Part shown: positions 1 through 64,000 of the stretch, in pieces
How positions within the stretch are numbered: the first letter of the stretch is position 1
How the letters are laid out: every line of letters starts with the position of its first letter
Source: an uncultured Acidobacteriota bacterium
GTDB taxonomy: Bacteria > Acidobacteriota > UBA6911
Direction of reading: 5' to 3'
Assembly (NCBI GenBank): GCA_963843575.1
Contig: CAWJKZ010000015.1
Span: 251,911 to 315,910, forward strand
Length of the DNA stretch: 64,000 nucleotides
Position numbers and translations under genes: made by a program
Notes under the pieces: generated by a model
Database searches by the model: none
What the model was told of the DNA's origin: nothing
Seen by the model: the letters and a program-made list of their open reading frames with translations, nothing else

Positions 1-2632
1 GCCGCGGTCAAGGCGCGCGAGAGCAGGAGCCCGACGGGGCGCTCATCGGGTGCGAGCGCGAAGGCCCTCTGGAGCACCTCCGTGGCGCGCTGGTGGTTGC
101 CGAGTTTGAAGTAAGCGATGCCGAGGCCGTACCAGAGGTCGGCTTGGCCGGGGTAGCGGGCGGCGAGGGGCTCGACGGCTGCGGCGAAGCCCTGCATGTC
201 GCCGGCCTTCTGCGCCGCGACGGCCCGGGCGAGCAGCGCTTCCCGGGTCTCCCCCGGGGCGGCCTCGGCCGCTTCGGGCTCGGCGGGCCGCCCGGCGAAG
301 TAGCCCTTGCGCGCGTGGACCCGCGCGTCCGGGATCGAGACGGTCACCCGGATGGGGTGGAACCGGCCGTCGGTCGACTGCTGGGATACGAAGCCCAGGT
401 AGTAGACCCGCCCCCGCGACCCGATCAGCTTGTCGGCTGCGCCGGCAAGATCGTTGGTGGAGTTCATGAAACGTCCCGCCGTCTCGACCGCCAGCTGCGA
501 GAGCGGCGATTGCCGGTCCATGCGCCAGGCGCGGGCGTGCTCGTGGAGCAGGGCGATGAGGTGGGGATTGCGCACCAGGAACGAGCCGTTGGCCCGCAAC
601 CCGATGGCCTCGTCGACATCGAGTCCCGCCGCGTCGATCGTATAAAAACGAGTTTTGCTCCGCCTGGCCTCGGCGATGATTCCCTCCAGCCGCCCCGACA
701 GGTCGCCGCGCGTACTGGTGCGGCCCAGCGTGAATCCGGTCGACAGAAGGAGGACGTCCTTCGGGTAGCTCCCCGCGTCGGCCGACGCAGCGTTGACGAC
801 CGCGCGGAGCCCGTCCAGTGCGTGTGACACCTGGCCCAGGTTTTCGGTCAGCAGCTGCCTTGCCAGGTTGACCACCATCGTCTGGATCATCTCCCGGGTC
901 GTCCCCGGCTGGCCGTCGACCTCGCCCATGTCGTTGCGGAACTGGGCCCCGATGCTCGACGCGTACCGCAGCTCCGCCACCTGCTGCGCCTCCCGGTCAC
1001 CCCGGTCGATCAGGAACGCCTGATAGACGGTCATCAGACCGTCGTTGCTCGACAGGGACGGGTTTCCGCGGGGCGAGGTCCTGCGGATCTTTTCGATCAT
1101 CTTCTCGGCGGTGAGTTCGGGCGCGATCTCCGCGCTCAACTCGCTCATGAGGTGAATGGACAACGGACGCAGAGGGTCCTGGAAGTCCCGCACGATCTTC
1201 TCGGCGGCCTTCTTGATCTGCAGGAACGCGGCCGAGTCCGACATGATGTCGTCGAGCACAAGGTAATAACGGCCGAGCCTCAGCTCCGGGCTGTCTGTCG
1301 CGACGGCAATGGGCGTGCCGTCGCGCGCGCTCAACTTGCGGATGGCCCGCGCACGCGGCTCCGCCAGGTTGCGCGACCCCACGTCGCGCGCGAAAAATGC
1401 GATCTCGCGGAGCTGGTCGTCCTCGTAGATGCGGAAGTCGCGCTCCCCGAGCTCCGGCGACTCCCGCCCCGGCGGCGACTCGACCAGGACGGGAATCTCG
1501 ACGAAACGTGTTTCGACACGGAACAGCGGTGCCGCACGCCCCGTCGGTTCCGTTTCACGAGGGGAGGGGAGGGGCAGTGACACGGACTTGAACCGCAGCA
1601 CCCGATCCATCTCAGGCGAATGGATGAGTTCCCGGAGCGCTTTCTGTGCGTTCGGGTCCCGCACCTCGGGCTCGGCGCGCGCCAGCGTGCGCGGTCTCGC
1701 GGGTTCGAATGACTCCGATGCGGGGTTTCGCGCCCTTCCTGAGCCCGCGAAAAAGCCCTTCCGGCTGTGCACTTTCAGCCTGGGGTTGTTCGCCGCGAGG
1801 GTCACGTCGTGCCAGCGGCCGTCCTGCGGCACGTCTGTGTAGTAGTTGACCACGAGGATCGATCGGAGCTCGGTGGCCACCTCGACAAAGCGTGTGCCTG
1901 AGGCTGTCGGGGTCGTCGACAACGAACATCCTGCCGCTGTTGATTTCGGCGAGCTGCCGCAACACGCGACTCAACGCGTCGGTCCGCAGCGCCGCGCGCG
2001 CGGCGATGGTGTAGATCGGGAAACCGTGGCGGGCGGCGGCATTGAGGACGGTTTCGAGCGAGGAGATGCGGGCCGTGTCTTCCCCGTCCGAGAAGACGAC
2101 GATCACCCTTCGTCCCTCCGCCTTGCCCAGGTGCTTCATCGCGAACAGGAGCGCGTCGTACAGCTTGGTCGCACCGCGGGCCTGCGCCTGCCGGATTGCC
2201 GACACGATCGCGATCCGGTCGTCGCTCAGTTGCGGCACGAGCCGGATGTCGGAATTGAACGGAATGAAACTGACGCGGTCCTCGGGCTGCAGCGATTCGA
2301 CGAAGGCGACCGCCGCTTCCTGAGTCGCGGCGAGCGTCTCCGTCATGCTTCCGCTCGTGTCCAGCAGGAGCGCGACCTGGAGCGGCACCGTCTCGCTGTC
2401 GAGCCGGTGTATCTCCCGTTTGCCGCCGTCCTCGGTCAGGACAAAGTCCGATCCGGTCAGGTCCGTGACCCGGCGGTTTCCCTCGGTGACGCTGACGTAG
2501 AGCTGGACCAGCTGGGACTGCACCTGGATCGTCAGGTCGCCGGCCGGCGTCGTCCTCGACTCCTGCGGCAGCGCCCGCGCGGCGGCGAGCAGGACGCAAA
2601 AGGCCGTGATGCGGGATCGTGGCTTTTCTCAT
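1..2632 (-). CDS. Tandem VWA-domain (VWFA-related, Acidobacterial type) + TPR protein; runs off window end; frameshifted
   Basis: AAAGGAG RBS before ATG 2632. Signal-like ITAFCVLLAAARA follows a frameshift near 2612. VWA1 has MIDAS motif LLLDTSGSM. After a frameshift near 1890 the frame reads VEVATELRSILVVNYYTD...LIHSPEMDRVLRF and continues into VWA2 (FRVETRFVEIPVLV...DFRIYEDD...YYLVLDD) and TPR-like LWYGLGIAYFKLGNHQRA. Confidence 0.75.
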
Positions 2633-2760
2633 GGCGGCACGCGACTCCTTTCTCCTCCGTTGTCCGGATATTTCGAGGGCCTCGGAGCTGTCTGGGGCGA
2701 GCCGTGGAACTCGTCTCAGAGGCTTCAGAGTTCTCGAAGACCCGGTCTCCACCTGCCCGG

Positions 2761-5700
2761 TCACTTCAACCTGGCCGCGGCCTCTGTCGCACCGTCCTCC
2801 GCCGCCAGGACCCCGCGGGTCGCGAGATCCTCGATCCAGCGTCGGGCGTCGTCGACGCCGAGCCGGCCGATCTGCTCCAGCGCGGTCTTCCATGTGCCGG
2901 CCCGGGCCGCCAGGCTGCGCGGCAGAATTTCCTGCACGGCCAGCTCCCCCTCGGCTTCGCCGAGGAATGCCGGGATCCCCATGCCGTAGTGCAGGTCCGC
3001 CAGCCGGATTTTCAGGTCGCATATGCGCTCGAAGAGCACTTCCTCCCCGCCGGCCTGGTCCAGTTGCTCGTAGCTGTCGGGGATCGATGCCGTCGTCTGG
3101 CTGATCCCTATGCGGCGGCGCAGGAAGATGCCGTACTGATCGAGTTCGCGCTGAAAAGACGCGGACTGGTCTGCCGCCGGAACGATCGCCTTCAGTCGGA
3201 TGGCCACCGGGGAGGAGAGGACGGGGCTGTTTTCGACTGTTTTTTCCCCCAACCACTGGCGGCCGAGCAGCAAGAGCTCCGATGCGGACAGGGCTGCGGC
3301 TGCCCGCAGGGGGCTGCCTGCTGCGAGCGCCTCCAACACCTCGTCGCGCCTGCGCGGGAGCAGCCTGCGCCGCAGATACGCCTCGCACCATCGGCGCGTC
3401 TCGCCCTCGACCGCGGCCGTGGCGAGCAGCTCGCGTCCGAGCCGCACGGAGAGCGCCACGTACTCCTGCGCGCGGTCGCTCCGCAGCGCCCGGCGCACCG
3501 AGCGCATGCCTGCCAGCACCGTGGGAACGAGGCTGCGTTCCTCCCGATCGCCCAAGTCCTGGGCCCACTGTGCTGTTTCGAGACGGCTCAACTCGAACCC
3601 GAGCCCGGAAAGCGACCCGGTGCAGTACGACCCTGTCCCGGCTTTCTGCTCGAGACGGGTCGCCGCCCACGGCCCGCCCCGGTCGGGTGCCCCGGCGAAG
3701 AAATCGTGCTTGCGGACGAAGTTCGGGTCGAAGGCCAGCACGTCGGCTTCCGGCGCCCCGTGAAAGGCGTAGCAGAAGCTGAGCAGGGTGACTCCTAACT
3801 CGGTGTTCAACGCCTGGGCGACCTCGAGCGCGAGAGTTGCGGGCGCCGCCCCCCCCGCGCTTGGGGCGGAGGCGAGCTTGCCCGCCAGTTTTTCCAGGTC
3901 GGCCCCGGCGATCCCCTCGCGTCTGGTCCGGCCCTCGCCTGCGCGGGTGAGATCCACCGCCCGGATGAGCGACACGGCGCTGCGCAGCTGTTCGACGGTC
4001 GCGCCGGTTCCCGTCAATCGAAACGCCTCGAGGAGACGGTCCAGGGGGGTGACGCTCTGGTGCATGATTGCCGATTTCATGCGCTGCAGCTGGTAGGCAG
4101 CGGCATCGAACCGCAACCGCCTGCCGTCGTACGACAGTTCGCGGTTTTCCACGGGCCCTGCCAATCCGCCGAACAGGGTCTCGTCCGCGCCTGTCCCGAC
4201 GGTTGCCTGCCGGAGGCTCGGCAGCAGTTCCTGCGAGAGGAACCGGACGGCCGCCCGGCCGAACGTGCCGTCCTCGGAACCGTTCAGCTGCGCGAGCGCG
4301 GTTTCGAGCAGTCCCAGGCCGGCGGCACGGTTGAGCGCTCCCTGGCGCGTCAGGAGTGAGATGAGGCAGATCAGCGCCTGGCCCGTGCGCATGCGCCCCG
4401 CTCCGCGCGGGCCCGGCGCCGCGAGATCGCCGGCAAACGCGATGTAACGCCGCAGCAGGGGCGCCGGCGGCGAGAGATCGACGACGAGGTCCACCATGGA
4501 TGCGGCCGCGGCCGGATTGCGCACGATCTCGCCTGCGGTCTCCCCGTCGAGCATCACGGGGTGTGTCGTCTGAAGCCAGCAGATCAACTCGATCGCGTCC
4601 AGCGGGGAAGGAGGAACCTGGGAACCGGCGGAACCCGCCCAGCCCATGAACCGGCCCAGTTCCTGATCCCGGACAACAAGCGGCTCAGTCGTCCCGGGCC
4701 GGGCCGCGTCTCCACCGGCCGGGGTTCCCGGGAACACCGCCGGGGCGAGACGCCTGTCGATCGGCAGGAGCAGGCCGCGTCCGTCCGCCTCCATCAGCGC
4801 GAACAGGCGGCCCAGGTCGGGCTGGCCGAGCTGCGACGCGGTCTTGCCGCCACGCGCGGATGTCAGGAAGACCTCGTGCAGCCTCTTCAACCGTTCGGGT
4901 GTAGAGGTCAAGTACTGCCGGACGGAGGGGGGCGCGAGGGTGAGGGAAGCGTAGATGCGCAGGGCACGCCAGTCGTCGCGCCGGAGCAACGCGTTCAGCG
5001 CAGGCCGGTTTCCAGGCCCGGCCGTGCCGAGCAGGGCTTCCCAGGATTTCCGTTCGCCGGGAAAGGCAAGGTTTCCGTCTGGGAGATCGAGGTATCGGCC
5101 ATACGCCGACAGTTGTTCGACGACTTCCAGCAGTTCGCCGGGCCCGTAAGCCTCAACCAGTCCCGCGCGCGCGGATTTCGAACATCCGGCCAGTGCCAGA
5201 TAGAGGCGCATCGCCGACGGATTCAACAGGAAGCGCTCGAGCAGGCCGTATTGTTTCTTTGCGGGAGGGAGGATCCTGTCGGCCCACACCCGGGAATCCA
5301 GCAGGATCGGGATGCGGTCCTGCTGCGGGGTGAAGCGGATTTCGCGCACCGCACGGTCGGTCAGGGGCACGCCCAGGTTGCGCAGAAATTGCTGCCGCGC
5401 CGCGGCAGCACCGCCTTGCTTGAGGGTGAGGGTGAGGTGAACCGCGCCGTCGCGGCCCTGCTTGATGCCCAGGTGCACCCCGAAGAAGCGCAGCAACTTC
5501 CGCGCGCGGTTCGTGGTCTCGGCCGTACCGTACAAGGGGAATGCCAGTTCCCTCGGCTGGTGGGGATCGAAATCCGGCGGCAGGAGCCCCTCGGCGGTCA
5601 TGTGCCGCATCAACGCCGCGGAGGTGCGCAACGCCGAAACCGCGTCGCGCCGGACCGGGTCGTCCTGCAACCGGCTGTTGTGGGTGGACCCGCTGTCGAG

Positions 5701-7914
5701 GATGAGGGTGAACATGCGCTCGAGCACGTCCGTGTCACCGGGGGCCGGCACCCCTACTCCGACAGTGCGGGCGAGAATGGCCAAGCCTCCGGGAACCTCC
5801 ATCGTTCCGAAGTCGGCAGGCAGCGAACCGTTGTCGGGCACGGGGACCGCAGACGGCGAGGATGAGGCCGGCAGGTCGAGTTCCTTCGCGAGCGGGTCCC
5901 CGGCGGCCCGCCCTCCCGCGCCGGCGAGCAGTGCAATGGCCGACAGGTGGGGGCGCCAGGCTGCCCGGAGCTGTCCGGACACTTCCGGCGGCGCGGTGCG
6001 CAACATGGCCCGGTAGTCGAGGAGCGCCTGGCCATACTCGCCCCGTCTTTCGCGCAGCGCCGCCGCGGCCCGGTAGAGGTCGTGCGCGTCCGGCCCAGCC
6101 GCGGCTGCCGCGGATTCCCAGATTGTTGCGGCCTCCTCCAGCGCCCCGATGTCGCTCAGGATGTCGCCCAGCGTGCGACGGGCTCCCTGATCCGATGGAT
6201 CGGTCTCGATCGACTTCTGGAGAAAGGCGATGGCGTCGCGTTCCCGCCTGGCACGCCTGAGTGCGTCCACATATTGCCGGGCCAGGTCGCGCCGCCCTGG
6301 AGCGAGCGTCAGCGCCCTGTGCAGGCTTTCGATCGCCGGAAGCCACTCCCGGAGCCCAGCATGCACTGCCGCGAGACCGGCAAGTGTCTCCGGCTCCGTG
6401 GAGTTACGCTCCGCGGCCTTGGCTGCCCATTCGTGGGCGCGGGCGGAATCCCCCTCTGCGGCAAAGGTCTGTGCGAGCAGCACCATCGCGCGCACGTTGT
6501 TCCGGTCGGCTTCCAACGCGACGGTCAGCTGGGAGCGGGCCTCGTCGCGCAGCCCGAGACGCAACAGGACGTCGGCGGACTCGGCCAGGACGCCCGGGTC
6601 CCGCTGGCCCTCGAGTGCGTCGGCAAACAATTCTCTGGCCGCCGCAAGTTCCCCGGTCGCGGCGTAGAGGCGGGCCAACTCGAGCCGCAGCTCCGGCGAC
6701 GGCGCGCGATCCTTGGGCAGCAGTTTCTGCAGCCGCGGCAGCACGTCGGCCGCATTTCCCATGCGCCGGGAGGCGGATGCGAAGAGTACGAGGATGCGTT
6801 CGTCGGGACCCGCCCCGGCGATCCCCCGTGCCGCGGCCTCCCGGGCCGAGGGAAAGTCCCCGAGTTCCAGGGCGGATTCGGCTGAAAGCAGGTAACCTTC
6901 CGGATTCCAGCGGTCCTCCTCGATGGCCGAGTCGGCGAAGCGCCGGGCGAGGGTGAAGTTGCCGTCGGACCGCGCATCGCGCGCGCGTCGGATCCAGTCC
7001 AGGGCCTGCTGCATGCCACGGTGGCCGGGTGGCCGGCCGCCGTCCCGCCCCCAGAACGCCTCTGGGGCGCGCAGCCTCGATTCCGATCCATCCGCCGTCG
7101 GGCAGCGCACGTCCAGGGTTGTCGTGCGGCCCGGTTCTTCGAGTTGAAGCTCGACGTCCAGCGTGATGGCGCGTCCGCGCGCCCCTGCAAGCCGCTCGAG
7201 CAGGTTTGTCGGAGCGGTGCCCGTCCCCCACGCCATCCCGCCGCTGCCGGTACAGGCGCGTCTGAGAATCCCGTCCCCGTCGAGCCAGCCGTAGAGTGTG
7301 CTTCCCTGGCCGAATGCGGCGGAGGCGAGCCGGCGCGCCATGCCCTCGTTCAGGTAGGCGCTCGCTTCGCCCTCGAAGAGGCGGTCGCGGAACAGAAGCA
7401 GGCAGTCCACCGGGCCCGCGGCCTCCTGCTCGGCGCGACCGACCAACTCGGAGATGGAGTCCAGCGTGCGCCCTGCCGTCAACGGCTCGGCAGGCTGCTC
7501 CGGGACATAGCTCGTCACGGCATGATCGAGCACGGTTGCGACCTCGCGCATGTCGGCCACCTCCGGGCCGAGGATGCCGTCGAGGACCGGGATGCCGATC
7601 CGCACCCGCCACGGGCCCGAACGGGGCGCCGCCAGTGCCTGCGCAAACCGGCCGAGGCGGGCCCGCAGTTCCTGGCGGGAGTAGGAATTCGGATCGATCA
7701 GAATCAGGAGCGGGCGATGTTGCGATGGTGCGGCCGCGGAGAGGACGCGCGCCCGTGACCCCGCGGCTGCCACGCTCACGCCGTCGGGCCGTACGGCGCC
7801 GGATTCAGAATATGCCGTGAACCGCGTGCGCACGGCCTGGTCCGCCGCAGCGACGACTCCGAGAGACAGACATAAAGTCGCGATGACCCCGAAGTAACAG
7901 CGACACGCGATCAT
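2761..7914 (-). CDS. Large secreted TPR-repeat protein (1717 aa) with uncharacterised C-terminal region
   Basis: Intact ORF with N-terminal signal peptide. Many TPR-like helices at about aa 300-640 (e.g. ARRTLGDILSDIGALEEAA). Same strand and directly upstream of the VWA gene. Confidence 0.75.
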   Translation of the reverse strand: MIACRCYFGVIATLCLSLGVVAAADQAVRTRFTAYSESGAVRPDGVSVAAAGSRARVLSAAAPSQHRPLLILIDPNSYSRQELRARLGRFAQALAAPRSGPWRVRIGIPVLDGILGPEVADMREVATVLDHAVTSYVPEQPAEPLTAGRTLDSISELVGRAEQEAAGPVDCLLLFRDRLFEGEASAYLNEGMARRLASAAFGQGSTLYGWLDGDGILRRACTGSGGMAWGTGTAPTNLLERLAGARGRAITLDVELQLEEPGRTTTLDVRCPTADGSESRLRAPEAFWGRDGGRPPGHRGMQQALDWIRRARDARSDGNFTLARRFADSAIEEDRWNPEGYLLSAESALELGDFPSAREAAARGIAGAGPDERILVLFASASRRMGNAADVLPRLQKLLPKDRAPSPELRLELARLYAATGELAAARELFADALEGQRDPGVLAESADVLLRLGLRDEARSQLTVALEADRNNVRAMVLLAQTFAAEGDSARAHEWAAKAAERNSTEPETLAGLAAVHAGLREWLPAIESLHRALTLAPGRRDLARQYVDALRRARRERDAIAFLQKSIETDPSDQGARRTLGDILSDIGALEEAATIWESAAAAAGPDAHDLYRAAAALRERRGEYGQALLDYRAMLRTAPPEVSGQLRAAWRPHLSAIALLAGAGGRAAGDPLAKELDLPASSSPSAVPVPDNGSLPADFGTMEVPGGLAILARTVGVGVPAPGDTDVLERMFTLILDSGSTHNSRLQDDPVRRDAVSALRTSAALMRHMTAEGLLPPDFDPHQPRELAFPLYGTAETTNRARKLLRFFGVHLGIKQGRDGAVHLTLTLKQGGAAAARQQFLRNLGVPLTDRAVREIRFTPQQDRIPILLDSRVWADRILPPAKKQYGLLERFLLNPSAMRLYLALAGCSKSARAGLVEAYGPGELLEVVEQLSAYGRYLDLPDGNLAFPGERKSWEALLGTAGPGNRPALNALLRRDDWRALRIYASLTLAPPSVRQYLTSTPERLKRLHEVFLTSARGGKTASQLGQPDLGRLFALMEADGRGLLLPIDRRLAPAVFPGTPAGGDAARPGTTEPLVVRDQELGRFMGWAGSAGSQVPPSPLDAIELICWLQTTHPVMLDGETAGEIVRNPAAAASMVDLVVDLSPPAPLLRRYIAFAGDLAAPGPRGAGRMRTGQALICLISLLTRQGALNRAAGLGLLETALAQLNGSEDGTFGRAAVRFLSQELLPSLRQATVGTGADETLFGGLAGPVENRELSYDGRRLRFDAAAYQLQRMKSAIMHQSVTPLDRLLEAFRLTGTGATVEQLRSAVSLIRAVDLTRAGEGRTRREGIAGADLEKLAGKLASAPSAGGAAPATLALEVAQALNTELGVTLLSFCYAFHGAPEADVLAFDPNFVRKHDFFAGAPDRGGPWAATRLEQKAGTGSYCTGSLSGLGFELSRLETAQWAQDLGDREERSLVPTVLAGMRSVRRALRSDRAQEYVALSVRLGRELLATAAVEGETRRWCEAYLRRRLLPRRRDEVLEALAAGSPLRAAAALSASELLLLGRQWLGEKTVENSPVLSSPVAIRLKAIVPAADQSASFQRELDQYGIFLRRRIGISQTTASIPDSYEQLDQAGGEEVLFERICDLKIRLADLHYGMGIPAFLGEAEGELAVQEILPRSLAARAGTWKTALEQIGRLGVDDARRWIEDLATRGVLAAEDGATEAAARLK

Positions 7915-8226
7915 GCGGTCTCCTAGACCGGCAGGCAGTGGGGGGCGGGCTTCACCGCGTGCGTTGCTCGAACGTCCGACCGGTACGACTGCCAGGAGGC
8001 AAATCTGGAATGCGCGACACGGCGGCCGCAGCCCACTGCTGCATTTGAGTTGTGACGAAGAGGTCGAGCCCGGAAAAAAGAGAACGTCAGAGTTGGAACG
8101 TGCCCGACCTGCACCCGAATGGTTTGATTATAACAGGCTCCCGGGATCAGTTCCTGAGAATTGAGCAAAAAGACACTTCTCAAGGCCTGACCCCCGATGC
8201 CGCGCGCGTGTTAAGATCCGGGTGCC

Positions 8227-9510
8227 ATGAAGAAGTCGAAGGTCGCCATCGTTCGCACCCGGCCGGGCACGGTGTTGGCGGACTATCACCGGCTGATGAA
8301 CCTCGCCGGCTACCAGGAGACGATTTCCCGGAACGCCGACACCGCGCTCAAGATCAACGTGAGCTGGCACTTTTTTTACCCCGCGTGTTCGACGACCCCG
8401 TGGCAACTCGAGGGCGTCGTCCGCAGCATGATCAGCGACGGGTACGACAGGTCCCGCATACACGGCTGCCACAACCGCACCGTCGTCATCGACGCCCGCC
8501 TGGGTGAGAGGGAAAACAAGCAGCTCAACGTTCTGCAGGCACACGGGCTGCGCAACGTTCACCTGTACGAAGAACCCGAGTGGGTGCGGATCGGTGACGC
8601 CGTCGGAGACCTGACAAAACAGTTCCTTTGTTTAAACGAGGTGTATCCGAAGGGTTTTTCAATCCCGCGCCGTCTGATCGGGGAGAACGTCATCCACCTG
8701 CCCACGGTGAAGACGCACGTGTTTACGACCGTCACCGGGGCGATGAAGAACGCCTTCGGCGGGCTCCTGAACGAACGGCGCCACTGGACGCACCCGGTGA
8801 TCCACGAGACCCTGGTCGATCTCCTGAGGATTCAGCGGAAGATCCACCCCGGCGTATTCGCCGTAATGGACGGCACTTTTGCGGGCGACGGGCCGGGGCC
8901 GCGCTGCATGACTCCCCACGTCAAGAACGTCCTGCTGGCCTCTGCCGACCAGGTGGCGATAGACGCCGCGGCGGCCAGGCTGATGGGCTTCGATCCGATG
9001 AAGATCCGGTTCATCCGTCTGGCGCACGACGCGGGGCTGGGGTGCGGCGATCCGGCCGAACTGGAAGTAGTCGGCGACAGCGACGCGGCCGACGAGAATT
9101 GGCATTTCGACGGCCCGTTCCGGAAGATGACCTTCGCCAGCCGCATGCAGCACAAGATCTACTGGGGGGCCTTCAAGCGGCCGCTGGAATGGTCGCTGAA
9201 GACGGTCCTTGCCCCCTGGTCGTATATCGCCAGCGTCTTGTATCACGACATGTTCTGGTATCCGGCCCACCGCCGGAGGGTCGAAGAGGCGCTCAGCAGC
9301 GAGTGGGGCAGGCTCTTCGCTAACTGGGAATCGCTCGCGCCGCCGCCGCAGGAACTCGAAGTGGCCGGTTGGGCTTCGACCGGCGAGCCGCCGCCAGGCC
9401 ACCGCACCAGGACGCTGCACTTGATGGGCCAGGCGTTCCGGGTCCTCGGAGCCTGCATCGTTCGGGCCCCCGAGTTCACGGCCGCGCGACACCATCCGCG
9501 GCGCGGGTGA
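8227..9510 (+). CDS. DUF362 domain-containing protein
   Basis: Motifs LKINVSW, LPTVKTH..TGAMKNAFG, DG..AGDGPGP and LASADQVAIDA are typical of DUF362. Confidence 0.85.
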   Translation: MKKSKVAIVRTRPGTVLADYHRLMNLAGYQETISRNADTALKINVSWHFFYPACSTTPWQLEGVVRSMISDGYDRSRIHGCHNRTVVIDARLGERENKQLNVLQAHGLRNVHLYEEPEWVRIGDAVGDLTKQFLCLNEVYPKGFSIPRRLIGENVIHLPTVKTHVFTTVTGAMKNAFGGLLNERRHWTHPVIHETLVDLLRIQRKIHPGVFAVMDGTFAGDGPGPRCMTPHVKNVLLASADQVAIDAAAARLMGFDPMKIRFIRLAHDAGLGCGDPAELEVVGDSDAADENWHFDGPFRKMTFASRMQHKIYWGAFKRPLEWSLKTVLAPWSYIASVLYHDMFWYPAHRRRVEEALSSEWGRLFANWESLAPPPQELEVAGWASTGEPPPGHRTRTLHLMGQAFRVLGACIVRAPEFTAARHHPRRG

Positions 9511-9514
9511 TGGT

Positions 9515-10441
9515 ATGCAGCTGTCTGAAGAACGCACGCCACGCCCGCACACCAGGCCGTCCCTGTGGCCGTACCTCACGGAGATGCGTCCGCTCCACTG
9601 GGTGAAAAACCTCCTGCTGTTCGCGCCGCTCCTGCTCGCGCACGAGTTCGGCAATGCGCCCCTCTATGGGAGGCTCCTGGCGGCTTTCGCCGCGCTGAGC
9701 CTGTGCACCTCCGCGGCATACATTTTCAACGACCTCCTCGACGTCGCATCCGACCGTCGCCACCCCGTCAAAAGGAATCGCCCCATAGCGAACGGCGAGA
9801 TCCCTTTCCCCGCCGCGTGGACGCTTGCGGGCGTCCTGCTCGCCATATCGTTACTGGCCAGCGCCCTGCTGCTTGGGTACGGTTTCACCGTGACGCTCCT
9901 GCTCTACCTCGCCTTCTCGCTGGCCTATTCCCTGCGGATCAAGCGTGTCCCGCTGCTGGACGTCCTCGCGCTGTCGGGGTTATACGCCTTCCGCATCTTC
10001 ATGGGTGGGGTCGCGACCGCGGTGACCATTTCGCAGTGGCTGCTAGCCTTCTCGAGTTTCTTCTTCCTCGGGATCGCGTTTGTGAAGCGCTATGTCGAAC
10101 TGCGGGACTGGCAGTCGATGCCGGGAGGTGCCCTCCCGGGGAGAAACTACCGCGCCGAGGATGTCCAGGTCGTGCGTATTTCCGGTATCGCCAGCGCGTA
10201 CATGAGCGTCGTCATCTTCTTCCTCTACATAGCAAACAGCCGCGAGGCGGTCACCCTCTACCGCCACCCGGAGTGGTTGTGGGCGATCGGCCCGCTCCTG
10301 ATCTACTGGCACACCCGCCTCTGGATGCTCGCAGAGCACCGCGAGATAGACAGCGATCCGCTGGTGTTTGTCGTAAAGGACCCGCCCAGCTGGGTTGTGG
10401 GGGCGTGCGCGGCCGCCTGCGTCCTCCTGGCAACAATCTGA
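9515..10441 (+). CDS. UbiA family prenyltransferase (decaprenyl-phosphate phosphoribosyltransferase-like)
   Basis: RPLHWVKNLLLF, YIFNDLLDVASDRRHPVKRNRPIANG, KRYVEL; multiple TM segments. Confidence 0.9.
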   Translation: MQLSEERTPRPHTRPSLWPYLTEMRPLHWVKNLLLFAPLLLAHEFGNAPLYGRLLAAFAALSLCTSAAYIFNDLLDVASDRRHPVKRNRPIANGEIPFPAAWTLAGVLLAISLLASALLLGYGFTVTLLLYLAFSLAYSLRIKRVPLLDVLALSGLYAFRIFMGGVATAVTISQWLLAFSSFFFLGIAFVKRYVELRDWQSMPGGALPGRNYRAEDVQVVRISGIASAYMSVVIFFLYIANSREAVTLYRHPEWLWAIGPLLIYWHTRLWMLAEHREIDSDPLVFVVKDPPSWVVGACAAACVLLATI

Positions 10442-10444
10442 GTC

Positions 10445-10570
10445 GCGCCGCGCAAATACAACTGCAACAACCAGCCACGGAATCCACGGAATTTCAAAAT
10501 TGGGTTTTCCGTGTTCTTCCGCGTCTTCCGTGGCAAGGTTTGGCTTGTCTGCGCCGCGCAAATACAACCG
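10445..10570. repeat. CACGGAA/TTCCGTG inverted short-repeat element flanked by direct repeat GCGCCGCGCAAATACAAC
   Basis: ccacggaatccacggaa...ttccgtgttcttccgcgtcttccgtggc. The 18-bp direct repeat lies at 10445 and 10551, between convergent genes. Confidence 0.7.
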
Positions 10571-10577
10571 CCACAGG

Positions 10578-11855
10578 TTAACGACCCGGCACCACCGTGT
10601 AACTCCGGGTGCCCGGATTCCAGGCGAGCTGCGGGCAGCCAGGGCAGGCGTCCGCCGGCTCGTTCACATGAATCAGCGAAGGCTGCCAGCCGGGGAGCGT
10701 CAGGGCGGTGTTCGCGCCAATCCACGGGTTTTCCGGGAATTGGGTGACCAGCACGGGCCGCGGTGTCATGCCTCGCAGTCGCGCCACCAGCTCGGCGGTC
10801 GGGGCGGCCCTGGCGATGTACTGCGGGTCCTTTACGAGCCAGAGATACGCGATATTGACAACAACAAAGGCGGCGACGTACCCGGTGAGCCAGCGGCCGC
10901 GTGTCCCCGCACCAACCAGCGACGCGATGAGCCAGGCGAGCCCCACGGCGGCGAGGTACTGGTTGCGGCTCGGGACGTGCGTCTGATAGGTGAGGAAAAT
11001 GTACGGAAGCAGGCAGAAGACGATCCAGGCCGCCGACGCGGTCGTTTTTTTGAGTGAGGGCCGAACGCCTCGGGCCAGGGCAAGCGCGACGGCCAGGTAG
11101 CCCCAGGGGAAAAGCATGCGGTGCGCGCTGTTGACGAGCACCCAGGCGGCGCGCGGGTGGACCTCGTAAAGCCCGTGACTCAGCAGGGCATTCGTCTTCA
11201 TGGTCGCGATGTAGACCGCAGCAAACGGCGCGACCAGGGCGGCCATCAACAGGTACTCTTTCCGGAAGCGCCACCTGCCGGAGTCGACATAGTCCACGAG
11301 GGGCACCAGGAGCAGCAGGACGAGCCCCGATTCCTTGCTGAAGAGGGCGGCTGCGCCTAGCACCGTGAACCAGCCGAACCGCTCGTGCGTCCACGCCAGC
11401 AGCGCTCCGAGGACGCACGCTGTCATCAGCGGCTCGTTCATTCCCGCGAGCCACATCACCCCTTCCTGCGGATTCTGGTAGACGACAAAGAACACTGCCG
11501 CGAGCGCCGCGATTTGCCGCCCGGCGGCGAGCCGGTCCGTCAGCTTCCAGACCATCAAGGTATTGGCGAGGTGAAGGGCCATGGAGAAGGCGTAGAAGAA
11601 CTCCGGGCGGTAGCCCGCCAGCATTTTGAGGAGGGCGAAGCAGGCATAACACGTGGCCCTGAACGTCTCCGGGGGTATGGACAACAGATAGGCCGGGTCC
11701 CGTTTGAGGTCCTCGAGCCGGCCGAGCACCACGTAGTCGTCCGAGATGAAGCCGTTGTTGAATGCGGGTGCGTAGGCCGCCAGGACCAGGCCCGCGAGCA
11801 GAAGAGGGAAAGCCCAGTTTCTTGCCGCGGCGGCAAGTCGCGTGCTGCGTGTCAT
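10578..11855 (-). CDS. Polytopic membrane protein, GT-C fold glycosyltransferase-like (PMT/GT39-like)
   Basis: N-terminal TM then GFISDDY; LHLANTLMVW; EGVMW; ALFSKE motif; many TM helices. Confidence 0.7.
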   Translation of the reverse strand: MTRSTRLAAAARNWAFPLLLAGLVLAAYAPAFNNGFISDDYVVLGRLEDLKRDPAYLLSIPPETFRATCYACFALLKMLAGYRPEFFYAFSMALHLANTLMVWKLTDRLAAGRQIAALAAVFFVVYQNPQEGVMWLAGMNEPLMTACVLGALLAWTHERFGWFTVLGAAALFSKESGLVLLLLVPLVDYVDSGRWRFRKEYLLMAALVAPFAAVYIATMKTNALLSHGLYEVHPRAAWVLVNSAHRMLFPWGYLAVALALARGVRPSLKKTTASAAWIVFCLLPYIFLTYQTHVPSRNQYLAAVGLAWLIASLVGAGTRGRWLTGYVAAFVVVNIAYLWLVKDPQYIARAAPTAELVARLRGMTPRPVLVTQFPENPWIGANTALTLPGWQPSLIHVNEPADACPGCPQLAWNPGTRSYTVVPGR

Positions 11856-12014
11856 CCCTGGCCCGTCTCCTTCGCGGTGGCGGCATTATAATACCGTTCA
11901 AGAGCTTCTTCCGGGCGCGGCGGCCGAATTCGCTTTGAGCCTGCCGACTCTCGCGATAATACTCGGGAGAGCCGCTCCCGAAGTCCGGGGGACAACTCGA
12001 GAGGAGAGAACTCC

Positions 12015-13481
12015 ATGAAGAAGGCACTCCTTCTGCTATTGCCTGTCTGGACGGTGTGGACCGGGGCGCAAGCGGCAGCCGCCCGGCAGCAGCCGGGGCG
12101 GAACCTGGTCGACAACCCCGGGTTCGAGACGCCCGCGGGCGCCGGCGGGTTGGCGGCGGCGTGGAACACGGGGTTCGCCCGCCCCGAGGTGGCACCGGCA
12201 TTTTCAATAGACTCCACGGTAGCGCATTCGGGACATTCGTCGGCGCGCACGACTGCCCAGGGGAGTCCCGGGACCCTGGGGTACTGGACGACGACGGTGA
12301 AGGGCATTCACGCAGGGACCGACGATTCCGGGCCGACCCAGCTGACGGTCCGGGGCGGGGACTTCCTGAGCGACAAGCACTATCGGGTGAGCTGCTTTTT
12401 CAAGACGCAGGGGATAGAATCGCCCTCCCGCAGCGTCTGGATCCGCGTGAGCTGGCTGGACGGGGAGGGCCGCGAGGTGTTCACGCAGCTTCTCTCCCGG
12501 TTCGTCAGGGAGGGGGAGTGGTATCGGGCCGAACAGGTGATGGCCGCCCCGCGGCCGGCGCGCGGCGTGACCCTCCAGCTCGCGTTGCAGTGGACCCCCG
12601 GGGGCACCGTGTGGTGGGACGACGTCAGCGTCGAAGAGGCTCCAGCGCCTGCGCAGCGCCGGATCAAGGTCGGCACCGTGAGCTACCAGCCGCCCGGCCG
12701 GTCGACCCCGGAAAGGAACCGCACCTTCTACGCCGAGAAGATCGCGGCGGCCGGCAAACTCGGTGTCGATCTTCTCTGCCTGGGAGAAGGCATCACGGTC
12801 GTGTCGACGGGAAGGAGCTACGCCGACGTCGCCGAGCCGGTTCCCGGGCCTACCAGCCGGGCTCTTGGGGAAGCGGCCCGCAAAACGCGGATGTATGTCG
12901 TCGCGGGTATCTACGAGCGCGAGGGCCCGCTGATCTACAACACCGCCCTGCTGATCGACCGCGAAGGGAACGTGGCCGGAAAGTACCGCAAGACCCACCT
13001 GCCCGAGACCGAAGTGATCGCCGGCCTCACCCCGGGCTCCACGTACCCCGTCTTCAGGACGGATTTCGGAACCCTGGGGATCGAGATCTGTTACGACAAC
13101 TTCTTTCCCGAGGTGGCGCGCAACCTTGCGCTGAACGGGGCCGAGATCATCCTTTTGCCGATCTGGGGCGACCTGCGGAACCAGGACTACGCCTGGGACG
13201 TGGTTGCGCGCGCGCGGGCCATTGACAACGCCGTTTTCCTGGTGGCGTCGATCTACAGCAACCGGAGGAGCCTGATCATCAGTCCGGACGGCCGCATCCT
13301 GGCCGACACCGCCTGGGAAGAGGGACTCGTCACCGCCGACATCAACCTGGATGCGCGCACGTTCGAACGGTGGCTCTCGGTTGGCAGCTATGGCGAGTGG
13401 AAGAACCTCTACCCCCAGGAGCGCCGTCACGAAACCTACGAGGACCTCGTCCGCCCAGCCGAGGGGAAACAGCCCCGGTAA
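12015..13481 (+). CDS. Secreted carbon-nitrogen hydrolase (nitrilase superfamily) with N-terminal CBM4/9-like beta-sandwich
   Basis: Signal peptide; NLVDNPGFE...WWDDVSVEE domain; catalytic E (LCLGEG), K (YRKTHL), C (ICYD). Confidence 0.85.
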   Translation: MKKALLLLLPVWTVWTGAQAAAARQQPGRNLVDNPGFETPAGAGGLAAAWNTGFARPEVAPAFSIDSTVAHSGHSSARTTAQGSPGTLGYWTTTVKGIHAGTDDSGPTQLTVRGGDFLSDKHYRVSCFFKTQGIESPSRSVWIRVSWLDGEGREVFTQLLSRFVREGEWYRAEQVMAAPRPARGVTLQLALQWTPGGTVWWDDVSVEEAPAPAQRRIKVGTVSYQPPGRSTPERNRTFYAEKIAAAGKLGVDLLCLGEGITVVSTGRSYADVAEPVPGPTSRALGEAARKTRMYVVAGIYEREGPLIYNTALLIDREGNVAGKYRKTHLPETEVIAGLTPGSTYPVFRTDFGTLGIEICYDNFFPEVARNLALNGAEIILLPIWGDLRNQDYAWDVVARARAIDNAVFLVASIYSNRRSLIISPDGRILADTAWEEGLVTADINLDARTFERWLSVGSYGEWKNLYPQERRHETYEDLVRPAEGKQPR

Positions 13482-13491
13482 GAACGGCAAA

Positions 13492-13880
13492 GAACAAGTG
13501 GGTCCGGGCTTCAGCCCGGACGTCTTTTGATCTGATCTATGTGGCGACGGGCGCACGCTATAGCGACCGCAAACGCGTCCGGGCTGAAGAGGCTGTCCAA
13601 CGATTGAAGCACCCGCCCCGCCCGCACAACAAGTGGGTCCGGGCTTCAGCCCGGACGTCTTAGATCTGATCTAAGTGGTGGCGGGCGCACGTTACAGCGA
13701 CCGCAAACCGCGTCCGGGCTGAAGAGGCTGTCCAACGATTGAAGCACCCGCCCCGCCCGCACAACAAGTGGGTCCGGGCTTCAGCCCGGACGTCTTTAGA
13801 TCTGATCTATGTGGTGGCGGGCGCACGTTATAGCGACCGCAAAGCGCGTCCGGGCTGAAGCCCGGACCCACTTGTTGTGC
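13492..13880. repeat. REP/REPIN cluster: about 3 tandem units of ~135 bp
   Basis: AAGTGGGTCCGGGCTTCAGCCCGGAC at 13496, 13631, 13766; inverted copy at 13848-13873; half-REPs at 13577 and 13712 fused to GAGGCTGTCCAACGATTGA. Confidence 0.9.
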
Positions 13881-13908
13881 TGACGGGATCGGGCAGATTG
13901 GAGGAGGC

Positions 13909-16461
13909 ATGGGAGAGGTCGGGCTTCACAGGAGCGTTGACGGGCCGGCTTCGGCTGCGTTCTCGCCCGTCCCGCTGCCGGGGACGATGGGGCTGCCCGA
14001 TTTGGCCTCGGCCCGCCTTTCCCGTGCGCTGCGGGAGCGGTTGGCGTGGGCGCCCTCGGGCGAGTGCGTCGGCTGGGGCATCCCGTTTCGGATCGGCAAG
14101 GTGGTTCTGGTGCAGGACAGCCCGGTCGAGCTGAGGTGGCCGCCCGTTCTGGCCGGCTGGCTCGTGTTGATGCACACGACCGACATCGTCGCACCGCGAC
14201 TCGACCGCCACGGGCTCATCGAGTCTGTCCGCGGTCCGGCAGCCTTGGGGAAGCAGGTCGCCGAGTATGTGTTCCTGTTCGACGACGGAACCGAGATCGG
14301 CGTCCCTGTCCGGGGGCAGCAGCAGATCGGCGTCGTGTTTCAGGACTGGGGACTCCCGTGCTTCGAGGCGGTGGCACACCGCAAGCCGGCTCCCGGCCGC
14401 ACCCTGTCCGAACAGCCGAGGCCGGGTGTGACCTGGGGCGGGTCGCAGTCGCTCGTCGTTCAACCCGACCTCCTGGCGTGGACCAACTGGCTTTGGGCCT
14501 GGGCGAACCCTCATCCGGGGAAAGGAATCGTCGGCATGCGCGTCAAGCCCGGCGCGGCCGCCGTCATCCTTTCGGCGTTGGCGGCCGGAACCGTGGCGGA
14601 TCACCCGTTGCGCTGGGGGCCACGGCGCAAAGCGATCCTGCGACTGAGGAAAGAGGAGGGTTTCGACCCCAGCCTGAGCGACATGGGGCTGCTTGCCAAC
14701 CTGCAGGTCGATCTCGGCCAGGTCATTTCGGCGCGGCGGCGCACGGTTTATCCCGGCGCTTCATGGGAAGGCACGTACAACAACCAGACGCCAGAATTGT
14801 CCGCGGACGAAATCCTCGTCGAATACGCTTCACACCCCGAAGCCGTGTTCCACCTGTCCGGTGGAGCGACAATCCCCGTCGCCGCGCTCGAGACGGGGCC
14901 CGCGGACCGTCTGATGCCTGTAGCGCCGGCCACGCACCGCGTACGGCTTCGTGTGGTCGAGAGATCCTCCGGTAACCCAGTAGCCGTGAAACTGCACGTC
15001 CACGGGGAGTCCGGAGAATACCTCGCGCCGGTCGACCGCCACCGCCTTCCGAACACGTTCTGGTACGAGGACTTGAGCGTGGATTACGTGGTGCCGGGCG
15101 GGCACGCCTGCTCCTATATCACGGGTGAGACGACCATAGACCTCCCCGTCGGCAAGGTCTACGTGGAGATCAGCAAGGGGTTTGAGATCCGGCCGGTGCG
15201 CCGGGTTGTCGACGTCCGCCCGGACACGTCCGAACTGGTCTTTACGCTCGACCGGATTCTGGACTGGCGCGGTAAGGGTTGGGTTACGGCCGATACGCAC
15301 GTCCACTTCCTCTCTCCGCCGAGCGCCTGGCTCGAAGGCGCGGGAGAGGACGTCAACGTCGTCAACCTGCTGGCCAGCCAGTGGGGCGAGCTGATGACCA
15401 ACGTAGGCGATTTCGACGGCCGCACCACCCATGGCGCGCGCGAGACGGGGGGCGACGGCCAGTACCTGGTGCGCGTCGGGACGGAAAACCGCCAGCACGT
15501 GCTCGGGCACATCTCGCTGCTTGGCTACAACGGCCGGATCATCGCTCCGATGACCACGGGTGGACCCGACGAATCCGCGCTGGGGGACCCCATCGAGACG
15601 CTGCTGACGGAGTGGGCGCGCCAGTGCCGCAGCCAGGGCGGGATCGTGATCGTGCCGCATTTCCCGCGCCCGCGCGCCGAACACGCGGCCGCGATCGTCA
15701 GCGGGGACGTCGACGGGATCGAGATGACGTCGTGGGAGAACCTGCACGGCGGTATCGACCCCTACTCTCTCGCGGACTGGTATCGCTACCTGAACAACGG
15801 CCACTTCGTCGCCGCGGTCGGCGGCACCGACAAGATGGCCGCAACCACCGCGGTAGGGACCGTCCGCACGTATGCCTTGCTGGCGCCGGGCCGCGCGTTC
15901 GACTACGACGCCTGGAAGGACGCAGTCCGGGCCGGGAACACGTTCGTGACCTATGGGCCCCTCATGGAGTTTTCCGTCGACGGGAGGCCTCCCGGGGCGC
16001 GCATCCGCATGACCCACACCGGCGCAGCCATGAGCGTCGAGTGGCGCGTCGCGAGCGTGACGGTTCCGCTGTCCCGCGTCGAGCTTGTCGTCAACGGCGA
16101 GATTCGCGAGAGCCGAGCGGTGGATTCCGGGGACGAGGGCGGCCATTGGGAGGTGAAGGTCGACCGGAGTTCCTGGCTCGCCCTGCTCGTGCGCGGCCAC
16201 CACCCCGACAAGCCGGAAATCGTCGCAGCCCACTCGTCGCCCGTGATGGTCGAGGTGGAGGGGCTGCCGTTCTTTGCCGCCGCCGACGCGTTGAGCATCC
16301 TCGAGCAGATCGAAGGTACGCTCGTCTTCTTCGACACGCTTGGCACCCGTGCCGAAACGGCCGCTTACAGGCGGATGCGACTTGTCCTGACCGCTGCGTA
16401 CCGCTCCCTGCACAACCGACTGCACCAGAACGGCTTCACGCACCACCACAAGGTGGAGTGA
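13909..16461 (+). CDS. CehA/McbA family (PHP-like) metallohydrolase
   Basis: GWVTADTHVHF, GTENR...GHISLL, VPHFP, VGGTD, GNTFVTYGP motifs; GGAGG RBS. Confidence 0.8.
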   Translation: MGEVGLHRSVDGPASAAFSPVPLPGTMGLPDLASARLSRALRERLAWAPSGECVGWGIPFRIGKVVLVQDSPVELRWPPVLAGWLVLMHTTDIVAPRLDRHGLIESVRGPAALGKQVAEYVFLFDDGTEIGVPVRGQQQIGVVFQDWGLPCFEAVAHRKPAPGRTLSEQPRPGVTWGGSQSLVVQPDLLAWTNWLWAWANPHPGKGIVGMRVKPGAAAVILSALAAGTVADHPLRWGPRRKAILRLRKEEGFDPSLSDMGLLANLQVDLGQVISARRRTVYPGASWEGTYNNQTPELSADEILVEYASHPEAVFHLSGGATIPVAALETGPADRLMPVAPATHRVRLRVVERSSGNPVAVKLHVHGESGEYLAPVDRHRLPNTFWYEDLSVDYVVPGGHACSYITGETTIDLPVGKVYVEISKGFEIRPVRRVVDVRPDTSELVFTLDRILDWRGKGWVTADTHVHFLSPPSAWLEGAGEDVNVVNLLASQWGELMTNVGDFDGRTTHGARETGGDGQYLVRVGTENRQHVLGHISLLGYNGRIIAPMTTGGPDESALGDPIETLLTEWARQCRSQGGIVIVPHFPRPRAEHAAAIVSGDVDGIEMTSWENLHGGIDPYSLADWYRYLNNGHFVAAVGGTDKMAATTAVGTVRTYALLAPGRAFDYDAWKDAVRAGNTFVTYGPLMEFSVDGRPPGARIRMTHTGAAMSVEWRVASVTVPLSRVELVVNGEIRESRAVDSGDEGGHWEVKVDRSSWLALLVRGHHPDKPEIVAAHSSPVMVEVEGLPFFAAADALSILEQIEGTLVFFDTLGTRAETAAYRRMRLVLTAAYRSLHNRLHQNGFTHHHKVE

Positions 16462-16478
16462 TGCGCTGCAGGAGCTCT

Positions 16479-16575
16479 GCGCGGCGAACACAAGCAAAAG
16501 ACCGGCCACGGAAAGCACGGAAGAACACGGAAAAATCACATTTGAAACTCCGTGATTTCCGTGTCTTCCGTGGCT
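16479..16575. repeat. Second copy of the CACGGAA/TTCCGTG short-repeat element
   Basis: gccacggaaagcacggaagaacacggaaaa...ctccgtgatttccgtgtcttccgtggctgg; similar to 10445-10570; between convergent genes. Confidence 0.7.
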
Positions 16576-16607
16576 GGCTCCTGATATTGATCACGCAGGC
16601 GGAGCCG

Positions 16608-18704
16608 CTACGGTGCAGTGGCGATGTCGACGTACCCGCGCCGGCCCAGGAATTGGAAGTAGCCGACGAAGTCGAAATCCTGCGGCCCCAGCTCGAGTTC
16701 GGTGAGGCGGATGACCTCGGCCAGGCTTCGCTTGCCATCGCACCAGTATAGTGCGGTCTGCAGCAGGTTATCCCACGCGCCGGCAGGCCAGCCCTCGCGC
16801 TTCTCGACTGGGAGGTCGTCGAAGGTGATGCTCCCGATCCGCTTGCGCTTGACGACAATCTGGGGAGCCTGGGCCCGGCGCGGGTCGGCCGGCGCCGCCA
16901 CGGCCCTGACCGGCACCGGCGCTCCGAGTTCCCGGGCGCGCCGGTCGGCGGCCTGGTGGAGCCGTTCGGCCTGGGTATCCGCGAACCGCTGGATGTTTTT
17001 CAGCATCGGATCGAGCGTGGGGCGGATCCGGTCGCGTTGCGCGGCTGCAGCCAGCCGGAGCGCGGACAGGAGCGCGTCCTGGTCACGGCTCGCGGTGTAG
17101 GCCACTTTCTCGAGCCCCGTGTGCAACTCCTTCCCGAGGTTTTCGGGTTTGTCGACGCGTGCGATTCTGTCCAGGAACGGCTCCGCCGAGCGCGCGACGT
17201 TTTCGAGACTCCTAGTGGCGGTGATTTCACCCAGCCACGGGATCTCGGCCTCGCCGGCGTTCGCCAGGTAATAAAGGTAGGCGGCCAGCATCGAGCTAAT
17301 GTCGCGCAACGAGCGGCGGTCGACCCTGTCCACGGTGTCGGCGCCGTTATGGTGCACGTTGACGCCCGCGCTGCCGCTCGCTGCCACGTTGGGAACGCCG
17401 ATGAGCGGATCGCTCAGGTAGGTGTCGGTGCCGGGCCCCCAGGCGCTCCAGTGCGGGAATCGGCGCCTTGCGCCCGTGAATCCGTAATAAGTCTCAGCGA
17501 CGCGCATGACGAGCGCATCCTGGTAGGAGCGGGCCACGTCCGGGTTCATCCGGAAGAAGTACTCCGTGCCCGACAGCTCGTAGGGGCCGGCGGCGGAGTC
17601 GACACAGATCGCGCCGATGGTCCGCTTTATGCGTTCCGGGTTGGTGGCGACGTAGTGCATGGAGCCGTACAGTTCCGGCATCGCCAGCACCCGGATGCTG
17701 CGCCGCGGCGGCTTCAGCTTTCCGGCCTGGATCGCGCGATTGAGGGTGGCGAGGGCCTCGAGCATCGAGGAGACCCCGGTGGCGTTGTCGTTGGCGCCCG
17801 GCTCGGTCGTGTGACCCAGCTCCAGCACTTCCTCGTCGGATCCGCTTCCTTCGATCACGCCCGTGGCGTAGGGGTAGGACCCCGAGTAGAGGCGCGCATC
17901 GACGAGCGCCTTGACCCTGACCTTGCCGTAACGGACGAGCAGGTTGCGCAGATAGGTGCCCTGCCTCGGGGTGATCGAGAAGGCCGGCATGGGGCTGCCG
18001 GCCTTGGTGAAGCCCCAGCCGCCGTCGCCGTAGGAGTTCACCCAGTAGTGGTCGGTGGCCAGGTCGGGGTTCTCCGTCGAATCACTGATGATCCCCACGA
18101 CGCCGAGTTTGGCCAGCGCGGCCTTGATCTCGCCCAGCTTGATGGTGGCGCTGTCGCGGGCGTTGGGATTCTTCACCTCCGTGAAGAAGACGATCTTCCC
18201 CTTGACGTCGACACGGGCGATGTCTTCCGGGGCAGACGACTTCAGCTCCACCACCTCCGCCGTGATGCCGCCGGGCGGGGTTGGGCCGCTCCACATCACC
18301 AGCGAAGTCGGTTCCTGGCTGTAATCCGCGAGCGTGCGGGTTCCTGCGGGCACGGCGGGCTCGACGATTTCAAGGGTGGCCCGGTTGACGTCCCAGGCCA
18401 GCGGCATCGTCCAGAAGCCGTACTGCGTCACCCCATCGGCCGGCGTCTCAACCAGCTCGACCTTCTTCAAGCCGATCGCGTTCATCGTGCTTTGAATGTA
18501 CTCGGCGGTCTTGTGGAATTTCTGAAAGTTGAACCAGCGGTCGTTCTCGCGCACGCGCAGCACGAAATCCAGCGCCTCGTTCGGATTGACTTCGGAGCTG
18601 ACGGTGCGGATCAACGTGTCGAGCTGGGGGTCCGTGCGCAGGCTCTGCGCGGACAGGAGCATGGGAACCAGTAGCAGGACGGAGCAAACCCGTAACCACT
18701 TCAT
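16608..18704 (-). CDS. M28 family peptidase (DUF4910-like) with PA domain
   Basis: Signal peptide; ELGHTTEPGANDNATG, MPELYGS, CVDSAA, HHNGADT zinc-peptidase motifs; C-terminal WCDGKRSLAEV. Confidence 0.85.
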   Translation of the reverse strand: MKWLRVCSVLLLVPMLLSAQSLRTDPQLDTLIRTVSSEVNPNEALDFVLRVRENDRWFNFQKFHKTAEYIQSTMNAIGLKKVELVETPADGVTQYGFWTMPLAWDVNRATLEIVEPAVPAGTRTLADYSQEPTSLVMWSGPTPPGGITAEVVELKSSAPEDIARVDVKGKIVFFTEVKNPNARDSATIKLGEIKAALAKLGVVGIISDSTENPDLATDHYWVNSYGDGGWGFTKAGSPMPAFSITPRQGTYLRNLLVRYGKVRVKALVDARLYSGSYPYATGVIEGSGSDEEVLELGHTTEPGANDNATGVSSMLEALATLNRAIQAGKLKPPRRSIRVLAMPELYGSMHYVATNPERIKRTIGAICVDSAAGPYELSGTEYFFRMNPDVARSYQDALVMRVAETYYGFTGARRRFPHWSAWGPGTDTYLSDPLIGVPNVAASGSAGVNVHHNGADTVDRVDRRSLRDISSMLAAYLYYLANAGEAEIPWLGEITATRSLENVARSAEPFLDRIARVDKPENLGKELHTGLEKVAYTASRDQDALLSALRLAAAAQRDRIRPTLDPMLKNIQRFADTQAERLHQAADRRARELGAPVPVRAVAAPADPRRAQAPQIVVKRKRIGSITFDDLPVEKREGWPAGAWDNLLQTALYWCDGKRSLAEVIRLTELELGPQDFDFVGYFQFLGRRGYVDIATAP

Positions 18705-18804
18705 ACGCTCTCCTCCGATATGATGTCAAAGCCGGGGTGCGCCGATTCTAGCACAGTCTCGCGCGGCAACGTTCCGCCGTTCGGAAGCGCCTCGGAAGCG
18801 CCTG

Positions 18805-18833
18805 TTGACAGCGGGCCACGCCGGACCTACCAT
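18805..18833 (+). promoter_or_regulatory. sigma70 promoter for the GMP synthase subunit gene
   Basis: TTGACA-N17-TACCAT, 31 nt before the ATG; preceded by the direct repeat TCGGAAGCGCC x2 (18781-18802). Confidence 0.6.
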
Positions 18834-18864
18834 CGACCGACATTTCTGAGGACAGGGAGGCGGC

Positions 18865-19830
18865 ATGGCCATACAGGAAATCACGAGCGGAGGTTTGAAT
18901 CCCGGGCAGTTCATCGACGAGCAGACCAGAGCCATTTCGAGTGCGGTTGGGAACGGTTTGGCCGTCAACGCTCTCTCGGGCGGCGTCGATTCGTCTGTCG
19001 TGACGATGCTGGGCCACCGGGCCCTCGGCGACCGGCTCAAGACGTACTTCATCGACAACGGCCTGATGCGCGCCGGGGAACCGCAGCAGGTGGTCTCGAC
19101 TTTCCAGGGGCTGGGGGTGCCCGTCGAACTGCACGACGCGCGCGCGGAATTCCTCGGAGCCCTGAAGGGAATAACCGATCCGGAAGAGAAACGCGAGGCC
19201 GTCACCCAGACCTTCTACCGTCACGTTTTCGGTCGCCTCGTGCGGGAAAGCGGTGCCAGACACCTCCTGCAGGGGACGATCCTCACCGACGTCGACGAGA
19301 CGGTCGCGGGGATCAAGAGGCAGCACAACGTCTTCGAGCAGCTGGGCATCGATCCGCAGGAGGCCTTCGGCTACCGCATACTCGAGCCCCTCATACAGCT
19401 GCGCAAGGACGGGGTCCGCAAGGTGGCACAGGCTCTCGGGCTGCCGGCCGCCATATACAACCGAATGCCTTTCCCCGGGCCTGCCCTCGCCGCGCGCATC
19501 GTCGGCGAGGCGACGGCGGAGCGGCTGGAACTGGTCCGCGGCGCGACGGCGATCACGGAGTCCGAACTGGCCTCCCGCGGTGCGTTCCAGTGCATGGCCA
19601 TCCTGCACGAAGACCGAGTCACCGGGATGCGCGGCGGCCGCCGCGACTTCGGCCTGCAGATCGAGATCCGTTGTTGGGACAGCGTCGACGCCCGGCATGC
19701 CACCCCGACACGGCTTCCCTGGGAAACGCTCGAGAGGCTCAGCGCGCGCATATTGGACGAAGTGCCCGGCGTCGTCAGCGTCACCTACAACATCGCGCCA
19801 AAGCCGCCGTCGACCATGGAGGTGGTTTAG
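18865..19830 (+). CDS. GMP synthase ATP-pyrophosphatase subunit (subunit B type; no glutamine amidotransferase domain)
   Basis: PP-loop ALSGGVDSSV, IDNGLMR, TDPEEKR, LLQGTI, IKRQHNV, PFPGPALAARIVG, VTYNIAPKPPSTME. The ORF starts directly at the ATPase domain. Confidence 0.9.
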   Translation: MAIQEITSGGLNPGQFIDEQTRAISSAVGNGLAVNALSGGVDSSVVTMLGHRALGDRLKTYFIDNGLMRAGEPQQVVSTFQGLGVPVELHDARAEFLGALKGITDPEEKREAVTQTFYRHVFGRLVRESGARHLLQGTILTDVDETVAGIKRQHNVFEQLGIDPQEAFGYRILEPLIQLRKDGVRKVAQALGLPAAIYNRMPFPGPALAARIVGEATAERLELVRGATAITESELASRGAFQCMAILHEDRVTGMRGGRRDFGLQIEIRCWDSVDARHATPTRLPWETLERLSARILDEVPGVVSVTYNIAPKPPSTMEVV

Positions 19831-19926
19831 CCTCGGCGGACCGCGCCGGAGGGCAGGCCGGATCGGTGGGAGCCCGCGCCTCGAAGGCTCCAAGACCTCG
19901 AAGAATCTCCAAGAACGAGCGGCGGC

Positions 19927-20694
19927 TCAAGTACGGAGGTAGTCCCGGAGTTCGGTCTGGATGAGCGGCACTTTCTGGAACCCGCCGCCGAGACGCTGCC
20001 AGTAGGCTTCGGCAAAACGCACCCCGGCTTCCTTTCCCCAGACCACGTCCTGTTCCTGCATGGCGCCGAGAAAGTCGTCGATCTTGTGCATGACGCGCAT
20101 CAGTTCGATCTGGCTGACGTGACATTCGATCATGCGCGTCTTGGTCTCCCAGGCGCTCGAGACGTCGATGAAAAAGTGCGGCCGCGGCAGCGGATTCCCC
20201 AGCGGGTCGGAGAGTCCGAGGGTCGACGAGTGGTAGAGCAGCGGCGTGACCGGCAGGGGCGGATACTTCGAGGGGACGTTGGGAAGGGTCGCGAGCATGG
20301 CCGCGGCGTCGGTGATTGCCGAGGAGGCGCGATGATCCGCATGGTAGTCGAAGGGGAGGTGCCCGATGACGATGCCGGCCTCGGCACGGCGGATCACGTC
20401 CTGCGCCGCGATGCGCATCTCCTCGGTGTCGAAGAGAAAGCCGTCGCGCCCCCCGAGGGTGCAGTACTCGGCTCCCAGGATGGCGGCCGCGTGCTCGGCT
20501 TCCTTGCGGCGAATCGCCACCGTCGTGGCCTCGTTCGACCCGATGCCTCCCATCCCGCCCCCGGTGGCCGTGCAGATCGTTATGCGGTATCCGCGGTCAC
20601 GCAATAGCTTCAGGGTGCCGGCACAGAAGATCTCGGCGTCGTCGGGGTGAGCCGTGCAGACCACTACGCTCTTGTTGAAAACCAGTCCGGCCAT
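19927..20694 (-). CDS. PIG-L family deacetylase
   Basis: AHPDDAE, DYHADH, CHVSQ, AEAY motifs. Confidence 0.9.
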   Translation of the reverse strand: MAGLVFNKSVVVCTAHPDDAEIFCAGTLKLLRDRGYRITICTATGGGMGGIGSNEATTVAIRRKEAEHAAAILGAEYCTLGGRDGFLFDTEEMRIAAQDVIRRAEAGIVIGHLPFDYHADHRASSAITDAAAMLATLPNVPSKYPPLPVTPLLYHSSTLGLSDPLGNPLPRPHFFIDVSSAWETKTRMIECHVSQIELMRVMHKIDDFLGAMQEQDVVWGKEAGVRFAEAYWQRLGGGFQKVPLIQTELRDYLRT

Positions 20695-20745
20695 GTCCTC
20701 CTCCTGATCCCGATCATACTATCACCGCTCCGGTGAAAGCCGGAC

Positions 20746-22659
20746 TCACTCCGCGACCAGGAGCGTGATTTTGGAGCCGTCCTTCCCGCCGAAAAACACC
20801 CTCTGGGTTGCCTTTACGAAATCCGCTGCCTGGGCCTTCGGGATGTCCATGAACTTCTGAGGATTCCTGTCGGTGAGCGGGAACCAGCTGCTCTGGACCT
20901 GAACCATGATCCGGTGCCCCTGGCGGAACGTGTGCGCGACGTCCGGGAGCTTGAATGTGATGCGGTCCGGCCTGCCCGGCTCGAACGGCACCGGCGTCTC
21001 GAAGCTGCGGCGGAATTTCCCGCGGAACGGCTCGCCGCGGATCAGCTGCTGATAGCCGCCGATGGAGGACGCCGGGGACGTCCGGCCCGGCTGGGGCGGA
21101 TTGTTGTAGTCGGGCATGTCACCAGGATAGACGTCGATCACCTTTACGACGAAGTCGGCGTCGGTGCCGGTCGTGGACACTTTCAGGTCGACGGCGATCG
21201 GGCCGAAGGCGGTGACGTCACGGTCCAGGATCTCCGTCTTGTAGACCAGGATGTCGGGGCGCTTCGCGGCGAAGCGCTGGTCCTCCGTCATGTAGCTGTT
21301 CAGAATGCCCATGGTGACCTGACCGACGTAAGGCACGGGCTTTGCGGGATCGGAGACGTATTCGTCGGAGCCGGTCTGCGGGGTGGGCTGCCACGCAAGT
21401 CTCCCGCCGTCGGCCAGGAAAACGTCCGTCGGCCTGGCTGCAGAGGGAGGCCAGGAGTCGAACTTCCTCCACTGGTTTGTGCCGGTCTGAAAGAGCCAGG
21501 CCTTCGGGAACTTCCCGTCGCCTCGTCCCTTCAGGTGGTAGAGGAAAAAGGGGAGCTCGATCTTTTCGCGGTAATAGCGGGCCGTCTTCGACCCGAAGTT
21601 GACATTTCCCAGGCGGTCGCCGTCGCCGCGTGAAAAGCCCCCGTGGTTCCATGGGCCCATGACCAGCATGTGGGAGGCCGGAGGGTTGTTCTGCTGCATG
21701 AAGTCGAACTGGCGCAGCAGTCCCTGTGGGTCTTCTGTGTCGTACCAGCCGCCCACGAGCATCACCGCGGGCTTGATGTTGCGCAGGTGCTTCCAGATGG
21801 CCCGCGACTGCCAGAACGCGTCGTAGGTCGTGTGTTCGACGTTCAGCGTCCAGAAGGGCTGTTTGTGCTTGAAGTACCTCTCCTCGGCGTTGGCGAGCGG
21901 ACCCATCTCCAGGTAGAACTCGTATCCGTCCGGGGTGCCGTAACGGAAGGGGAGCGAGGGCTGCGGCGGCTCGGGCTCCCCTTCGCGCGGGCGGAAGCCC
22001 ATGTAGAAGCCGAAGCGGTGCGCCAGCATGAAGGCGCCGTTGTGATAGACGTCGTCCCCGAGGTAATAGTCGGTCACGGGCGCCTGAGGAGCGACGGCGG
22101 CCAACGCCGGGTGGGCGTCGATCATCCCCGCAGTGGCGTAGAAACCGGGTTGCGAGACGCCGTACAAGCCCACCTTGCCCGTGTTGCCGGGGACGTTTTT
22201 CAGCAGCCACTCGATGGTGTCGAAGGTGTCGGTGCTTTCGTCGGTGTCGGCGGGACCGCGTTTCACGGGCTTGTGCGGGCGGTTGAACGTGTATTCCCCT
22301 TCACTCATGTACCGGCCCCGCACGTCCTGGTACACGAAAATGAACTTCTCACCCTGAAAAAGTTCCGACGGGCCGAGCAAGGAGCGGTACTGATCGATCC
22401 CGTATGGCGAAACACTGTAGGGCGTCCGCTGCAGCAGGATGGGGAAAGCCGAACCCTCAGTGAATACTTCCTTGGGCACGTACACGGAGGTAAACAGCCG
22501 GGCGCCGTCGCGCGCCGGGATTCGATACTCGAACTTCGTGTAGCTCTCGCGTACGGCGGCCGCCCCGGTCGTGCCGGTCTGTGCCGTGGTCAGGTACGAC
22601 AACAGCAGCACGCAGGCGAGGAGAAGGATTGGTTTGAGTCGAAGCCATTGTTGCGGCAT
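20746..22659 (-). CDS. CocE/NonD family hydrolase (glutaryl-7-ACA acylase-like)
   Basis: RTPYS, YQDVRGRYMSEG, GVSQPG nucleophile elbow, GWYD, MGPWNHG, HTFRQGHRIMVQVQSSWFP. Confidence 0.9.
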   Translation of the reverse strand: MPQQWLRLKPILLLACVLLLSYLTTAQTGTTGAAAVRESYTKFEYRIPARDGARLFTSVYVPKEVFTEGSAFPILLQRTPYSVSPYGIDQYRSLLGPSELFQGEKFIFVYQDVRGRYMSEGEYTFNRPHKPVKRGPADTDESTDTFDTIEWLLKNVPGNTGKVGLYGVSQPGFYATAGMIDAHPALAAVAPQAPVTDYYLGDDVYHNGAFMLAHRFGFYMGFRPREGEPEPPQPSLPFRYGTPDGYEFYLEMGPLANAEERYFKHKQPFWTLNVEHTTYDAFWQSRAIWKHLRNIKPAVMLVGGWYDTEDPQGLLRQFDFMQQNNPPASHMLVMGPWNHGGFSRGDGDRLGNVNFGSKTARYYREKIELPFFLYHLKGRGDGKFPKAWLFQTGTNQWRKFDSWPPSAARPTDVFLADGGRLAWQPTPQTGSDEYVSDPAKPVPYVGQVTMGILNSYMTEDQRFAAKRPDILVYKTEILDRDVTAFGPIAVDLKVSTTGTDADFVVKVIDVYPGDMPDYNNPPQPGRTSPASSIGGYQQLIRGEPFRGKFRRSFETPVPFEPGRPDRITFKLPDVAHTFRQGHRIMVQVQSSWFPLTDRNPQKFMDIPKAQAADFVKATQRVFFGGKDGSKITLLVAE

Positions 22660-22976
22660 GCGCGAGCGTCTCCGTCTGATGTCGGCTCGGATTCTTTCCC
22701 GCCCGCGCCGGGGCTGTCAACAAGAACCGCGGACGACGTTGTCCAGCCTTGACCGGCCGGGAAGGCAAGATCAGAAGCGGAGCATTGAAGGTGCCTTTGT
22801 TTTTGATCCGCGTCCATCCGCGTCCGAAACATACACGTCACCATACTCACGAAACGACCACTTAGGACCTGTGCCTGTAACGGGCGGCGTCGAGCCTCCG
22901 CACTCCCAATGCATTTCGGGCCGGATGCGGGTATAATCCCCCGGATTTCTCGACCTGGAGATGGTGTTTTCTGGTG

Positions 22977-25160
22977 ATGACTAGATTCCTGTTCAGATGC
23001 GCTCTTTGTGTGCCGGTCGTTTCCGCAATAATCCTCTCAGCTTCCCCGAGCCTGTTCGGGCAGACCAAAGGCGTCAACCGCGAGAAGTACCGGATCCACA
23101 TCCGGAAGACGGAGATGCCCGTCGCCGTCGACGGCCTGCTCGACGAAGCCGTATGGTCCGCGGCCGAACGCGCAAGGGACTTCCAGCGCGTGACCCCGAC
23201 CGACGAAGGCCTTGCGGTGGCCAAGACCGAAGTGATGCTGGCGTACGACGACGCCAACCTCTATGTCGGCGTCGTCTGTTTCGATCCCACGCCCGGGAAG
23301 AAGCGGCCCGTCGAGTCGCTGCGGCGGGATTTCGCCTTCGGGAAAAACGACAACTTCATAGCCTTTATCGATACCTACAACGACCTGACCAATGGCTTCG
23401 CCTTCGGCGTTTCGGCCGCGGGAGCCCAGTGGGAGGGGTCACAGGCCAACGGCGGGCTCGTGTCGCTCGACTGGGACATCAAGTGGCACTCGGCCGTCAA
23501 GAACTATGAAGATCGCTGGGTGGCGGAGTTCGGCATCCCGTTCCGCAGCATGCGCTACCGCGGCGGCGCGACGGAATGGGGCATCAACTTCAGCCGCCTG
23601 GACCTCAAGACCAACGAAAAGTCGAGCTGGGCCCCGATGCCCCGCAACCTGCAGACGGCCAATCTCGGATATGCCGGGACCCTGGTCTGGGAAGCGCCGC
23701 TCAGCGAGGCGGGTCTGCGCTACTCCCTCATCCCATACGTCTCGGCCAAGTTCACGCAGGACAACGTCGCCGGCACGAGCGACCACGACGCGACCGGCGG
23801 CATGGACGCCAAGGTCATCCTGTCGACGTCGATGAACCTCGACCTGACCGTAAACCCCGATTATTCGCAGGTCGACGTCGACACCCAGCAGACCAACCTG
23901 GACCGGTTCGAGTTGTTCTTTCCGGAAAAACGGCGCTTCTTTCTCGAGAACAGCGATCTGTTCGCCAGCCTGGGTGCCGACAACCTCCGTCCCTTCTTCT
24001 CCCGGCGCATCGGTCTGGACCGGCGCGTGGACGGCGGCGCCAGGTTGAGCGGAAACCTCGGCGACAACTGGCGGCTCGGACTGATGGACATGCAGGTGGC
24101 GACCACCGACGGCGCCCCCGCGGCCAACTTCGCCGTCGCCGCCCTGCAGCGCAAGGTCTTCCGGCGCTCCAATTTCGTCATGTTCATGGTGAACAAACAG
24201 GTGACCGACCAGGGCGAACCCTATGCCGGCCTCGATTACAGCAGGGTGGCCGGCCTGGAATACAACCTCGCCAGCGCGGACAACCACTGGACCGGCAAAG
24301 CGTTCTACCACAAGTCGTTCTATCCGGGGGCTACGGGGGATGCGTCGTCCGCGGCCGCGAACCTCATGTATGCCACCCGTTCCTTCTCCGTCGCCCTCAA
24401 CCAGGCGTGGGTAGGATCGGACTACCTCGCCGAGGTCGGCTACATCAGAAGAAAAGGCTATTACGAGGTCAACCCGACCGTCTCTTACAGGTTCCTGCCG
24501 AAATCCGGCAAGCTGATCAGTCACGGCCCCAGCCTGAAATTCGACATGTTCCGGGACTCCGACTTCAGGCTCACCGACCGCCAGGTCCAGCTGGGCTACT
24601 CGGTCGAGTGGCAGAGCCGCGATTCCATCTCGGTCGATTTCCGCGACTACTACGTCGAGCTCCGGGCCCCGTTCGATCCGACCAACAAGGGCGGGCAAAA
24701 GCTCGAGACCGGCTCGGTGTTCCAGTGGCGCGACGCCGGGATCACCTACGGCTCCGATTCACGCAAGCTCTTCGCCTACGAGCTGGGGACGCGCTACGGC
24801 AGCTATTACAACGGCACACGCTGGAACGTCAACGGCGACCTGTACTGGCGGGTGCAGCCCTACAGCAACCTCGCCATGGTGGGGTCCTACGACAAGATCT
24901 CGCTCCCCAGCCCTTACAACAGCGCGAACCTCTTCCTGATCGGCCCGAGACTCGATCTGACCTTCACCGACAAGCTCTTCCTGACGACCTACGTGCAGTA
25001 CAACAACCAGATCGACAACCTCAACGTTAATGTGCGGCTGCAGTGGCGCTTCGCACCGGTGTCGGACCTGTTCATCGTCTACAGCGACAACTCCTATCCC
25101 GGCGATTTTCAGAACAAGAACCGCGGGCTCGCCATGAAAATCTCTTATTGGTTCAACTGA
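22977..25160 (+). CDS. DUF5916 / CBM9-like outer-membrane protein
   Basis: VDGLLDEAVW CBM9-like start; LDLTVNPDYSQVDVD...NLDRFELFFPEKRRFFLE; FFSRRIG; C-terminal ISYWFN. Confidence 0.85.
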   Translation: MTRFLFRCALCVPVVSAIILSASPSLFGQTKGVNREKYRIHIRKTEMPVAVDGLLDEAVWSAAERARDFQRVTPTDEGLAVAKTEVMLAYDDANLYVGVVCFDPTPGKKRPVESLRRDFAFGKNDNFIAFIDTYNDLTNGFAFGVSAAGAQWEGSQANGGLVSLDWDIKWHSAVKNYEDRWVAEFGIPFRSMRYRGGATEWGINFSRLDLKTNEKSSWAPMPRNLQTANLGYAGTLVWEAPLSEAGLRYSLIPYVSAKFTQDNVAGTSDHDATGGMDAKVILSTSMNLDLTVNPDYSQVDVDTQQTNLDRFELFFPEKRRFFLENSDLFASLGADNLRPFFSRRIGLDRRVDGGARLSGNLGDNWRLGLMDMQVATTDGAPAANFAVAALQRKVFRRSNFVMFMVNKQVTDQGEPYAGLDYSRVAGLEYNLASADNHWTGKAFYHKSFYPGATGDASSAAANLMYATRSFSVALNQAWVGSDYLAEVGYIRRKGYYEVNPTVSYRFLPKSGKLISHGPSLKFDMFRDSDFRLTDRQVQLGYSVEWQSRDSISVDFRDYYVELRAPFDPTNKGGQKLETGSVFQWRDAGITYGSDSRKLFAYELGTRYGSYYNGTRWNVNGDLYWRVQPYSNLAMVGSYDKISLPSPYNSANLFLIGPRLDLTFTDKLFLTTYVQYNNQIDNLNVNVRLQWRFAPVSDLFIVYSDNSYPGDFQNKNRGLAMKISYWFN

Positions 25161-25211
25161 CGTCCGTGAGGTTGTTCGGCGCAGACCGAGGAACCTCAAG
25201 GAGGGAAACCG

Positions 25212-26069
25212 ATGCGAACTCTCACGAAGTTCACCGTGCTGCTGACGCTCGCCGGGGCTGGCGCCGCTTTCGGGCAAAACGATCCCTCCAGGAAGGAGTG
25301 GATCCAGCTTTTCGACGGCCGGAGCCTGCAGGGTTGGGACGTCAAGATCGCCGGCTACGACCTGAACGACAACTTCGGCAACACGTTCCGGGCCGAGGGC
25401 GGACTCCTCAAGGTGGCCTACGACAAGTACGACACCTTCGGCAACCGCTTCGGCCACATCTTCTACAACAGGAAGTTCTCACACTACATCATCGCGGTCG
25501 AGTACAGGTTCGTTGGCAACCAGACGCCGGATGCGCCGGAGTGGGCCTTCCGCAACAGCGGGATCATGGTGCACTCCCAATCGGCCCGGAGCATGCGCAA
25601 AGAGCAGGATTTCCCGATTTCCATCGAGGTCCAGCTCCTGGGAGGGCCCGGCTCCGGGGAGCGCCCGACGGCAAACCTCTGCACCCCCGGGACGCACGTC
25701 GTCATCAACGGGCAGCTGTACACCGACCACTGCATCCAGTCGAAGTCGCGGACCTACCACGGGGATCAGTGGGTGAGGGTGGAAGCCGTGGTCCTCGGCG
25801 ACGAGAGCATCAAGCACGTCGTCGAGGGGCAGACCGTCCTCGAGTACTCGAAGCCGCAGATCGGCGGTGAGAACGTCACCGGCTTCGATCCCGCCGTCAA
25901 GCGGGACGGAACGGCGTTGACCGAAGGTTACATCGCGCTCCAGGCGGAAAGCCACCCGGTCGAGTTCCGCAAGGTCGAACTCCTGAACCTGGCCGGCTGC
26001 ATGGACCCCAAGGCGCGCAACTACAAGTCGTATTTCGTCAAGTCCGACAGCGCGCAGTGCCGGTACTGA
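25212..26069 (+). CDS. DUF1080 (3-keto-disaccharide hydrolase) domain protein
   Basis: WIQLFDGRSLQGW, NSGIM, IEVQLL, GYIALQAESHPVEFRKV. Confidence 0.9.
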   Translation: MRTLTKFTVLLTLAGAGAAFGQNDPSRKEWIQLFDGRSLQGWDVKIAGYDLNDNFGNTFRAEGGLLKVAYDKYDTFGNRFGHIFYNRKFSHYIIAVEYRFVGNQTPDAPEWAFRNSGIMVHSQSARSMRKEQDFPISIEVQLLGGPGSGERPTANLCTPGTHVVINGQLYTDHCIQSKSRTYHGDQWVRVEAVVLGDESIKHVVEGQTVLEYSKPQIGGENVTGFDPAVKRDGTALTEGYIALQAESHPVEFRKVELLNLAGCMDPKARNYKSYFVKSDSAQCRY

Positions 26070-26084
26070 AAGAGAAGAGATGCC

Positions 26085-28009
26085 ATGACCCTTTTTCGCG
26101 TCGTCGGGCTGCTGACCGCGCTCGCCCTTCCGGGCTGGACTTTCTGCCGGCCCGGTCCCCCGATCTGAGGCTCCCCGCCATCCTCGGCGACGGCGCCGTG
26201 CTTCAGCGCGGCATCCCCGTGCCCGTCTGGGGATGGGCCGCCCCGGGGACCCGCGTGGAGGCGCTGCTGGCACGGCCAGACGAAGACCGCCGTCGCCGCG
26301 CCGGATGGGAGGTGGCGGCTTTCGTTCGAGCCGATGGAGGCGGGAGCGCTCGGGGACATGACGGTGCGTGCCGGCAAACAGGTCGTCACGGTCAGGGACC
26401 TGCTGGCCGGAGAAGTCTGGGTCTGCTCCGGGCAGTCCAACATGCAGATGAGCGTGGCGGCGTCGCTCGGCGCCGAGGAGGAGCTCCCCCGGGCGGGCGA
26501 CTGCGCAGCTGCGGCTTTTCAAGATCGCCAGGATCGCCTCCGCCGCGCCCGTGCAGGACGTCAGGGGACGCTGGCAGCACTCCGGGCCGTCGAGCGCGGC
26601 GGATTTCTCGGCCGTGGGCTACTACTTCGGCCGGGAGCTGCGCCGCAGGTTGAAGATCCCTGTCGGCCTGATCATGGCGGCCTGGGGCGGCACCACCGCG
26701 GAGGTCTGGACCGACCCGGCCTCGCTTGCCGCCGACGGCGAGTTCGCGCCCATCCTGCGCCGCTGGAACGAGCGGCTCACGCGCAATCCCGAAGTGCTGC
26801 GGGACGATCTCCCGTTCAGGCTCGAGATCGACGCCATGGAGCTTGTGCGGCCCGACGGATCGCGCCTGGCACTTTCGGGACAGGCGGGGATGGCGGCCTG
26901 GGATCCGCCCGAGTTTGGCGACTCGTCGCGCGCCACGATCAGCCGAGGCTCCCGAGCCATTTTCTCGGGTTCCCTTGGGATCGCCGAATCGGCGAGCGTC
27001 CTGCGTCGACTTGGGCGGCGCGGAGCTCACCGGCTATTCCAGCCCTGCGGCTGCGTGCGCGAGGACAAGGGGCGTTTTCTCTGCAGCTCCGGCAGCCCTC
27101 TGTCGTCGACGGTGCCTGGCACGCGGTGCCCTCGTTTTTCGCAAGGCCGGACTGGACCGAGTACACGTTTCGACTGGCCGATTTCGTGCAGCCGTCCTGG
27201 GGCGAGCAGAAGCCGCTGACGCTGGATCGGATCACCGGCGTCGCGCTCTGCGTCGAGTCCGCCATGGCCGTCCCCGAGCAACCGTCGTCGCTCTTCAACT
27301 GTCCATGCTGATGCCGGTCATCCCCCACGCGATCCGGGGTGCGCTCTGGTACCAGGGGGAGGGGAATGCCGGACGTGCGTATCAGTACCGTCGCCTGCTG
27401 CCGGCGCTGATCGGCGGGTGGAGGCGCGCGTGGGGCCAGGGCGATTTCCCGTTCTACATCGTCCAGCTGCCCGGCTACGGGCCGGTCAGCGAAAACGCCG
27501 AGCAGAGCGAATGGGCCGAACTGAGAGAGGCGCAGGCCGCCGCCCTCGCATTGCCGAACACCGGGCTCGTCTGCACCATCGACCTGGGAGAACCCCGGAA
27601 CGTGCACCCGCGCAACAAGAGCGAGGTCGGGGTGCGGCTGTACCAGCTCGCCCTGGCGAGGACGTACGGCATCGACGTCGAGTACGCCGGCCCGAGGTTC
27701 CTATCCGCAAAAGCGGAAGGGAACCGGATGCGCGTGCAGTTCGCCGATATCGGGACGGGGCTGAAGTCGATCGACGGCGGGCCGCTGCGCGGATTCGCCG
27801 TCGCGGGGGAGGATCGCGCCTTCCACAAGGCGACCGCGCTGATCGACGGCGACACCGTCGTCGTCGAAAGCCCGGAAGTGCCCGAGCCGATCTCCGTCCG
27901 CTATGCCTGGGCAGCGAGCCCATCATGCAACCTGGCCGGCGCCAACGGCATGCCCGCATGGCCCTTCCGCTCCGACACCTGGCCCGGCAAGACCGATACG
28001 GCCAGATGA
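26085..28009 (+). CDS. Sialate O-acetylesterase with inserted CIA30/CBM11-like domain; multiple frameshifts
   Basis: LPAILGDGAVLQRG, GEVWVCSGQSNM, FSAVGYYFG, AWGGT, WYQGEGNA, VQLPGY, VHPRNK, VRYAW found across several frames. Confidence 0.8.
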
Positions 28010-28142
28010 AGCGGAAGCCGCAGACAGAAGCCCAAAACGGAAGCCGGAAGCCGGAAAAGCCGGAAACGAGCCGGAACCCATGTTCGGAGTAGAATGGAAG
28101 CCGCACTCGGAAAGAAGCTCGCCTGGAAAGCGAATCTGTCCC

Positions 28143-29639
28143 ATGACCAATCTCGATCGTCGTTCGTTTCTGAAGCTATCGTCAGCAGCGTTGGCAGCCG
28201 TTCCCCACGCGGGGAGGCCTGTGCTGCCCCAGGGCTCTGCGGCCGGGGAGATGCTGTACTCCGCCGGTTTCGTTCCCGAGGGGGCCGAATGCAGGATGGC
28301 CTTTGTGAGCGACCACCACTACTGGCCGGGGCACCTTGAGAACTGGGGCGATGGCAGCCAGATCACGACCAGCACCGACCGGAGGATGCCGGACCTGGCC
28401 GAGGCGCTCAACGAGGAACGCCCCGATCTGTCCGTCCACGCGGGTGATGTCATCAGCGCGGGGGGCTCGTTCTTCCCGCCGCCGGAGGTATACGCGCGGC
28501 AGCTGGCCTTCGCCAGAGGCTTTTGCGACAGCCTTTCGCACCCCACCTTGCCGCTGCCCGGCAACCACGAGACCCTCGAGCCCGAGTACGTCGACGAAGC
28601 CCAGCTCGGAGCATGGAGCCGGCACTTCGGCGCACCCTACCGCCACCACGACCTGAAGGGCTGGCGCATCATCGGGGTCAACTGCCTGATGCCCAACCCG
28701 AACGGCCGGCATGGCCGGGGCGACGACTTCGCCAACGTCTATGGTCTCGACCCGGCGCAGCTCGACTGGCTCAGAAGCCGCCTGAACGAAGCAGCCTTGC
28801 GCGGACTGAAGACGGTAGTCTGCACGCACGTCCCCCCGGCGGGTTGGGTGAACGCGGCCGCCTTCGAAGCCGCGATCACCTCGGCGGGTTGCGTGAAGGC
28901 GGTCCTGTGCGGCCATACACATCGCAACTCCGTCGGTCTCCTGGGCGGGGTCCCTGTCCTGGTCCGGGTGGCGAACGTCACCTCCCCATTCGGTTACACG
29001 ATGGTGCACTTCTATCCGGACGGCCGCATGCTGGTGATCCAGAAATCACAGCATTTTCCTTTCGAGGATTTCATTTCTTCGAAGATGCAGCCGAGCGGCC
29101 TGGGCTCCGAAGCGGATCGTTACCTGACGTTAGGCGGCAGCTCACAGCTGCCGCTCGGCCGCTTGAAGATCCGTGGCGCAGACGCCCGCGCGGAAATAAC
29201 GAACGGGCATCTGCGGCTGACCGGGAGGAACGAACGGGCTGTGGTGTTAATCGACACCGCAGAACTCCGGAACGCTCGCATGACCGTCACGCTCGTCAAG
29301 TCCGGGTGCGACAGGATGGGTGGCGTGGCGCTCGCGGCCACCGACGGGACCGGAGGGATCGAAGCCGCGGTGACCAGCCGCTATTCGCCCGACGGCAAGG
29401 TCCACCTGGCCGGGGTCCGCCCCGGCGGGCGTGACGTGCTGGCGCGGTCATGGTTTAACATCGCCGACAACATCGCGTACCGGCTGGTCCTCGAGGTTCG
29501 CGAGAGCCGGGTCTCCGCCTCGTGGAAAAACATGCTCAACCTGTCAGCCTCCGCCGAACCGGGCGCCGCAGGCCAGTTTGGCATCTTCGTCGACCGCGGC
29601 ACGATTTTCGTGACGGATCTGAAACTGGAGCGCCTGTAA
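28143..29639 (+). CDS. Tat-exported metallophosphoesterase with C-terminal beta domain
   Basis: DRRSFLK Tat motif; SDHH, AGDVI, PGNHE, THVP, CGHTH calcineurin-like motifs. Confidence 0.85.
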   Translation: MTNLDRRSFLKLSSAALAAVPHAGRPVLPQGSAAGEMLYSAGFVPEGAECRMAFVSDHHYWPGHLENWGDGSQITTSTDRRMPDLAEALNEERPDLSVHAGDVISAGGSFFPPPEVYARQLAFARGFCDSLSHPTLPLPGNHETLEPEYVDEAQLGAWSRHFGAPYRHHDLKGWRIIGVNCLMPNPNGRHGRGDDFANVYGLDPAQLDWLRSRLNEAALRGLKTVVCTHVPPAGWVNAAAFEAAITSAGCVKAVLCGHTHRNSVGLLGGVPVLVRVANVTSPFGYTMVHFYPDGRMLVIQKSQHFPFEDFISSKMQPSGLGSEADRYLTLGGSSQLPLGRLKIRGADARAEITNGHLRLTGRNERAVVLIDTAELRNARMTVTLVKSGCDRMGGVALAATDGTGGIEAAVTSRYSPDGKVHLAGVRPGGRDVLARSWFNIADNIAYRLVLEVRESRVSASWKNMLNLSASAEPGAAGQFGIFVDRGTIFVTDLKLERL

Positions 29640-29721
29640 ACGCCGCTCGTGTCGGCCGCGCTCGAACTCCCGGACCCGCCTCGATGGCGAAACATCCGTG
29701 GCCCGGGTGGAGCCCGGCCGC

Positions 29722-29750
29722 TTGACCGCCCGGAACCTCGGGGCTATAAC
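29722..29750 (+). promoter_or_regulatory. sigma70 promoter
   Basis: TTGACC-N17-TATAAC upstream of the ATP-grasp gene. Confidence 0.6.
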
Positions 29751-29877
29751 TTACACCAACCCCCCTGATCGCTTTAGACTCTCAATCCGGCAGCACGTCT
29801 GCCGCGGACAGGCACCCCCATCCTGTTCGACAGCGCGGGCCGCGGGGCAACCGGGGAATCGACACTGAAAAGCGGTC

Positions 29878-31317
29878 GTGGCGGAGGGAGGAGTTTCACT
29901 CGAACAGGCGAGGGCGCGGCCGTCGGACCCGGCGGCCATCTGCTCGTGATCTGCCCCACCGCACGGGACCGGAAGCATTTCTCCAGGCCGGAAATCCGGG
30001 ACAAGTATGACCTGGAATTCCGGGGAACGGACGAAGCGACGCGCGCTCCGGGCTTCGACGCGGTGCGGTTCTTACGGGAGACGGTCTGCGAGCTCCGCCG
30101 CCGGAGCGGCGAGTTCCAGGGGGTCGTGGGCATAGACGATTTTCCCGCATGTCTGCTCGCGGCTCTCTCCGGAGCCGCCCTCGGCTTCTCCACCCCGTCG
30201 TTCGAGTCCCTGTTCCTGTGCCAGCACAAGTACTACTCGCGCCTGCGGCAACTTGAAGCCGCTCCGGAGGCCACCCCGCAATTTGCCGTCGTCGAGCTCG
30301 AGCGGCCGCCGGCGCCGGCCGACATGCTGCTCCCCTTCCCGGTGTTCGTCAAACCCGTGAAGTCCTACCTCTCCATCCTGGCGCGGCGCCTCGACACGCC
30401 CGAGGATTTGTCCCTCACTCGACTCGAGGCGATGCGGCGCCTCGGCCCGGTGGCCCGTATGCTCGACGCGCTCGTCGGGGCATCGCCGCTCGCCGGGAAG
30501 TACCCCGTTTCGGCTTCATCCCTGATCCTGGAAGAGATCCTCTCCGGCCGGCAAGTCACCCTGGACGGTTACGCTCACCGGGCAGAGGTTGTGCCCCTCG
30601 GGGTCGTGGACTCCGTCTTCTACCCCGGGACCCTGTCGTTCGAGCGCTTCGATTACCCGTCCCGCCTCCCGCGCAGCGTGCTGGAGCGCATGGGCCGCAT
30701 CGCCGAGAAAGTCGTCCGGCACATCGGGCTCGACCGGACTTTTTTCAACATCGAATTTTTCTACGATCGGGAATTGGACTCGATCCGAATCATCGAAATC
30801 AATGGACGCATGGCATCGCAGTTCGCCCCCTTGTACCGCATGCTGCGCGGCATCGACATGTATGCCATGCAGCTGGAACTGAGCCTCGGGACGGGACCCC
30901 GGATGCCGCGGCGTCTGGTCTGCCGGGCTGGAGTCCAACGGCGTCGCGTCGAGCTTCGTCCTGCGACGCTTCGAGGACGGCCGCGTCACCCGCGCCCCCT
31001 CGCCGGAAGATCTCGAATGTCTGGCCGCGAGATTCCCGGGTAGTTTCGTAGAAGTGCTGGTTAAGGAAGGGGAACGGCTCTCGGACGAGTTGCAGGATGA
31101 CGAGAGCTACCGTTTTGCGCTCGTGAACCTCTGCGCCGGCACCTGGGTCGAACTTCAGCGGACGTTCGACGAGGTGGCCGCGACTGCTCCATTTCAAGTT
31201 CGAGCCGTGCGCGTGACGCGGCGGGCGCGCGGCACCGCGCCCGAATCCCCCGCACTCTGGGCCGCAAAGATCCCGATCCCGCCGCCCGGATTTGCGGTAT
31301 CCTGCCCCACATCATGA
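29878..31317 (+). CDS. ATP-grasp domain protein (frameshifted; start uncertain)
   Basis: CQHKYYSR, FPVFVKPVKS, LEEILSGRQVTLDG, FNIEFF, IIEINGRMASQF. After a frameshift near 30920 the frame continues SSFVLRRFEDG...DESYRFALVNL to the stop at 31317. Confidence 0.8.
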
Positions 31318-32451
31318 AATACTCGACAGACCCTCACGTAAGACTGGCGAAGCATCTCGACGACCTGCCCGGGGGATTCCCCCCGACGGACAGCGGTGTC
31401 GAGTTACGTATCCTGCGCAGGCTCTTCTCCCCCGACGAGGCCGAACTGGCGCTGCATGTCAGCCTCATACCTGAGGAGGCGCGCGTCATCGCCCGGCGGG
31501 CGGGGCTGGGCCTGAATGAAGCCGGCCTGCGGCTGTCGGCGATGGGGCGCAAGGGGCTCATCTTTGAGCTGACACAAGGGTCGGGACCCACCCAATACGC
31601 TGCCGCCCAGTTCGTGATCGGGATCTGGGAGTTTCACCTCAACGACCTCGATCCCGAGCTGATCCGCGACTTCAACGAGTACCTGCCCACCCTGGCCGGC
31701 GAAGCCCTGAAGTTCCCACAACTGCGCACCATCCCGGTCAACCGCAGCCTCGCGCCCCAGCTGACGGTCCTTTCGTACGAGAAGGCGGAAGCGTTGGTCG
31801 CGAGGGCGCAAGAAACTGCTCGTAGCCCCCTGCATCTGCCGACGCGAGCGGCGCATGGCGGGGGAGGGCTGCAGCGCCCCCGAGGAAGCCTGCCTCGTGT
31901 TTGACGCGGGGGCCGACCTGTTCGAGCGCAACGGCTTGGGGCGGTTCATCGACCGGCGCGAGGCGCTCGACATCCTCGGGCGTGCGGACGACGCGGGATT
32001 GGTGCTTCAACCCGGGAACAGCCAGGCCTCGATGAACATATGCTGTTGCTGCGGGTGCTGCTGCGGCGTGCTGCGGAGCATCAAGAAGTACCCCAAACCC
32101 GCGTCGCTGGTTTCGTCACCGTTTGTGGCCGAGTATTCGGCGGATTCATGCAGCGGCTGCGGCACTTGCACGAACCGCTGCCAGATGGACGCGCTGCGGC
32201 TGGAGGCGGGGAAGGTCGAGCTCATTCGCGAGCGCTGCATCGGCTGCGGCCTCTGCGTTTCCACCTGCCCGACCGATTCGCTGGTGCTCGTGCGCAAACC
32301 CGCGTCGGAACAGCCGAAGGTGCCCAAGGACGGGATCCGGGCCGTGATCGAGCTGGGCCGGTCGCGCGGCAAACTCAGTCCCGCCGGCCTGGCCCTGATG
32401 GTCGTGAAATCGAAAGTGGACCGACTGCGCGCCCTCCGCCTGCGGCAATGA
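31314..32451 (+). CDS. 4Fe-4S dicluster protein with N-terminal HTH-like region (frameshift near 31815)
   Basis: LDDLPGGFP N-terminus; PCICR; ICCCCGCCCG; CSGCGTCTNRC and CIGCGLCVSTC ferredoxin motifs. Confidence 0.85.
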
Positions 32452-32460
32452 TGCGTAAAC

Positions 32461-32703
32461 AAGTGGGTCCGGGCTTCAGCCCGGACGCCGTTTGCGGTCG
32501 CTATCGAGCGCAACTGTTGCTGAATAGGGCAGACCTAAAGACGTCCGGGCTGAAGAGGCTGTCCAACGGTTGAACCACCCGCTCTGCCCGTAAGACAAGT
32601 GGGTCCGGGCTTCAGCCCGGACGTCTTTTGCAGTAGCTGTAAAGTGCATCTGTCACGATATGCAACGGCTTTAAAAGCGTCCGGGCTGAAGCCCGGACCC
32701 ACT
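32461..32703. repeat. REP/REPIN cluster
   Basis: REP+ at 32461 and 32597; half REP at 32543-32554 fused to GAGGCTGTCCAACGGTTGA (32555-32573); inverted REP at 32679-32703. Confidence 0.9.
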
Positions 32704-32724
32704 GAAGCACGAGGGGAAACAAGG

Positions 32725-33684
32725 ATGAGGGATGTACGGGTCGCCAGCGTGCAGTTTGAGAGCGCTGCGGGAGACAAGCAGGCGAATTTCGAGAAGGTGG
32801 AACGGTTTGCCCGCGAGGCGGCCGGCAAGGGTGCCGCCATGGTGGTATTCCCCGAATGCTGTCTGACCGGGTACTGGTTCATGCGACACCTGACGGTGCC
32901 GCAACTGGCGCAGCTTGCCGAATCTGTGCCGGAAGGCCCGAGCTGCGCGAGGTTGCGCGCCATCGCCGTGCGGCAACGCATCAGCGTCGGGGCCGGTCTT
33001 CTCGAATCTACGAGCGTAGGTGTGTTCCACAACACCTACGTGGTGGCCATGCCCGACGGCACGGTCGTGCGGCACCGAAAACTGCACGCGTTCGAGCACC
33101 CCGCGATTCACCCCGGGGCTGAGTACACGGTCTTCGACACGCCGCACGGTTTCCGAGCCGGCCTGCTCATATGCTACGACGTCAACATCGTCGAGAATGT
33201 CCGGATTGCCGCGCTGCGCGGCGCAGAAGTCCTGCTGGCGCCGCACCAAACCGGTGGCTGCCGGACACGAAACCCGCACCTGATGGGGGTAATCGATCGC
33301 TCCCTGTGGGAGAACCGCCGCGACGACCCCGGGGCGATCGAGCAGGAGCTGCGGGGAGACAAGGGCAGGGGGTGGCTGATGCGCTGGCTCCCGAGCCGCG
33401 CGCACGACAACGGCCTCTTCCTGGTCTTCAGCAACGGCGTCGGGATCGACGACGACGAGGTCCGGACCGGCAACGCGATGATCCTGGATCCCGTACGGCC
33501 GGATCCTGGCCGAGATCTGGGAAAGCCGGCGACGACATGGTGGTCGCGGACCTCGACGCCGCGCTGCTGGAACAGGCCACCGGCCGGCTCTGGCTGCGCG
33601 CCCGGCGACCCGATCTCTACGGCGAGCTGGCCGGTAGCGACCGGCCTCGAGCGCGATACCCACCAGCTCAAGTTCGAGGAATAG
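32725..33684 (+). CDS. Nitrilase family / carbon-nitrogen hydrolase (local frameshifts near the C-terminus)
   Basis: MRDVRVASVQF, VFPECC, HRKLH, ICYD, SRAHDNG, RARRPDLYG. Confidence 0.9.
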   Translation: MRDVRVASVQFESAAGDKQANFEKVERFAREAAGKGAAMVVFPECCLTGYWFMRHLTVPQLAQLAESVPEGPSCARLRAIAVRQRISVGAGLLESTSVGVFHNTYVVAMPDGTVVRHRKLHAFEHPAIHPGAEYTVFDTPHGFRAGLLICYDVNIVENVRIAALRGAEVLLAPHQTGGCRTRNPHLMGVIDRSLWENRRDDPGAIEQELRGDKGRGWLMRWLPSRAHDNGLFLVFSNGVGIDDDEVRTGNAMILDPVRPDPGRDLGKPATTWWSRTSTPRCWNRPPAGSGCAPGDPISTASWPVATGLERDTHQLKFEE

Positions 33685-33734
33685 GGCAACTCTAGCCTTC
33701 GGAGCTTCAGTCTTGAGTCTTTGAGGATGCAGGG

Positions 33735-35634
33735 TCACACCTTGTCGGCGGGTATGACCAGGACCGGACGATCCGCCCGCGCCGCCACGTCGAGCATCAC
33801 CTCGTTGTGCTCCAGGAAGGATTTCAGACGAGGGCTGTAGCTTCCGATCACGATCAGGTCGTGCTCGGCCGCCTGCTCCAGTATGCCGGCGGCCGGCGTC
33901 GTGGCGCGTCGGACGAGCGCGTTGGCTTCGATATCGACGGCTCGCATGCTCGCCACCGCCCGGTCGAGGTGCTGGCGCATCAACGTTTCGGTGTCGTTCT
34001 GCCCGACACTGGCGTGGAAGAGTGTCACCGACGCGCCGAGGCGCCGCGCAATCCTGCCCCCCTCGATCACGTTGCGCTTGCCGGGCTCGCCCACGGCGGT
34101 GCAGATCATCATCTTCTCGATCCTGACTTTCGTCCCCTTGATCAGCAGCACCGGGACATCCGCGTGCTGCAGCACCGAGATCACGGTCGGGCCCAACTGC
34201 CTGGTCTTGGCCCGTGACCTCCAGGCCCGGCACCTTGGCCATCCGGGCGGCAGCGCCGCCGTGACGGGGCGGCAGCGCCAGCATCACCATTTCGTAGAGC
34301 GACTCGGACCAGCTCGGCCGCCATCTGCTCGGTGGGATCGCCGTAGCGCGCGTGCCACTGGGCGCTGCGCAGCGCCGATTCCCTTTGCGATCGCAGCGAA
34401 CCAGCCCGGAGGGCCCCCGCCCGATTCGGGGGCGGGCGCGATCCCGAGCACCGTCACCGAGGCCTGCAGCCGTTCCGCGAAGTGGCAGGCCACCTCCAGC
34501 GATGCGGGGTCCTCGCCCGCCGGGTGGTACAGCACACGGCGCGCGGCCTTCTTCAGGATGGTCCAGCCGGACAGGGACGTCCACACGGGATCGCCGGTCA
34601 GCCTTGTATCGGGCGGCAACGTGGCGTCGACGAGCAGCCCTTCCTCGCCGAAAGCGAGGGCCGGAGCCACCTGGCGCGTTCCCGGCAGATGGGGGAGCCT
34701 GAGCCTGACGCGACGGCACGAACCGGCGAAGCTCTCTTCCACCAGGTTCCCCATGCCCAGGACAGGCGTGCCGGCGGGCGGAATCGGGATCCCGCAATCA
34801 CCTGCTCGGGGCGGACAAGGAGCAGGACCCTCGCCCCGTCTTCGTGGGGATTGTCCGGCGGTATGGGCAAGCCGCAAGGGATCCGAAGCGCGCCTCCCCT
34901 GCCTCGGCCCGCCCCACGATCAGGGTCCCGGCCCCGAGAAACGAGGCCGTGTAGAGCGTCGACGGGCAGCGGTACAGCTCTTCGGCAGATCCGACTTCAA
35001 TCAGCCGGCCGCGTTCGAGAACACCGATGCGGTCCGCCAGTTCGAATGCCTCGTCCTGATCGTGCGTCACCAGGATGGTGGTCACCCCGAGGCGCTGCTG
35101 GATTTCCTTCAGGTTCCTCCGGAGCTGGCCCCGTATCTTGACGTCGAGGGCACCAAACGGCTCGTCGAGCAGCAGGACCTTCGGCTTGTGTGCGAGCGCG
35201 CGGGCCAGGGCGATGCGCTGCTGCTGCCCGCCGGACAGCTGGTGAGCGTAGCGGTTGCCGAGGCCCGCCAGCCCTACCATGTCCAGGAGTTCCTCGCAGC
35301 GGAGTCTGCGCTCCCGCTTCGGGACCTTGCGAATCGCCAGGCTGAACTCGATGTTCTCGATCACGCTCATGTGCCTGAAGATCGAGTAGTTCTGGAAGAC
35401 GAACCCGGTCCCGCGCTCCTGGGGCGGCAAGGCCGTGACGTCGCGGCCGTGCAGCAGGATTCGGCCCTTCGTCGGCTCCGTCAAGCCCGCGATGATCCGC
35501 AGGATCGTGCTTTTTCCCCCTCCGCTCGGACCCAGCAGCACGAACAGTTCGCCATCCCGCACTTCCAGCGAGACGTTGTCGACGACCCAGAGGCTGCCGT
35601 AGGATTTGGCCACGTTCTCGATGACGATTGACAC
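33735..35634 (-). CDS. cysA: Sulfate/thiosulfate ABC transporter ATP-binding protein fused to tandem USP domains (frameshifted)
   Basis: Walker A GPSGGGKS, FQNY Q-loop, LSGGQQQR, LLLDEPFGALD, VTHDQDEA. C-terminal USP1 (RRVLYHPAG...AERLQASVTVLG...GDPTEQ...VLQHADVPVLLIK) and USP2 (MMICTAVGE...ARRLGASVTLFH...HDLIVIGS...ADRPVLVIP). Fusion inferred across frameshifts at about 34200-34870. Confidence 0.75.
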
Positions 35635-35685
35635 TCTCGGGTCCCCTGCTGTCTACTTTCGCTTCCTGGAACTGACGTCACGGGT

Positions 35686-37136
35686 TCAGAAAGCCACTTG
35701 AATCCGGCTCAGCACCACGCCAAAACCGCGCTCCCCTTTCCGCGGCGCTCGCGCCGGGTCACCGAACCGCTCCCAGCCGAAATCGAGCATGTAGCGGACG
35801 TAGCGGTTGAGATACCAGTTCGGACCGAAGTATAACGTCTCGGCCCGGTTGTTTTTCACGCTTCCATCCGAGATCTGCAGGCTGGCATAGCGGACCTTCA
35901 GCTCCCACGCGCCGAAGCCGGGCCGAGCGCCGTCGCGGGTGAAAAGCTCGTGGCGCGGCACCACGGCCCCCGCCTCCGATTTGGTTTCCCCCGTCAAGAG
36001 CCAGGTGGCCTGGGCCATCCAGCCTTTGGCGACGACCCCGGGGAGATTCGCCCCGGCCGGGCCGAGGCCGTCGCGCCGCTGGTTGGTCTGATCGTATTCC
36101 GCGCGGATGGTAGCCGGGCCGAGGAGCCAGGTGAACTCGCCGTTGGCCCGGTTGTACCTGCCGTTCAGGGTATCGGGGGTAAAGAAAGAGGCGCTGCGGC
36201 TCTCCGTCTGACCGCGCACTCCCACGCCGCCGACGCTGCGGCCGCTCGTCCCGGCGCCGCCGAAAATCAACCCCCTGGCCCAGAACGATCCCGTGTGTTT
36301 CCACGGGGAGAAGCGCAGCCTCAGCGCGCTCTCCGGCGTGCCGTTGTTGTTGGGCGCGAGCAGCCCTTTGCCGTTGAACAGCCCGGCCTGGTACTCGAAC
36401 ACTCCCTTGCCGAATACCCCGGTTACCGCCATGCCCGGGCTGCGGCTCGGCGCGAGGTTGTTGACCAGCGAGCGTTCGACGAAGTCCTGGACGCTGTCGG
36501 AACGGAGTTCCTCCTGGCTGAACGGCATCTTGAACTGACCGAAACGGAACTGCAGCTGGTCGGCGCGTCGTATGTTGACGTAGAAATCGCGCAGGAGCGT
36601 GCTGCCGGTGTCGGCGAAGTCACCTTCGAGCTTGTATTCGTAATAGCGCTGCAGCCTCCCCTCCACGCTCAGACGGGCTCGCCTGACCAGGAAGGTGTTC
36701 GGCGGATGCTCGCCCGCCTGGTAGCCGCGGAAGTCGAGCTGGCCGTAACCCGCGATCTGGGTTTCGAAGCTGCCGTCCCCGTTCCGGATGAAGGCGTGGC
36801 TGTCGTTCCAGCCCGCGGATCCCTCGCGTTTCCCCTCGGGCTGCGACACGGCCCGGGGAGGTTCTGGCAGGCTGCCGCCAGCGGTTTGTTCCCCGTCTGA
36901 CCGGGTCGCGGCGGCGGAGGCGGGCACCGTGCGTTCGAGCGCGTCGATGCGCTTCTGCATCTCGGCGATCGCGCGTTGTTGTCGCTCGACCGTGCTTTGC
37001 AGTTGCTCGATCAAAGACACGCAGCGCCGGTCCGTCGACGCTAGCGCCCGCCGGCGTCCTGAGCCTGCGCCCGGCTGGCATGCGACAGAAGTAGAAAGAG
37101 GATTGCGGCCGTCAGCAGCAAAGTTCGCGAGTTCAA
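35686..37136 (-). CDS. OprO/OprP family anion-selective porin (frameshift after the signal peptide)
   Basis: AAAGGAG RBS and TTG start give signal MNSRTLLLTAAILFLLLSHASRAQA; coiled coil; FLVRRARL, GQFKMPFSQE, VERS, GAWELKVRY, GPNWYLN; C-terminal QVAF. Confidence 0.85.
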
Positions 37137-37209
37137 GCACTCTCCTTTCAGGACGCGGATGCGCGCGGATCCCCGCGGATCGACCTGGCGACAGGCCGGT
37201 CCGGCGTTT

Positions 37210-38067
37210 TCAAAGCCTTTCGGCACGCTTCCTGACGATCTCGATGGCCATGAGAAGGACGAAGGACAAGGCTGCGAGAGCGATGGCCATCGCGTAGGCG
37301 CCGGTGTAGTTGCGGTCGTCCAGCGAGCGCAGAATGTACAGGGTCGACGTTTCGGTGCTGCGGCTGACCCCGCCGCTCACGACCAGCACGGCGCCGATCT
37401 CGCCAAGGGCCCGGGCGAAGGTCAGCGAGATGCCGTACAGCAACCCCCAACGGATGGCAGGCAGGGTGACGCGGCGGAAAGTCTGCCACGAGCTGGCACC
37501 CAGGGTGCGGGCCGCATCCTCGTGATCCCGGCTCACCTGCTCCAGGACGGGCATCACTTCACGGACAACGAAGGGAAAAGAGATGAAAATCGTCGCCATC
37601 AGGATGCCCGGCCAGGCGAAGACGACCTTGATCCCCGTGCGTTTCAACACGGGATCGAACCAGCCGCCGGCGCCGAACAGCAGGATCAGCATGAAGCCCG
37701 CGATTACCGGGGAGACGGCGAAAGGCAGGTCGACGAGTCCATTGAGCAACCGTTTGCCGTGGAAATCGTCGCGCACGAGGACCCAGGCCACACACATCCC
37801 GAGGATGGTGTTGACGGCCACCGAGCCGAGGGCGATCAGCAGGGTCAGCTGAAACGAACTCGCCGCGTCATAGGATTTCAGTTCGCGCACGAAGGCCGGG
37901 AGGCCGCTGGACAGGGCACCCCAGAAGATTGCCGCCAGGGGCCCCAGCAGCAGCACCCCGGCATAAACTGCGGCCGTCGCGATCAGGGCGCCGCGGACGA
38001 GCGCCTGGCGCGAAACCTCCGGCCTCCGCCTCACGGCGGGCAGGTTCTCCGGCGTGCGCCCGTTCAT
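37210..38067 (-). CDS. cysW: Sulfate ABC transporter permease CysW
   Basis: LVDLPFAVSPVIAG, PFVVREVMPVL, EDAARTLGAS, ARALGEIGAVLVVSG; ATGA overlap with cysT. Confidence 0.9.
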   Translation of the reverse strand: MNGRTPENLPAVRRRPEVSRQALVRGALIATAAVYAGVLLLGPLAAIFWGALSSGLPAFVRELKSYDAASSFQLTLLIALGSVAVNTILGMCVAWVLVRDDFHGKRLLNGLVDLPFAVSPVIAGFMLILLFGAGGWFDPVLKRTGIKVVFAWPGILMATIFISFPFVVREVMPVLEQVSRDHEDAARTLGASSWQTFRRVTLPAIRWGLLYGISLTFARALGEIGAVLVVSGGVSRSTETSTLYILRSLDDRNYTGAYAMAIALAALSFVLLMAIEIVRKRAERL

Positions 38068-38900
38068 CCTTTCCTCCCCGCAACCCGCTGGAGGCGGTCG
38101 ACGGCCAGCATCAGGGCGAAAGACATGAGCAGCAGGACGACCGAGACGGCGCTCGCGCCCCGGGGGTTCTGCGACTCGATCTGGCCGTAGACGTATACCG
38201 GGGCCGTCAACGTTTTCATGGGGATGTTCCCCCCGACCACGACGATCGAGCCGAACTCGCCGAGCGCCCGCGCAAAGCTCAGGAGCGAACCGGTCAGCAT
38301 GGCCGGCCGGATCCAGGGGAAGACGATCCGCCGGAAGGTGGTCCACTGGGAGGCGCCGAGGGTCCAGGCCGCCTCCTCCTGCTGCCGCTCGGCTTCCATC
38401 AGGACCGGCTGAACCGCGCGCACGACAAACGGGTAGGTGACGACAAGCAGGGCGAGGATGATCCCAGGCGTGGCGAAAATGACCTGGATCCCGTGCCCGG
38501 CGAGCCACGCCCCCACGGTGCGTTGCGGGCCGTAAAGCGCCACGAGCATTACTCCTGTGACCATCGTGGGGATGGCAAACGGGACGTCGACCAGTCCGTT
38601 CAGCAGCACGCGCCCGGCAAACTCGTACCGCACGAGCACGAATGCCGTGAGGGTCCCCATGACGGTGTTGATCAGCGTGACGGCCAGCGCTGCCGCGACC
38701 GTCAGTCTGAGCGCGGCCCAGGCAGACGGTTCCGTCAGTTCGTTCCAGAACGCGTCGAGCCCCCCTTCCAGCCCCTTGTGGAAGACCGCGGCCAGGGGCA
38801 GGGCAATAATCAATCCCAGGTAGACGACCGCGGTGAAGCGCAATCCGAGGCGCGACGGGGAGGCTCCGCCCCGCCAGAGGTTTTCCGCCACAGCGCTCAC
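38064..38900 (-). CDS. cysT: Sulfate ABC transporter permease CysT
   Basis: VLVRYEFAG, DVPFAIPTMVTG, PFVVRAVQPVL, EEAAWTLGAS, ARALGEFGSIVVVGGNIP; GTGA overlap with sbp. Confidence 0.9.
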   Translation of the reverse strand: MSAVAENLWRGGASPSRLGLRFTAVVYLGLIIALPLAAVFHKGLEGGLDAFWNELTEPSAWAALRLTVAAALAVTLINTVMGTLTAFVLVRYEFAGRVLLNGLVDVPFAIPTMVTGVMLVALYGPQRTVGAWLAGHGIQVIFATPGIILALLVVTYPFVVRAVQPVLMEAERQQEEAAWTLGASQWTTFRRIVFPWIRPAMLTGSLLSFARALGEFGSIVVVGGNIPMKTLTAPVYVYGQIESQNPRGASAVSVVLLLMSFALMLAVDRLQRVAGRKG

Positions 38901-39976
38901 CGGGACCTCCGGATTTCCCCGACCGCCCTGCTGTATGCCCCGTCGGCCCCGTATATCTCCGTGCTCACCTGTTTCCATCCGCCGAGAAAATCGATCTTCC
39001 ACAGATCTTCCACGGGCGGATACAGGGCCTTGCTCTCCTCGGCGGCATTCGGATCGATGGGCCTCAGACCGTATTTCGCATAGATCCGCTGGGCCTCCAG
39101 GCTGCAAAGGAAATTGACGAAGTCCTCCGCGGCCTCACGGGTGCCGTGGTCGTCGACGTACTTGTCGATCAGCGCCACCGGGTTCTCGATCAGGATCGTC
39201 GAGCGCGGGATCGCGTATTCGTAGGTCTGACCCGCCTGCCGGCCGACGAGCACCTCGTTCTCGTAGGTGATGGCGACGTCGCCGACCCCCTTTTCGAAGT
39301 TGGTGATCGATTCGCGCGCTCCCTTGTCCAGGATGGAGACGTTGGCGAAGATACGTTTGAGGAGTTGCTGCGCCGCGGCGCGGTCGCCTTTCGGGGTGCC
39401 CGCGTAGCCGCGCAGGGCGGCACCGTAGATGGCGTTGATGTTCCACTGCGCGCCGCCCGAGGTCTTAGGGTCGGGCGTGAGGATGTTGAGGCCCGGCCGC
39501 GTGAGATCCGGCCAGTCAAGAATGTTGAGCGGGTTCCCCCGCCGGACCGCGATGACCACGATCGAGGTGCTCACCATGCCGCGCGACGGGTTCGCGCGCC
39601 AGTCGTGCGTGATCAGGCCGGCTTCCGCGATCCTGTCGATGTCGGCCTCGAGCGAGAGCGCGGCGATGTCGGCTTCGAATCCGGCGATGATCGCCCGGGA
39701 CTGCGCGCCACTCCCCTGGTAGGACTCCCGGAACTCGACGTCCTTTCCGGTCTTCCCCTTCCAGAACTTCTGGAAAGCCGGGATGATCGCCTTGCCGTAA
39801 GCCTCGCGCGGCGTCGTGTACCCTCCCAGGGTCAGGGTGACGGAGTCGCGACCCGTGGTGCGCGAACCCGAGCAGCCTGCAAACGCCATGGGGAGAATGA
39901 ACAGAAAGGCCATAACGGCCGGCCGCAGCCAGAGCAGAAAAGGCCTGGCGACGATGCGCCTGTACTTCTCGGTCAT
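38897..39976 (-). CDS. sbp: Sulfate ABC transporter substrate-binding protein (probable lipoprotein)
   Basis: SYQGSGAQSRAIIAGFEADIAAL, VRRGNP, TPDPKTSGGAQW, GDVAITYENE, ILIENPVA, FLGGW; lipobox-like FAGC. Confidence 0.9.
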   Translation of the reverse strand: MTEKYRRIVARPFLLWLRPAVMAFLFILPMAFAGCSGSRTTGRDSVTLTLGGYTTPREAYGKAIIPAFQKFWKGKTGKDVEFRESYQGSGAQSRAIIAGFEADIAALSLEADIDRIAEAGLITHDWRANPSRGMVSTSIVVIAVRRGNPLNILDWPDLTRPGLNILTPDPKTSGGAQWNINAIYGAALRGYAGTPKGDRAAAQQLLKRIFANVSILDKGARESITNFEKGVGDVAITYENEVLVGRQAGQTYEYAIPRSTILIENPVALIDKYVDDHGTREAAEDFVNFLCSLEAQRIYAKYGLRPIDPNAAEESKALYPPVEDLWKIDFLGGWKQVSTEIYGADGAYSRAVGEIRRSR

Positions 39977-40048
39977 GGAGGAGCCTTTCTCGCTGCGCTC
40001 CGCGCTGGGAACGCTCCTGTGACGAGTTGACCGGGATCCGCCTGCGGC

Positions 40049-40083
40049 AAAAAAAGGAGCACCGGGTGCCCCCGGGCTTCTCC
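40049..40083 (-). terminator. Intrinsic terminator in the riboswitch expression platform
   Basis: Minus strand GGAGAAGCCCGGG-GGCA-CCCGGTGCTCC-TTTTTTT, located between the aptamer and the sbp start. Confidence 0.7.
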
Positions 40084-40105
40084 TGAGGCTCGCGCGTCGC
40101 GAATG

Positions 40106-40256
40106 CCCTTCCCATGTGCCTGCGAGGTTAGCTGACGGACTCGGGCTGGAAGTACCCTACACAGCCGTTGGCTGCGATACGCCCCAGACTCTGCCTGAAT
40201 GCAGAGCGACGGTTCCCCCGCGTTGCTCGTCCTGCTGCGAGCAACTTCAGCAGACA
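40106..40256 (-). ncRNA. c-di-AMP riboswitch (ydaO/yuaA class)
   Basis: Minus strand GCTGAA-[hairpin GTTGCTCG..CGAGCAAC]-GCGGGGGAACC-[hairpin]-GGGGCGTATC-[hairpin]-GTAGGGTACTTCCAGCCCGAGTCCGTCAGCTAACCTCGCAGGC..GGGAAGG matches the ydaO-yuaA consensus blocks in order. Confidence 0.9.
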
Positions 40257-40265
40257 GCTGTCATG

Positions 40266-40294
40266 ATGCTAAACGGGGCAATCCGGTTTGTCAA
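40266..40294 (-). promoter_or_regulatory. sigma70 promoter of the riboswitch/sulfate ABC operon
   Basis: Minus strand TTGACA-N17-TAGCAT, ending a few nt before the aptamer. Confidence 0.75.
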
Positions 40295-40298
40295 CGAC

Positions 40299-40567
40299 AG
40301 TGGGCCCGGGCTGAATAGGCTGTCCAACGGTTGAACCACCCGCCCTGCCGCAAAACAAGTGGGTCCGGGCTTCAGCCCGGACGTCTTTTGATCTGATCTA
40401 TTTGGCGGCGGGCGCACGTTATAGCGACCGCAGACAGGGTCCGGGCTTCAGAGGCTGTCCAACGGTTGATTGTGAAGTGCGGCGCCGAGGCGCCGCACTC
40501 CAGATTAATTCAGTTCGTCCTGATTGAACGTCAACCGTTGGACAGCCTCTGAAGGCCGGACCCACTT
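40299..40567. repeat. REP/REPIN cluster containing a MITE
   Basis: Half REP at 40299-40315 + TAGGCTGTCCAACGGTTGA; REP+ at 40357-40382; split REP around 40451-40549. Confidence 0.9.
40451..40549. mobile_element. 99-bp MITE-like element with 19-bp perfect terminal inverted repeats, inserted in a REP loop
   Basis: GAGGCTGTCCAACGGTTGA ... TCAACCGTTGGACAGCCTC, flanked by GGGTCCGGGCTTCA and TGAAGGCCGGACCCACTT; internal hairpin AGTGCGGCGCC-GA-GGCGCCGCACT. Confidence 0.75.
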
Positions 40568-40591
40568 GTAGTCAAGGTTGCCGCGGCGCGG

Positions 40592-42964
40592 CTAATAGGC
40601 CGAGGTGGGCGCCGGACTGCCAATCCTGGAGTATTCGACGCGGGCCTGCAGCAGGATCGGGAGGTCCGGGTCCGCCGCCTGCAACAGGGCGAACAGACGC
40701 TGATAGGACTCCTTGCTCTTGGCCAGCTCTCCCGAGAGCCGCCTCGCCTTTGAGACCCCCAGTTGCGCCAGGATGTAGATTGGAGAGAACGGATCCTCCC
40801 CGCTCCTGCGCTCGAGCACTTTCCGGAACTCCCCTTCGGCTTTCGAGCCTGCACCCTGCGCAAGGTAAGCCTCGCCGGCGAGGTAAGGCGGCCACAGCGC
40901 TGCCGACAGTTTCCCCCCACCGATCGTGTTGAGGATCGCCAGGGCTTCGGTGGGATCTCCGCTGCGGATCTGGACCATGGCCCGGATCAACGGGACGTGG
41001 ACAGACTGGATCATGGTATGGTCCGGATACGACTTGGCAAGCTGTTCGGCCAGGGCCCGGGCCCTCGCCGCCTCGCCGCACAGGGCCTCGGCCTGGGCAT
41101 TTCTCACCATGACCAGCCAGCTCCGGGTGTCGTGGATCGCCCCGAGGTACTCGCGCGCCTTTGGGCAATTGCCGAACAGGGCCTCGGTGCGTGCGGCGTC
41201 GGCGACGAGCGCGGCGGCCATTTCAGGCATATTCCGGTTTTGCGCAACCTCGATCGCGCGCTGCTGGAAGGCGCGCGCCTCGCGCAGATGGCCGCGCGAG
41301 GCGGCGGCGGCCGCCTGCAGGGCAAGCATCGAGTATTCATCGGGTTGGCCGGCAGCCTTTTCAGCCTGCGCCGTCATGCCGGCACGGTCGCCTTCGAGGA
41401 ACGCGACCGTGTAGGCGAGGGCGCGCAGATCGCGGTTGTCCAGGCCCTGCGCGCGCGCCTGCGCGATGGTCTCTTTCGCCTCCGGCAGCCGGTTCAGCCG
41501 CAGATAGACGCAGGCCAGCTGCGGATAGGCGTTTGAGTGCCGGCTGATTCGGATCGCCGCGCGGAAGCAATCCACGGCCTTCTCCAGCTGGCCGGCATCC
41601 GCGTAGCGTCCCCCGAGCGTGTTGTGCACCGGTGCGTTGCGGGGGTAGATCGCCCGCATCAGCTCCAGCACCTCGATGGCCTTGTTGGCGTCTCCGGTGG
41701 CGAACGTGTGGTAGATCGCCTCGATCGACAACCGCTCGTATTCGCTGACCCGGTCCCGCAGGGAATAGGCTCTGCTCGCGCTTTGCGCGGCGAGGTCGGG
41801 CCTTCCCGTGTAGCTGTAACACCAGGCGATGTCGTCGTAGGCGCTGGCAAAGTTCGGGTCGGACTCCAGCGCGTGCTCGTAGTAGGGGAGCGCTTCCGCC
41901 ATGTGCCCGGACAACAGCTGCCTTCTCCCAAGCGAATAGGCCTTGAACGCTTCAAGGGACGCCGTGGTGGCCTGCTCGAGCGGGACGTCGAACTTCTCGA
42001 TCGAAGCGACGGATTCCCCCAGCCCCTTCCGGATATTGGTCGCAACCCTGCCGAGAGTCCGCAGCACTTCTTCCTTGGTGACCGCTTCGAACTGTTCCCG
42101 GACGATCACATCCCCGGTTTGCGCGTTGAGCGCTTCGAGTGAGATCACGTACTCCCGCCCGAGCTTCGAGATCGAACCGGCCAGCAGGGCCTTGATGCCG
42201 CGGCGCAGGCAGATTTCGCGTCCCGCTTCCCGCGTCATTGGTTCGTTCGGGGAACGTCCCATATACGCGAGAGTCTCGCGGGCACGCTCGTCCGAGTAAA
42301 TGTTCAGGAACGGTGTCTGCGCGAGGTGCACCGCCAGGGCCTGCTTCAGCGTGTCGTCGAAGACAGGGTCCCCGGTCGTGTTGACGAAGTCGGCCAGGAG
42401 AATGGCATCGGCCTCGGTAAGAGCCGGCCGCCGCCACTGCAGGTAGAACACGAGCAGCGCGATTGCGGCGAGCGTAGCCGCCCCGGTGGTCAGATACGTC
42501 CGCCGGTTGCTGGCGCGGGGGCTGACGGCCGGCGGCTCGGGCCTCTCTTCGGCAGGGCCAACCTGCACGACCGGCGCAATGAGCCGGTAGCCGCGCCGGG
42601 GGATGGTCTGAATGAACTGCGGCTGCCTGGCCTGGTCCCCGAAGGACTTGCGCAGCTCGGAAACCGAGTACGTCAACACGTCTTCCGTGACGAACGTCCC
42701 CGGCCAGACCGCGCGCAGGATCTCCTGCCGTGGCATCACGCGCCCCGGGTTCCCGGCGAGAAAGACGAGCACCTCCATGACCTTCGGTTCTATCTGGATC
42801 TTCTTGTCGCGGCAGGAAATAAGGTTAAGGTCGCGCTCGACCAGCCACTCTCCGATTCGAAAGGCGTCGCCCACTGGTTTGCTCCTCGGAAATTCGACCT
42901 CTCGCGATAGGGGGGCATGATGGGTCGAGAAAAGTTCACGAAGGCACAAGGGGGACAGGACCAT
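40592..42964 (-). CDS. Membrane-anchored winged-helix (OmpR/CadC-type) regulator with extracytoplasmic TPR domain
   Basis: IEPKVMEVLVFLA...VWPGTFVTEDVLTYSVSELRKSFGD...IQTIPRRGYRL; one TM; ILLADFVNTTGDPVFDDTL; TTASLEAFKAY; TPRs. Exact start uncertain. Confidence 0.9.
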   Translation of the reverse strand: MVLSPLCLRELFSTHHAPLSREVEFPRSKPVGDAFRIGEWLVERDLNLISCRDKKIQIEPKVMEVLVFLAGNPGRVMPRQEILRAVWPGTFVTEDVLTYSVSELRKSFGDQARQPQFIQTIPRRGYRLIAPVVQVGPAEERPEPPAVSPRASNRRTYLTTGAATLAAIALLVFYLQWRRPALTEADAILLADFVNTTGDPVFDDTLKQALAVHLAQTPFLNIYSDERARETLAYMGRSPNEPMTREAGREICLRRGIKALLAGSISKLGREYVISLEALNAQTGDVIVREQFEAVTKEEVLRTLGRVATNIRKGLGESVASIEKFDVPLEQATTASLEAFKAYSLGRRQLLSGHMAEALPYYEHALESDPNFASAYDDIAWCYSYTGRPDLAAQSASRAYSLRDRVSEYERLSIEAIYHTFATGDANKAIEVLELMRAIYPRNAPVHNTLGGRYADAGQLEKAVDCFRAAIRISRHSNAYPQLACVYLRLNRLPEAKETIAQARAQGLDNRDLRALAYTVAFLEGDRAGMTAQAEKAAGQPDEYSMLALQAAAAASRGHLREARAFQQRAIEVAQNRNMPEMAAALVADAARTEALFGNCPKAREYLGAIHDTRSWLVMVRNAQAEALCGEAARARALAEQLAKSYPDHTMIQSVHVPLIRAMVQIRSGDPTEALAILNTIGGGKLSAALWPPYLAGEAYLAQGAGSKAEGEFRKVLERRSGEDPFSPIYILAQLGVSKARRLSGELAKSKESYQRLFALLQAADPDLPILLQARVEYSRIGSPAPTSAY

Positions 42965-43130
42965 CCCTCCCCGGTACCTAGTTAAGACGACGGTGGCGGG
43001 GGATTGGTTTGCTAATTCTGAAGCGTGGAGCCGAAAAACTCATCTCTCCCCCTCCCACGGGAGCGGGCGTGGGAGGTGTAACTGAGCTAATGTGATTATT
43101 AGCTCAACTTACCGGACACGGCCCGGTTAC

Positions 43131-43165
43131 CCTCGGCAAATCCTCGGCGAAACCTCAATCAATCC
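43131..43165. promoter_or_regulatory. Three direct repeats at 11-bp period (candidate wHTH binding sites)
   Basis: CCTCGGCAAAT-CCTCGGCGAAA-CCTCAATCAAT in the divergent intergenic region. Confidence 0.45.
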
Positions 43166-43274
43166 GGGTCGAGCGCTCGGCACCTTTTCCCTCCCCGAAA
43201 CGTATTACCAGATAGCAGTCAGCCCCCCCACCCCCCCGCCATTCGGGTGAAGCGCGCCATGCAGGAGGTTGGAA

Positions 43275-44067
43275 ATGGCAATGCGAGGTTTGCTGCTTTG
43301 CTTCGTCTGCTGTGTGTTGCGGCCGGCGGTTGCAGCCGGCGCCGCTCGGCGGACAGTTCACTGAACGGGATGCCCCCAGCCGCTGCCTGAGGGGAACGGT
43401 GGTTTCTTCGACGTCGCAAAATGTCGACGCGACGGTCACGCTGAACGGCTTCGACTACTCCTCGACCTACCGGACCTCCCCCTCCGGTCTATTTGCCTTC
43501 TGCGGCGTCAGCCGCGGCAGCTACACGCTCGAGGTTTTCGCTCCCGGGTATGACTCGATCCGCGTCCAGGTCGGGTTGGATGCCGATCCGCCGGAGAACC
43601 TCACCGTCGTGGTGCGGCCGCTCTTTGTGCAGGCCATGCGCCACGCCGCGGATTCCGGCAACAGCATCTCGGTCAAATCTTTGAAAGTTCCCAGGCAGGC
43701 TCGCAACGAATTGAACCAGTTTTTCCGTGATGTCGGGAAGAAGGATTGGGAAAAGTCGCTGGCGTCGCTCCGGAGGGCGGTAGACATCTACCCCGATTAT
43801 GTGGACGCCTGGACGAACATGGGGGTGGTCTATGCGCAGCTGAACGACTTCGCTAGGGCCGAAGGTGCCTTCAAGCGGGCGCTCGAGATCGAGCCGAACG
43901 ACCCGGTGATCCGCAGAAAACTGGGGTACCTGTATCTGGCGAACGAGCGGTGGGACAAGGCGCTCGCAGAATTGGAGATATCCAAGTCCCTGAATCCTTC
44001 CGACGCCCAGACCGAGGCGTACCTGAAGCGTGCCCGCGAGAGGATGGGAAACCCGCAGCCGAATTGA
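43275..44067 (+). CDS. Secreted carboxypeptidase-regulatory-like + TPR protein (frameshift in the signal region)
   Basis: GGAGG RBS, MAMRGLLLCF; GSYTLEVFAPGY; ISVKSLKVPRQA; TPRs (YPDYVDAWTNMGVVY). Confidence 0.8.
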
Positions 44068-44120
44068 GCGGCCGCCAGGCGTGACGGCTCGATAGAGCAC
44101 GCCGCGCTTCGCCGAAACTC

Positions 44121-44207
44121 AAGTGGGTCCGGGCTTCAGCCCGGACGCAGTTTGCGGTCGCTATCGAGTCGATCAAAAGACGTCCGGGCTGAAGCCCGGA
44201 CCCACTT
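44121..44207. repeat. REPIN (inverted REP doublet)
   Basis: AAGTGGGTCCGGGCTTCAGCCCGGAC at 44121-44146 and its reverse complement at 44182-44207. Confidence 0.9.
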
Positions 44208-44233
44208 GGGGTTTGTGTTTGTGTCGGGCAGAG

Positions 44234-44265
44234 AAAAAAAGGGCGCAGGCATTTGCCTGCGCCCT
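44234..44265 (-). terminator. Intrinsic terminator after TonB-dependent receptor 1
   Basis: Minus strand AGGGCGCAGGCA-AA-TGCCTGCGCCCT followed by a T-run. Confidence 0.85.
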
Positions 44266-44285
44266 GGCTGATGGGTTGAACGAGA

Positions 44286-47200
44286 CTAGAAGGTCATGCG
44301 CAACCCGAACCGGAAAGATCTCGGGTCGTTTGCGTCGCTGGTGAGCTTCCCGAAGTTCGAGCTGTTGACATTGCCGTTCGGGTTGCCGAAGTGCGGCGTG
44401 TTGGTGATGTTGAAGGACTCCGCCCGGAATTCCATCCCGAGCTTCTCCGTGAGGGCGAACTTGCGGAACAGGCTGAAGTCCATGTTCACGCGGGCCGGCC
44501 CGCGCATGGTGTTCCGGCCCACGTTGCCGAACCGGACTCCGTGACCCGCGCGAAGGCGCTGGTGTCGAAGTACGGGGTATCGCCGAGACCACCCAGAATT
44601 GCGATTTCGGGCTTGATCTGGTCCGGCGTCTGCGCGTTGCCCGGCATGTTCAACGAGGAGCCGGAAGCGCTCATCGTAAACTGCCGTCCCTGGTAGGCGC
44701 TGAAGATGCCGTTGATCTGCCAGCCGCCCAGGACCGCCTTGGCGGCACCGCTCTGCGCCCACTTCTTGCCGGTGCCCATGGGGAGTTCGTACACATAGGC
44801 CATCTGCAACATGTGGGGGATGTTGAACGCCGCAGAGGCGCGGTTGCGAGACATTGCGCTCCACGCGCCCCAGATAGGTTCCGTCCAATCACTATACTCG
44901 GCCTCGCTGATGGCGTGCGAGTAAGTGTAGGCACCCTTGAGGAACAGGCCGCTCACAAAGCGCCGGTTGAGAGTGGCTTGCATTGAGTGGTAGACACTGC
45001 CATATCGGCCATCCCACAACATGGTATCTCCGGTGCGGCCGAACTTGGCGTAGAGTGGTCGCCCATCATCGCCGGCGCCCGGGATTTGCCCGGCGTTGAT
45101 TTGCTGAAACCCAAAGCCATTTACGGAGTGCGACCCTACATAGCCAAGGGACGTTACCATCTCGCCCGGCAGTTTATGCTCGACGATGAGGTTAAACGAT
45201 TGGATGTAACCACGCTTCAACTCTTTATTGGCCTCGGGGTAACCCATGATCGCCGCCAGCGGCAGCTGCTGTCTGCCCTTGCTGCTGTCGGGGCAGCAGA
45301 TCGACAGAATACCGACATTGGGGCCCAGCGGTGCGTTCGGAATGCCCGCCGCCACGTAATTGGGGTCCGTGGTGATGGTTTGGTAGCCGTTGATCGCCGA
45401 ATAGGTCCCGACAATCGTCAGTGGGTAGAAACCACGCAAGGCCTGGGCACCCCAGGGATGCGAGTGGTACGTGATGCCGTAACCGCCTCGTATGACCGTG
45501 TTGCTGGCCGCTTGATAGGCGAACCCGAAACGGGGGGCAAAGAGCTTCTTGCTGTAGCCCACGCCGTTGTCCTGCGGCACACCCGGCCAGCCGCCGACCA
45601 GGACATCGTTGGTCGTCGGATCATACGATTCGATGCCCATGCCCTGCGAACGCCTTCGATTGGGGTAAAGCTCCCAGCGCAACCCCAGGGTGAGGGTCAG
45701 CTTGGGAGTAACGCGCCAGCGGTCGCGGACGTAGAGAGCCCAAGTGTTCTCATGGCTGTCCATTTTGATGTACTGGCTGCTCTTCCCGGTGTAATCCGAT
45801 GCACCAAGCAGAAACGACGCCACGCTGTTCCAGTCGTTCTCGAACGACGGGGTGCCGTCCTGGAACCCGACCGCGGCATCGAGAGCATCGGGGTTCAGAG
45901 CCGTAGTGCCCGGAGCGAAATCAAACGCACCGCGCGGACCTTCCCCCAGCTCCGGCTGCCAGTGGTTCATCAGGTGGTGCATCAAGTCGAGGCCAAACCG
46001 GATGTCGTGATTGCCCTTGATCTTGTTCAGGTTGAGGTTGAAGGTGTACGACTGGTCGTTGCGTTGAAGCGGGTTCCAGCCTTCCGCATTGCCCAGGTTT
46101 GTATAACCCGAGAAGTAAAAGGCCGGCATGCCGCTTTCACGCTTGTCGGGGCCGTTGGTCCCGGGAATCCCCAAGACCTCCGAGCCGAAGTTGGTGCCGA
46201 GGTCGGGGGAGTCCACCTGCTGGCCAAATCGCGTCCAGCCGAGCGTTGCGTCAACCAGGAAGGTGGGCGAGACGGTATACGTCGTCCCGATGGTCGCTAT
46301 CTGCACCTGGGTTAGACCCTCACCGAGGCCGCCGCCAGTGCACGAGCCGGGCCCGCCGGCCTGGCCCAGGCTGAAACCACAGGTAACCTTCGCCTTCATG
46401 ATGCTGTACTTGACCCAGACCTGGTTTTTCTCAGTCCGGTTCCAGTTGACCTTGACGTCGAAGTTGTTGCGGTTCATGCGCTGGCCGCCGGAGGTGTAAT
46501 AGTTGTTCGTATCCCCGGGAAGGCTCGGATTGGGCACCAGTGACAACAGCTTCATCATGGGTGCGTTAAAGCGAGACGTGGGGATGACGTTGACCTTTCC
46601 TCCGCTGGAGAAGACGCTGCGGCCCGTGCCGTCCAGGTTGCCGGAAAAGGGGTCAAAGACCATCCCTTCCCGCAGTGCTGTCGAGCCGCCTTCGGTGGTG
46701 GGGATCATGATGGGGTTGCCGTTGGCATCGAGGATCCCGGACCCCAACATCCGGCTGAAATCGCCGGTTCGGTAGTCGGTAGGGAAGACGGAGGCGACGG
46801 CGCCATAGCCCACCCGTTCGAAGGTGCCTTCCCAGTCGGCGAAGAAGAACAGCTTGTTCTTCACGATGGGTCCGCCGATGCTGCCCCCGTCGATGTTTCG
46901 GATGCTGTTGGGCTTCTTCTGCTGCGTTGCGATTCTCCTGCCACCGGTTGGCACGCAAGGCGCTGTTGTCGTGCATGCCGAAAAGGGTGCCGTGGAATTC
47001 GTTGGTTCCGGATTTCGTCACCACGGTGACCGCGGCGCCGCCCGTAATGCCCTGCTCGGCATCGAAGTTGTTGGTGGAGATGTTGACCGTCTCGACGCTT
47101 TCCACGGGCGGGACGTACACCGCGTGGTGAGGCATCGTGACCAGGATATCGGCCGCACCGTCCAGGCGGGTGTTGTTGGCACCGCGGTCCTGGCCGTTGA

Positions 47201-47772
47201 CGTTCGTGGTCAAGGAACGCCCGGGTGTGTCGGTGACGGCGTTCTGAAGGTCGGCCGGCGTGGCGCCGGGAACCAGGTTGATGAGGCTCTGGTAGTTGCG
47301 GTAGCCGCCGAGCGGCAGGTTCTCAATCGATTTCGATTCCAGATTCACCGCAACGTCGGCCTTCGACGTCTGGAGGACTGCCGCGCTGGCCTCTACCGTG
47401 ACGGTGTCGGTGACTTGCCCTACTTGCAGGTTCACAGGGACGCGCGTGACCGTGTTGATGGAGACGACTATTCCCTTCTCCACGTAATTGCGAAACCCGG
47501 TCATCGAGACGCTAAGGTCGTACGTGCCTTCGAGCACGTTCGAGAATGGAGTAGTTTCCGGCGACGTCGCTGGTGCCTTCTCGAGCCTGTCCGGTCTCGG
47601 CGTTGGTGATCGTGACCGTGGCCCCGGGCACCACTGCCCCGGTCTGGTCCTGAATGGTTCCCACAACAGATCCGTAAAGAACCTGGGCATTCAAACGAGG
47701 AACGAACATGGGCGCGAGACACAACGCGCCCACGAGGAACGCCAGCAGCACTGATCTGGCTCTTTGAAACAT
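44286..47772 (-). CDS. TonB-dependent receptor (Oar-like, carboxypeptidase-regulatory N-domain); frameshifted
   Basis: GGAGG RBS; signal + QVLYGSVVGTIQDQTGAVVPGATVTITN; plug IENLPLGGYRNY...VTKSGTNEFHG; GGPIVKNKLFFF; DRWRVTPKLTLTLGLRWE; C-terminal RFGLRMTF. Frameshifts near 47545, 46925 and 44535. Confidence 0.9.
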
Positions 47773-47921
47773 GCGCACACCTCCGAAGAGTCACAGGAAC
47801 TCGTTTGCGTACTTGCTGTGGTGAGATGCCCCGACGACAGAAAGTCCATGAGGTCCACCCTCATCCACAACTCACGAACAAATCCCGCGCCAGATGCCAG
47901 GGAAGGCAAATGATGACCGCC

Positions 47922-47950
47922 ATAATAGTTCGGTTGCGCCCGCGATTCAA
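47922..47950 (-). promoter_or_regulatory. sigma70 promoter for TonB-dependent receptor 1
   Basis: Minus strand TTGAAT-N17-TATTAT, with an AT-rich tract upstream. Confidence 0.55.
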
Positions 47951-48059
47951 GGGGAAGAAGACCTAAGATTAGTAATTATTAATGAAAAAGCCAGATGCCA
48001 ACGGAGCCGTCCCGGCTTCCTGCTTTCGGCTTCTGTCCTGCGGAAGGGACCACGGCGGC

Positions 48060-48096
48060 AAAAAAATCGGGCGCAGGCAGCGCTGCCTGCGCCCGG
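48060..48096 (-). terminator. Intrinsic terminator after TonB-dependent receptor 2
   Basis: Minus strand CGGGCGCAGGCAG-CG-CTGCCTGCGCCCG then A and a T-run; homologous to the terminator at 44234. Confidence 0.85.
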
Positions 48097-48116
48097 TCGA
48101 AGGGACAAAAAGAGGA

Positions 48117-50620
48117 TCAGAAAGCCAGGCGCAGCCCGAAGCGGAACGACCTCGGGTCGTTGGCCACGCCCGTGATCTTCCCGAAGTTCGAGCTGGTGAT
48201 GCCGGCCGTCGGGTTGCTGAAGTGCGGCGTGTTGCTGATGTTGAATCCCTCGGCGCGGAATTCAGCCTTCAGCCTCTCCGTCACCTTGAAGCTGCGGAAC
48301 AGGCTGAAGTCCATGTTCACGGTGCCGGGCCCGCGCATGCTGTACAGGCCCACGGTGCCGAACCGCACCTCCGAGATGTTGGCGAAGGCGGTGGTGTCGA
48401 AGAACGGCAGGTCGCCGACGTTGCCCAGCTTGGCAATGTCGGGCTTGACCTGGTCCGGCGTCTGGCTGTTGCCGCCCGGCATGTTCAACGACGTGCCGGA
48501 CGCGCTGAGCGTGTACTGGCCGCCCATGTACGAGCTGAAGATGCCGTTGACCTGCCACCCGCCGAGGATCGCCTTGGCGGCGCCGTTCTGCGCCAGCGGT
48601 TTGCCCGCGCCGAACGGGAGTTCATAGACGTAGGCAAGCTGTAGCGTCTGGGGCCTGTTGAAGGCCGTGTTGGCACGGTTGCGGTAGAGCTGGCTCAGCG
48701 CGTTGAACGAGAAGGTCGTCCAATCGCCGTAGTTCGCCTCGCCGATCGCGTGCGACCACGTGTAGGCGCCTTTCAGGAACAAGCCGCCGGAGAAACGCCG
48801 GTTGACGGTGGCCTGCAGCGAGTGGTAGTCGCTGTGGGTGCGTCCATCCCACAGCCGGGTGTTCGCGGTACGGCCGAACTTGATGTAGAACGGCCGCCCG
48901 TTGTTGCCCGAGCCGGGGATCTGCGATGCGTTCAGCTGGATGAACGAGAAGCCGTTGATGGACTGGCTCCCCACGTAGCCGATCGACGTCACCATCTGGC
49001 CGGGGAGCTTCTTCTCGACCGTGAGGTTCCACGATTCGATGTAGCCGCGTTTCAGCTGCTTGTTGGCCTGGGGATAGCCCATTTCGGCCGACAGCGGCAG
49101 CGGAATCCGGCCCTTGCTGATGTCCGGGCAGCAGATCGACGGGATACCGACGTTGCCGCCGAGCGGTGCGTTCGGCACCCCCGCCTTCACGTAGTTGGGA
49201 TCGCTTGTCACAGGCTGATAGCCGTTGACACCCGAGAAGTCCGCTACGATCGTGAGAGGATAGAAGCCGCGCAGCGCCTGGGCGCCCCACGGATGGGAGT
49301 GGAACGTGATGCCGTAGCCGCCCCGGACCACCATGTCGCTCGTCACCTGGTAGGCGAAACCGAAGCGGGGAGCGAAGAGCTTCTTGCTGTAGCCCACGCC
49401 CATGTCTCGGGGTAAGCCGCCCTTCCCGCCGATCAGGACTTCGTTGGTCTCGGGATCATAGGATTCGATGCCCATGCCCTGGGCCCGGGTCCGCGTGGGG
49501 TAGAGCTCCCAGCGCAGTCCGAGGTTCAGGGTCAGCTTGGGAGTGACGCGCCAGCGGTCGCGGATGTAGAGGCCCCAGGTGTTCTCGAAGCTGGTCATCT
49601 TGATGAACTGGGGGCTCTTCCCGGAGGAAGAGGGCGCGCCGAGCATGAAGGCCGCCATGCTGTTCCAGCTGTTTTCGAACGACGGGGTGCCTCCCGTGAA
49701 TCCGACAGAGTCACGGATGGCGCTGGGATTCAGGGCCGTGATGCCGTTGCCGAAGCCGAAGCATCCGCGCGGGCCGCAGCCCAGTTCCGGCTGCCAGTGG
49801 TTCATCAGGTGGTGCATCAGATCAAGACCGAAGCGGATGTCGTGATTGCCCTTGATCTTGTTCGCGTTGACGTTCAACAGGTAGGATTGGTCGTTGCGCG
49901 CTACCGGGTTCCAGCCTTCCGAGTTGCCGATGGTCGACATGTCGGAGATGGTGAAATACGGGATTCCGCCCTCCAGATGGTCGGCGCCGTTGGTCCCCGG
50001 GATCCCCATCACGTCCAGGCCAAAGTTCTTGTCGAGGTTGCCTGGGTCCACGGTCTGGCCGAACCGCGTCCACCCGAACGTCCCGTCGATCAGGAAGGTT
50101 GGCGAAACCGTGTAGGTCTGCCCGATGGTCGCCAGCTGAACCTGGGTGTCTCCGGCCCCGACGCCGCCGCCGGTGCAAAGCCCGCTGCCGCCGGCCTCTC
50201 CCAGCCCGGGCTTGCAGGTAACCAGCGCCCTCATGATGCTGTACTTGACCCAGAGCTGGTGCTTCTCGGTCCGGTTCCAGTTGATCTTGAGGTCCATGTT
50301 GTTGCGGTTCACGCGCTGCATGCCGGAGTTGAAGTAGTTGGTGTTATCCCCGGACAGGTTGGGCATCGGAACGAGCGCCAGCAGTTTTGCCGTGGCTGCG
50401 TTCAGCCGAGAGGCGGGGATGACGTTGAGCTTGCCGCCGCTCGAGAAGACGCTTCGGCCGGTGCCGTTCAGGTTGCCGGAGTAAGGGTCGAAGACCATCC
50501 CGCGCTGGAGCGGTACGGACCCACCCTCGGTGGTGGGGATCATGATCTGGTTGCCCTTGGCATCCAGGACCTGCGCTCCGAGTTTCCGGCTGAAATCGCC
50601 GAGGCGATAGTCGGCGGGCG
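48117..50620 (-). pseudogene. 5'-truncated TonB-dependent receptor paralog (barrel only)
   Basis: Aligns to receptor 1 from PADYRLGDFSR (vs PTDYRTGDFSR) to RFGLRLAF. No signal peptide, N-domain or plug, and only ~40 bp separate it from the upstream TPR gene stop. Confidence 0.75.
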
Positions 50621-50661
50621 AGTTTTTGCCTGTGTGGGCCGCTGAAATACAACTGCCCGGT

Positions 50662-52080
50662 TCAGCGAGGATTGGCCGGGTCCAGGGCGCGGAGGTCCCG
50701 GTCGATGCTGCGGAGCAATTCGGTCTGACCCCGGGCGGCTGCCATTTCCCGCGCCCGGCGGCCATAGTCCAACGCCTCATCCCGGCGTCCGGCCCGGGCG
50801 CAGGTCGCCGCCAGGGCGTAAAGGTAGGTGGCGGTGTTCTCCTCTTCGGGGCTCAGTGCCAGGAGGAACTGGCCTATCGCCTCGTCGTACTTCTTCTGGT
50901 TGGCCAGGATCCTTCCCATGTTGAAATGAGCCAGGGGGAAGACCGGCTGCCGTTCGACCGCCTTGCGGTAAAACTCCAGCGCTTCCTCCAACTGCCCCTG
51001 CTGTTCCCGTATGACTCCGAGGTTGTGGAGCGCCTGCGAGTGAAAGGGATTGATCTCCACCGCCTTTTTCAATAACCCTTCCGCCTCGGCGTACTCGCGC
51101 TGGTTGAAAAGCAGCACGGCATAGTTGTAGTAGCTGTCGGCGCTGTTCGGATTGAGGCGAACGGCGGCGCGAAAGTGTTCCTCTGCCTTTCGCGGTTGGT
51201 TTGTCCTGCCGTAAAGGATGATCAGGTTCGCGTGGGCCAGCACGTATTCCGGGTCGAGCTCGAGCGCCTTCTCGTGCTCCGCGATGGCGTCCTCGACCCG
51301 CCCGGCATCCTGCAAGGCGATCCCGCGTTGCAGGAGAGACGCGGCCCCGCGGTCGAGCGCGCGCATCTCGTCGCGCAGCGGGTCCGGAACGGGCGGCACG
51401 AGGGTCTTGTTGGCCGTGTGCAGCTTGAGGTGCTCTTCGGACCTCGGGGCGTCGCCCAGCTTCCGGTAGGCCATGGCAAGCCCGTAGTGGGCGGCGCCGT
51501 AGGCCGGGAACAGGTCGCAGGCCTTCCGGTATGATTCGACGGCGGCCGCCACCTCTCCGGCGGCGGCGCGGATCCGGCCGATCCCGTAGTAGGCCTCGGC
51601 CGCGTCAGGATGCTCCCTGACGATCGCTTCGTAGAGTACGCCCGCCGCCTCCCAGTCCCCGGTCCCAAGGAGATTCTCGGCAAGTTTCAACCGGGCCGGC
51701 AAATATTCCGCGTTCAGGCGCAGCGCGGCGCGCAGCGTGGCCGTCGCCTCCGCACGCTTCCCCTGGGCGCTCTGCAGCGATCCGAGGTAGTAAGGCCAGC
51801 GGAATGCCGCGGGGTCGAGCCGGCAAGCACGCTGATAACAGATTGCGGCCGAGTCACGCTGTTTGTAGATGTCCAACACCATGCCGAGCTTGCCGCTGGC
51901 AGCTGCGTCGCGGGCGTTGCCGCGGGCTGCGTCGTAGGCCTCCTTGACTTGTTCCCTGGCCGCTTCGGGGAAATCCGCGATGTCCACCCGGGGCAATTCG
52001 GGGAGCGGGGGCGTCTGACCCCGGAGTGGGGTGACCCCAGGAAGAAAAAGCAGGAGCGCGACCAGGAGTTTGCACCGCAT
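50662..52080 (-). CDS. Secreted TPR-repeat protein
   Basis: Signal [12 protein letters not shown]; many TPRs ([31 protein letters not shown]). Confidence 0.9.
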
Positions 52081-52152
52081 GGACAAATTGTAGGACCAGG
52101 ATCGCACCTGAAATCAAGTTCAGATTACCCGTCGGCCTTGCGGAAGAAGAAA

Positions 52153-53925
52153 TCACTTCGCGGTTTTGACGATCCCGGAGCCTTCCTTGATGGTCAGAAA
52201 CTGGTTGGCGTCCACGCCGGTGAATCTCTCGACCTTCTGGGTGGTGGGCCACTTGACTTCGATCAGATCGATGCGGCGGGTCTGGCCCAGGCCGAAGTGC
52301 AGCCGCAGATCGCTCTGCGACATGACGCTCGTCCCGGAGTGGACTTCGTCCATTTGCGCGTGTTTGTCCGTTACGACGCGTACCCGCGCGCCGATGGCCG
52401 TGCGGTTGCACTGTGTCCCGAGGAGCTTGAGCTCGATCCAGTTCTGCCGGTTGCCCCCGTCGTTGCGCAGCAGCGACGGGTAATCGTTCATGTTGAGCAC
52501 GAGCACGTCGACGTCGCCGTCGTTGTCGAAGTCCCCGTAGACGGAACCGCGGCTCGAGAAGAGCGCGTTGACCCCCGGGCCCATCTCTTTCGAGACGTCC
52601 TTGAACTTACGGTTGCCAAGGTTGCGGTAGACGAGGCGGGGCGAAACGAAGTGGGCGTCCAGGCGATAGGAGTCGACTTCGGGGTAGACGTGCCCGGTGA
52701 CGTGGAAGATGTCCGTCCAGCCGTCGTTGTCGTAGTCCATGAAGCCTGCGCCCCAGCAGACGTATTGGTTGTTGACGCCGAGGCCGGAGACGAAAGTCAC
52801 GTCGCTGAAGGTGCCGTCGCCGTTGTTACGGTAGAGGTTGGGCGTGTCGTCGGAAAAATTGGTCTTGAAGATGTCGAACCAGCCGTCGCAGTCGTAATCC
52901 CCGACCCCGAGACCCATGCCGGCCTGCTCCTGGCCGTCTTCGTTGTAGGCGCAACCCGCCGTGACGGCGACGTCGGTGAACGAGCCGTCGTGATTGTTGT
53001 GGAAGAGGATGCTGGGCTCGGAATCGACCGCGACGTAGATGTCGGGCCAGCCGTCGTTGTCAAAATCGTAGGAAACGGTGCTGATGGAGTAGCGGGGACC
53101 GGGCTTCAGGACGCCCGCTTTCTGGGAAACGTCCGTGAAGGTGCCGTCCCCGTTATTGCGGTAGAGGATGTTGATCCCGGCCGGCAGGCCGTGCGGGCCG
53201 CACAGCACGGGGATACCCTTCCACTGGCAGTAGCCGGCCTGGCCGGGAGCCGGTACTTTCTTGATGTCGAGCTCGATGTAGTTCGCGACGAACAGGTCGA
53301 GGAAACCGTCGCGGTCGTAGTCGAGGAAGGTGCTGCCGGTACCCCAACGCTCTCGTTCTTCCCGCAAGCCGGCCTTCTGGGTGACGTCCGTGAATGTGCC
53401 GTCGCCGTTGTTGCGCCAGAGGACGTTGTGGCCCCAGTAGCCGCAGAAGAGGTCGTCCCGGCCGTCGTTGTCGTAGTCCCCGACGGAGACGCCCGTCCCC
53501 CAGCCGGTGCGCGCCAGGCCGGATTTCCCGGTGACGTCCGCGAACGTGCCGTCGCGGTTGTTCCGGTAAAGGTGCTGGACGGGTGCGTTCTCGGGCGTGT
53601 ACGTCTCTTCGAATCGGATGCCGTTGGTCAGGTAGACGTCCGTCCAGCCGTCCTGGTCGTAATCGAAGAAGGCGATACCGCTTCCTTTGACCTCAATTAT
53701 GTATTTCTTCTGTTTGAGGCCGCCCCAGACGTTGGGAGTGGCCAGGCCTGCCTGCCTGGCGATGTCGACGAAGGTCACACCGGCGGATTTGCCGGCCGCC
53801 GCTTCGGCGCCGGCTGCCTGAGGTGCGGGCCTGGCGGTTCGGTGCGCGAGCATGCTGAGCGTCGCAAGCAGCAGGGATCCAAACAGGATGACAGTTGCCC
53901 CGCGGGACCTCCGACTCGAATTCAT
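52153..53925 (-). CDS. CRTAC1 family protein (FG-GAP/VCBS repeats + ASPIC/UnbV)
   Basis: Repeated DYDNDG/DFDNDG and LYRNNGDGTFTDV; C-terminal NRTAIGARV...SQSDLRLHFGLG. Confidence 0.92.
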   Translation of the reverse strand: MNSSRRSRGATVILFGSLLLATLSMLAHRTARPAPQAAGAEAAAGKSAGVTFVDIARQAGLATPNVWGGLKQKKYIIEVKGSGIAFFDYDQDGWTDVYLTNGIRFEETYTPENAPVQHLYRNNRDGTFADVTGKSGLARTGWGTGVSVGDYDNDGRDDLFCGYWGHNVLWRNNGDGTFTDVTQKAGLREERERWGTGSTFLDYDRDGFLDLFVANYIELDIKKVPAPGQAGYCQWKGIPVLCGPHGLPAGINILYRNNGDGTFTDVSQKAGVLKPGPRYSISTVSYDFDNDGWPDIYVAVDSEPSILFHNNHDGSFTDVAVTAGCAYNEDGQEQAGMGLGVGDYDCDGWFDIFKTNFSDDTPNLYRNNGDGTFSDVTFVSGLGVNNQYVCWGAGFMDYDNDGWTDIFHVTGHVYPEVDSYRLDAHFVSPRLVYRNLGNRKFKDVSKEMGPGVNALFSSRGSVYGDFDNDGDVDVLVLNMNDYPSLLRNDGGNRQNWIELKLLGTQCNRTAIGARVRVVTDKHAQMDEVHSGTSVMSQSDLRLHFGLGQTRRIDLIEVKWPTTQKVERFTGVDANQFLTIKEGSGIVKTAK

Positions 53926-53982
53926 GCGGTGATTATAGTACGGGCCAGAGGCAAATCCCGCCTCCAGAAGCTCCGCGCGCCC

Positions 53983-54089
53983 AAGTGAGTCTGGGCTTCA
54001 GCCCGGACGTGTTTGCGGTCGCTATAACATGCGCCCGTCGCCGCCTAGATCAGATCAAAAGACGTCCGGGCTGAAGCCCGGACCCACTT
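53983..54089. repeat. REPIN (inverted REP doublet)
   Basis: Degenerate REP+ at 53983-54008 and REP- at 54064-54089. The spacer is the reverse complement of the spacer type at 13522-13576. Confidence 0.9.
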
Positions 54090-54103
54090 GGGCACCGGCA
54101 CGG

Positions 54104-54754
54104 CTATCGTTTCGGGTAGCCGACCGACTGCGCCAGTGCGATCTTCTGGTCGGGACGCAGCTTCATCGCCTGCGCCAGGGCTTCCCGGTCCACGCCGGCG
54201 CGCACGACCGAAGACAGCCCCTCCGAGGCGCAGAACAGGTAGACGTTTTGGGCGATGAATGCCGTGTTCGCGCCGGTGTAGAACTCCACGTCCTCCGGCT
54301 TGCTGCGGCCTGCCTTCGACAAGTCCGCGACGTAGATCAGGTTGACCGGGGCCTCCTTGACGAAGTCCTGCCCGCCCGTGGCGGCACGGAGATCCTCCGC
54401 CACCACCAGCTTAAGTTCGTGCGCCTTGGCGTCGTAAAGATACAAGCCCTCGGGCAGGGCGGCGTAGACGTCGATCTCCTGTTTGTTGTTCGCGGACGGA
54501 GCCGTGCGCTGGCCTGTCGCCCGGTTGATGCCGCAAGCAGCCCAGAGCAGGTTCGAGAGCACGGGCAGCGGGAGTTTTTCCGGGCTGAATTCCCGGCCGG
54601 ACCTGCGCTCATTGAGCGCCTGCATCAGCGGTTTGCCCCCTTCCTTATTCGCAGGAGGAAGTTTTATCGTCTGCTCGGCCTGGGCGAACGAGGAACACGC
54701 TGCCGCGGCCATGAACAGGGCTGCGAAGAGGGTGCGCAAGAACCTGGTTTCCAT
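54104..54754 (-). CDS. Nitroreductase-fold (SagB/ThcOx family) protein with signal peptide
   Basis: LMQALNERRSGREF, LLWAACGIN, RTAPSA, IAQNVYLFCASEGL, QSVGYP. Confidence 0.88.
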   Translation of the reverse strand: METRFLRTLFAALFMAAAACSSFAQAEQTIKLPPANKEGGKPLMQALNERRSGREFSPEKLPLPVLSNLLWAACGINRATGQRTAPSANNKQEIDVYAALPEGLYLYDAKAHELKLVVAEDLRAATGGQDFVKEAPVNLIYVADLSKAGRSKPEDVEFYTGANTAFIAQNVYLFCASEGLSSVVRAGVDREALAQAMKLRPDQKIALAQSVGYPKR

Positions 54755-54810
54755 GGGCGTCTCCAGATCGGGATCTACACGCCATCCAGCGTCAAATACG
54801 GGACACAGGC

Positions 54811-55809
54811 TCAGACAAGAATCGCCCTGGCGAACTCGACGCACTTCTTGACTTCCTTCGCGGCATCCGAATCCGCCGGAACATCGTATTCAAGCTCGAT
54901 GTCGCAGTGGATGGGCCACTTCTGCTTCTGGATCAGCCGGAGGATATCCGCGATCGGGGTCTCTCCCTTCCCCCAGACCTGATTGGTATTGGCGGGCGTG
55001 CTCTTGGGGCCGGTCATATCCTTGAGGTGCAGGCTCAGGATCCGGTCGTGCAGTTTTTCGATGATTCCGTTCGGGTGCAGACCGGTGCAGCCGTAGTAGT
55101 GTGCGGCGTCGAAATTGAGCATGATCGCCGGGGAATAGGCGAGGAACTTCTCGAAGCTGAAGCCGGGTTCGGCCGGTTGAGCGTGCTGGTGGAAGACCGC
55201 ATACATTTTGTGCTTCTCGGCAAAGGGGGCGAGGCGCTTGCAGGCCTCTTCGCCGATCTCGTTGCATACCGCCTTAGCACCCAGGGCCTTGGCCGCCATG
55301 AATGAATAGTCGATCTCCTCGTCGGTCCAGGCCGCCGGCGAAAATTTGGCGATGTGGATGTTTATCCCTGCATCGTTGAAGAGTTTGCGGAGATCCTCGT
55401 ACTTTTTCATCGGCACCGAAGTCCGCCATTTGCGCCGGGCCTCGGTCGAGGCGGCCGAGGCGGCTTTTAACGCCGCCCTCTGCTCCTCGGTCTGAGTCGC
55501 GCCGCGCGGCGGCCGCTGGGGTCCGCTGGGTATGCCGGCGTAATCCTCGGCCACATTGCCCATCAACTCGATCGAGTCTATTCCCGCCTGCAGGCAGTAC
55601 CCGACGATGTCCTCGGGCGTGCTGGGCATGCTTCGCCAACTGTAGGTAATAGCCCCGATGTGAACGCCGCCGAACGTGGAGTTGGGTCTGTCCATGCGAA
55701 GGGAGGCCCCGGCCGAGTGATGCAGTGGGACCAACGCAAACGCCGCGCCGGCCGTGCCGAAAAATCGCCGCCGGGATACCTTCCGTCCAACCACTTTTCG
55801 CTCATGCAT
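54811..55809 (-). CDS. Tat-exported sugar phosphate isomerase/epimerase (xylose isomerase-like TIM barrel)
   Basis: SRRRFF Tat motif; GAITYSWR, FDAAHY, LHLKD, WGKGETPI, IELEY. Confidence 0.85.
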   Translation of the reverse strand: MHERKVVGRKVSRRRFFGTAGAAFALVPLHHSAGASLRMDRPNSTFGGVHIGAITYSWRSMPSTPEDIVGYCLQAGIDSIELMGNVAEDYAGIPSGPQRPPRGATQTEEQRAALKAASAASTEARRKWRTSVPMKKYEDLRKLFNDAGINIHIAKFSPAAWTDEEIDYSFMAAKALGAKAVCNEIGEEACKRLAPFAEKHKMYAVFHQHAQPAEPGFSFEKFLAYSPAIMLNFDAAHYYGCTGLHPNGIIEKLHDRILSLHLKDMTGPKSTPANTNQVWGKGETPIADILRLIQKQKWPIHCDIELEYDVPADSDAAKEVKKCVEFARAILV

Positions 55810-55948
55810 AAATTGCCCCCTTCTTTCTGCTGAGCGGTTGAGTGCGGTCAACCGCCCGCCCAAGCAAGCCGCTTCGAGATTCTTCGAGTGCTTGGAGTCT
55901 CAGAAGTGAGCTCTAGATCCTGCCCCAAGGCTCGAAGGACCCAACACA

Positions 55949-56812
55949 TCAGGCATACAATACACGATCCATCTGCGCGGAGATGTCCGCGAGCTTCTGG
56001 CGGTCCCCGCCGGGCACCTCGGCCGTGGCCCAACCGTGGAACTCGATCTTCTTCAACTCCTCGCGGACCCGCATCCAGTCGATGTCGCCCTGTCCGATGG
56101 GGAAATCGAATCCCTTGCCCATTCCCTCCTTCATGGCGACTTTCAGGCTGTACTCCTTGAGGTGAATTTTCTCGATGCGCTTGCCGAGCACCTCGATCCA
56201 GTGTTGCGGATAGCCCCAGCGCATGACGTTGCCCACGTCGAAGTAGGCCTTCACCCAGGGGCTGCCCAACTCATCTATGTACCTGGCCGTCGTCAGCGGT
56301 TCGATGAGGAAGGTGGCCCAGACGTTTTCGACCAGGATCTTGACCTTCTTCTTCTCTGCGTACGGAATTGCCGCCCGAATCAGTTCCTGGGTGCGGCGAT
56401 AGTTCTCCATGAACGGGGTTCCCGGATCGGTGCGGACGACGTGCAGGACGGTATCCGCGGCATAGGTCGCGGCGTCGTCGATGGCCGCCTCCAGGTCCGG
56501 GTTGCTGCCGTTGGACACGCCGTGGATGGGTATGCCCACCTTTTCACTAGCCCGGGCAAGGACCTGCGGATCTGTCTCTTCTCCCCGGGTGTGCCTGGAC
56601 ACCTCCACGCCCTCGAACCCGGTGTCCTTGGCCAGCCGGAGCCTGTCTTCGACCGGGAGCGTACGATCGATCATGCCCCAGCCGACCGCCTTCCTGATGC
56701 GTCCTGCGGACTGTCGTGCCGACGCGGGTGGGGCCAGCGCCGAGCCTGCCGCGCCGGCCAGAACGAGACCGCCTGCCTGAATGAATTCCCGCCGATCGAT
56801 TTTCGTTTTCAT
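55949..56812 (-). CDS. Tat-exported sugar phosphate isomerase/epimerase (hexulose-6-P isomerase-like)
   Basis: DRREFI Tat motif; GFEGVE, LVENVW, YFDVGNV, IHLKEY, GDIDW, ATAEV. Confidence 0.88.
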   Translation of the reverse strand: MKTKIDRREFIQAGGLVLAGAAGSALAPPASARQSAGRIRKAVGWGMIDRTLPVEDRLRLAKDTGFEGVEVSRHTRGEETDPQVLARASEKVGIPIHGVSNGSNPDLEAAIDDAATYAADTVLHVVRTDPGTPFMENYRRTQELIRAAIPYAEKKKVKILVENVWATFLIEPLTTARYIDELGSPWVKAYFDVGNVMRWGYPQHWIEVLGKRIEKIHLKEYSLKVAMKEGMGKGFDFPIGQGDIDWMRVREELKKIEFHGWATAEVPGGDRQKLADISAQMDRVLYA

Positions 56813-56941
56813 ATGTGGATCCCGCCTGAAGAAGGTTTAGTGGCTCCGATCGGCGGGATCATAGTCAAACGGCGACCTGCGAGTAAAGCCGAATCCCCCG
56901 GTGGGCCGCGACGGCCCGACGCGGCCCCACCCGGGCTCCTC

Positions 56942-57736
56942 CTACCGGGGACCCTTCGTCCCTGCTCCCGGATTGGATCCGGCTGGCTGGCCGTAGAGGC
57001 ACGCGCCGTTGCCGCGCCCGACTCCCATTCCTCCCCGGCCGCGGCCGCTGCCCATTCCCCGACCACCTTGGCCCGAGAGTATCGCGGCCAGCGCCTCGGC
57101 ACCAATGTACTGCGCCGCATAGGTCTCGCCCAGGGATTGGAGCTGCCCGACAAAGGCTCTCATGTGGTTGCCCGAGCCCCGCCGCAGGTTTTCGTACACC
57201 AGCTTCAGATCGTCGTTGTCGGTTTCGGCGAGCGCCCGGTCGAGGTCGCGGATATCGAGATCTTCGATGGTGGCTCCCACCCTCAGCGCTGCGGCCAGCG
57301 AAGTCTCAGCCTGCGCGACGAGGTCCCCGTAGAGTGTCTGCAGCGCATGGTCGGAGAAAACTCCCGCGTCCCTGTTCTCCGCCGGATCGGGGAGTAGGTA
57401 CCGGTCCAGCAGCGTCTTGAGCGCATCGTAATGCCGCTGTTCGCTCTGCGCTATGTTGCCGAAGACCCGCGAGCCCCACCTCTCGTACAGCTTCGTGTAC
57501 ACGTCGCGCGCGAGCTTTTCCTCCTCACGCATGTAGGAGAGACCTGCAACTTCTGCGGAGCTAAGATCCTGCTTGGGAAGCGAAGCTAAAGCCTGGCATC
57601 CGCCGCAGTCACCCCAGCCGCGCACCCCCATCCCCATTCCCATCCCCATGCCCTGTCCCTGTTGAGCCCAACTCTGGACCGGCACAACCATAAGACCACC
57701 TATCAGAACCATTGACGCAATCCACCGCTTTGTCAT
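56942..57736 (-). CDS. DUF2202 ferritin-like secreted protein with Gly/Met-rich termini
   Basis: Signal peptide; GMGMGMGMG; MREEEKLARDVY, NIAQSEQRH, IEDLDIRDL, GSGNHMRAF. Confidence 0.88.
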   Translation of the reverse strand: MTKRWIASMVLIGGLMVVPVQSWAQQGQGMGMGMGMGVRGWGDCGGCQALASLPKQDLSSAEVAGLSYMREEEKLARDVYTKLYERWGSRVFGNIAQSEQRHYDALKTLLDRYLLPDPAENRDAGVFSDHALQTLYGDLVAQAETSLAAALRVGATIEDLDIRDLDRALAETDNDDLKLVYENLRRGSGNHMRAFVGQLQSLGETYAAQYIGAEALAAILSGQGGRGMGSGRGRGGMGVGRGNGACLYGQPAGSNPGAGTKGPR

Positions 57737-57796
57737 TTCAAACTCCTTGGTATCGATTGGGTTCGGCCGCTGCTCACCAGCGACAACAGGTAATGG

Positions 57797-57812
57797 TGCA
57801 AGGATGGCGCCA
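57797..57812 (-). promoter_or_regulatory. sigma54 -24/-12 promoter for the DUF2202 gene
   Basis: Minus strand TGGCGC-CATCC-TTGCA; upstream palindromes TGCAGATTCTGCA (57901-57913) and CGCAGTATTTGCA (~57920-57932). Confidence 0.65.
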
Positions 57813-58117
57813 GCGCGTCTGCGCGGAGTGCCAAAGCTACAACATAAACGTACGCAAGCACTTGGCCGACACCTAGACTGCAGGGTTGGCGCGGCTCGCA
57901 TGCAGATTCTGCAGTGGTGCGCAGTATTTGCACTCTCTGCCCAGGCCCCTCTGCCGCGGTTGACTATTTGGAGCATATGTTCCACGCTGGCGGCGTTCCG
58001 CTCGGGCACCCCTGAAGACCGTGACACCCCGCACGGCCTGCGGCCATCACCGTCGCGGAATGCAGGGGGAACCGGGTTCGCACGGGATCTGACGCGCCGC
58101 CGAAAAGGGGCAGGAAT

Positions 58118-58633
58118 ATGAATCCCACTGAAACGGACGACCTGCACTTGGTCGTCAGGCCGATCGGGGTCATCAGGACGCCCTTCAGGACGGCGTCCGG
58201 GACCCCGATTCAACCCGCCTATGGGCTGCAGGCAACCGGAGAGGTAGAGATCCGGGAAGAGTACGAGGCCGCACTCTCCGACATCGAGGGATTTGGGAGG
58301 GTGTGGCTCATCTACTGGCTCGACCGCGCGGCCCCGTTCAAGGCTCGCGTGCTGCCGTACCGCGACACCGTCCCGCGCGGGCTATTCGCGACGCGTTCCC
58401 CATGCCGCCCGAATCCGATCGGCATGTCAGCGGTCCGGCTTCTCCGACGGGAAGGGTGCATCCTCTACGTCGCGGAACTCGACGTCCTCGACCAGACGCC
58501 GCTCATCGACCTCAAACCCTACGTGCCGGCGTTCGATGCGCACGCCGATTCGGCCGCGGGTTGGCTGGGTGAAACCACCGAGGACCGCCGATGCGCGGAC
58601 GGACGCTTCCACTCGGAGGAGGACCTGCCGTGA
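58118..58633 (+). CDS. trmO: tRNA (N6-threonylcarbamoyladenosine(37)-N6)-methyltransferase TrmO
   Basis: PIGVIRTPF...PIQP, GLFATRSPCRPNPIGMS, LDVLDQTPLIDLKPY. Confidence 0.9.
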   Translation: MNPTETDDLHLVVRPIGVIRTPFRTASGTPIQPAYGLQATGEVEIREEYEAALSDIEGFGRVWLIYWLDRAAPFKARVLPYRDTVPRGLFATRSPCRPNPIGMSAVRLLRREGCILYVAELDVLDQTPLIDLKPYVPAFDAHADSAAGWLGETTEDRRCADGRFHSEEDLP

Positions 58634-58962
58634 GGCCGGATCGACCTCCGGTGGGGCCCGGAAAGTCCTGTGTGCCCAAGGTAGCCCTCACGGTGGCATA
58701 CCGGACGCGGCCGATCCGCGTGAATCCGTTGGATCCGCGGAATCTGCGTTCTGTTTTGGCTTTTGTCTTTCATCGCCCGTGTTGTTCTGCGTCCTGAAAA
58801 ATGCGTCAGCGTACTTATGAGACTGGGTACTTAGCGGAACGACACGCTTGCGGGCCCGAACGAACTCGGGATGTGCCTTAATCACGAAAAATCGGGTGAA
58901 AAATCGCGAATAGAGCCTCTTTTTCTGCTCATTATGTTTGTAAGTTGCTGTAAAAAGGCAGA

Positions 58963-59838
58963 TTACCTTGGTCCGTCCCCTCTTTGCCGCAGGAGTTCCA
59001 TGATTTCGAAGGGGCGCTTGCCTTGCCGGAAGGCGACTTCGCGAAGGGTCTCTTCGGGCTTCGCCGTCAGGTTCTGAGCCGCAAGTGCCGATAGTGCCTC
59101 GTCGGGGGTCATTCCTAGTTCCCGGGCGACGGCAGACATCGTGCGCTCGCCCAAGCCCGATCCCGAGCCGGGCTGGTGTACAGCATCGGCTGTCACGGCG
59201 GGCGCTGCGTTCGTTTTCGTCCCCGCAGGCTGAAGCGCTTCATATATCGCCTGCGGCGACGTGCGGTTCTGCCGGGCGACTTCCTTGAGCTTCGTCTCGG
59301 TGCCGGCCGGGACCGCGATCCCCCGCTGAGCCAGCAACCGGGATGCAGCTTCCGGCTGGATTTGCAGCCGGGCCGCGATGTCCGACATCCTCTGTTCTTC
59401 GAGGTGTGGAACAGGGGGCGACTGCGCGGGTTGGTCCCAGGATTCCTTTATCTTCTCGCCTGCCGTCATGACCGTTCCGAACGGAGGCAGGTTCGCGACG
59501 GTCGCCGCCAGGACGAACACAAACAGCCCGGCCGACAGGGCAATCTCGCGGCCGAACCGGATCCCCGAATCACCGCGCTTCTTCATGTAAGCGACAAAGA
59601 CCTTCCAGTTAAACTTCAGCAGGTGGAAAAGCCCACCGGTAAGGAAGACGACCGCGGTCAGGACGTGGATGGCCTGCCACTGGGCCTTCGTGAGCGCAAC
59701 GATCCGCCATTGGGTCCAATTTGCGATCCTCCCCGGGGGAGCGATGTAAAGCACGGTTCCCGAAGCTATCAGGGTCAGGAATGCCCATGCGAGCATGAGG
59801 GTGGTGAAGCTGCGCCAGCTGAATCGTTTCTGCGACAT
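58963..59838 (-). CDS. DUF4405 domain membrane protein
   Basis: SGTVLYIAPPGRIANW, QWQAIH, HLLKFNW (two His in TM helices); C-terminal PHLE and repeated helical modules. Confidence 0.8.
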   Translation of the reverse strand: MSQKRFSWRSFTTLMLAWAFLTLIASGTVLYIAPPGRIANWTQWRIVALTKAQWQAIHVLTAVVFLTGGLFHLLKFNWKVFVAYMKKRGDSGIRFGREIALSAGLFVFVLAATVANLPPFGTVMTAGEKIKESWDQPAQSPPVPHLEEQRMSDIAARLQIQPEAASRLLAQRGIAVPAGTETKLKEVARQNRTSPQAIYEALQPAGTKTNAAPAVTADAVHQPGSGSGLGERTMSAVARELGMTPDEALSALAAQNLTAKPEETLREVAFRQGKRPFEIMELLRQRGDGPR

Positions 59839-59913
59839 TGTGTGGTGTCTCCGAATTAATCGTCGGTGAGGTGCGTGGGGGACCACACGTGTGCGATCCC
59901 CCACGCGGAAGTG

Positions 59914-60303
59914 TTACGGCCTGCCTCCGCGATGGCCTCCCCCCTGGCCACGGCCGGAGCCGGTGCTTCCCCGCTGGCCCATTCCCGAACCGTCGCGTGG
60001 CCCGGACCTCTGCCCGGACTGCGCTCCGTAGCCCGTGCCGTCCCGAGGGCCGGCCCCGTTGTTCCCCGTGCCGTCTCCCGGACCGAAGTGCTTGCCCTTT
60101 TTCGCCTGCTGTCCCTGCGCATTCGAGATCCCGCTGCCCACCGGGTTTCCGCACAGGTCGCAGACACCGTCGTGATTGGCATCGTTTATCTTGTGCTGTC
60201 TGCTGCCGCCGGCGTTCGAGTTGCTGACCTGCGCCGACACAATCGGTGCCGCCGCGAACGCTGACGCCAGAAAGGCCGTCATTAGAACTGATTTCACTTT
60301 CAT
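59914..60303 (-). CDS. Small secreted Gly-rich protein with DxNxDGxCxxC and GPxDGTG repeats
   Basis: GGAGG RBS; signal peptide; DANHDGVCDLCG; GPGDGTG, GPRDGTG, GPRDGSG. Confidence 0.75.
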   Translation of the reverse strand: MKVKSVLMTAFLASAFAAAPIVSAQVSNSNAGGSRQHKINDANHDGVCDLCGNPVGSGISNAQGQQAKKGKHFGPGDGTGNNGAGPRDGTGYGAQSGQRSGPRDGSGMGQRGSTGSGRGQGGGHRGGRP

Positions 60304-60347
60304 CTTGGTTTCCTCCGCCGGACTATCGTGCCGGCGTCCTTACCTGT

Positions 60348-60363
60348 TGCAGTCCCTGTGCCA
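60348..60363 (-). promoter_or_regulatory. sigma54 -24/-12 promoter for the Gly-rich/DUF4405 genes
   Basis: Minus strand TGGCAC-AGGGA-CTGCA; upstream palindromes TGCAGGTTTTGCA (60464-60476) and CGCAAGTCTTGCA (60496-60508). Confidence 0.65.
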
Positions 60364-60746
60364 CTGGGGTCGACGGCCTCTAGACTTTCGTGTAAACTCC
60401 ATCCACGGCTTAGCTTACAGGTTGAAATCCTCAAGCGGAGTTTCGGCGGGCCGCCCGTCCCGATGCAGGTTTTGCATCCGATCGAGCCTATGCTCCGCAA
60501 GTCTTGCACTATGCTATTGAGATCTGGCGCCCCCAGCCAATGTTTAACGGGTGCACGCCGAAGATACGTATAATTTTAGGAATCGCCGCCGCCTGCTGGG
60601 CTGGGCCGCTACTGCCCCGGGCGTAATAGAATCACGCGGCCCGGCAGAACGTGTCCGGCCGCACAGCACAGGAGGAGAGGGCATGAAGCAAGGGGAGTGA
60701 CTCCGGCACCCCAGCCACACCTCAGGATGTCCAGAGATTCTGAGCG

Positions 60747-62027
60747 TCACGGGACATCCGCCGCCGGGCCCGGGTGTGGCGTCGCCCGTCCTTGAAACTC
60801 AGGGTGCGGGACCAGGGGGCCCATGGGGCCGAGGACGAGCGCCAGCGCGATGACCGGCAGGATGCCGTACCCGATAAACACCGGAAAATAGCCGAAGCGG
60901 TCAATCACGGCTCCGGACAGCCAGCTGAAGAGCATTCCGCCGAATCCCGCCCCCATGCTGGCCAGACCCCAGATCGAACCGACCATGTTCCTGGGGAAAA
61001 CGTCGGCCGGGAAGGCCAGACAATTGGCGTTGTAGCCGGCGTAGCCGAACGTCGCCACCGAAACCCATGCGAGAGCGATTCCGGCACTCCCAGAGAACAC
61101 GGCGGGGATGGCGGAGGTCATCAGGAGCGCGAAAACCGACACCGCGATCTTGCGGGCCTTCGGGACCGGCGTTCCGCGCCGGATGAGCCACTGGGTAAAG
61201 GCGCCTCCAAGGATGTTTCCCACGTCCGCCGACAGAAACGGTATCCACGCGGTCTTGCCGATCTGGGCGAGCGAGAAGCCGTGGACCGTACTGAGGTACT
61301 TCGGGATCCAGAAAATGTAGAAGTACCACACCGGGTCTGCGAAGATCTTGGACAGCGTGAGCACCGACACGAAGCGTGTGCGCAGCAGGTGCCAGGGCGT
61401 TGCCGGGCGCGCTTCGACTTCCTGACGCACGTCTTCCGGTGTCCGGTACACAAGCAACCAGCAGGCGAGCCAGGCATACCCCGAAGCTCCCACGACGACG
61501 AAGGCCGTGGGCCAGCCCCAGCTGAGCACGAGCCAGGCGACCAGGGGCGGCGCTGCGAGCGCCCCGATGGCCGCGCCGCTGTTGAAGATCCCCGATGCCA
61601 GCGCGCGCTCCTTCGGGAGGAACCACTCGCTCACCACCTTTACGGCCGCGGGCCAGTTCCCGGCTTCTCCGGCTCCGAGCAGGAAGCGGAGGATCCCCAG
61701 CGAAAAAGGGCCGGTGGCGAAGGCGTGCAGCATCCCGGCGGTCGACCACCACGCCATGCATACGGCGTACCCGACCCTGGTACCGATCCGGTCGATCACA
61801 GGCCCGGAAACGCCGTTCATGACCGTGTACGCCAGCATGAAGGCAGACAGGATCAACCCATAGGTTTCGTCGCTCATCTGAAACTGGCGTTTCAGCTCCG
61901 GCGCTATCACCGACAGGGTCTGCCGGTCGAGGTAGTTGACCACCGTCGCGAAAAACGCCAGCGAGATCACCAGCCAGCGGAATGGCGATGTTCTGTGCTG
62001 CCTTGCTTCGGGAGCAGCGGAGTCCAA
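60747..62027 (-). CDS. MFS transporter (ExuT/hexuronate, ACS family-like)
   Basis: RWLVI...VNYLDRQTLS, RFLLGAGEAGNWPAA...WF..ERALASGIFNSG, DPVWYFYIFWIPKYL; probable TTG start after GAGGA. Confidence 0.88.
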   Translation of the reverse strand: MDSAAPEARQHRTSPFRWLVISLAFFATVVNYLDRQTLSVIAPELKRQFQMSDETYGLILSAFMLAYTVMNGVSGPVIDRIGTRVGYAVCMAWWSTAGMLHAFATGPFSLGILRFLLGAGEAGNWPAAVKVVSEWFLPKERALASGIFNSGAAIGALAAPPLVAWLVLSWGWPTAFVVVGASGYAWLACWLLVYRTPEDVRQEVEARPATPWHLLRTRFVSVLTLSKIFADPVWYFYIFWIPKYLSTVHGFSLAQIGKTAWIPFLSADVGNILGGAFTQWLIRRGTPVPKARKIAVSVFALLMTSAIPAVFSGSAGIALAWVSVATFGYAGYNANCLAFPADVFPRNMVGSIWGLASMGAGFGGMLFSWLSGAVIDRFGYFPVFIGYGILPVIALALVLGPMGPLVPHPEFQGRATPHPGPAADVP

Positions 62028-62083
62028 CGCGGTCCTCGGGAACGTGTGTGACGGGAAGGGAACCAGGATCGCCGACCACAGGC

Positions 62084-62620
62084 TCAGGAGGCAATTCTCC
62101 GGACGACGGCCGCCATCTCCTGGAAGCGGCTCTCGTCGAAAAACCCTGCGTGCAGCCAGCGCACAACCCCGCGCCCGTCGATGAGCGCCAGGTAAGCCCA
62201 TTTGCCGTCGGAGACCGCCAGACGCTCCTTCCAGGGCCCGACGCCGCCGTAGACGGTGATCACATTTTCGTATAGCTCCTTCGGCGTTCCCTTGCGCATC
62301 CCCCGGTCGATGAACACGCGGCCGAGCCGGCCCAGGCCGCCGATCATCGGGACTTGGTAGAAAGTCGCATGCGGGTGTCCCGAAAACTGGGCGCGGAAAC
62401 GCTTCGACCACTCTTCGACGGCGAAGCGGGAATCGTAGCTGAAACCGAGCGCCACCATGGCGACGCGGCCTTTTGCGTCCGCGGGGAGCGTCGCCCTGCG
62501 CCCCGAGAGAAACTGGCCCGTCAGAGCGGGAAAGACGTCGCCGACCGCCAGGCGAGGGGAGGGCTGGGAGACAGCCAGCCACCCCACGAGAGCCGGCAAC
62601 ACCACCTGCACCCGAATCAT
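62084..62620 (-). CDS. Secreted thioredoxin-like fold protein (ATP10-like)
   Basis: Signal-like start; VGDVFPALTG, LPAD.KGRVAMVALGF, FIDRGMR, LALIDGRGVVRW. Confidence 0.6.
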   Translation of the reverse strand: MIRVQVVLPALVGWLAVSQPSPRLAVGDVFPALTGQFLSGRRATLPADAKGRVAMVALGFSYDSRFAVEEWSKRFRAQFSGHPHATFYQVPMIGGLGRLGRVFIDRGMRKGTPKELYENVITVYGGVGPWKERLAVSDGKWAYLALIDGRGVVRWLHAGFFDESRFQEMAAVVRRIAS

Positions 62621-62670
62621 TCCTGAGCCTCCACTTTCGCCAGGCTCGCGCACCCGGCAAGCCCGAAAGG

Positions 62671-63663
62671 TCACCTCAGAGACCCGAAAGGCCGTTCGAC
62701 TTCAAACTCCACCCGGCCGCCCTGCAGCCGAGCCAGCAGGGCGACGCTGCCGAAGGTGGCATGGTCCAGGGTGCCGAAGAAGCGGAATACGGGGGTGTTG
62801 AGGAACAGCACCGGATTCGAACCGGACGGCTGGTAATGCATGAATACCCGTCCCAGACCCCCCAAGCCGCGTGCGGCGACTTCCCTTTCGAAATCCTGTG
62901 CTATCTCCGCCCTGCTCAGGCGGCCGAACTCGTCCAGGGGTTTGCCGTTTGAGGCGACGCGGAACAGCACCAGTTCCCAGTCGGTGGCGCTGCGTGCCGC
63001 ACGCACGAGCAGCAGAGCGCCTGGAGCATGGGAACCTTGGCCGCCAACCTCAATCAGCCCCGCGGATGGGAACCGCCGTTCGAATGCGGACGCGCGAAAA
63101 GCGATCCCGGCTGCCTTTCCCCTTGTACTTGCGACCGGCACCCACTTGCCGTCCTGCTCCAGGATTTGGAACAAGACGGAATCCGTCGGGCCGGCAGCGA
63201 AACTGGCGACTACGGCGGCACCGGCGGGGCGGCGCCGGAGGTGGAAGCTGAATCCCTCTTTGACGACCCATCCCGGCTGGGTCTCGACCTTCGTCTCCAT
63301 GACCTCGACCGGAATCCCAGTCGCTCGACCGGCGGCAGCCTGGACTGCCGCGTGGTCATTGGAGAACTGCGCTGCGGCATCAGCCATTCCGCGGGGCGGA
63401 TACACCCGCCACCCGTTTGGGGTTTGGATGGCGATCCAAACGAAGACGATCCCGAGCCCGACCGACGATCCCGTCGCGATGAGGACTGGGACGAGGCGGC
63501 GAAGCAAGAGTGCGGTCGAGAGTCCGACCAGGGCCGCACCGGCAACCAGCAGTGGGGCTCCGATCAACCAACCCATTTCAAGCTCGCCCTTGACCCACCA
63601 TGCGAGAATCGTCGTGCACGCGACGATGTAGACGGCGACGCCGACAGTGCGATAGCGGTTCAC
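62671..63663 (-). CDS. Hypothetical protein with three N-terminal TM helices
   Basis: 330-aa ORF with hydrophobic N-terminal segments; no family recognised. Confidence 0.55.
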   Translation of the reverse strand: MNRYRTVGVAVYIVACTTILAWWVKGELEMGWLIGAPLLVAGAALVGLSTALLLRRLVPVLIATGSSVGLGIVFVWIAIQTPNGWRVYPPRGMADAAAQFSNDHAAVQAAAGRATGIPVEVMETKVETQPGWVVKEGFSFHLRRRPAGAAVVASFAAGPTDSVLFQILEQDGKWVPVASTRGKAAGIAFRASAFERRFPSAGLIEVGGQGSHAPGALLLVRAARSATDWELVLFRVASNGKPLDEFGRLSRAEIAQDFEREVAARGLGGLGRVFMHYQPSGSNPVLFLNTPVFRFFGTLDHATFGSVALLARLQGGRVEFEVERPFGSLR

Positions 63664-64000
63664 GCGACCATGCTGCCCCAGGACTTCAAGAAATGGAAGC
63701 CCCGTTCCGAGGTTTTTCTGCCAAGGGTTCGCGCAAGAATAAGTTCACATTTTGGCGCGAGCGCCCGGCGGGCAGGTGCAAGGCGCCGCGACGCAGGCGA
63801 TGTGGTGACATCGTCGAGGAGCGGCAACGGCGCAGATGCCCGCCCGCCGCCGCACCCAGGAAGGCTGACGGCTCCGTCAATCGCACCTATCTTTGGTAGC
63901 CGCATGATCTGTTGGCTCGGGAGCCGTCAGCAAAATGTGAAATCATTCTTGCGCGAGCCCTGAGCCCGAGGAGTGCAAATACCGGGAGACCCAGGAATCC

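Follow-up and report, generated by a model that had tools for sequence, protein, structure and literature searches.

The sulfate import operon described here, from a soil-type genome of the Acidobacteriota, is preceded by what we take to be a genuine c-di-AMP (ydaO/yuaA-class) riboswitch lying in its 5' leader, and the operon itself appears to span the cell envelope, encoding a lipoprotein Sbp, the permeases CysT and CysW, an anion porin and a CysA ATPase with two C-terminal USP domains; to this reading, taken as a whole, we give a probability of about 0.8. The arrangement is a lineage-wide module of the Acidobacteriota and not a one-off; the combination of riboswitch, sbp, cysTW, porin and cysA-USP is found in at least 25 genomes of the phylum. 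Through this pairing the c-di-AMP regulon would come to include the acquisition of anions and sulfur in a soil phylum that is abundant and poorly studied, and an osmotic second messenger would be linked to the uptake of both.

We refer to the whole 64-kb stretch of DNA that was analysed as the window. It comes from a genome of 6.68 Mb in 27 contigs (88% complete), and a sister species of the same genus, G001, serves as the intact reference for the window genes. An earlier note on this DNA had read the gene order as sbp-cysT-cysW-porin-cysA; the order is borne out (Table 1), with the amendment that the last gene encodes a CysA-USP-USP fusion. The same note placed the operon in a diderm bacterium, which agrees with the record titles of the relatives (Acidobacteriota) and with the porin encoded within the operon. 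What it did not notice is that CysA carries a USP fusion, that reading frames are broken, and that the sister species has not kept the terminator. It also regarded the pairing of aptamer and sulfate importer as potentially new, and a full-text literature search, whose reach excluded the founding papers and their supplements, found no paper describing it.

Table 1. Coordinates of the leader elements and operon genes, in order of transcription (sbp to cysA, minus strand)
Feature	Coordinates	Strand	Details
Sigma-70-type promoter	40266..40294	-	TTGACA 40294-40289, 17-nt spacer, TAGCAT 40271-40266
c-di-AMP (ydaO/yuaA-class) riboswitch aptamer	40102..40262	-	RF00379 by cmscan
Post-aptamer strand and possible distal partner	40033..40108	-	40108-40099 and 40041-40033; encloses the terminator hairpin
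Intrinsic terminator	40049..40084	-	GC-rich hairpin ~40084-40056, then U7 (seven T, 40055-40049)
sbp, periplasmic sulfate/thiosulfate-binding protein	38897..39976	-	TIGR00971, PF13531
cysT, permease	38064..38900	-	TIGR02139; probable GTG start near 38900
cysW, permease	37210..38067	-	ATG at 38067 overlaps the cysT stop
Anion-selective OprO/OprP-type porin gene (Porin_O_P)	35686..37140	-	PF07396
cysA fused to two USP domains	33735..35634	-	ABC_tran + Usp; insertions relative to G001 at ~34876/5 (+2), 34790/89 (+2), 34388 (+1), 34308 (+1), 34214 (+1)

The riboswitch and its leader

Scanning the window with the Rfam covariance models (cmscan) gave a single match at the gathering score, to RF00379, which covers the model in full (1-134 of 134) and, at 68.6 bits (E = 8.3e-14), clears the gathering score of 38; the earlier claim of a complete ydaO aptamer is upheld. 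It is also the only match to RF00379 in the genome. The aptamer lies on the same strand as sbp, in its 5' leader; the match starts 4 nt after the end of the -10 hexamer, and a terminator and the sbp start follow some 20 nt and 126 nt downstream, respectively. Its helices were recovered de novo from 22 sbp-linked homologues, with compensatory changes in 17 of the 31 pairs predicted by RNAalifold; this set holds 22 of the 25 known sbp-linked aptamers, L045 (long insertion), L006 and L025 (truncated) being omitted.

The TTGACA-N17-TAGCAT promoter and the hairpin-U7 terminator of the earlier note are both present. One site turned up in the promoter scan against an expectation of 0.7 ± 1.2, which is not significant as a count; in the leader of G001, however, both hexamers are identical and identically spaced, with 4 of the 17 spacer bases changed, and the sequence farther upstream diverges. 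The inner stem of the terminator has a pair probability of 0.98, the terminator appears in every thermodynamic fold of the leader, and the hairpin has no second copy in either the window or the rest of the genome. Compared with G001, which has no such hairpin, it is an insertion of 30 nt and therefore cannot be the ancestral expression platform of the genus. Many relatives carry a GC-rich hairpin followed by a U-rich tract at the same leader position, their sequences being unrelated, and in several an arm of the terminator has its complement in the strand directly 3' of the aptamer.

A long-range leader helix was predicted in all 11 of the related leaders, and in 7 of these the pairing beat all 50 shuffles. 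The window's version of this conserved helix would be the pairing of the post-aptamer strand with the distal partner listed in Table 1, which was read from the sequence by eye and not singled out by the duplex search; the best partner of that strand was no better than 35 of 50 shuffles. Thermodynamic folds and the duplex search found neither coupling between aptamer and terminator nor an antiterminator in the window's own leader.

Conservation of the module

Among 61 relatives, the window's own genome included, the aptamer precedes sbp in 6 of 12 RF00379 matches. A survey of sbp operons on contigs representing one genome per species found the pairing to recur, with the aptamer upstream and on the same strand in 21 of 80 loci (3 of the 21 being in genomes that also belong to the 61-relative survey). 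All 21 encode an Acidobacteriota-type Sbp; two of the records are labelled Clostridia and none comes from Planctomycetota. The gene following cysW is a Porin_O_P homologue in 13 of these loci and a porin fragment, then cysA, in one more; cysA follows directly in 3 and an unrelated ORF in 1, and 3 run off the contig. A porin occupies this position in only 2 of the other 59 sbp loci, one of which has no upstream flank; the riboswitch and an anion porin within the operon go together. All nine of the riboswitch-bearing genomes examined have the CysA-USP fusion, which is also found in operons without the riboswitch.

The operon proteins and the frame breaks

Sbp matches TIGR00971 at 229.9 bits (cut-off 155.5) as well as PF13531, and its matches in the PDB are 5um2 (4e-61), 1sbp (2e-58) and SubI, 6ddn (1e-54). 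Aligned to 1sbp, it keeps S45, S130, G131, G132 and A173 (1SBP numbering) and has Y at W192, as does M. tuberculosis SubI 6ddn; from the 1SBP literature we take these six positions to form the sulfate pocket. The N-terminus of Sbp is lipoprotein-like, as judged by eye. CysT scores 286.6 bits against TIGR02139 (cut-off 246.1), and CysW passes the subfamily model TIGR00969 (298 bits, cut-off 240) and falls under the cut-off of the equivalog TIGR02140 (296.6 bits, cut-off 329.1). The porin matches PF07396 at 142.2 bits (cut-off 20.9); its signal peptide (~37136-37044) lies in a different frame in the window assembly and is seen in the G001 orthologue.

The ORF pieces of the ATPase gene match ABC_tran (126.7 bits) and Usp (30.1 bits), and the CysA piece, a truncated ORF of 278 aa, scores 319.6 bits against TIGR00968, under the cut-off of 342.75. 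Intact CysA-USP-USP orthologues of the relatives are 622-630 aa long (630 aa in G001); the best match of a structure model of the G001 protein (pLDDT 84) is CysA 1z47, and both USP halves match PF00582. In the consensus of 40 CysA-USP proteins, neither USP1 nor USP2 contains the KdpD motif (A/G/C)-x-S-x-S-x2-N-(Y/F), and the ATP motif G-x2-G-x9-G-(S/T) was not found in the USP domains. Most USP2 domains have only a partial G-x-H-G (GSYS in G001), without the conserved G-(S/T) nine residues on, and USP2 has a conserved loop of its own, LICTAxGEPGK.

In this assembly the window copy of the ATPase gene does not read as intact. It contains five frame-breaking insertions, all within 660 bp, and the one in the porin gene brings the frame breaks to six over the operon's last 3.4 kb. 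If these are real, the operon is decaying in this genome: porin and cysA-USP would be true pseudogenes and the inserted hairpin-U7 a constitutive stop, so that no regulation would take place here, though the module might still work in relatives. This is the alternative that we take most seriously, and the terminator, which is confined to this lineage as an insertion and for which no coupling to the aptamer could be detected, also speaks for it; we nonetheless think it unlikely. Unrelated genes of the window, namely those of ATP-grasp, Fer4 and TPR proteins and a 659-aa ORF in five pieces, likewise fall into more than one frame when compared with G001, so the breaks are probably consensus indel errors of a long-read, long-contig assembly. 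Furthermore, sbp, cysT and cysW, with the promoter and aptamer before them, are undamaged and share 83-89% identity with their G001 counterparts, and the genome has no other sbp.

Sulfur and c-di-AMP genes elsewhere in the genome

A search of the genome for DAC-domain cyclases gave one PF02457 match (144.8 bits), in an ORF of the CdaA type with CdaA_N and DAC domains, followed by a YbbR/CdaR-like gene. The genome also encodes a PgpH-type 7TM-HD protein (a PgpH-like phosphodiesterase), and genes for the synthesis and degradation of c-di-AMP are thus both present.

The earlier note had supposed that the operon perhaps supplies a counter-anion rather than serving sulfur nutrition, and this the gene content does not support. 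The genome, 88% complete, yielded neither a second Sbp homologue nor a SulP, it has genes for ATP sulfurylase and PAPS reductase on other contigs, and the residues of the sulfate pocket are kept; for these reasons the simplest view of the operon is that it is the assimilatory sulfate importer of the cell.

Regulation of the operon

On the reading that we prefer, the conserved TTGACA/TAGCAT promoter would start transcription, the aptamer would sample, as it emerges, the c-di-AMP produced by CdaA, and ligand binding, by analogy with characterised members of the class, would favour the downstream hairpin-U7 terminator, such that at high c-di-AMP the only high-affinity sulfate importer recognisable in the cell would be expressed less. 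The OFF polarity is suggested by family precedent only, and the coupling of aptamer to terminator is likewise a presumed step. It counts against this reading that sulfate uptake is no established part of c-di-AMP physiology, so that the physiological logic of the link would be conjectural.

A more elaborate scheme, which we regard as speculative and rather unlikely, has c-di-AMP controlling sulfate import at two levels, through the riboswitch on the operon and through the tandem USP domains of CysA, which would gate the ATPase as a new kind of receptor for c-di-AMP (or an adenine nucleotide). If true, K+ and osmolyte importers of Firmicutes, controlled by riboswitch and protein alike, would have a counterpart here, and the turgor and ion-homeostasis regulon would gain an importer of divalent anions that has an anion porin of its own in the outer membrane.

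The polarity could in principle be the reverse, with c-di-AMP binding freeing the post-aptamer strand as an antiterminator and thereby turning sulfate uptake ON. The strand 3' of the aptamer is indeed complementary to the terminator in L020, L030, L040 and L004, its CCGCG could instead pair with CGCGG of the aptamer (read by eye), and such a layout could work either way; for the leader in the window, no fold indicates which state the ligand favours. The same arrangement of strand and terminator arm, AAGGGCA/UGCCCUUUU, is however also found, within the phylum, before an ORF for a probable K+-type APC-family transporter (L120; identified from sequence motifs only), and c-di-AMP would there be expected to repress. 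We know of no ON-acting member of this riboswitch class, and consider this polarity improbable.

That the sbp-linked aptamers might be a specificity variant for another adenine nucleotide of sulfur assimilation, such as APS, PAPS or pAp, giving direct feedback on sulfate uptake, is very improbable: the gene context is atypical for the class and 19 of 24 sbp-linked aptamers have a pyrimidine as the N of GGGGCG-N-AUC, as against 9 of 32 others from Acidobacteriota, but the leaders L128, L135 and L137, which precede Kup-like and APC-type transporter ORFs (classed from their translations and not by Pfam scan), have a pyrimidine there too, no alignment column is at least 80% conserved in each of these two sets and yet different between them, and the sbp-linked aptamers score 60-80 bits against the c-di-AMP model, as high as standard members. 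The preferred reading predicts that they bind c-di-AMP selectively.

Comparison with known systems

In the classical case, regulatory proteins that respond to sulfur status control Sbp-CysTWA importers. The operon shares with the Sbp/SubI-CysTWA systems (S. typhimurium 1SBP, M. tuberculosis SubI 6ddn) homologous proteins encoded in the canonical order, and differs from them in its riboswitch control, the anion porin gene between cysW and cysA, and the two USP domains of CysA.

The USP domain of S. aureus KdpD is reported to be a c-di-AMP receptor (PMC4686210, PMC8214093), with the binding motif in the beta1-alpha1 loop (PMC8214093). CysA-USP resembles KdpD, as there described, in attaching USP domains to an ion-transport protein in an organism that makes c-di-AMP; unlike KdpD, it is without that motif and carries the distinct USP2 loop. 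The module offers concrete, testable RNAs and proteins; two more starting points are this non-canonical loop, which is conserved, and the extra helix of the leader.

According to an extract of a review, c-di-AMP signalling governs K+, compatible-solute and cell-wall functions, and the riboswitch targets listed there include no anion or sulfur-uptake system (PMC7266159). With the class of c-di-AMP riboswitches, exemplified by ydaO/kimA and ktrAB of B. subtilis and nlpC of C. glutamicum (PMC9960051), the RNA described here shares its architecture and conserved core, its place in a 5' leader with a terminator downstream, and a host that encodes a CdaA-type cyclase. It differs from the class in that its target is an anion (sulfate) ABC importer, its host is a diderm acidobacterium and its leaders carry an extra, conserved long-range helix. 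A close parallel is the kdpFABC operon of Bacillus thuringiensis, for which control by a c-di-AMP riboswitch is reported (PMC6488665): there, as here, the riboswitch stands before a whole operon that encodes an ATP-driven ion importer of high affinity. Kdp, however, imports a cation central to osmoregulation, whereas the present operon handles an oxyanion nutrient and adds to the importer an outer-membrane porin and a USP-fused ATPase.

The riboswitch leader and its operon

The operon is preceded by a match to the Rfam covariance model RF00379, the c-di-AMP (ydaO/yuaA-class) aptamer, which scores 68.6 bits against a gathering threshold of 38 (E 8.3e-14) and covers 134 of 134 model positions, so that the complete aptamer claimed in the earlier note passes a cmscan-type check. 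RF00379 is the sole Rfam family at threshold within the window, and this is its one match in the whole genome (6.68 Mb, 27 contigs). The promoter and the hairpin-U7 terminator that had been described with the aptamer are likewise present. The count of promoter sites proves nothing, because one is found in the window and 0.7 are expected; in G001, the same-genus sister species that is our reference for comparisons, the two hexamers are unchanged and equally far apart, with 4 of the 17 spacer bases different, and the DNA farther 5' of the promoter diverges. The inner stem of the terminator hairpin has a pair probability of 0.98 in a thermodynamic fold, and relative to G001, which lacks it, the hairpin is an insertion of 30 nt.

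The window also holds intergenic clusters of a 13-mer, GAAGCCCGGACCC, often within a palindromic hairpin; the 13-mer occurs 14 times in them vs 0.77 expected and resembles a dispersed repeat family of the REP type. One cluster sits just 5' of the riboswitch promoter. That the terminator hairpin is a copy of this abundant repeat was ruled out, since the hairpin occurs nowhere else in the window or in the genome.

Profile scores bear out the genes and the order sbp-cysT-cysW-porin-cysA that had been proposed, except that the last gene encodes a CysA-USP fusion (a CysA ATPase with two C-terminal USP domains, USP1 and USP2) and its frame is broken in this assembly. CysW, assigned by its subfamily model, scores 296.6 against the equivalog model TIGR02140, under the cut-off of 329.1, and the truncated cysA ORF scores 319.6 against TIGR00968, under 342.75. 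Sbp matches the PDB entries 5um2 (4e-61), 1sbp (2e-58) and 6ddn, SubI of M. tuberculosis (1e-54). Of the 1SBP residues that we take to contact sulfate, S45, S130, G131, G132 and A173 are retained in the alignment and W192 is replaced by Y, as it is in SubI. The gene directly upstream, on the same strand, encodes 790 aa and combines a winged-helix Trans_reg_C domain with numerous TPR repeats; this regulator was rejected as part of the module, being syntenic in 1 of 80 sbp loci (same-genus only).

Features of the window and of related loci (L-numbers denote sbp or aptamer loci of relatives)
Feature	Position	Strand	Basis
Promoter TTGACA-17-TAGCAT	40294-40266	-	motif scan
RF00379 aptamer	40102-40262	-	covariance model
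GC-rich hairpin and seven U	about 20 nt 3' of aptamer	-	sequence scan and folding
Putative long-range helix strands	40108-40099 with 40041-40033	-	read by eye
sbp	39976-38897	-	TIGR00971, 229.9 bits (cut-off 155.5)
cysT	about 38900-38064	-	TIGR02139, 286.6 (cut-off 246.1)
cysW	38067-37210	-	TIGR00969 (subfamily), 298 (cut-off 240)
Porin_O_P gene	37140-35686	-	PF07396, 142.2 bits
cysA (CysA-USP)	from 35634	-	ABC_tran, 126.7 bits
790-aa Trans_reg_C/TPR protein	40592-42964	-	
Clusters of 13-mer GAAGCCCGGACCC	13500-13869, 32465-32700, 40361-40563, 44125-44203, 53095, 54073		
Frame-split genes elsewhere in window	about 26150-28006, about 30890, about 31820, about 46980, about 52375		comparison with G001
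Leaders with long-range helix	L021, L022, L024, L027, L031, L037, L040, L045, L050, L052, L078		predicted
Acido-Lenti-1 or tRNA-Sec (locus positions)	L016 1759-1936; L075 1619-1834; L044 6-101; L092 1467-1562		

Distribution of the aptamer upstream of sbp

The link between the aptamer and sbp is lineage-restricted yet recurrent, in at least 25 genomes, as follows from aptamer counts across the relatives, the sbp loci and a sample of the phylum. Among 61 related genomes, the window's own included, RF00379 is present in 10, with 12 matches, six of which precede sbp (in the window and in the relatives G001, G045, G047, G049 and G051) and six of which precede Band_7/SPFH genes (four), an amino-acid-permease-type transporter (one) or a peptidoglycan-binding protein (one). 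The survey of sbp operons by phylum that the earlier note had put forward, made Sbp-first in a one-genome-per-species collection, finds the aptamer upstream and on the same strand in 21 of 80 loci, three of which belong to genomes already counted above (G001, G045 and G049). The scores run from 44.6 to 80.2 bits, one aptamer being clipped by a contig end. Thirteen of these 21 records are labelled Blastocatellia and the remainder Acidobacteriota/Acidobacteria, Candidatus Onstottus or 'Clostridia' (two); no aptamer was found at the Planctomycetota sbp loci of the survey. An even sample of the phylum gives 27 matches in 22 of 151 genomes, two of which precede sbp (the window's own and that of the relative G183) and about a dozen of which precede APC-type or Kup-like transporter ORFs, as judged from translations; within the window's GTDB class the aptamer is present in 8 of 116 genomes. 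Upstream of four sbp operons with the USP fusion but no riboswitch (L023, L028, L032 and L036), a search for weaker or divergent aptamers gave no RF00379 match at E up to 1.

In five loci of relatives in the window's GTDB family and class (L009, L011, L012, L013 and L116), aptamers of 42-55 bits precede a conserved membrane-protein gene with a Band_7/SPFH domain, of at least 445-470 aa, the frames of which run off the loci. Such genes are absent from the usual target list of this riboswitch class in the passages of a review that we consulted (PMC7266159). Convergent pairs of Acido-Lenti-1 RNA matches lie 5' of two sbp loci, and tRNA-Sec genes lie near two others.

Ligand and expression platform

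From 22 sbp-linked aptamers RNAalifold recovers the family helices, and 17 of the 31 pairs show compensatory changes. When 24 sbp-linked and 32 other Acidobacteriota aptamers were compared column by column in a MAFFT alignment, no column was at least 80% conserved in both sets yet different between them. The core position after GGGGCG (window about 40178) is a pyrimidine in 19 of the 24 sbp-linked aptamers vs 9 of the 32 others, and the same pyrimidine occurs in leaders of Kup-like and APC-type transporter ORFs. As far as the alignments can tell, we see no evidence of a change of ligand in the sbp-linked aptamers.

Many related leaders have, after the aptamer, a GC-rich hairpin and then a U-rich tract, and the hairpin sequences are unrelated. 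One subgroup comprises 11 leaders, in all of which the strand that directly follows the aptamer is predicted to pair with a distal segment around the hairpin; this long-range helix is invariant in sequence within the subgroup, which offers no covariation, and in seven leaders none of 50 shuffled sequences matches it. In other leaders the post-aptamer strand is predicted to pair with an arm of the terminator, the classical antiterminator layout, which is also predicted before the ORF of L120, called an APC-family transporter from sequence motifs only. For the window itself, whole-leader and stepwise thermodynamic folds revealed no antiterminator, and the hairpin forms in all folds, with no demonstrable coupling to the aptamer. 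Because the window shows no such coupling, OFF polarity would follow from family precedent only.

The porin and the fused ATPase

Next after cysW, 13 of the 21 riboswitch loci have a homologue of the window's porin, one has a porin fragment and then cysA, three have cysA directly and one has an unrelated 379-aa ORF; in the remaining three the contig ends. Among the 59 aptamer-less loci, cysA directly follows cysW in 48 and a porin is present in two, one at 35% identity and the other without upstream flank.

Intact 'cysA' genes of relatives encode 622-630 aa, arranged as an ABC domain, a CysA C-terminal domain and two USP domains. PF00582 matches USP1 at 26.5 and 29.5 bits in two relatives and the USP halves of G001 at 17.4 and 21.7 bits; the G001 protein as modelled by AlphaFold (pLDDT 84, pTM 0.77) has two additional alpha/beta domains, with CysA 1z47 as the model's top PDB match. 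The fusion is found in nine of nine riboswitch-bearing genomes examined. The idea that it strictly accompanies the riboswitch was rejected because the fusion exists without the aptamer, beside sbp in G064 and G065 and, judging by coordinates, probably in G071 and G072 also; three Pyrinomonadaceae-type operons have plain CysA. Forty protein clusters carry the fusion, 36 of them full-length (612-644 aa), and the few that are named are labelled Blastocatellia or Acidobacteria, plus one Anaerolineae. In an alignment of 40 proteins (A3) we found neither the KdpD motif for c-di-AMP binding nor the canonical motif of ATP-binding USP proteins, both taken from PMC8214093 and PMC4686210. The beta1-alpha1 loop of USP2, LICTAxGEPGK (G001 residues about 507-517), is kept at 90% or more in the same alignment and may form a new ligand site.

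Frame breaks in the window

Relative to G001, the window's cysA-USP has insertions of +2, +2, +1, +1 and +1 within 660 bp, and the signal peptide of the porin is out of frame. Such breaks might be taken for real decay, which we consider the less likely reading: protein-level frame tracking against G001 finds further genes of the window split over frames, among them those for ATP-grasp, Fer4 and TPR proteins and a 659-aa ORF divided into five pieces, and because these unrelated genes are also split, consensus indel errors are the favoured and probable cause. Frequent indel errors seem to affect the assembly and may also explain its completeness estimate of 88%. Counting indels at the nucleotide level was abandoned, the 167 gaps that are not a multiple of 3 being too noisy a measure at about 80% identity. 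In two public DNA runs the contigs share 0.08 and 0.05 of sampled words and cross none of the five cysA-USP indel sites; among public runs, no RNA data set containing the sequence came up.

c-di-AMP and sulfur genes in the genome

A search for DAC-domain cyclases, as the earlier note had suggested, located one gene of the CdaA type (CdaA_N and DAC), which lies between a YbbR/CdaR-like gene and folP, the latter identified by translation; the genome also has a PgpH-type 7TM-HD gene. Genes for ATP sulfurylase and PAPS reductase sit on contigs other than the window's, and neither a second Sbp homologue nor SulP was found in this 88% complete genome. This genome thus has its one c-di-AMP aptamer before its one recognisable Sbp-type sulfate importer. 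The proposal that uptake supplies a counter-anion is unsupported.

Comparison with known targets

Full-text searches turned up no paper that connects this riboswitch class, or c-di-AMP itself, with sulfate ABC importers or with CysA-USP fusions; gene-association tables of the founding papers (Block 2010, Nelson 2013) may already contain the pairing. A known riboswitch class is here wired to a new kind of target, the wiring is real and conserved, and to it are added the operon-specific features of the porin, the USP-fused ATPase and the leader helix.

Follow-up and report, generated by a model that had tools for sequence, protein, structure and literature searches.

Why should the ATPase subunit of an ABC importer end in two USP domains, and can such an arrangement be believed when the gene that encodes it is, as sequenced, broken by frameshifts? 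Both questions are raised by one gene in 64,000 nucleotides of DNA (the window) of an uncultured Acidobacteriota bacterium. Some ABC importers are known to be held in check by TOBE, C2 or CBS domains that extend the ATPase and act as sensors, and USP domains serve as sensors both in kinases and in secondary transporters; an ABC ATPase with a USP pair unites these two themes. An earlier account of the window, made from its sequence alone (the sequence-only reading), proposed the pair as a candidate c-di-AMP receptor. The answer argued for here, with a probability of roughly 0.7, is that the pair is a built-in cytoplasmic sensor on the ATPase of a sulfate/thiosulfate ABC importer, and that the frameshifts are errors of assembly. 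To judge by the residues that it conserves, the sensor of this soil-type bacterium is probably of nucleotide type.

The locus

The gene is the last of a cysP-cysT-cysW-porin operon (Table 1). It starts with GTG at 35634, preceded 8-9 nt upstream by AGGGGA, and ends with a stop codon at 33735-33737; its product begins MSIVIENVAKSYGS... and runs from a CysA-like ABC ATPase through a CysA C-terminal/TOBE-like domain into two USP units, USP1 and USP2. The peptides that the sequence-only reading had quoted for these units are all found on the minus strand, ARRVLYH, HADVPVLLIK, MMICTAVG, DLIVIGS and ADRPVLVIP in one shared frame and GDPTEQ in another. Pfam identifies ABC_tran (PF00005) in the piece at 34798-35634 (E 1.3e-36, 126.7 bits against a cut-off of 25) and Usp (PF00582) in the piece at 33735-34196 (30.1 bits against a cut-off of 24). 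The ABC-USP-USP feature is far beyond chance.

What does the importer transport? The binding protein and CysT lie above the curated cut-offs of their sulfate families, and the order cysP-cysT-cysW(-porin)-ATPase is found in 19 loci (the window and 18 further ones). The ATPase itself reaches none of the curated NCBIfam ATPase families, CysA included: its ortholog in the same-genus relative G001 scores 316.1 against a cut-off of 342.75 for TIGR00968 and 285 against 502 for NF008105, and even its top-scoring family, PhnT2, is matched at 341, below the cut-off of 457.7. The label "sulfate" therefore rests on the neighboring genes, with which the ATPase would serve a CysP/CysT/CysW-type sulfate or thiosulfate importer. 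No conserved partner gene adjoins the operon. In two relatives (G035 and G039) an unassigned ORF of 390-459 aa lies upstream of the fused gene; it has no Pfam match and does not significantly resemble the porin of the operon.

Table 1. Features of the fused gene and its operon (positions are those of the window)
Feature	Position	Strand	Remarks
cysA-USP-USP gene	33735..35634	-	sulfate ABC importer ATPase subunit (label from neighboring genes); 630 aa with the five insertions ignored
USP2, residues 491-630 and stop	33735..34157	-	Pfam Usp; conserved C-T-A-x-G-E-P-G-K loop
USP1, residues 351-490	34158..34580	-	degenerate USP unit, variable linker; model strands E25-E156; insertions of +1 each near 34388, 34308 and 34214
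CysA C-terminal/TOBE-like regulatory domain, residues 236-350	34581..34929	-	putative assignment; insertions near 34875 (+2) and 34789 (+2)
ABC nucleotide-binding domain (NBD), residues 1-235	34930..35634	-	frameshift-free; Pfam ABC_tran
Porin_O_P family outer-membrane anion porin	35686..37140	-	PF07396, E 3.4e-41; inside the operon
cysW permease	37210..38060	-	start approximate; TIGR00969 298 bits (cut-off 240); TIGR02140 296.6, below 329.1
cysT permease	38064..38900	-	start approximate; TIGR02139 286.6 bits (cut-off 246.1)
cysP/sbp sulfate-binding protein	38897..39976	-	TIGR00971 229.9 bits (cut-off 155.5)
Terminator-like hairpin, then T run, in the aptamer-cysP interval	40055..40073	-	consensus scan only
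c-di-AMP (ydaO-type) riboswitch aptamer	40102..40262	-	RF00379, 68.6 bits (gathering 38), full length, model positions 1-134
Promoter-like TTGACA-17-TAGCAT	40266..40294	-	consensus scan only

Frameshifts: the organism or the assembly?

The sequence-only reading had followed the frame across several frameshifts and had supposed a single ORF of about 630 aa behind them, and on both counts it was right. Compared with the intact ortholog in G001 (L002:661-2553; 86-88% DNA identity), which is one uninterrupted ORF of 630 aa, the window gene has exactly five extra insertions of 1 or 2 nt (sites in Table 1). They add up to 7 nt, so that the start and the end of the gene as sequenced cannot share one frame.

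It could be argued that the gene is a true pseudogene in the source organism, with the tail or the whole of the ATPase inactivated by the five insertions: they are gathered in a 660-nt part of the ATPase gene and lie outside long homopolymers, and the upstream cysP, cysT, cysW and porin genes are clean by comparison with G001. But rpoB and rpoC are equally broken in the same assembly (the former over at least five alternating frames, the latter over at least three), as are other genes of the window, including a TonB-dependent barrel gene that is split over three frames; the completeness of this 27-contig assembly, 88%, is consistent with frameshifted marker genes. Moreover, restoring the frame exposes no stop, and the restored protein is 92% identical to that of G001, with a dN/dS of 0.09 at a dS of 0.46 (0.06 for USP2, and 0.04 for the NBD, which is 96% identical). 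The cysA-USP-USP gene is under purifying selection. Because the G001 ORF is intact, because the fusion is in frame in 72 of the 80 best loci (see below), and because rpoB and rpoC are shredded while the restored gene has a low dN/dS and no stop, the five frameshifts are best taken as indel errors of the assembly and not as biology; a pseudogene is very improbable. At the level of reads, one run search gave word shares of just 0.05-0.11, and the contigs of four runs placed on 33600-35700 cover none of the five insertion sites, which favors neither reading.

The fusion in other genomes

Might a corrected sequence dissolve the fusion into an ATPase and a separate USP gene, an outcome that the sequence-only reading had itself allowed for? 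Intact orthologs speak against it. Open frames of 625-662 aa are present in nine related genomes, eight of which yield clean ORFs of 622-635 aa, and in no intact ortholog does a stop or a start fall between the CysA C-terminal domain and USP1. All eight orthologs carry ABC_tran (113-130 bits) and Usp (24.7-69.7 bits, cut-off 24) above the Pfam cut-offs; in three of the eight Pfam finds two Usp stretches. PF17850 is matched in every one of them at E values of 2e-6 to 5e-3, always below its 29.7-bit cut-off, TOBE_2 is weakly matched in two, and CBS families are absent from the Pfam matches of the eight at E<=0.01.

The family is larger than this set: 1.84 billion proteins include 288 representatives of it at 50% identity, and at species level it has 229 loci. 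The best 80 of the 229 were checked for a Walker A motif and a CTAxGEPGK loop in the same frame. In 72 of these 80 the two lie in one frame, 450-480 residues apart; among the remaining eight, four run off the contig and four have a frame switch. The latter four were considered as split genes, but the switch is inside the gene and is not a gene boundary. In every one of the 76 loci that can be judged among the best 80 of 229, the USP pair and the ATPase form one fused gene, and a gene boundary ahead of the pair, or a separate USP gene, is found in none of the 80. Protein databases give the same picture: of 40 proteins matched by the USP part, 37 have a length of 612-644 aa and carry PF00005 together with PF00582. 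Database matches of 278-350 aa had the look of stand-alone tandem USPs; all nine that were inspected have their start within the CysA C-terminal domain, and they are therefore truncated fragments.

The architecture of ABC, CysA_C/TOBE-like and two USP domains is thus a real one, and it is conserved. It is also an apparently undescribed variant: full-text literature searches turned up no description of an ABC ATPase with an appended USP pair. The best 80 loci all come from metagenome-assembled genomes, and experimental work will consequently need heterologous expression.

The c-di-AMP riboswitch

The riboswitch that the sequence-only reading had invoked is there: a full-length RF00379 aptamer lies upstream on the same strand, and it is the one match to RF00379 found in the source genome. 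How closely does it keep company with the fusion? It precedes 22 of 51 assessable fused operons and is lacking in the other 29; riboswitch-free loci that were scanned for weak matches to RF00379 gave none at E<=1. Records labelled Blastocatellia supply most of the cases: 17 of 20 fused loci with this label have it, as against 0 of 6 labelled Chloroflexota and 0 of 4 labelled Thermoanaerobaculia. Among 41 relatives the riboswitch stands before cysP in six genomes, all of which have the fusion, and in none of the 31 that are fusion-free, although only three of the latter (G017, G023 and G030) have a sulfate operon to serve as contrast. A sample of 151 genomes of the phylum contains 26 riboswitch loci; three of these precede a sulfate operon, and in each of the three the ATPase is fused. 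On the protein tree one clade has the riboswitch, and so does G119a, whose nested position among operons that lack it implies at least two events.

The co-occurrence with ydaO riboswitches that the sequence-only reading had proposed as a test holds in one direction (a riboswitch before a sulfate operon only in genomes with the fusion) and fails in the other (29 of 51 fused loci without a riboswitch). DAC, the other proposed companion, is present in 19 of 20 fusion genomes (9 of the 10 relatives with the fusion, 10 of 10 distant genomes), and this leaves the proposal standing; it is also present in 39 of the 41 relatives, fusion-bearing or not, and a gene that is near-universal in these lineages does not discriminate.

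The USP pair

The pair is assigned to the USP family by a Usp profile score above gathering and by the α/β USP fold of the predicted model. The latter consists of two α/β units (pLDDT 88.9, pTM 0.88); Foldseek ranks the tandem USPs Rv2623, TTHA0350 and UspE closest to it, ahead of the C-terminal domains of SLC12 transporters. A search of the PDB by sequence gave no match to the pair at E<=1, and look-alikes in the ESM Atlas are generic USP clusters only (scores of 0.85-0.86). A homodimer prediction for residues 236-630 scored 0.01, which speaks neither for nor against dimerization.

The two units are conserved very differently. USP1, with its few conserved columns, is degenerate. The conservation profile of USP2 shows a nearly invariant loop, C-T-A-x-G-E-P-G-K, along with a T-L-L-[H/Y/F]-V stretch in β2 and the motif D-L-I-V-x-G; conservation reaches at least 90% at each of C509, T510, G513, E514, P515, G516, K517, G523, A527, D590 and G595. 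The ATP motif G-x2-G-x9-G-(S/T), of the UspFG/MJ0577 type, is found in one of 91 family sequences, and that match is in the USP1 linker. At the equivalent positions of USP2 the first glycine reaches 97% conservation and the second 53%, with [N/D]-D in place of the G-S/T. For binding of the canonical kind, the suggestion in the sequence-only reading that the ligand might instead be ATP or cAMP accordingly finds no support in the motif.

The USP domain of Staphylococcus aureus KdpD binds c-di-AMP (PMC8214093; PMC4686210). Two motifs have been associated with it, (A/G/C)-x-S-x-S-x2-N-(Y/F) in the β1-α1 region (as given in PMC8214093) and SxS-x20-FTAxY (from PMC4686210, as quoted in PMC8214093). 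Each is found in 0 of the 91 family sequences, in agreement with the earlier remark that the second was not evident in the window. With neither the ATP motif nor the KdpD motifs in place, it is the conservation of the pocket that suggests a ligand.

What might be sensed?

The working of the putative sensor can be pictured as follows. The pair extends the polypeptide past the NBD and the putative TOBE-like CysA C-terminal domain, and USP1 would be mainly a structural partner. USP2 appears to keep the elements of an adenosine pocket common to USPs (the β1 end, a hydrophobic/aromatic stretch in β2 and, in the β4-α4 loop, the first glycine) and to have swapped the triphosphate-binding G-x2-G-x9-G-S/T loop for a family-specific, glycine/lysine-rich β1-α1 loop, C-T-A-x-G-E-P-G-K-x-D. 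It would bind an adenosine-containing or other phospho-/sulfo-anionic metabolite, and the bound ligand would tune ATP hydrolysis and transport. In the mostly Blastocatellia-labelled lineage, source genome included, the operon also lies behind a c-di-AMP riboswitch with a putative terminator, in what looks like an OFF-switch layout.

Which metabolite, then? PAPS reductase and ATP sulfurylase, enzymes that bind phosphate at the β1-α1 loop, share their α/β nucleotide-binding class with the USPs. By analogy, a sulfur-assimilation intermediate such as APS, PAPS or PAP may be the ligand in a product feedback; ATP, ADP or AMP bound non-canonically (a reading of energy charge) and cAMP are the other candidates besides c-di-AMP. 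That one of these is sensed is a tentative proposal, possible but short of probable. It is consistent with the conserved pocket elements, with a Gly/Lys-rich loop at the N-terminus of α1, with ATP in the nearest folds (TTHA0350 in 3ab8, and Rv2623) and cAMP in a single-domain neighbor (5ahw), and with the spread of the fusion to lineages in which the c-di-AMP riboswitch is absent; against it count the near-absence of the canonical ATP/cAMP motif and, for APS and PAPS in particular, the lack of direct support. The c-di-AMP receptor of the sequence-only reading would have the importer shut twice, by the riboswitch at the level of transcription and allosterically by the USP domains. Architecture and riboswitch, the two parts of this scheme that can be seen, have held; sequence evidence for the receptor has not appeared. 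The aptamer with its terminator-like hairpin, its restriction, among the sulfate operons surveyed, to genomes with a fused ATPase, the two or more events implied by the tree and the company of DAC (which says little) all argue for the scheme, as does a likeness of USP2 to the KdpD domain as the latter is described in PMC8214093: a USP fold in a multidomain protein that does without the Walker-like G-x2-G-x9-G-S/T loop, keeps the first glycine and conserves the β1-α1 loop. But KdpD is a histidine kinase with a single USP, and the fused ATPase is a transporter part with a tandem pair and neither KdpD motif; the riboswitch is missing from more than half of the fused loci, and the co-occurrences are counted over related, non-independent genomes. 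A c-di-AMP receptor is on balance unlikely.

Could the pair bind no small molecule at all, and act as a scaffold or protein-interaction module that stabilizes a dimer or docks a partner? Rv2623, the top structural match, is reported to bind an FHA domain of the ABC transporter Rv1747 and to act as a regulator of an ABC transporter in trans (PMC5549992), and a degenerate USP1 and the absence of both known nucleotide motifs would fit such a role. The near-invariant residues of USP2, however, map by their secondary-structure positions to the canonical ligand pocket (β1-α1 loop, β2, β4 end) and not to a surface patch, and the operon has no conserved partner next to it: a pure scaffold is decidedly improbable. 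A built-in sensor of a small ligand remains the preferred reading. In its boldest form, which we regard as doubtful, c-di-AMP would exert two levels of control over the uptake of sulfate by Acidobacteriota of the Blastocatellia type: the riboswitch would end transcription of the operon early, and a new class of USP unrelated to that of KdpD would bind the messenger via the C-T-A-x-G-E-P-G-K loop and stop the pump. If true, c-di-AMP signalling, familiar from the homeostasis of potassium and osmolytes, would also reach the uptake of anions and sulfur, and the USP fold would have a second way of recognizing this messenger. Whether the reach of c-di-AMP in Acidobacteriota does include sulfur/anion uptake is made a testable question by the recurrent pairing with the riboswitch; and a compact, fused and selected family with a new invariant loop lends itself well to screening for a ligand.

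Relation to known systems

How does the fused ATPase compare with better-known proteins? With CysA of the CysPTWA importers (E. coli; the Alicyclobacillus CysA structure; PF17850) it shares the position of its gene after cysP-cysT-cysW and, putatively, a CysA_C/TOBE-like domain after the NBD (the ABC domain is 63-77% identical among members of the fused family); it differs in adding ~280 C-terminal residues, the two USP domains, and in falling below the curated CysA cut-offs. In OpuCA/OpuAA, the ATPases of osmolyte ABC importers, tandem CBS domains bind c-di-AMP, which in some bacteria also acts on transcription. The plan is the same, in that the ATPase of an ABC importer is extended by a tandem module for sensing nucleotides (a putative role in the case of the USP pair), but sensor and substrate there are CBS domains and a compatible solute, and here the USP fold, with putative ligand binding, and sulfate. 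A control logic is offered by trans-inhibition in MetN (C2), ModC (TOBE) and MalK (regulatory domain), in which a cytoplasmic ligand docks on the C-terminal domain of the ATPase and the NBDs are kept from closing; by analogy, the USP-fused family may obey the same logic with a different fold and a different ligand.

As to structure, the tandem USPs Rv2623 (3cis), TTHA0350 (3ab8) and UspE/YdaA (4r2j, 5cb0) are matched by Foldseek at E values of 4e-12 to 3e-10 and TM scores of 0.59-0.66. They differ from the pair in standing alone and are 11-22% identical to it in sequence; Rv2623 and TTHA0350 use the canonical motif, which the pair lacks, to bind ATP. The C-terminal domains of the SLC12 cation-chloride cotransporters (KCC, NKCC, NCC) bind nucleotides. 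They resemble the pair in being a tandem USP-like module on a transporter (Foldseek E 1e-7 to 1e-5), but the proteins are eukaryotic secondary transporters, and the module is mounted on the membrane domain instead of an ATPase.

The fused protein

The fusion of an ABC ATPase to two USP domains is real: the sequence-only reading had taken it for a single open reading frame, and the ortholog of the same-genus relative (G001) is one unbroken 630-aa ORF. Translating the three minus-strand frames of the window recovers every peptide that had been quoted. GTG 35634, with AGGGGA ahead of it, opens the ABC domain, which runs undisrupted until ~34860; beyond that the frames alternate, first across a stretch resembling the CysA C-terminus and then across two USP units (the first merely USP-like), to the stop. 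A junction piece (window 34290-34799) is matched in 10 of 41 related genomes, lying in the nine other matching genomes inside open frames of 625-662 aa: besides G001, seven relatives have clean 622-635 aa ORFs, and the ninth genome (G026) has a frame switch within the ABC part. All eight clean proteins match ABC_tran and Usp over the Pfam cut-offs, and all eight match the CysA C-terminal domain, each under its cut-off; the fused protein also scores beneath the curated CysA cut-offs.

In a large protein collection, 37 of 40 matches to the USP part measure 612-644 aa and have both PF00005 and PF00582; they are named at source as sulfate-transport ATP-binding or ATP-binding cassette proteins and come from Blastocatellia, Acidobacteria and Anaerolineae MAGs. 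Searched exhaustively with HMMER, 1.84 billion representatives contain just 288 sequences related to the USP pair (E<=1e-3). Matches of 278-350 aa were rejected as stand-alone tandem USPs; they are truncated fragments, because the nine inspected all start within the CysA C-terminal domain. A pattern scan (one genome per species) gives 229 loci, and in the best 80 of these Walker A and the USP2 loop share a frame, 450-480 residues apart, in 72; a contig end cuts four, and another four have a within-gene frame switch. None of these 80 shows cysA and the USP part as two adjoining genes, the split that had been named as the alternative. The module is present in 17 genomes of a 401-genome phylum sample (a tally that counts one unpublished genome, G063). 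One genome, G119, has two fused sulfate operons (L049 and L050), one with a c-di-AMP riboswitch, ahead of a porin gene, and the other without.

Frameshifts

Why, then, is the window's copy broken? Relative to G001 it has five extra insertions (+2, +2, +1, +1, +1) spanning 34214 to 34875. These lie outside long homopolymers, and cysP, cysT, cysW and the porin gene have no frameshift relative to G001; both observations speak against an assembly error. Public contigs reach none of the five sites. With the insertions ignored the copy has no stop, 92% protein identity to G001 and a dN/dS of 0.09 at dS 0.46 (ABC 0.04, CysA_C 0.15, USP1 0.24, USP2 0.06), and elsewhere in this assembly rpoB, an essential gene, is scattered over at least five alternating frames (seven matched pieces) and rpoC over at least three (four pieces; both at contig C24:252860-261310, outside the window). 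Pseudogene status is accordingly very improbable; the frameshifts are almost certainly not real, and the joining of a tandem USP to the ATPase of a sulfate importer is conserved and under selection. In the window a TonB-dependent-receptor-like gene is divided among three frames (model positions 1-36, 32-758 and 760-837), and the 4Fe-4S-type and CN_hydrolase genes each run on in a second frame, probably through further assembly indels. Small indel errors being frequent in this assembly, any frameshift or pseudogene found in this genome calls for equal caution.

The operon and its c-di-AMP leader

A single minus-strand operon runs from the promoter-like site through riboswitch and hairpin to cysP, cysT, cysW, a porin gene and cysA-USP-USP; of its products, the binding protein and CysT score over the curated cut-offs for sulfate transporters.

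Features of the window discussed in the text
Feature	Position	Strand	Remarks
Promoter-like site	40294-40266	-	
c-di-AMP riboswitch aptamer, full length	40262-40102	-	RF00379, 68.6 bits vs gathering score 38
Terminator-like hairpin + T run	40073-40055	-	
cysP	38897-39976	-	binding protein; TIGR00971 229.9 vs cut-off 155.5
cysT, then cysW	after cysP	-	CysT: TIGR02139 286.6 vs cut-off 246.1
Porin_O_P family gene	35686-37140	-	
cysA-USP-USP	33735-35634	-	GTG start 35634, stop 33735
TonB-dependent-receptor-like outer-membrane barrel gene	44289-47690	-	PF25183
Cys-rich 4Fe-4S-type gene	31314-32451	+	
CN_hydrolase (nitrilase-like) gene	32554-33695	+	
GTCCGGGCTTCAGCCCGGAC sites	13502, 13637, 13772, 13848, 32467, 32603, 32679, 40363, 44127, 44182, 53989, 54064		

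The leader is OFF-switch-like and belongs to one lineage. Among loci of related genomes with upstream sequence present, the riboswitch precedes 7 of 19 fused operons (window, G001, G033, G037, G252, G087, G119a); in G035 and G039 a riboswitch-cysP unit sits on a different contig from the fused ATPase. RF00379 is found in 10 of the 41 relatives. A sulfate-binding protein occurs in 15 of the 41, without the fusion only in G017, G023 and G030, and this small contrast group has no riboswitch (0/3). Under strict filters the window's aptamer is the sole RF00379 match in its genome, which would make the sulfate operon the one target detected there for c-di-AMP riboswitch control, if such control exists. 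A 151-genome phylum sample has 26 riboswitch loci in 21 genomes; just three lead sulfate operons, all three with the fused ATPase.

A covariance model from 21 aptamers, scanned over the best 80 of the 229 species loci (which overlap the loci of the related genomes, so that the two sets of counts are not independent), finds the riboswitch in 24. Within the 51 of these 80 that have at least 8.6 kb upstream, Blastocatellia-labelled loci have it in 17 of 20 cases, and Chloroflexota-labelled (0/6), Thermoanaerobaculia (0/4) and Pyrinomonadaceae (0/2) loci in none. Among the 41 relatives the riboswitch precedes cysP only in fusion-bearing genomes, yet only 22 of the 51 fused loci have it. DAC genes are present in all 10 of the distant fusion genomes but also in 39 of the 41 relatives; near-ubiquity supplies the necessary condition for c-di-AMP signaling and discriminates nothing. 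In a tree of 22 fused proteins, riboswitch-bearing operons lie in one clade of 10 (seven with riboswitch), and the riboswitch-bearing G119a is nested among riboswitch-free operons, positions that suggest that the riboswitch was gained twice or more, or else lost several times.

What the USP pair might do

AlphaFold, given an alignment of 91 sequences, models two alpha/beta units with confidence (pLDDT 88.9, pTM 0.88). Searching the PDB by sequence gives no match for the pair; by fold, the tandem USPs Rv2623, TTHA0350 (solved with ATP) and UspE/YdaA come out on top (E 4e-12 to 3e-10), followed by C-terminal regulatory domains of SLC12 cotransporters and then single USPs, one of them cAMP-bound. 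Conservation is highly uneven. USP1 retains scattered structural positions and nothing more, and the linker is variable. The USP2 pocket is conserved: L-I-C-T-A-x-G-E-P-G-K-x-D-V-x-x-G-G-R-L-A-R, spanning beta1, the beta1-alpha1 loop and alpha1, is nearly invariant (loop C[T/S]AxGEPGK in 69 of 91 sequences). Also conserved are V-T-L-L-[H/Y/F]-V of beta2, an H-L pair and, where beta4 ends, D-L-I-V-x-G.

The pair would most readily serve as a cytoplasmic sensor modulating the ATPase (probability about 0.6-0.7), working like ABC importers regulated through appended ATPase domains and resembling the c-di-AMP-controlled OpuC/OpuA in logic, though not in fold. What would it sense? c-di-AMP, the original candidate, is unlikely: the SxS-x20-FTAxY motif of Staphylococcus aureus KdpD had already seemed missing, and the KdpD c-di-AMP motifs, as PMC8214093 describes them, are found in none of the 91 sequences. 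The substitute then offered, ATP or cAMP, lacks its canonical motif as well, the ATP loop G-x2-G-x9-G-(S/T) occurring in one of 91 sequences, and there within the linker; in USP2, [N/D]-D stands where this loop would end in G-S/T. By that paper's account, the KdpD USP lacks the Walker-like loop save its first glycine, uses the beta1-alpha1 loop and alpha1 to bind a single phosphate, and contacts adenine through the beta2 stretch. USP2 follows this general trend with other residues, which makes an adenosine-containing, non-triphosphate ligand plausible. Another adenosine or anionic metabolite (adenylates, cAMP, APS/PAPS/PAP) can be put forward tentatively; a ligand-free role in scaffolding or partner docking is decidedly improbable.

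The fused protein belongs with ABC_tran and Usp, and by motif falls outside both the ATP-binding USP subgroup and the KdpD c-di-AMP subgroup. Full-text searches of openly searchable articles turned up nothing relevant on an ABC-USP or sulfate-USP fusion, or on a c-di-AMP riboswitch on sulfate transport. Since fused proteins are already in public databases under automatic names, the novelty is that of an uncharacterised variant, not of a new kind.

Porin genes and repeats

A Porin_O_P (phosphate-selective porin family) gene lies within the sulfate operon in the window and at loci L012, L042, L018, L046, L048 and L049, and depending on the genome it either stands ahead of cysP or follows cysW and precedes the ATPase; its presence suggests a dedicated outer-membrane anion channel. 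In genus g22 (G035, G039) the fused ATPase is preceded by an unassigned 390-459 aa ORF (L016:3809-5188 (-) and L017:2544-3716 (+)) that has a signal-peptide-like start, matches nothing in Pfam and does not significantly resemble the window porin. A 20-nt GC-rich palindrome, GTCCGGGCTTCAGCCCGGAC, occupies 12 intergenic sites in the window, frequently clustered (chance expectation, 0.02 matches), and looks like a REP-like family; one copy is directly upstream of the sulfate operon's promoter-like site.

Follow-up and report, generated by a model that had tools for sequence, protein, structure and literature searches.

Cyclic di-AMP controls the uptake of potassium and osmolytes, often at the level of mRNA and protein both. 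In importers of the OpuA/OpuC type, CBS domains of the ATPase bind c-di-AMP, and in the ModC and MetN importers the transported substrate or product acts as an inhibitor at the C-terminal end of the ATPase. USP domains are related to PAPS reductase and ATP sulfurylase through a common nucleotide-binding superfamily, and in Halomonas elongata the USP TeaD regulates the TRAP transporter TeaABC. The USP domain of Staphylococcus aureus KdpD was reported to be a c-di-AMP receptor (PMC4686210, PMC8214093). According to the second report, this domain keeps the first glycine of its Walker A and misses the rest, its beta1-alpha1 loop contacts c-di-AMP, and (A/G/C)xSxSx2N(Y/F) is the structure-derived c-di-AMP motif (PMC8214093). 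Moreover, kdp was described under a c-di-AMP riboswitch in B. thuringiensis (PMC6488665), and the tandem USP Rv2623 of M. tuberculosis as a negative regulator of the ABC transporter Rv1747 (PMC5549992).

The window analyzed here, a 64,000-nucleotide stretch of contig CAWJKZ010000015.1 from an uncultured Acidobacteriota bacterium, contains an operon for a sulfate-type pump that has two USP domains attached to its motor subunit. This cysA::USP-USP gene is a real, conserved gene. The features of the locus are as follows.

40266..40294, minus strand: sigma-70-like promoter TTGACA-17-TAGCAT with 10 of 12 consensus matches, just upstream of the riboswitch
40102..40262, minus strand: c-di-AMP riboswitch aptamer (ydaO, RF00379), scoring 68.6 bits (gathering score 38; E 8.3e-14)
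40045..40073, minus strand: terminator-like hairpin and T-run between aptamer and sbp, stem GGGGGCACCCGGTGCTCCT then TTTTTTGCCG
38897..39976, minus strand: sbp, sulfate-type periplasmic binding protein, TIGR00971 229.9 bits against 155.5, Pfam SBP_bac_11
38064..38900, minus strand: cysT permease, TIGR02139 287.7 bits against 246.1
37210..38070, minus strand: cysW permease, TIGR00969 299.9 bits against 240
35686..37140, minus strand: outer-membrane anion porin (Porin_O_P), Pfam PF07396, E 3.4e-41
33735..35634, minus strand: cysA::USP-USP gene, whole, an ORF of about 630 aa once seven extra bases are removed
34930..35634, minus strand: ABC nucleotide-binding domain (Pfam ABC_tran), residues about 1-235
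34572..34926, minus strand: regulatory beta-domain (CysA_C_terminal or TOBE-like), residues about 237-353, with four extra bases
34140..34541, minus strand: USP1, residues about 365-496, with three extra bases
33738..34115, minus strand: USP2 (Pfam Usp), residues about 505-630, with the C-T-A-x-G-E-P-G-K loop
34877, 34868, 34790, 34783, 34388, 34308 and 34214: the seven frame-breaking extra single bases, located by blastn against genome G001

Three-frame translation from 35634 down to 33735 on the minus strand gave the domain order ABC ATPase, CysA-type regulatory beta-domain, USP1 and USP2, along the frame path 2>1>0>1>2>0. The ABC core is read in frame 2 from 35634 (ABC_tran E 1.3e-36; PF00005 126.7 bits, cut-off 25), and its Walker A (GPSGGGKST), Q-loop, signature (LSGGQQQR), Walker B (LLLDEP) and H-loop motifs are readable. 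It is followed by a short stretch in frame 1, LPIPPDNPHEDGARVLLLVRPEQV, and by a stop-free stretch in frame 0, which holds the remaining regulatory domain and leads into USP1 (..SGWTILKKAARRVLYHPAGED..). Two short pieces of USP1 lie in frames 1 and 2 (YGDPTEQ.. and SLYEMVMLAL..), and the last piece, again in frame 0, comprises the end of USP1 and the entire USP2 up to the stop at 33735. The regulatory domain was just under the Pfam cut-offs in orthologues (PF17850, 28.7 vs 29.7 bits; TOBE_2, PF08402, 19.1 vs 21), and it was all-beta in the predicted structure and matched the corresponding region of GlcV (1oxs) and ModC (3d31) in PDB profile searches, with E of 0.002-0.003. USP2 of the window scored 30.1 bits for Pfam Usp (PF00582; cut-off 24, E 8.2e-07), and the orthologues showed ABC_tran together with two Usp stretches of up to 66.5 bits. 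The full-length model resolved four domains with a pLDDT of 85.4 and a pTM of 0.78. Thus the ABC-Usp-Usp architecture proposed in the preliminary description was borne out by Pfam and fold alike, with a regulatory domain between the ABC and Usp parts; intact orthologues likewise bear out its single ORF of about 630 aa.

The reading as one protein was weighed against two alternatives. The notion of two separate genes, cysA and a tandem USP, whose continuity is an illusion of high-GC DNA, has a negligible probability. High-GC DNA does yield long spurious open frames, and 105 of the best 150 database representatives of the family are shorter than 540 aa. However, most of these short representatives begin mid-profile and are therefore fragments, and the other 45 have at least 540 aa, 40 of them with Walker A. 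Moreover, the junction is in frame, stop-free and conserved as protein in 23/23 full-length ORFs with Walker A and both USP units, which come from 22 other published genomes of the phylum, and the open frames of nine relatives measure 625-662 aa. In the window itself, the junction of regulatory domain and USP1 lies within a single uninterrupted ORF (34284..34877), and a short contig from a soil run of unrelated source spans 34522-34755 with four mismatches and 0 gaps. A pseudogene with genuine frameshifts in the source organism is also quite improbable. The window as given has its seven frame breaks, and reads spanning the break sites were not found among the public runs searched; the four runs that were aligned, each holding at most 0.10 of the sampled words, covered 0/7 insertion sites and so say nothing on errors. 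Against this stands the comparison with G001, a genome of the same genus with 87% nucleotide identity. Between 30.8 and 34.9 kb of the window, there were 14 unbalanced +1 insertions, which split four adjacent genes on both strands (the fused gene and three neighbors); the same four genes are intact in G001 (478, 395, 330 and 630 aa, the last being the orthologue of the fused gene), and the remaining operon is clean of such insertions. One balanced insertion/deletion pair was located at 34132/34124. Substitutions by codon position numbered 34/17/168, and their strong third-position bias persists after the first shift (21/16/100), with 584/630 codons matching in amino acid when the extra bases are ignored. 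In addition, the operon holds the sole sulfate binding protein of the assembly (the only TIGR00971 hit), and no SulP was found in this assembly of 88% completeness. Since the +1 cluster also splits three neighboring genes, the seven breaks are probably errors of the assembly consensus rather than marks of a pseudogene.

In public databases, the fused family comprises about 240 cluster representatives, and PF00005 and PF00582 occur together in 68/75 database hits. The locus of G026 (L004) was omitted from the motif count and the tree, as its N-terminal part is out of frame in the assembly. L028 (G349) was excluded for its missing Walker A ORF; the unpublished genome G063 was counted in some tallies, and nothing else depends on it. 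In the literature searched, with subscription journals outside its coverage, we found no paper on an ABC-USP fusion, none naming both c-di-AMP and CysA, and no mention of c-di-AMP among the sulfate-transport papers listed. The architecture had been called new, which holds for the papers found; as a database entry it already existed under automatic names.

The substrate of the importer was predicted from the partner genes. The order sbp-cysT-cysW-(porin)-fused gene, with the fused gene last, is conserved, and binding-protein and permease genes lie directly 5' of the fused gene in 16/21 loci. The porin occupies the same position in G001, G009 and G087, and in G079, G199 and G119 it precedes sbp. 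At the operon level, the binding protein and CysT scored above the curated cut-offs for a sulfate ABC transporter, as did the TIGR00969 permease; its score for the CysW equivalog TIGR02140 was 298.5, under the cut-off of 329.1. The ATPase of the G001 orthologue stayed below the curated CysA thresholds (TIGR00968, 316.1 vs 342.75; equivalog NF008105, 285 vs 502), and its sequence is thus CysA-like without being a curated CysA member. The assignment as a sulfate-type importer therefore rests on the binding protein and the permeases.

Upstream of sbp, the riboswitch mentioned in the preliminary description is a real RF00379 member. The match covers the full model (1-134) and is the only RF00379 hit in the entire assembly. 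The terminator-like hairpin follows 29 nt 3' of the aptamer. The promoter, a pattern match from a consensus scan, was the only site in 7.1 kb, compared with a mean of 0.7 in shuffles. The expression platform is predicted to be of the OFF type. Aptamer and terminator head the operon here, and riboswitch-led fused operons occur in 6-8 other genomes. In G000, G001, G033, G037, G252, G087 and G119, riboswitch and fused gene share contig and strand, with the riboswitch 2.9-4.8 kb further 5', and in G035 such an operon is split across two contigs; G039 and G375 were left unscored for this link, as contig ends intervene. In the protein tree, these operons fall into two clades that lie apart from each other, and the link of riboswitch and fusion recurs in at least four taxonomic families, only with the USP-tailed ATPase. 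Among 151 sampled genomes of the phylum, 3/26 riboswitch hits precede sulfate-type operons and all three operons are fused, and no riboswitch precedes the sulfate operon in the 14 sampled genomes with CysT and an unfused ATPase (0/14). Pfam was run on 22 of the 25 ORFs following riboswitches, leaving out L070 and L077 (<100 aa) and the window's own sbp; at L063, the contig ends before any such ORF.

The proposed co-occurrence of fusion and riboswitch was thus upheld for riboswitch-led sulfate operons, and it failed as a general rule, because 14/25 genomes matching the fused gene have no c-di-AMP riboswitch anywhere. Most fused operons are without one, and no Rfam leader was found in five of these. 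G009 has two riboswitches elsewhere and none on its fused operon, and G119 has two fused operons with a riboswitch on one only. The expected presence of diadenylate cyclase was also found, in 22/25 holders of the fused gene; compared with the phylum base rate of 131/151, this co-occurrence is uninformative. Judged by these genome comparisons, the link of the fused operon to c-di-AMP via the riboswitch is real but partial.

The USP2 score, the two Usp stretches of the orthologues and the fold matches all place the tail among the tandem-type USPs (PF00582). For the tail, Foldseek ranked Rv2623, UspE and TTHA0350 highest, all of them tandem USPs, with E between 1e-11 and 1e-10 and TM-scores by target of 0.58-0.73. 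A PDB profile search matched TTHA0350 over both units (E 8.1e-11) and TeaD (3hgm; E 1.3e-05), where phmmer with the tail alone against PDB sequences gave no hits. USP1 was modeled with alternating beta and alpha elements. Across 54 family sequences, E514, K517, A527 and G595 of USP2 are invariant, and the GEP[GS]K loop is present in 53. The ATP motif G-x2-G-x9-G-(S/T) of the beta4-alpha4 region was found in 0/54, even with a spacer of 8-10 residues: G598 is kept in most sequences, G-(S/T) is replaced by (D/N)-D, and the genus of the window has lost the second glycine of G-x2-G (GSYS). The KdpD motif (A/G/C)xSxSx2N(Y/F) was likewise found in 0/54, and SxS-x20-FTAxY is absent as well, in line with the earlier remark that it is not evident. 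These patterns suggest USP2 as the most likely location of the sensor site. Since the ribose-contacting glycine and the GEPGK loop behind strand 1 are kept and the triphosphate motif is missing, its ligand is probably an adenine nucleotide other than classically bound ATP. We rank c-di-AMP first as a tentative guess at this ligand, and AMP/ADP or APS/PAPS, the products of sulfate activation, taken jointly, behind it as possible candidates. In the same tentative sense, USP2 may be a new type of c-di-AMP pocket in which the GEPGK loop replaces the SxS of KdpD.

These elements suggest a model of two-level control. The operon runs from the putative promoter through the c-di-AMP riboswitch, terminator, sbp, cysT, cysW and anion porin to the fused gene, whose CysA-type regulatory domain is extended by the tandem USP pair. 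At the RNA level, high c-di-AMP would fold the aptamer, the terminator would form and the operon would be switched off, as expected from the riboswitch class and the terminator seen here. At the protein level, the tandem would hang under the regulatory domain, which in related importers keeps the two ATPase subunits separated. From this position, the tandem may sense its ligand and slow ATP hydrolysis allosterically. We regard the whole explanation (fused ATPase, assembly errors, two-level control, sensor in USP2) as somewhat favored.

Two other roles of the tail were considered. The tail may sense AMP/ADP/ATP, cAMP or feedback from APS/PAPS, so that the signals of riboswitch and tail would differ, which is conceivable though doubtful. 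This reading is consistent with the closest structures, which are ATP-binding tandem USPs (TTHA0350 with ATP, Rv2623), and with TeaD/MJ0577, and it gains from the 14 genomes that retain the fusion without a c-di-AMP riboswitch. The inhibition of ModC and MetN at the same end of the ATPase and the superfamily shared with PAPS reductase and ATP sulfurylase point the same way. However, the missing canonical triphosphate motif speaks against it, and the fusion of all three riboswitch-led sulfate operons in the sample hints at a common signal. Alternatively, the tandem might bind no small molecule and tune the assembly or stability of the transporter, as a scaffold for dimerization or docking of the UspA/UspE type or as a phosphorylation target. 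The top fold matches include the UspE/YdaA tandem USPs, Rv2623 is described as acting on Rv1747 by phosphothreonine-FHA contact (PMC5549992), and G430 is the only invariant pocket residue of USP1. But the invariant E514, K517 and G595 of USP2 lie at elements of the classical nucleotide pocket and would not be needed by a scaffold, and we consider a role of this kind unlikely.

The riboswitch here heads the only recognizable sulfate ABC importer of a soil acidobacterium. If USP2 does hold a c-di-AMP pocket, the uptake of sulfate-type anions would be doubly controlled by c-di-AMP, through the riboswitch and an allosteric brake. This would be the first c-di-AMP link to sulfur or anion uptake and the first USP-gated ABC transporter. 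The possible gain is an addition of anion/sulfur uptake to the c-di-AMP regulon, and a second type of c-di-AMP-binding USP or an end-product feedback through a USP. If the tail binds nothing, it still documents a previously undescribed regulatory architecture of ABC importers.

Compared with CysA, ModC, MalK and GlcV (PDB 1z47, 3d31, 1oxs), the fused ATPase is laid out alike over its first 350 residues, with a profile match in the regulatory part, and the operon partners here are of the sulfate type. In those ATPases the beta-domain comes last and the chain stops at about 350 aa, whereas in the fused family a tandem USP of about 270 residues follows. The importers of the OpuA/OpuC type likewise have an ATPase with an appended C-terminal nucleotide-sensing module, putative here, and a second-messenger control of uptake, which is proposed here; they differ in the CBS fold, compatible solutes and demonstrated binding, as against a USP fold, predicted sulfate and candidate binding. 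Foldseek also matched the C-terminal domains of KCC, NKCC and NCC (E 8e-08 to 1e-05), in which a tandem USP-like cytoplasmic regulatory tail is carried by an ion transporter; these are eukaryotic secondary transporters, and the relation is one of fold only, with 10-14% identity. A further parallel to the proposed role of the tail is the USP TeaD, whose gene shares an operon with the uptake system under its control, although TeaD is a single-domain, ATP-binding, separate protein of a TRAP rather than an ABC system. In structure, the tail matched Rv2623 (PDB 3cis) best. Rv2623 is described as an ATP-binding, separate protein acting in trans on an exporter by phosphothreonine-FHA contact, whereas the tandem USP here is part of the importer ATPase itself, in cis, and the ATP motif is missing. 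KdpD shares the use of the USP fold as a built-in sensor of a transport-related protein. As reported, it also shares the first glycine without the triphosphate part of Walker A, and a c-di-AMP riboswitch is possible on either system. The differences are a single USP in a histidine kinase compared with a tandem pair on an ABC ATPase, the (A/G/C)xSxSx2N(Y/F) motif there compared with GEPGK here, and the transport of K+ compared with a predicted sulfate-type anion.

Three-frame translation of 35634..33735 (-) and Pfam (ABC_tran, E 1.3e-36) placed the ABC ATPase core of cysA::USP2 in one frame, and the frame path along this stretch was 2>1>0>1>2>0. The end of the regulatory domain and the first USP unit were joined without a stop in a single ORF (34284..34877), while the last ORF (33735..34196) was a USP unit scoring 30.1 bits in Pfam against a cut-off of 24. 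The G+C content of the window was 60-70%. Alignment with the intact 630-aa copy of the same-genus genome G001, at 87% nucleotide identity, showed 7 additional single bases in the gene of the window besides one balanced pair, and just two or three of the 7 extended a homopolymer.

Such breaks could mark a very recent pseudogene in this organism or errors of assembly. Across the 30 kb syntenic with G001, unbalanced +1 insertions were concentrated at 30.8-34.9 kb (n = 14) and were absent from the other genes of the operon (35.7-39.9 kb). Four neighbouring genes on both strands were broken by +1 insertions, and all four were intact in G001. Three split neighbours, each intact in G001, were as follows.

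29946-31043, extending further: split ORF
31314-32451: split Cys-rich gene
32599-33684: split CN_hydrolase gene

Their G001 counterparts measured 478, 395, and 330 aa. The stretch 29946-33684 marks a local patch of poor assembly consensus, in a source assembly of 27 contigs with 88% marker completeness. Substitutions relative to G001 fell 34/17/168 on codon positions 1/2/3, and this bias was kept downstream of the first shift (21/16/100). With the extra bases disregarded, 584 of 630 codons gave the same residue. From these comparisons of sequence, we consider the frameshifts in cysA::USP2 most likely to be assembly errors and a pseudogene very improbable.

With the junction ORF as query, 9 stop-free frames of 625-662 aa, including that of G001, were obtained from 41 related genomes. 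A weak match in G040 in the same search was of a different kind. Among a sample of 400 further genomes of the phylum, 18 gave matches at E <= 1e-10, a tally that takes in the unpublished genome G063. The fetched loci contained 23 full-length ORFs with Walker A and the tandem USP tail, from 22 published genomes, and Pfam divided the intact orthologues into ABC_tran, a weak CysA_C_terminal/TOBE_2, and two Usp stretches. These intact frames and domains bear out the preliminary description of ABC, Usp, and Usp as a single ORF, and the cysA::USP2 fusion is real. In the assembly of one relative (G026; loci L004/L035), the fused gene was out of frame over its N-terminal ~100 residues, which is probably a further assembly error.

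The architecture is already present in databases under automatic names, for example "sulfate/thiosulfate transport system ATP-binding protein," "...nucleotide-binding universal stress UspA family protein," and "ATP-binding cassette domain-containing protein," from Blastocatellia, Acidobacteriota, Thermoanaerobaculia, and Chloroflexi/Anaerolineae. PF00005 and PF00582 occurred together in 68 of 75 database matches. An exhaustive profile search yielded 242 cluster representatives at E <= 1e-30; among the best 150 of them, 45 were 540 aa or longer (Walker A in 40/45), and the remainder were mostly fragments.

The operon consists of sbp, cysT, cysW, a Porin_O_P gene, and lastly cysA::USP2, and of 21 loci inspected, 16 showed this order ahead of the fused gene. 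The SBP and CysT scored above the NCBI curated sulfate cut-offs and the ATPase below. This sbp encodes the sole sulfate SBP of the source assembly, in which no SulP permease was found. Upstream of the operon come a site resembling a promoter, a c-di-AMP riboswitch matched over its full length (RF00379, 68.6 bits), and, 79 nt ahead of the sbp start, a terminator-like hairpin followed by a T-run, a predicted OFF-switch layout.

Several other elements surround the operon. A 790-aa Trans_reg_C winged-helix and TPR regulator (40592-42964, -) lies immediately upstream of its promoter, as does, directly, a single copy of the 20-nt palindrome GTCCGGGCTTCAGCCCGGAC. This palindrome occupied 12 sites in intergenic clusters of the window (13502-13867, 32467-32698, 40363-40382, 44127-44201, and 53989-54083) vs. 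0.02 expected by chance, which suggests a repeated extragenic element of the REP-like sort. The stretches 44234-47827 and 48061-50615, which carry long ORFs (822 and 887 aa) on the minus strand, both mapped onto one G001 stretch with numerous single-base indels and are probably paralogous neighbours.

The proposed co-occurrence with ydaO riboswitches held in part. In 7 genomes RF00379 shared contig and strand with the fused gene and preceded it by 2.9-4.8 kb, and in 5 of these 7 it was the genome's only copy; however, 14 of the 25 genomes with a fused-gene match had no copy at all (11/25 had at least one). In G035 the operon straddled two contig ends (riboswitch-sbp-cysT-cysW and cysW-end...cysA::USP2), in G039 riboswitch-sbp was found at a contig end, and G375 was left unscored for riboswitch position. 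The operon of G009 had no riboswitch, though two copies occurred elsewhere in that genome, and no other Rfam leader was found in 5 riboswitch-less fused operons. G119 had two fused operons (L049 and L050), with the riboswitch only on the porin-first one of contig C230. In a tree of 23 fused proteins, riboswitch-led operons fell in two separate, well-supported clades, interspersed with riboswitch-less ones. Of 151 genomes sampled evenly across the phylum, 21 carried RF00379, with 26 hits between them.

Table. Gene or operon following RF00379 in the 151-genome sample (hits)
AA_permease_2: 7
K_trans: 1
TonB-type outer-membrane proteins (CarboxypepD_reg + Plug; L055, L061, L062): 3
NAD_binding_9 flavoproteins (L059, L079): 2
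Peptidase_M28: 1
Oxidored_molyb: 1
Band_7: 1
No Pfam family: 4
Sulfate-type operon: 3 (fused in 3/3)

The TonB-type and NAD_binding_9 genes are not usual members of a c-di-AMP riboswitch regulon. The second riboswitch of G087 (L056, G087:C24:40405-43556) precedes a sulfite-oxidase-like gene (Oxidored_molyb and Mo-co_dimer), by annotation a further sulfur-oxyanion gene behind such a riboswitch. CysT was above the cut-off in 22 sample genomes, the fusion was present in 9, and both in 8. The 14 genomes with CysT and no fusion included 3 with the riboswitch, in none of them on the sulfate operon. With counts this low and genomes that are related, the riboswitch-fusion association is to be taken as a lead rather than as a statistical test. 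Diadenylate cyclase was present in 22/25 holders of the fused gene vs. 131/151 sample genomes overall.

The AlphaFold models of the full-length protein (pLDDT 85.4, pTM 0.78) and of the tail (pLDDT 85.2) were of high confidence and gave the following domains.

Residues 1-235: NBD
Residues 237-353: beta-domain
Residues 365-496: USP1
Residues 505-626: USP2

The top Foldseek matches were the tandem USPs Rv2623, UspE/YdaA, and TTHA0350, and C-terminal regulatory domains of cation-chloride cotransporters were also matched. The tail profile matched TTHA0350 across both units (E 8.1e-11), followed by TeaD and MJ0577, and its positions 1-70 matched GlcV and ModC in their regulatory domains.

When 54 full-length members were aligned, few tail positions were invariant (G430 in USP1; E514, K517, A527, L554, and G595 in USP2), and C509, T510, G513, P515, G516, G524, and R528 were nearly so. 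GEP[GS]K was present in 53/54 members and the canonical ATP motif G-x2-G-x9-G-(S/T) in none. The KdpD c-di-AMP motif was likewise found in 0/54. G595 is equivalent to the first glycine of ATP-binding USPs and of the Staphylococcus aureus KdpD-USP, which touches ribose in both. KdpD-USP, too, is missing the remainder of the ATP motif, and it holds its ligand via the beta1-alpha1 loop (PMC8214093). USP2 therefore looks like a putative nucleotide pocket of a non-classical kind.

No publication on an ABC-USP fusion, or tying c-di-AMP to sulfate ABC transport, was found in the open-access literature. As for the dual control proposed earlier, the fusion and the transcriptional level stand, but the allosteric level is plausible only: predicted control of operon transcription by c-di-AMP appears real, and the ligand may plausibly also act on the transporter itself. 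The cysA::USP2 fusion is a variation on the known regulation of ABC importers.
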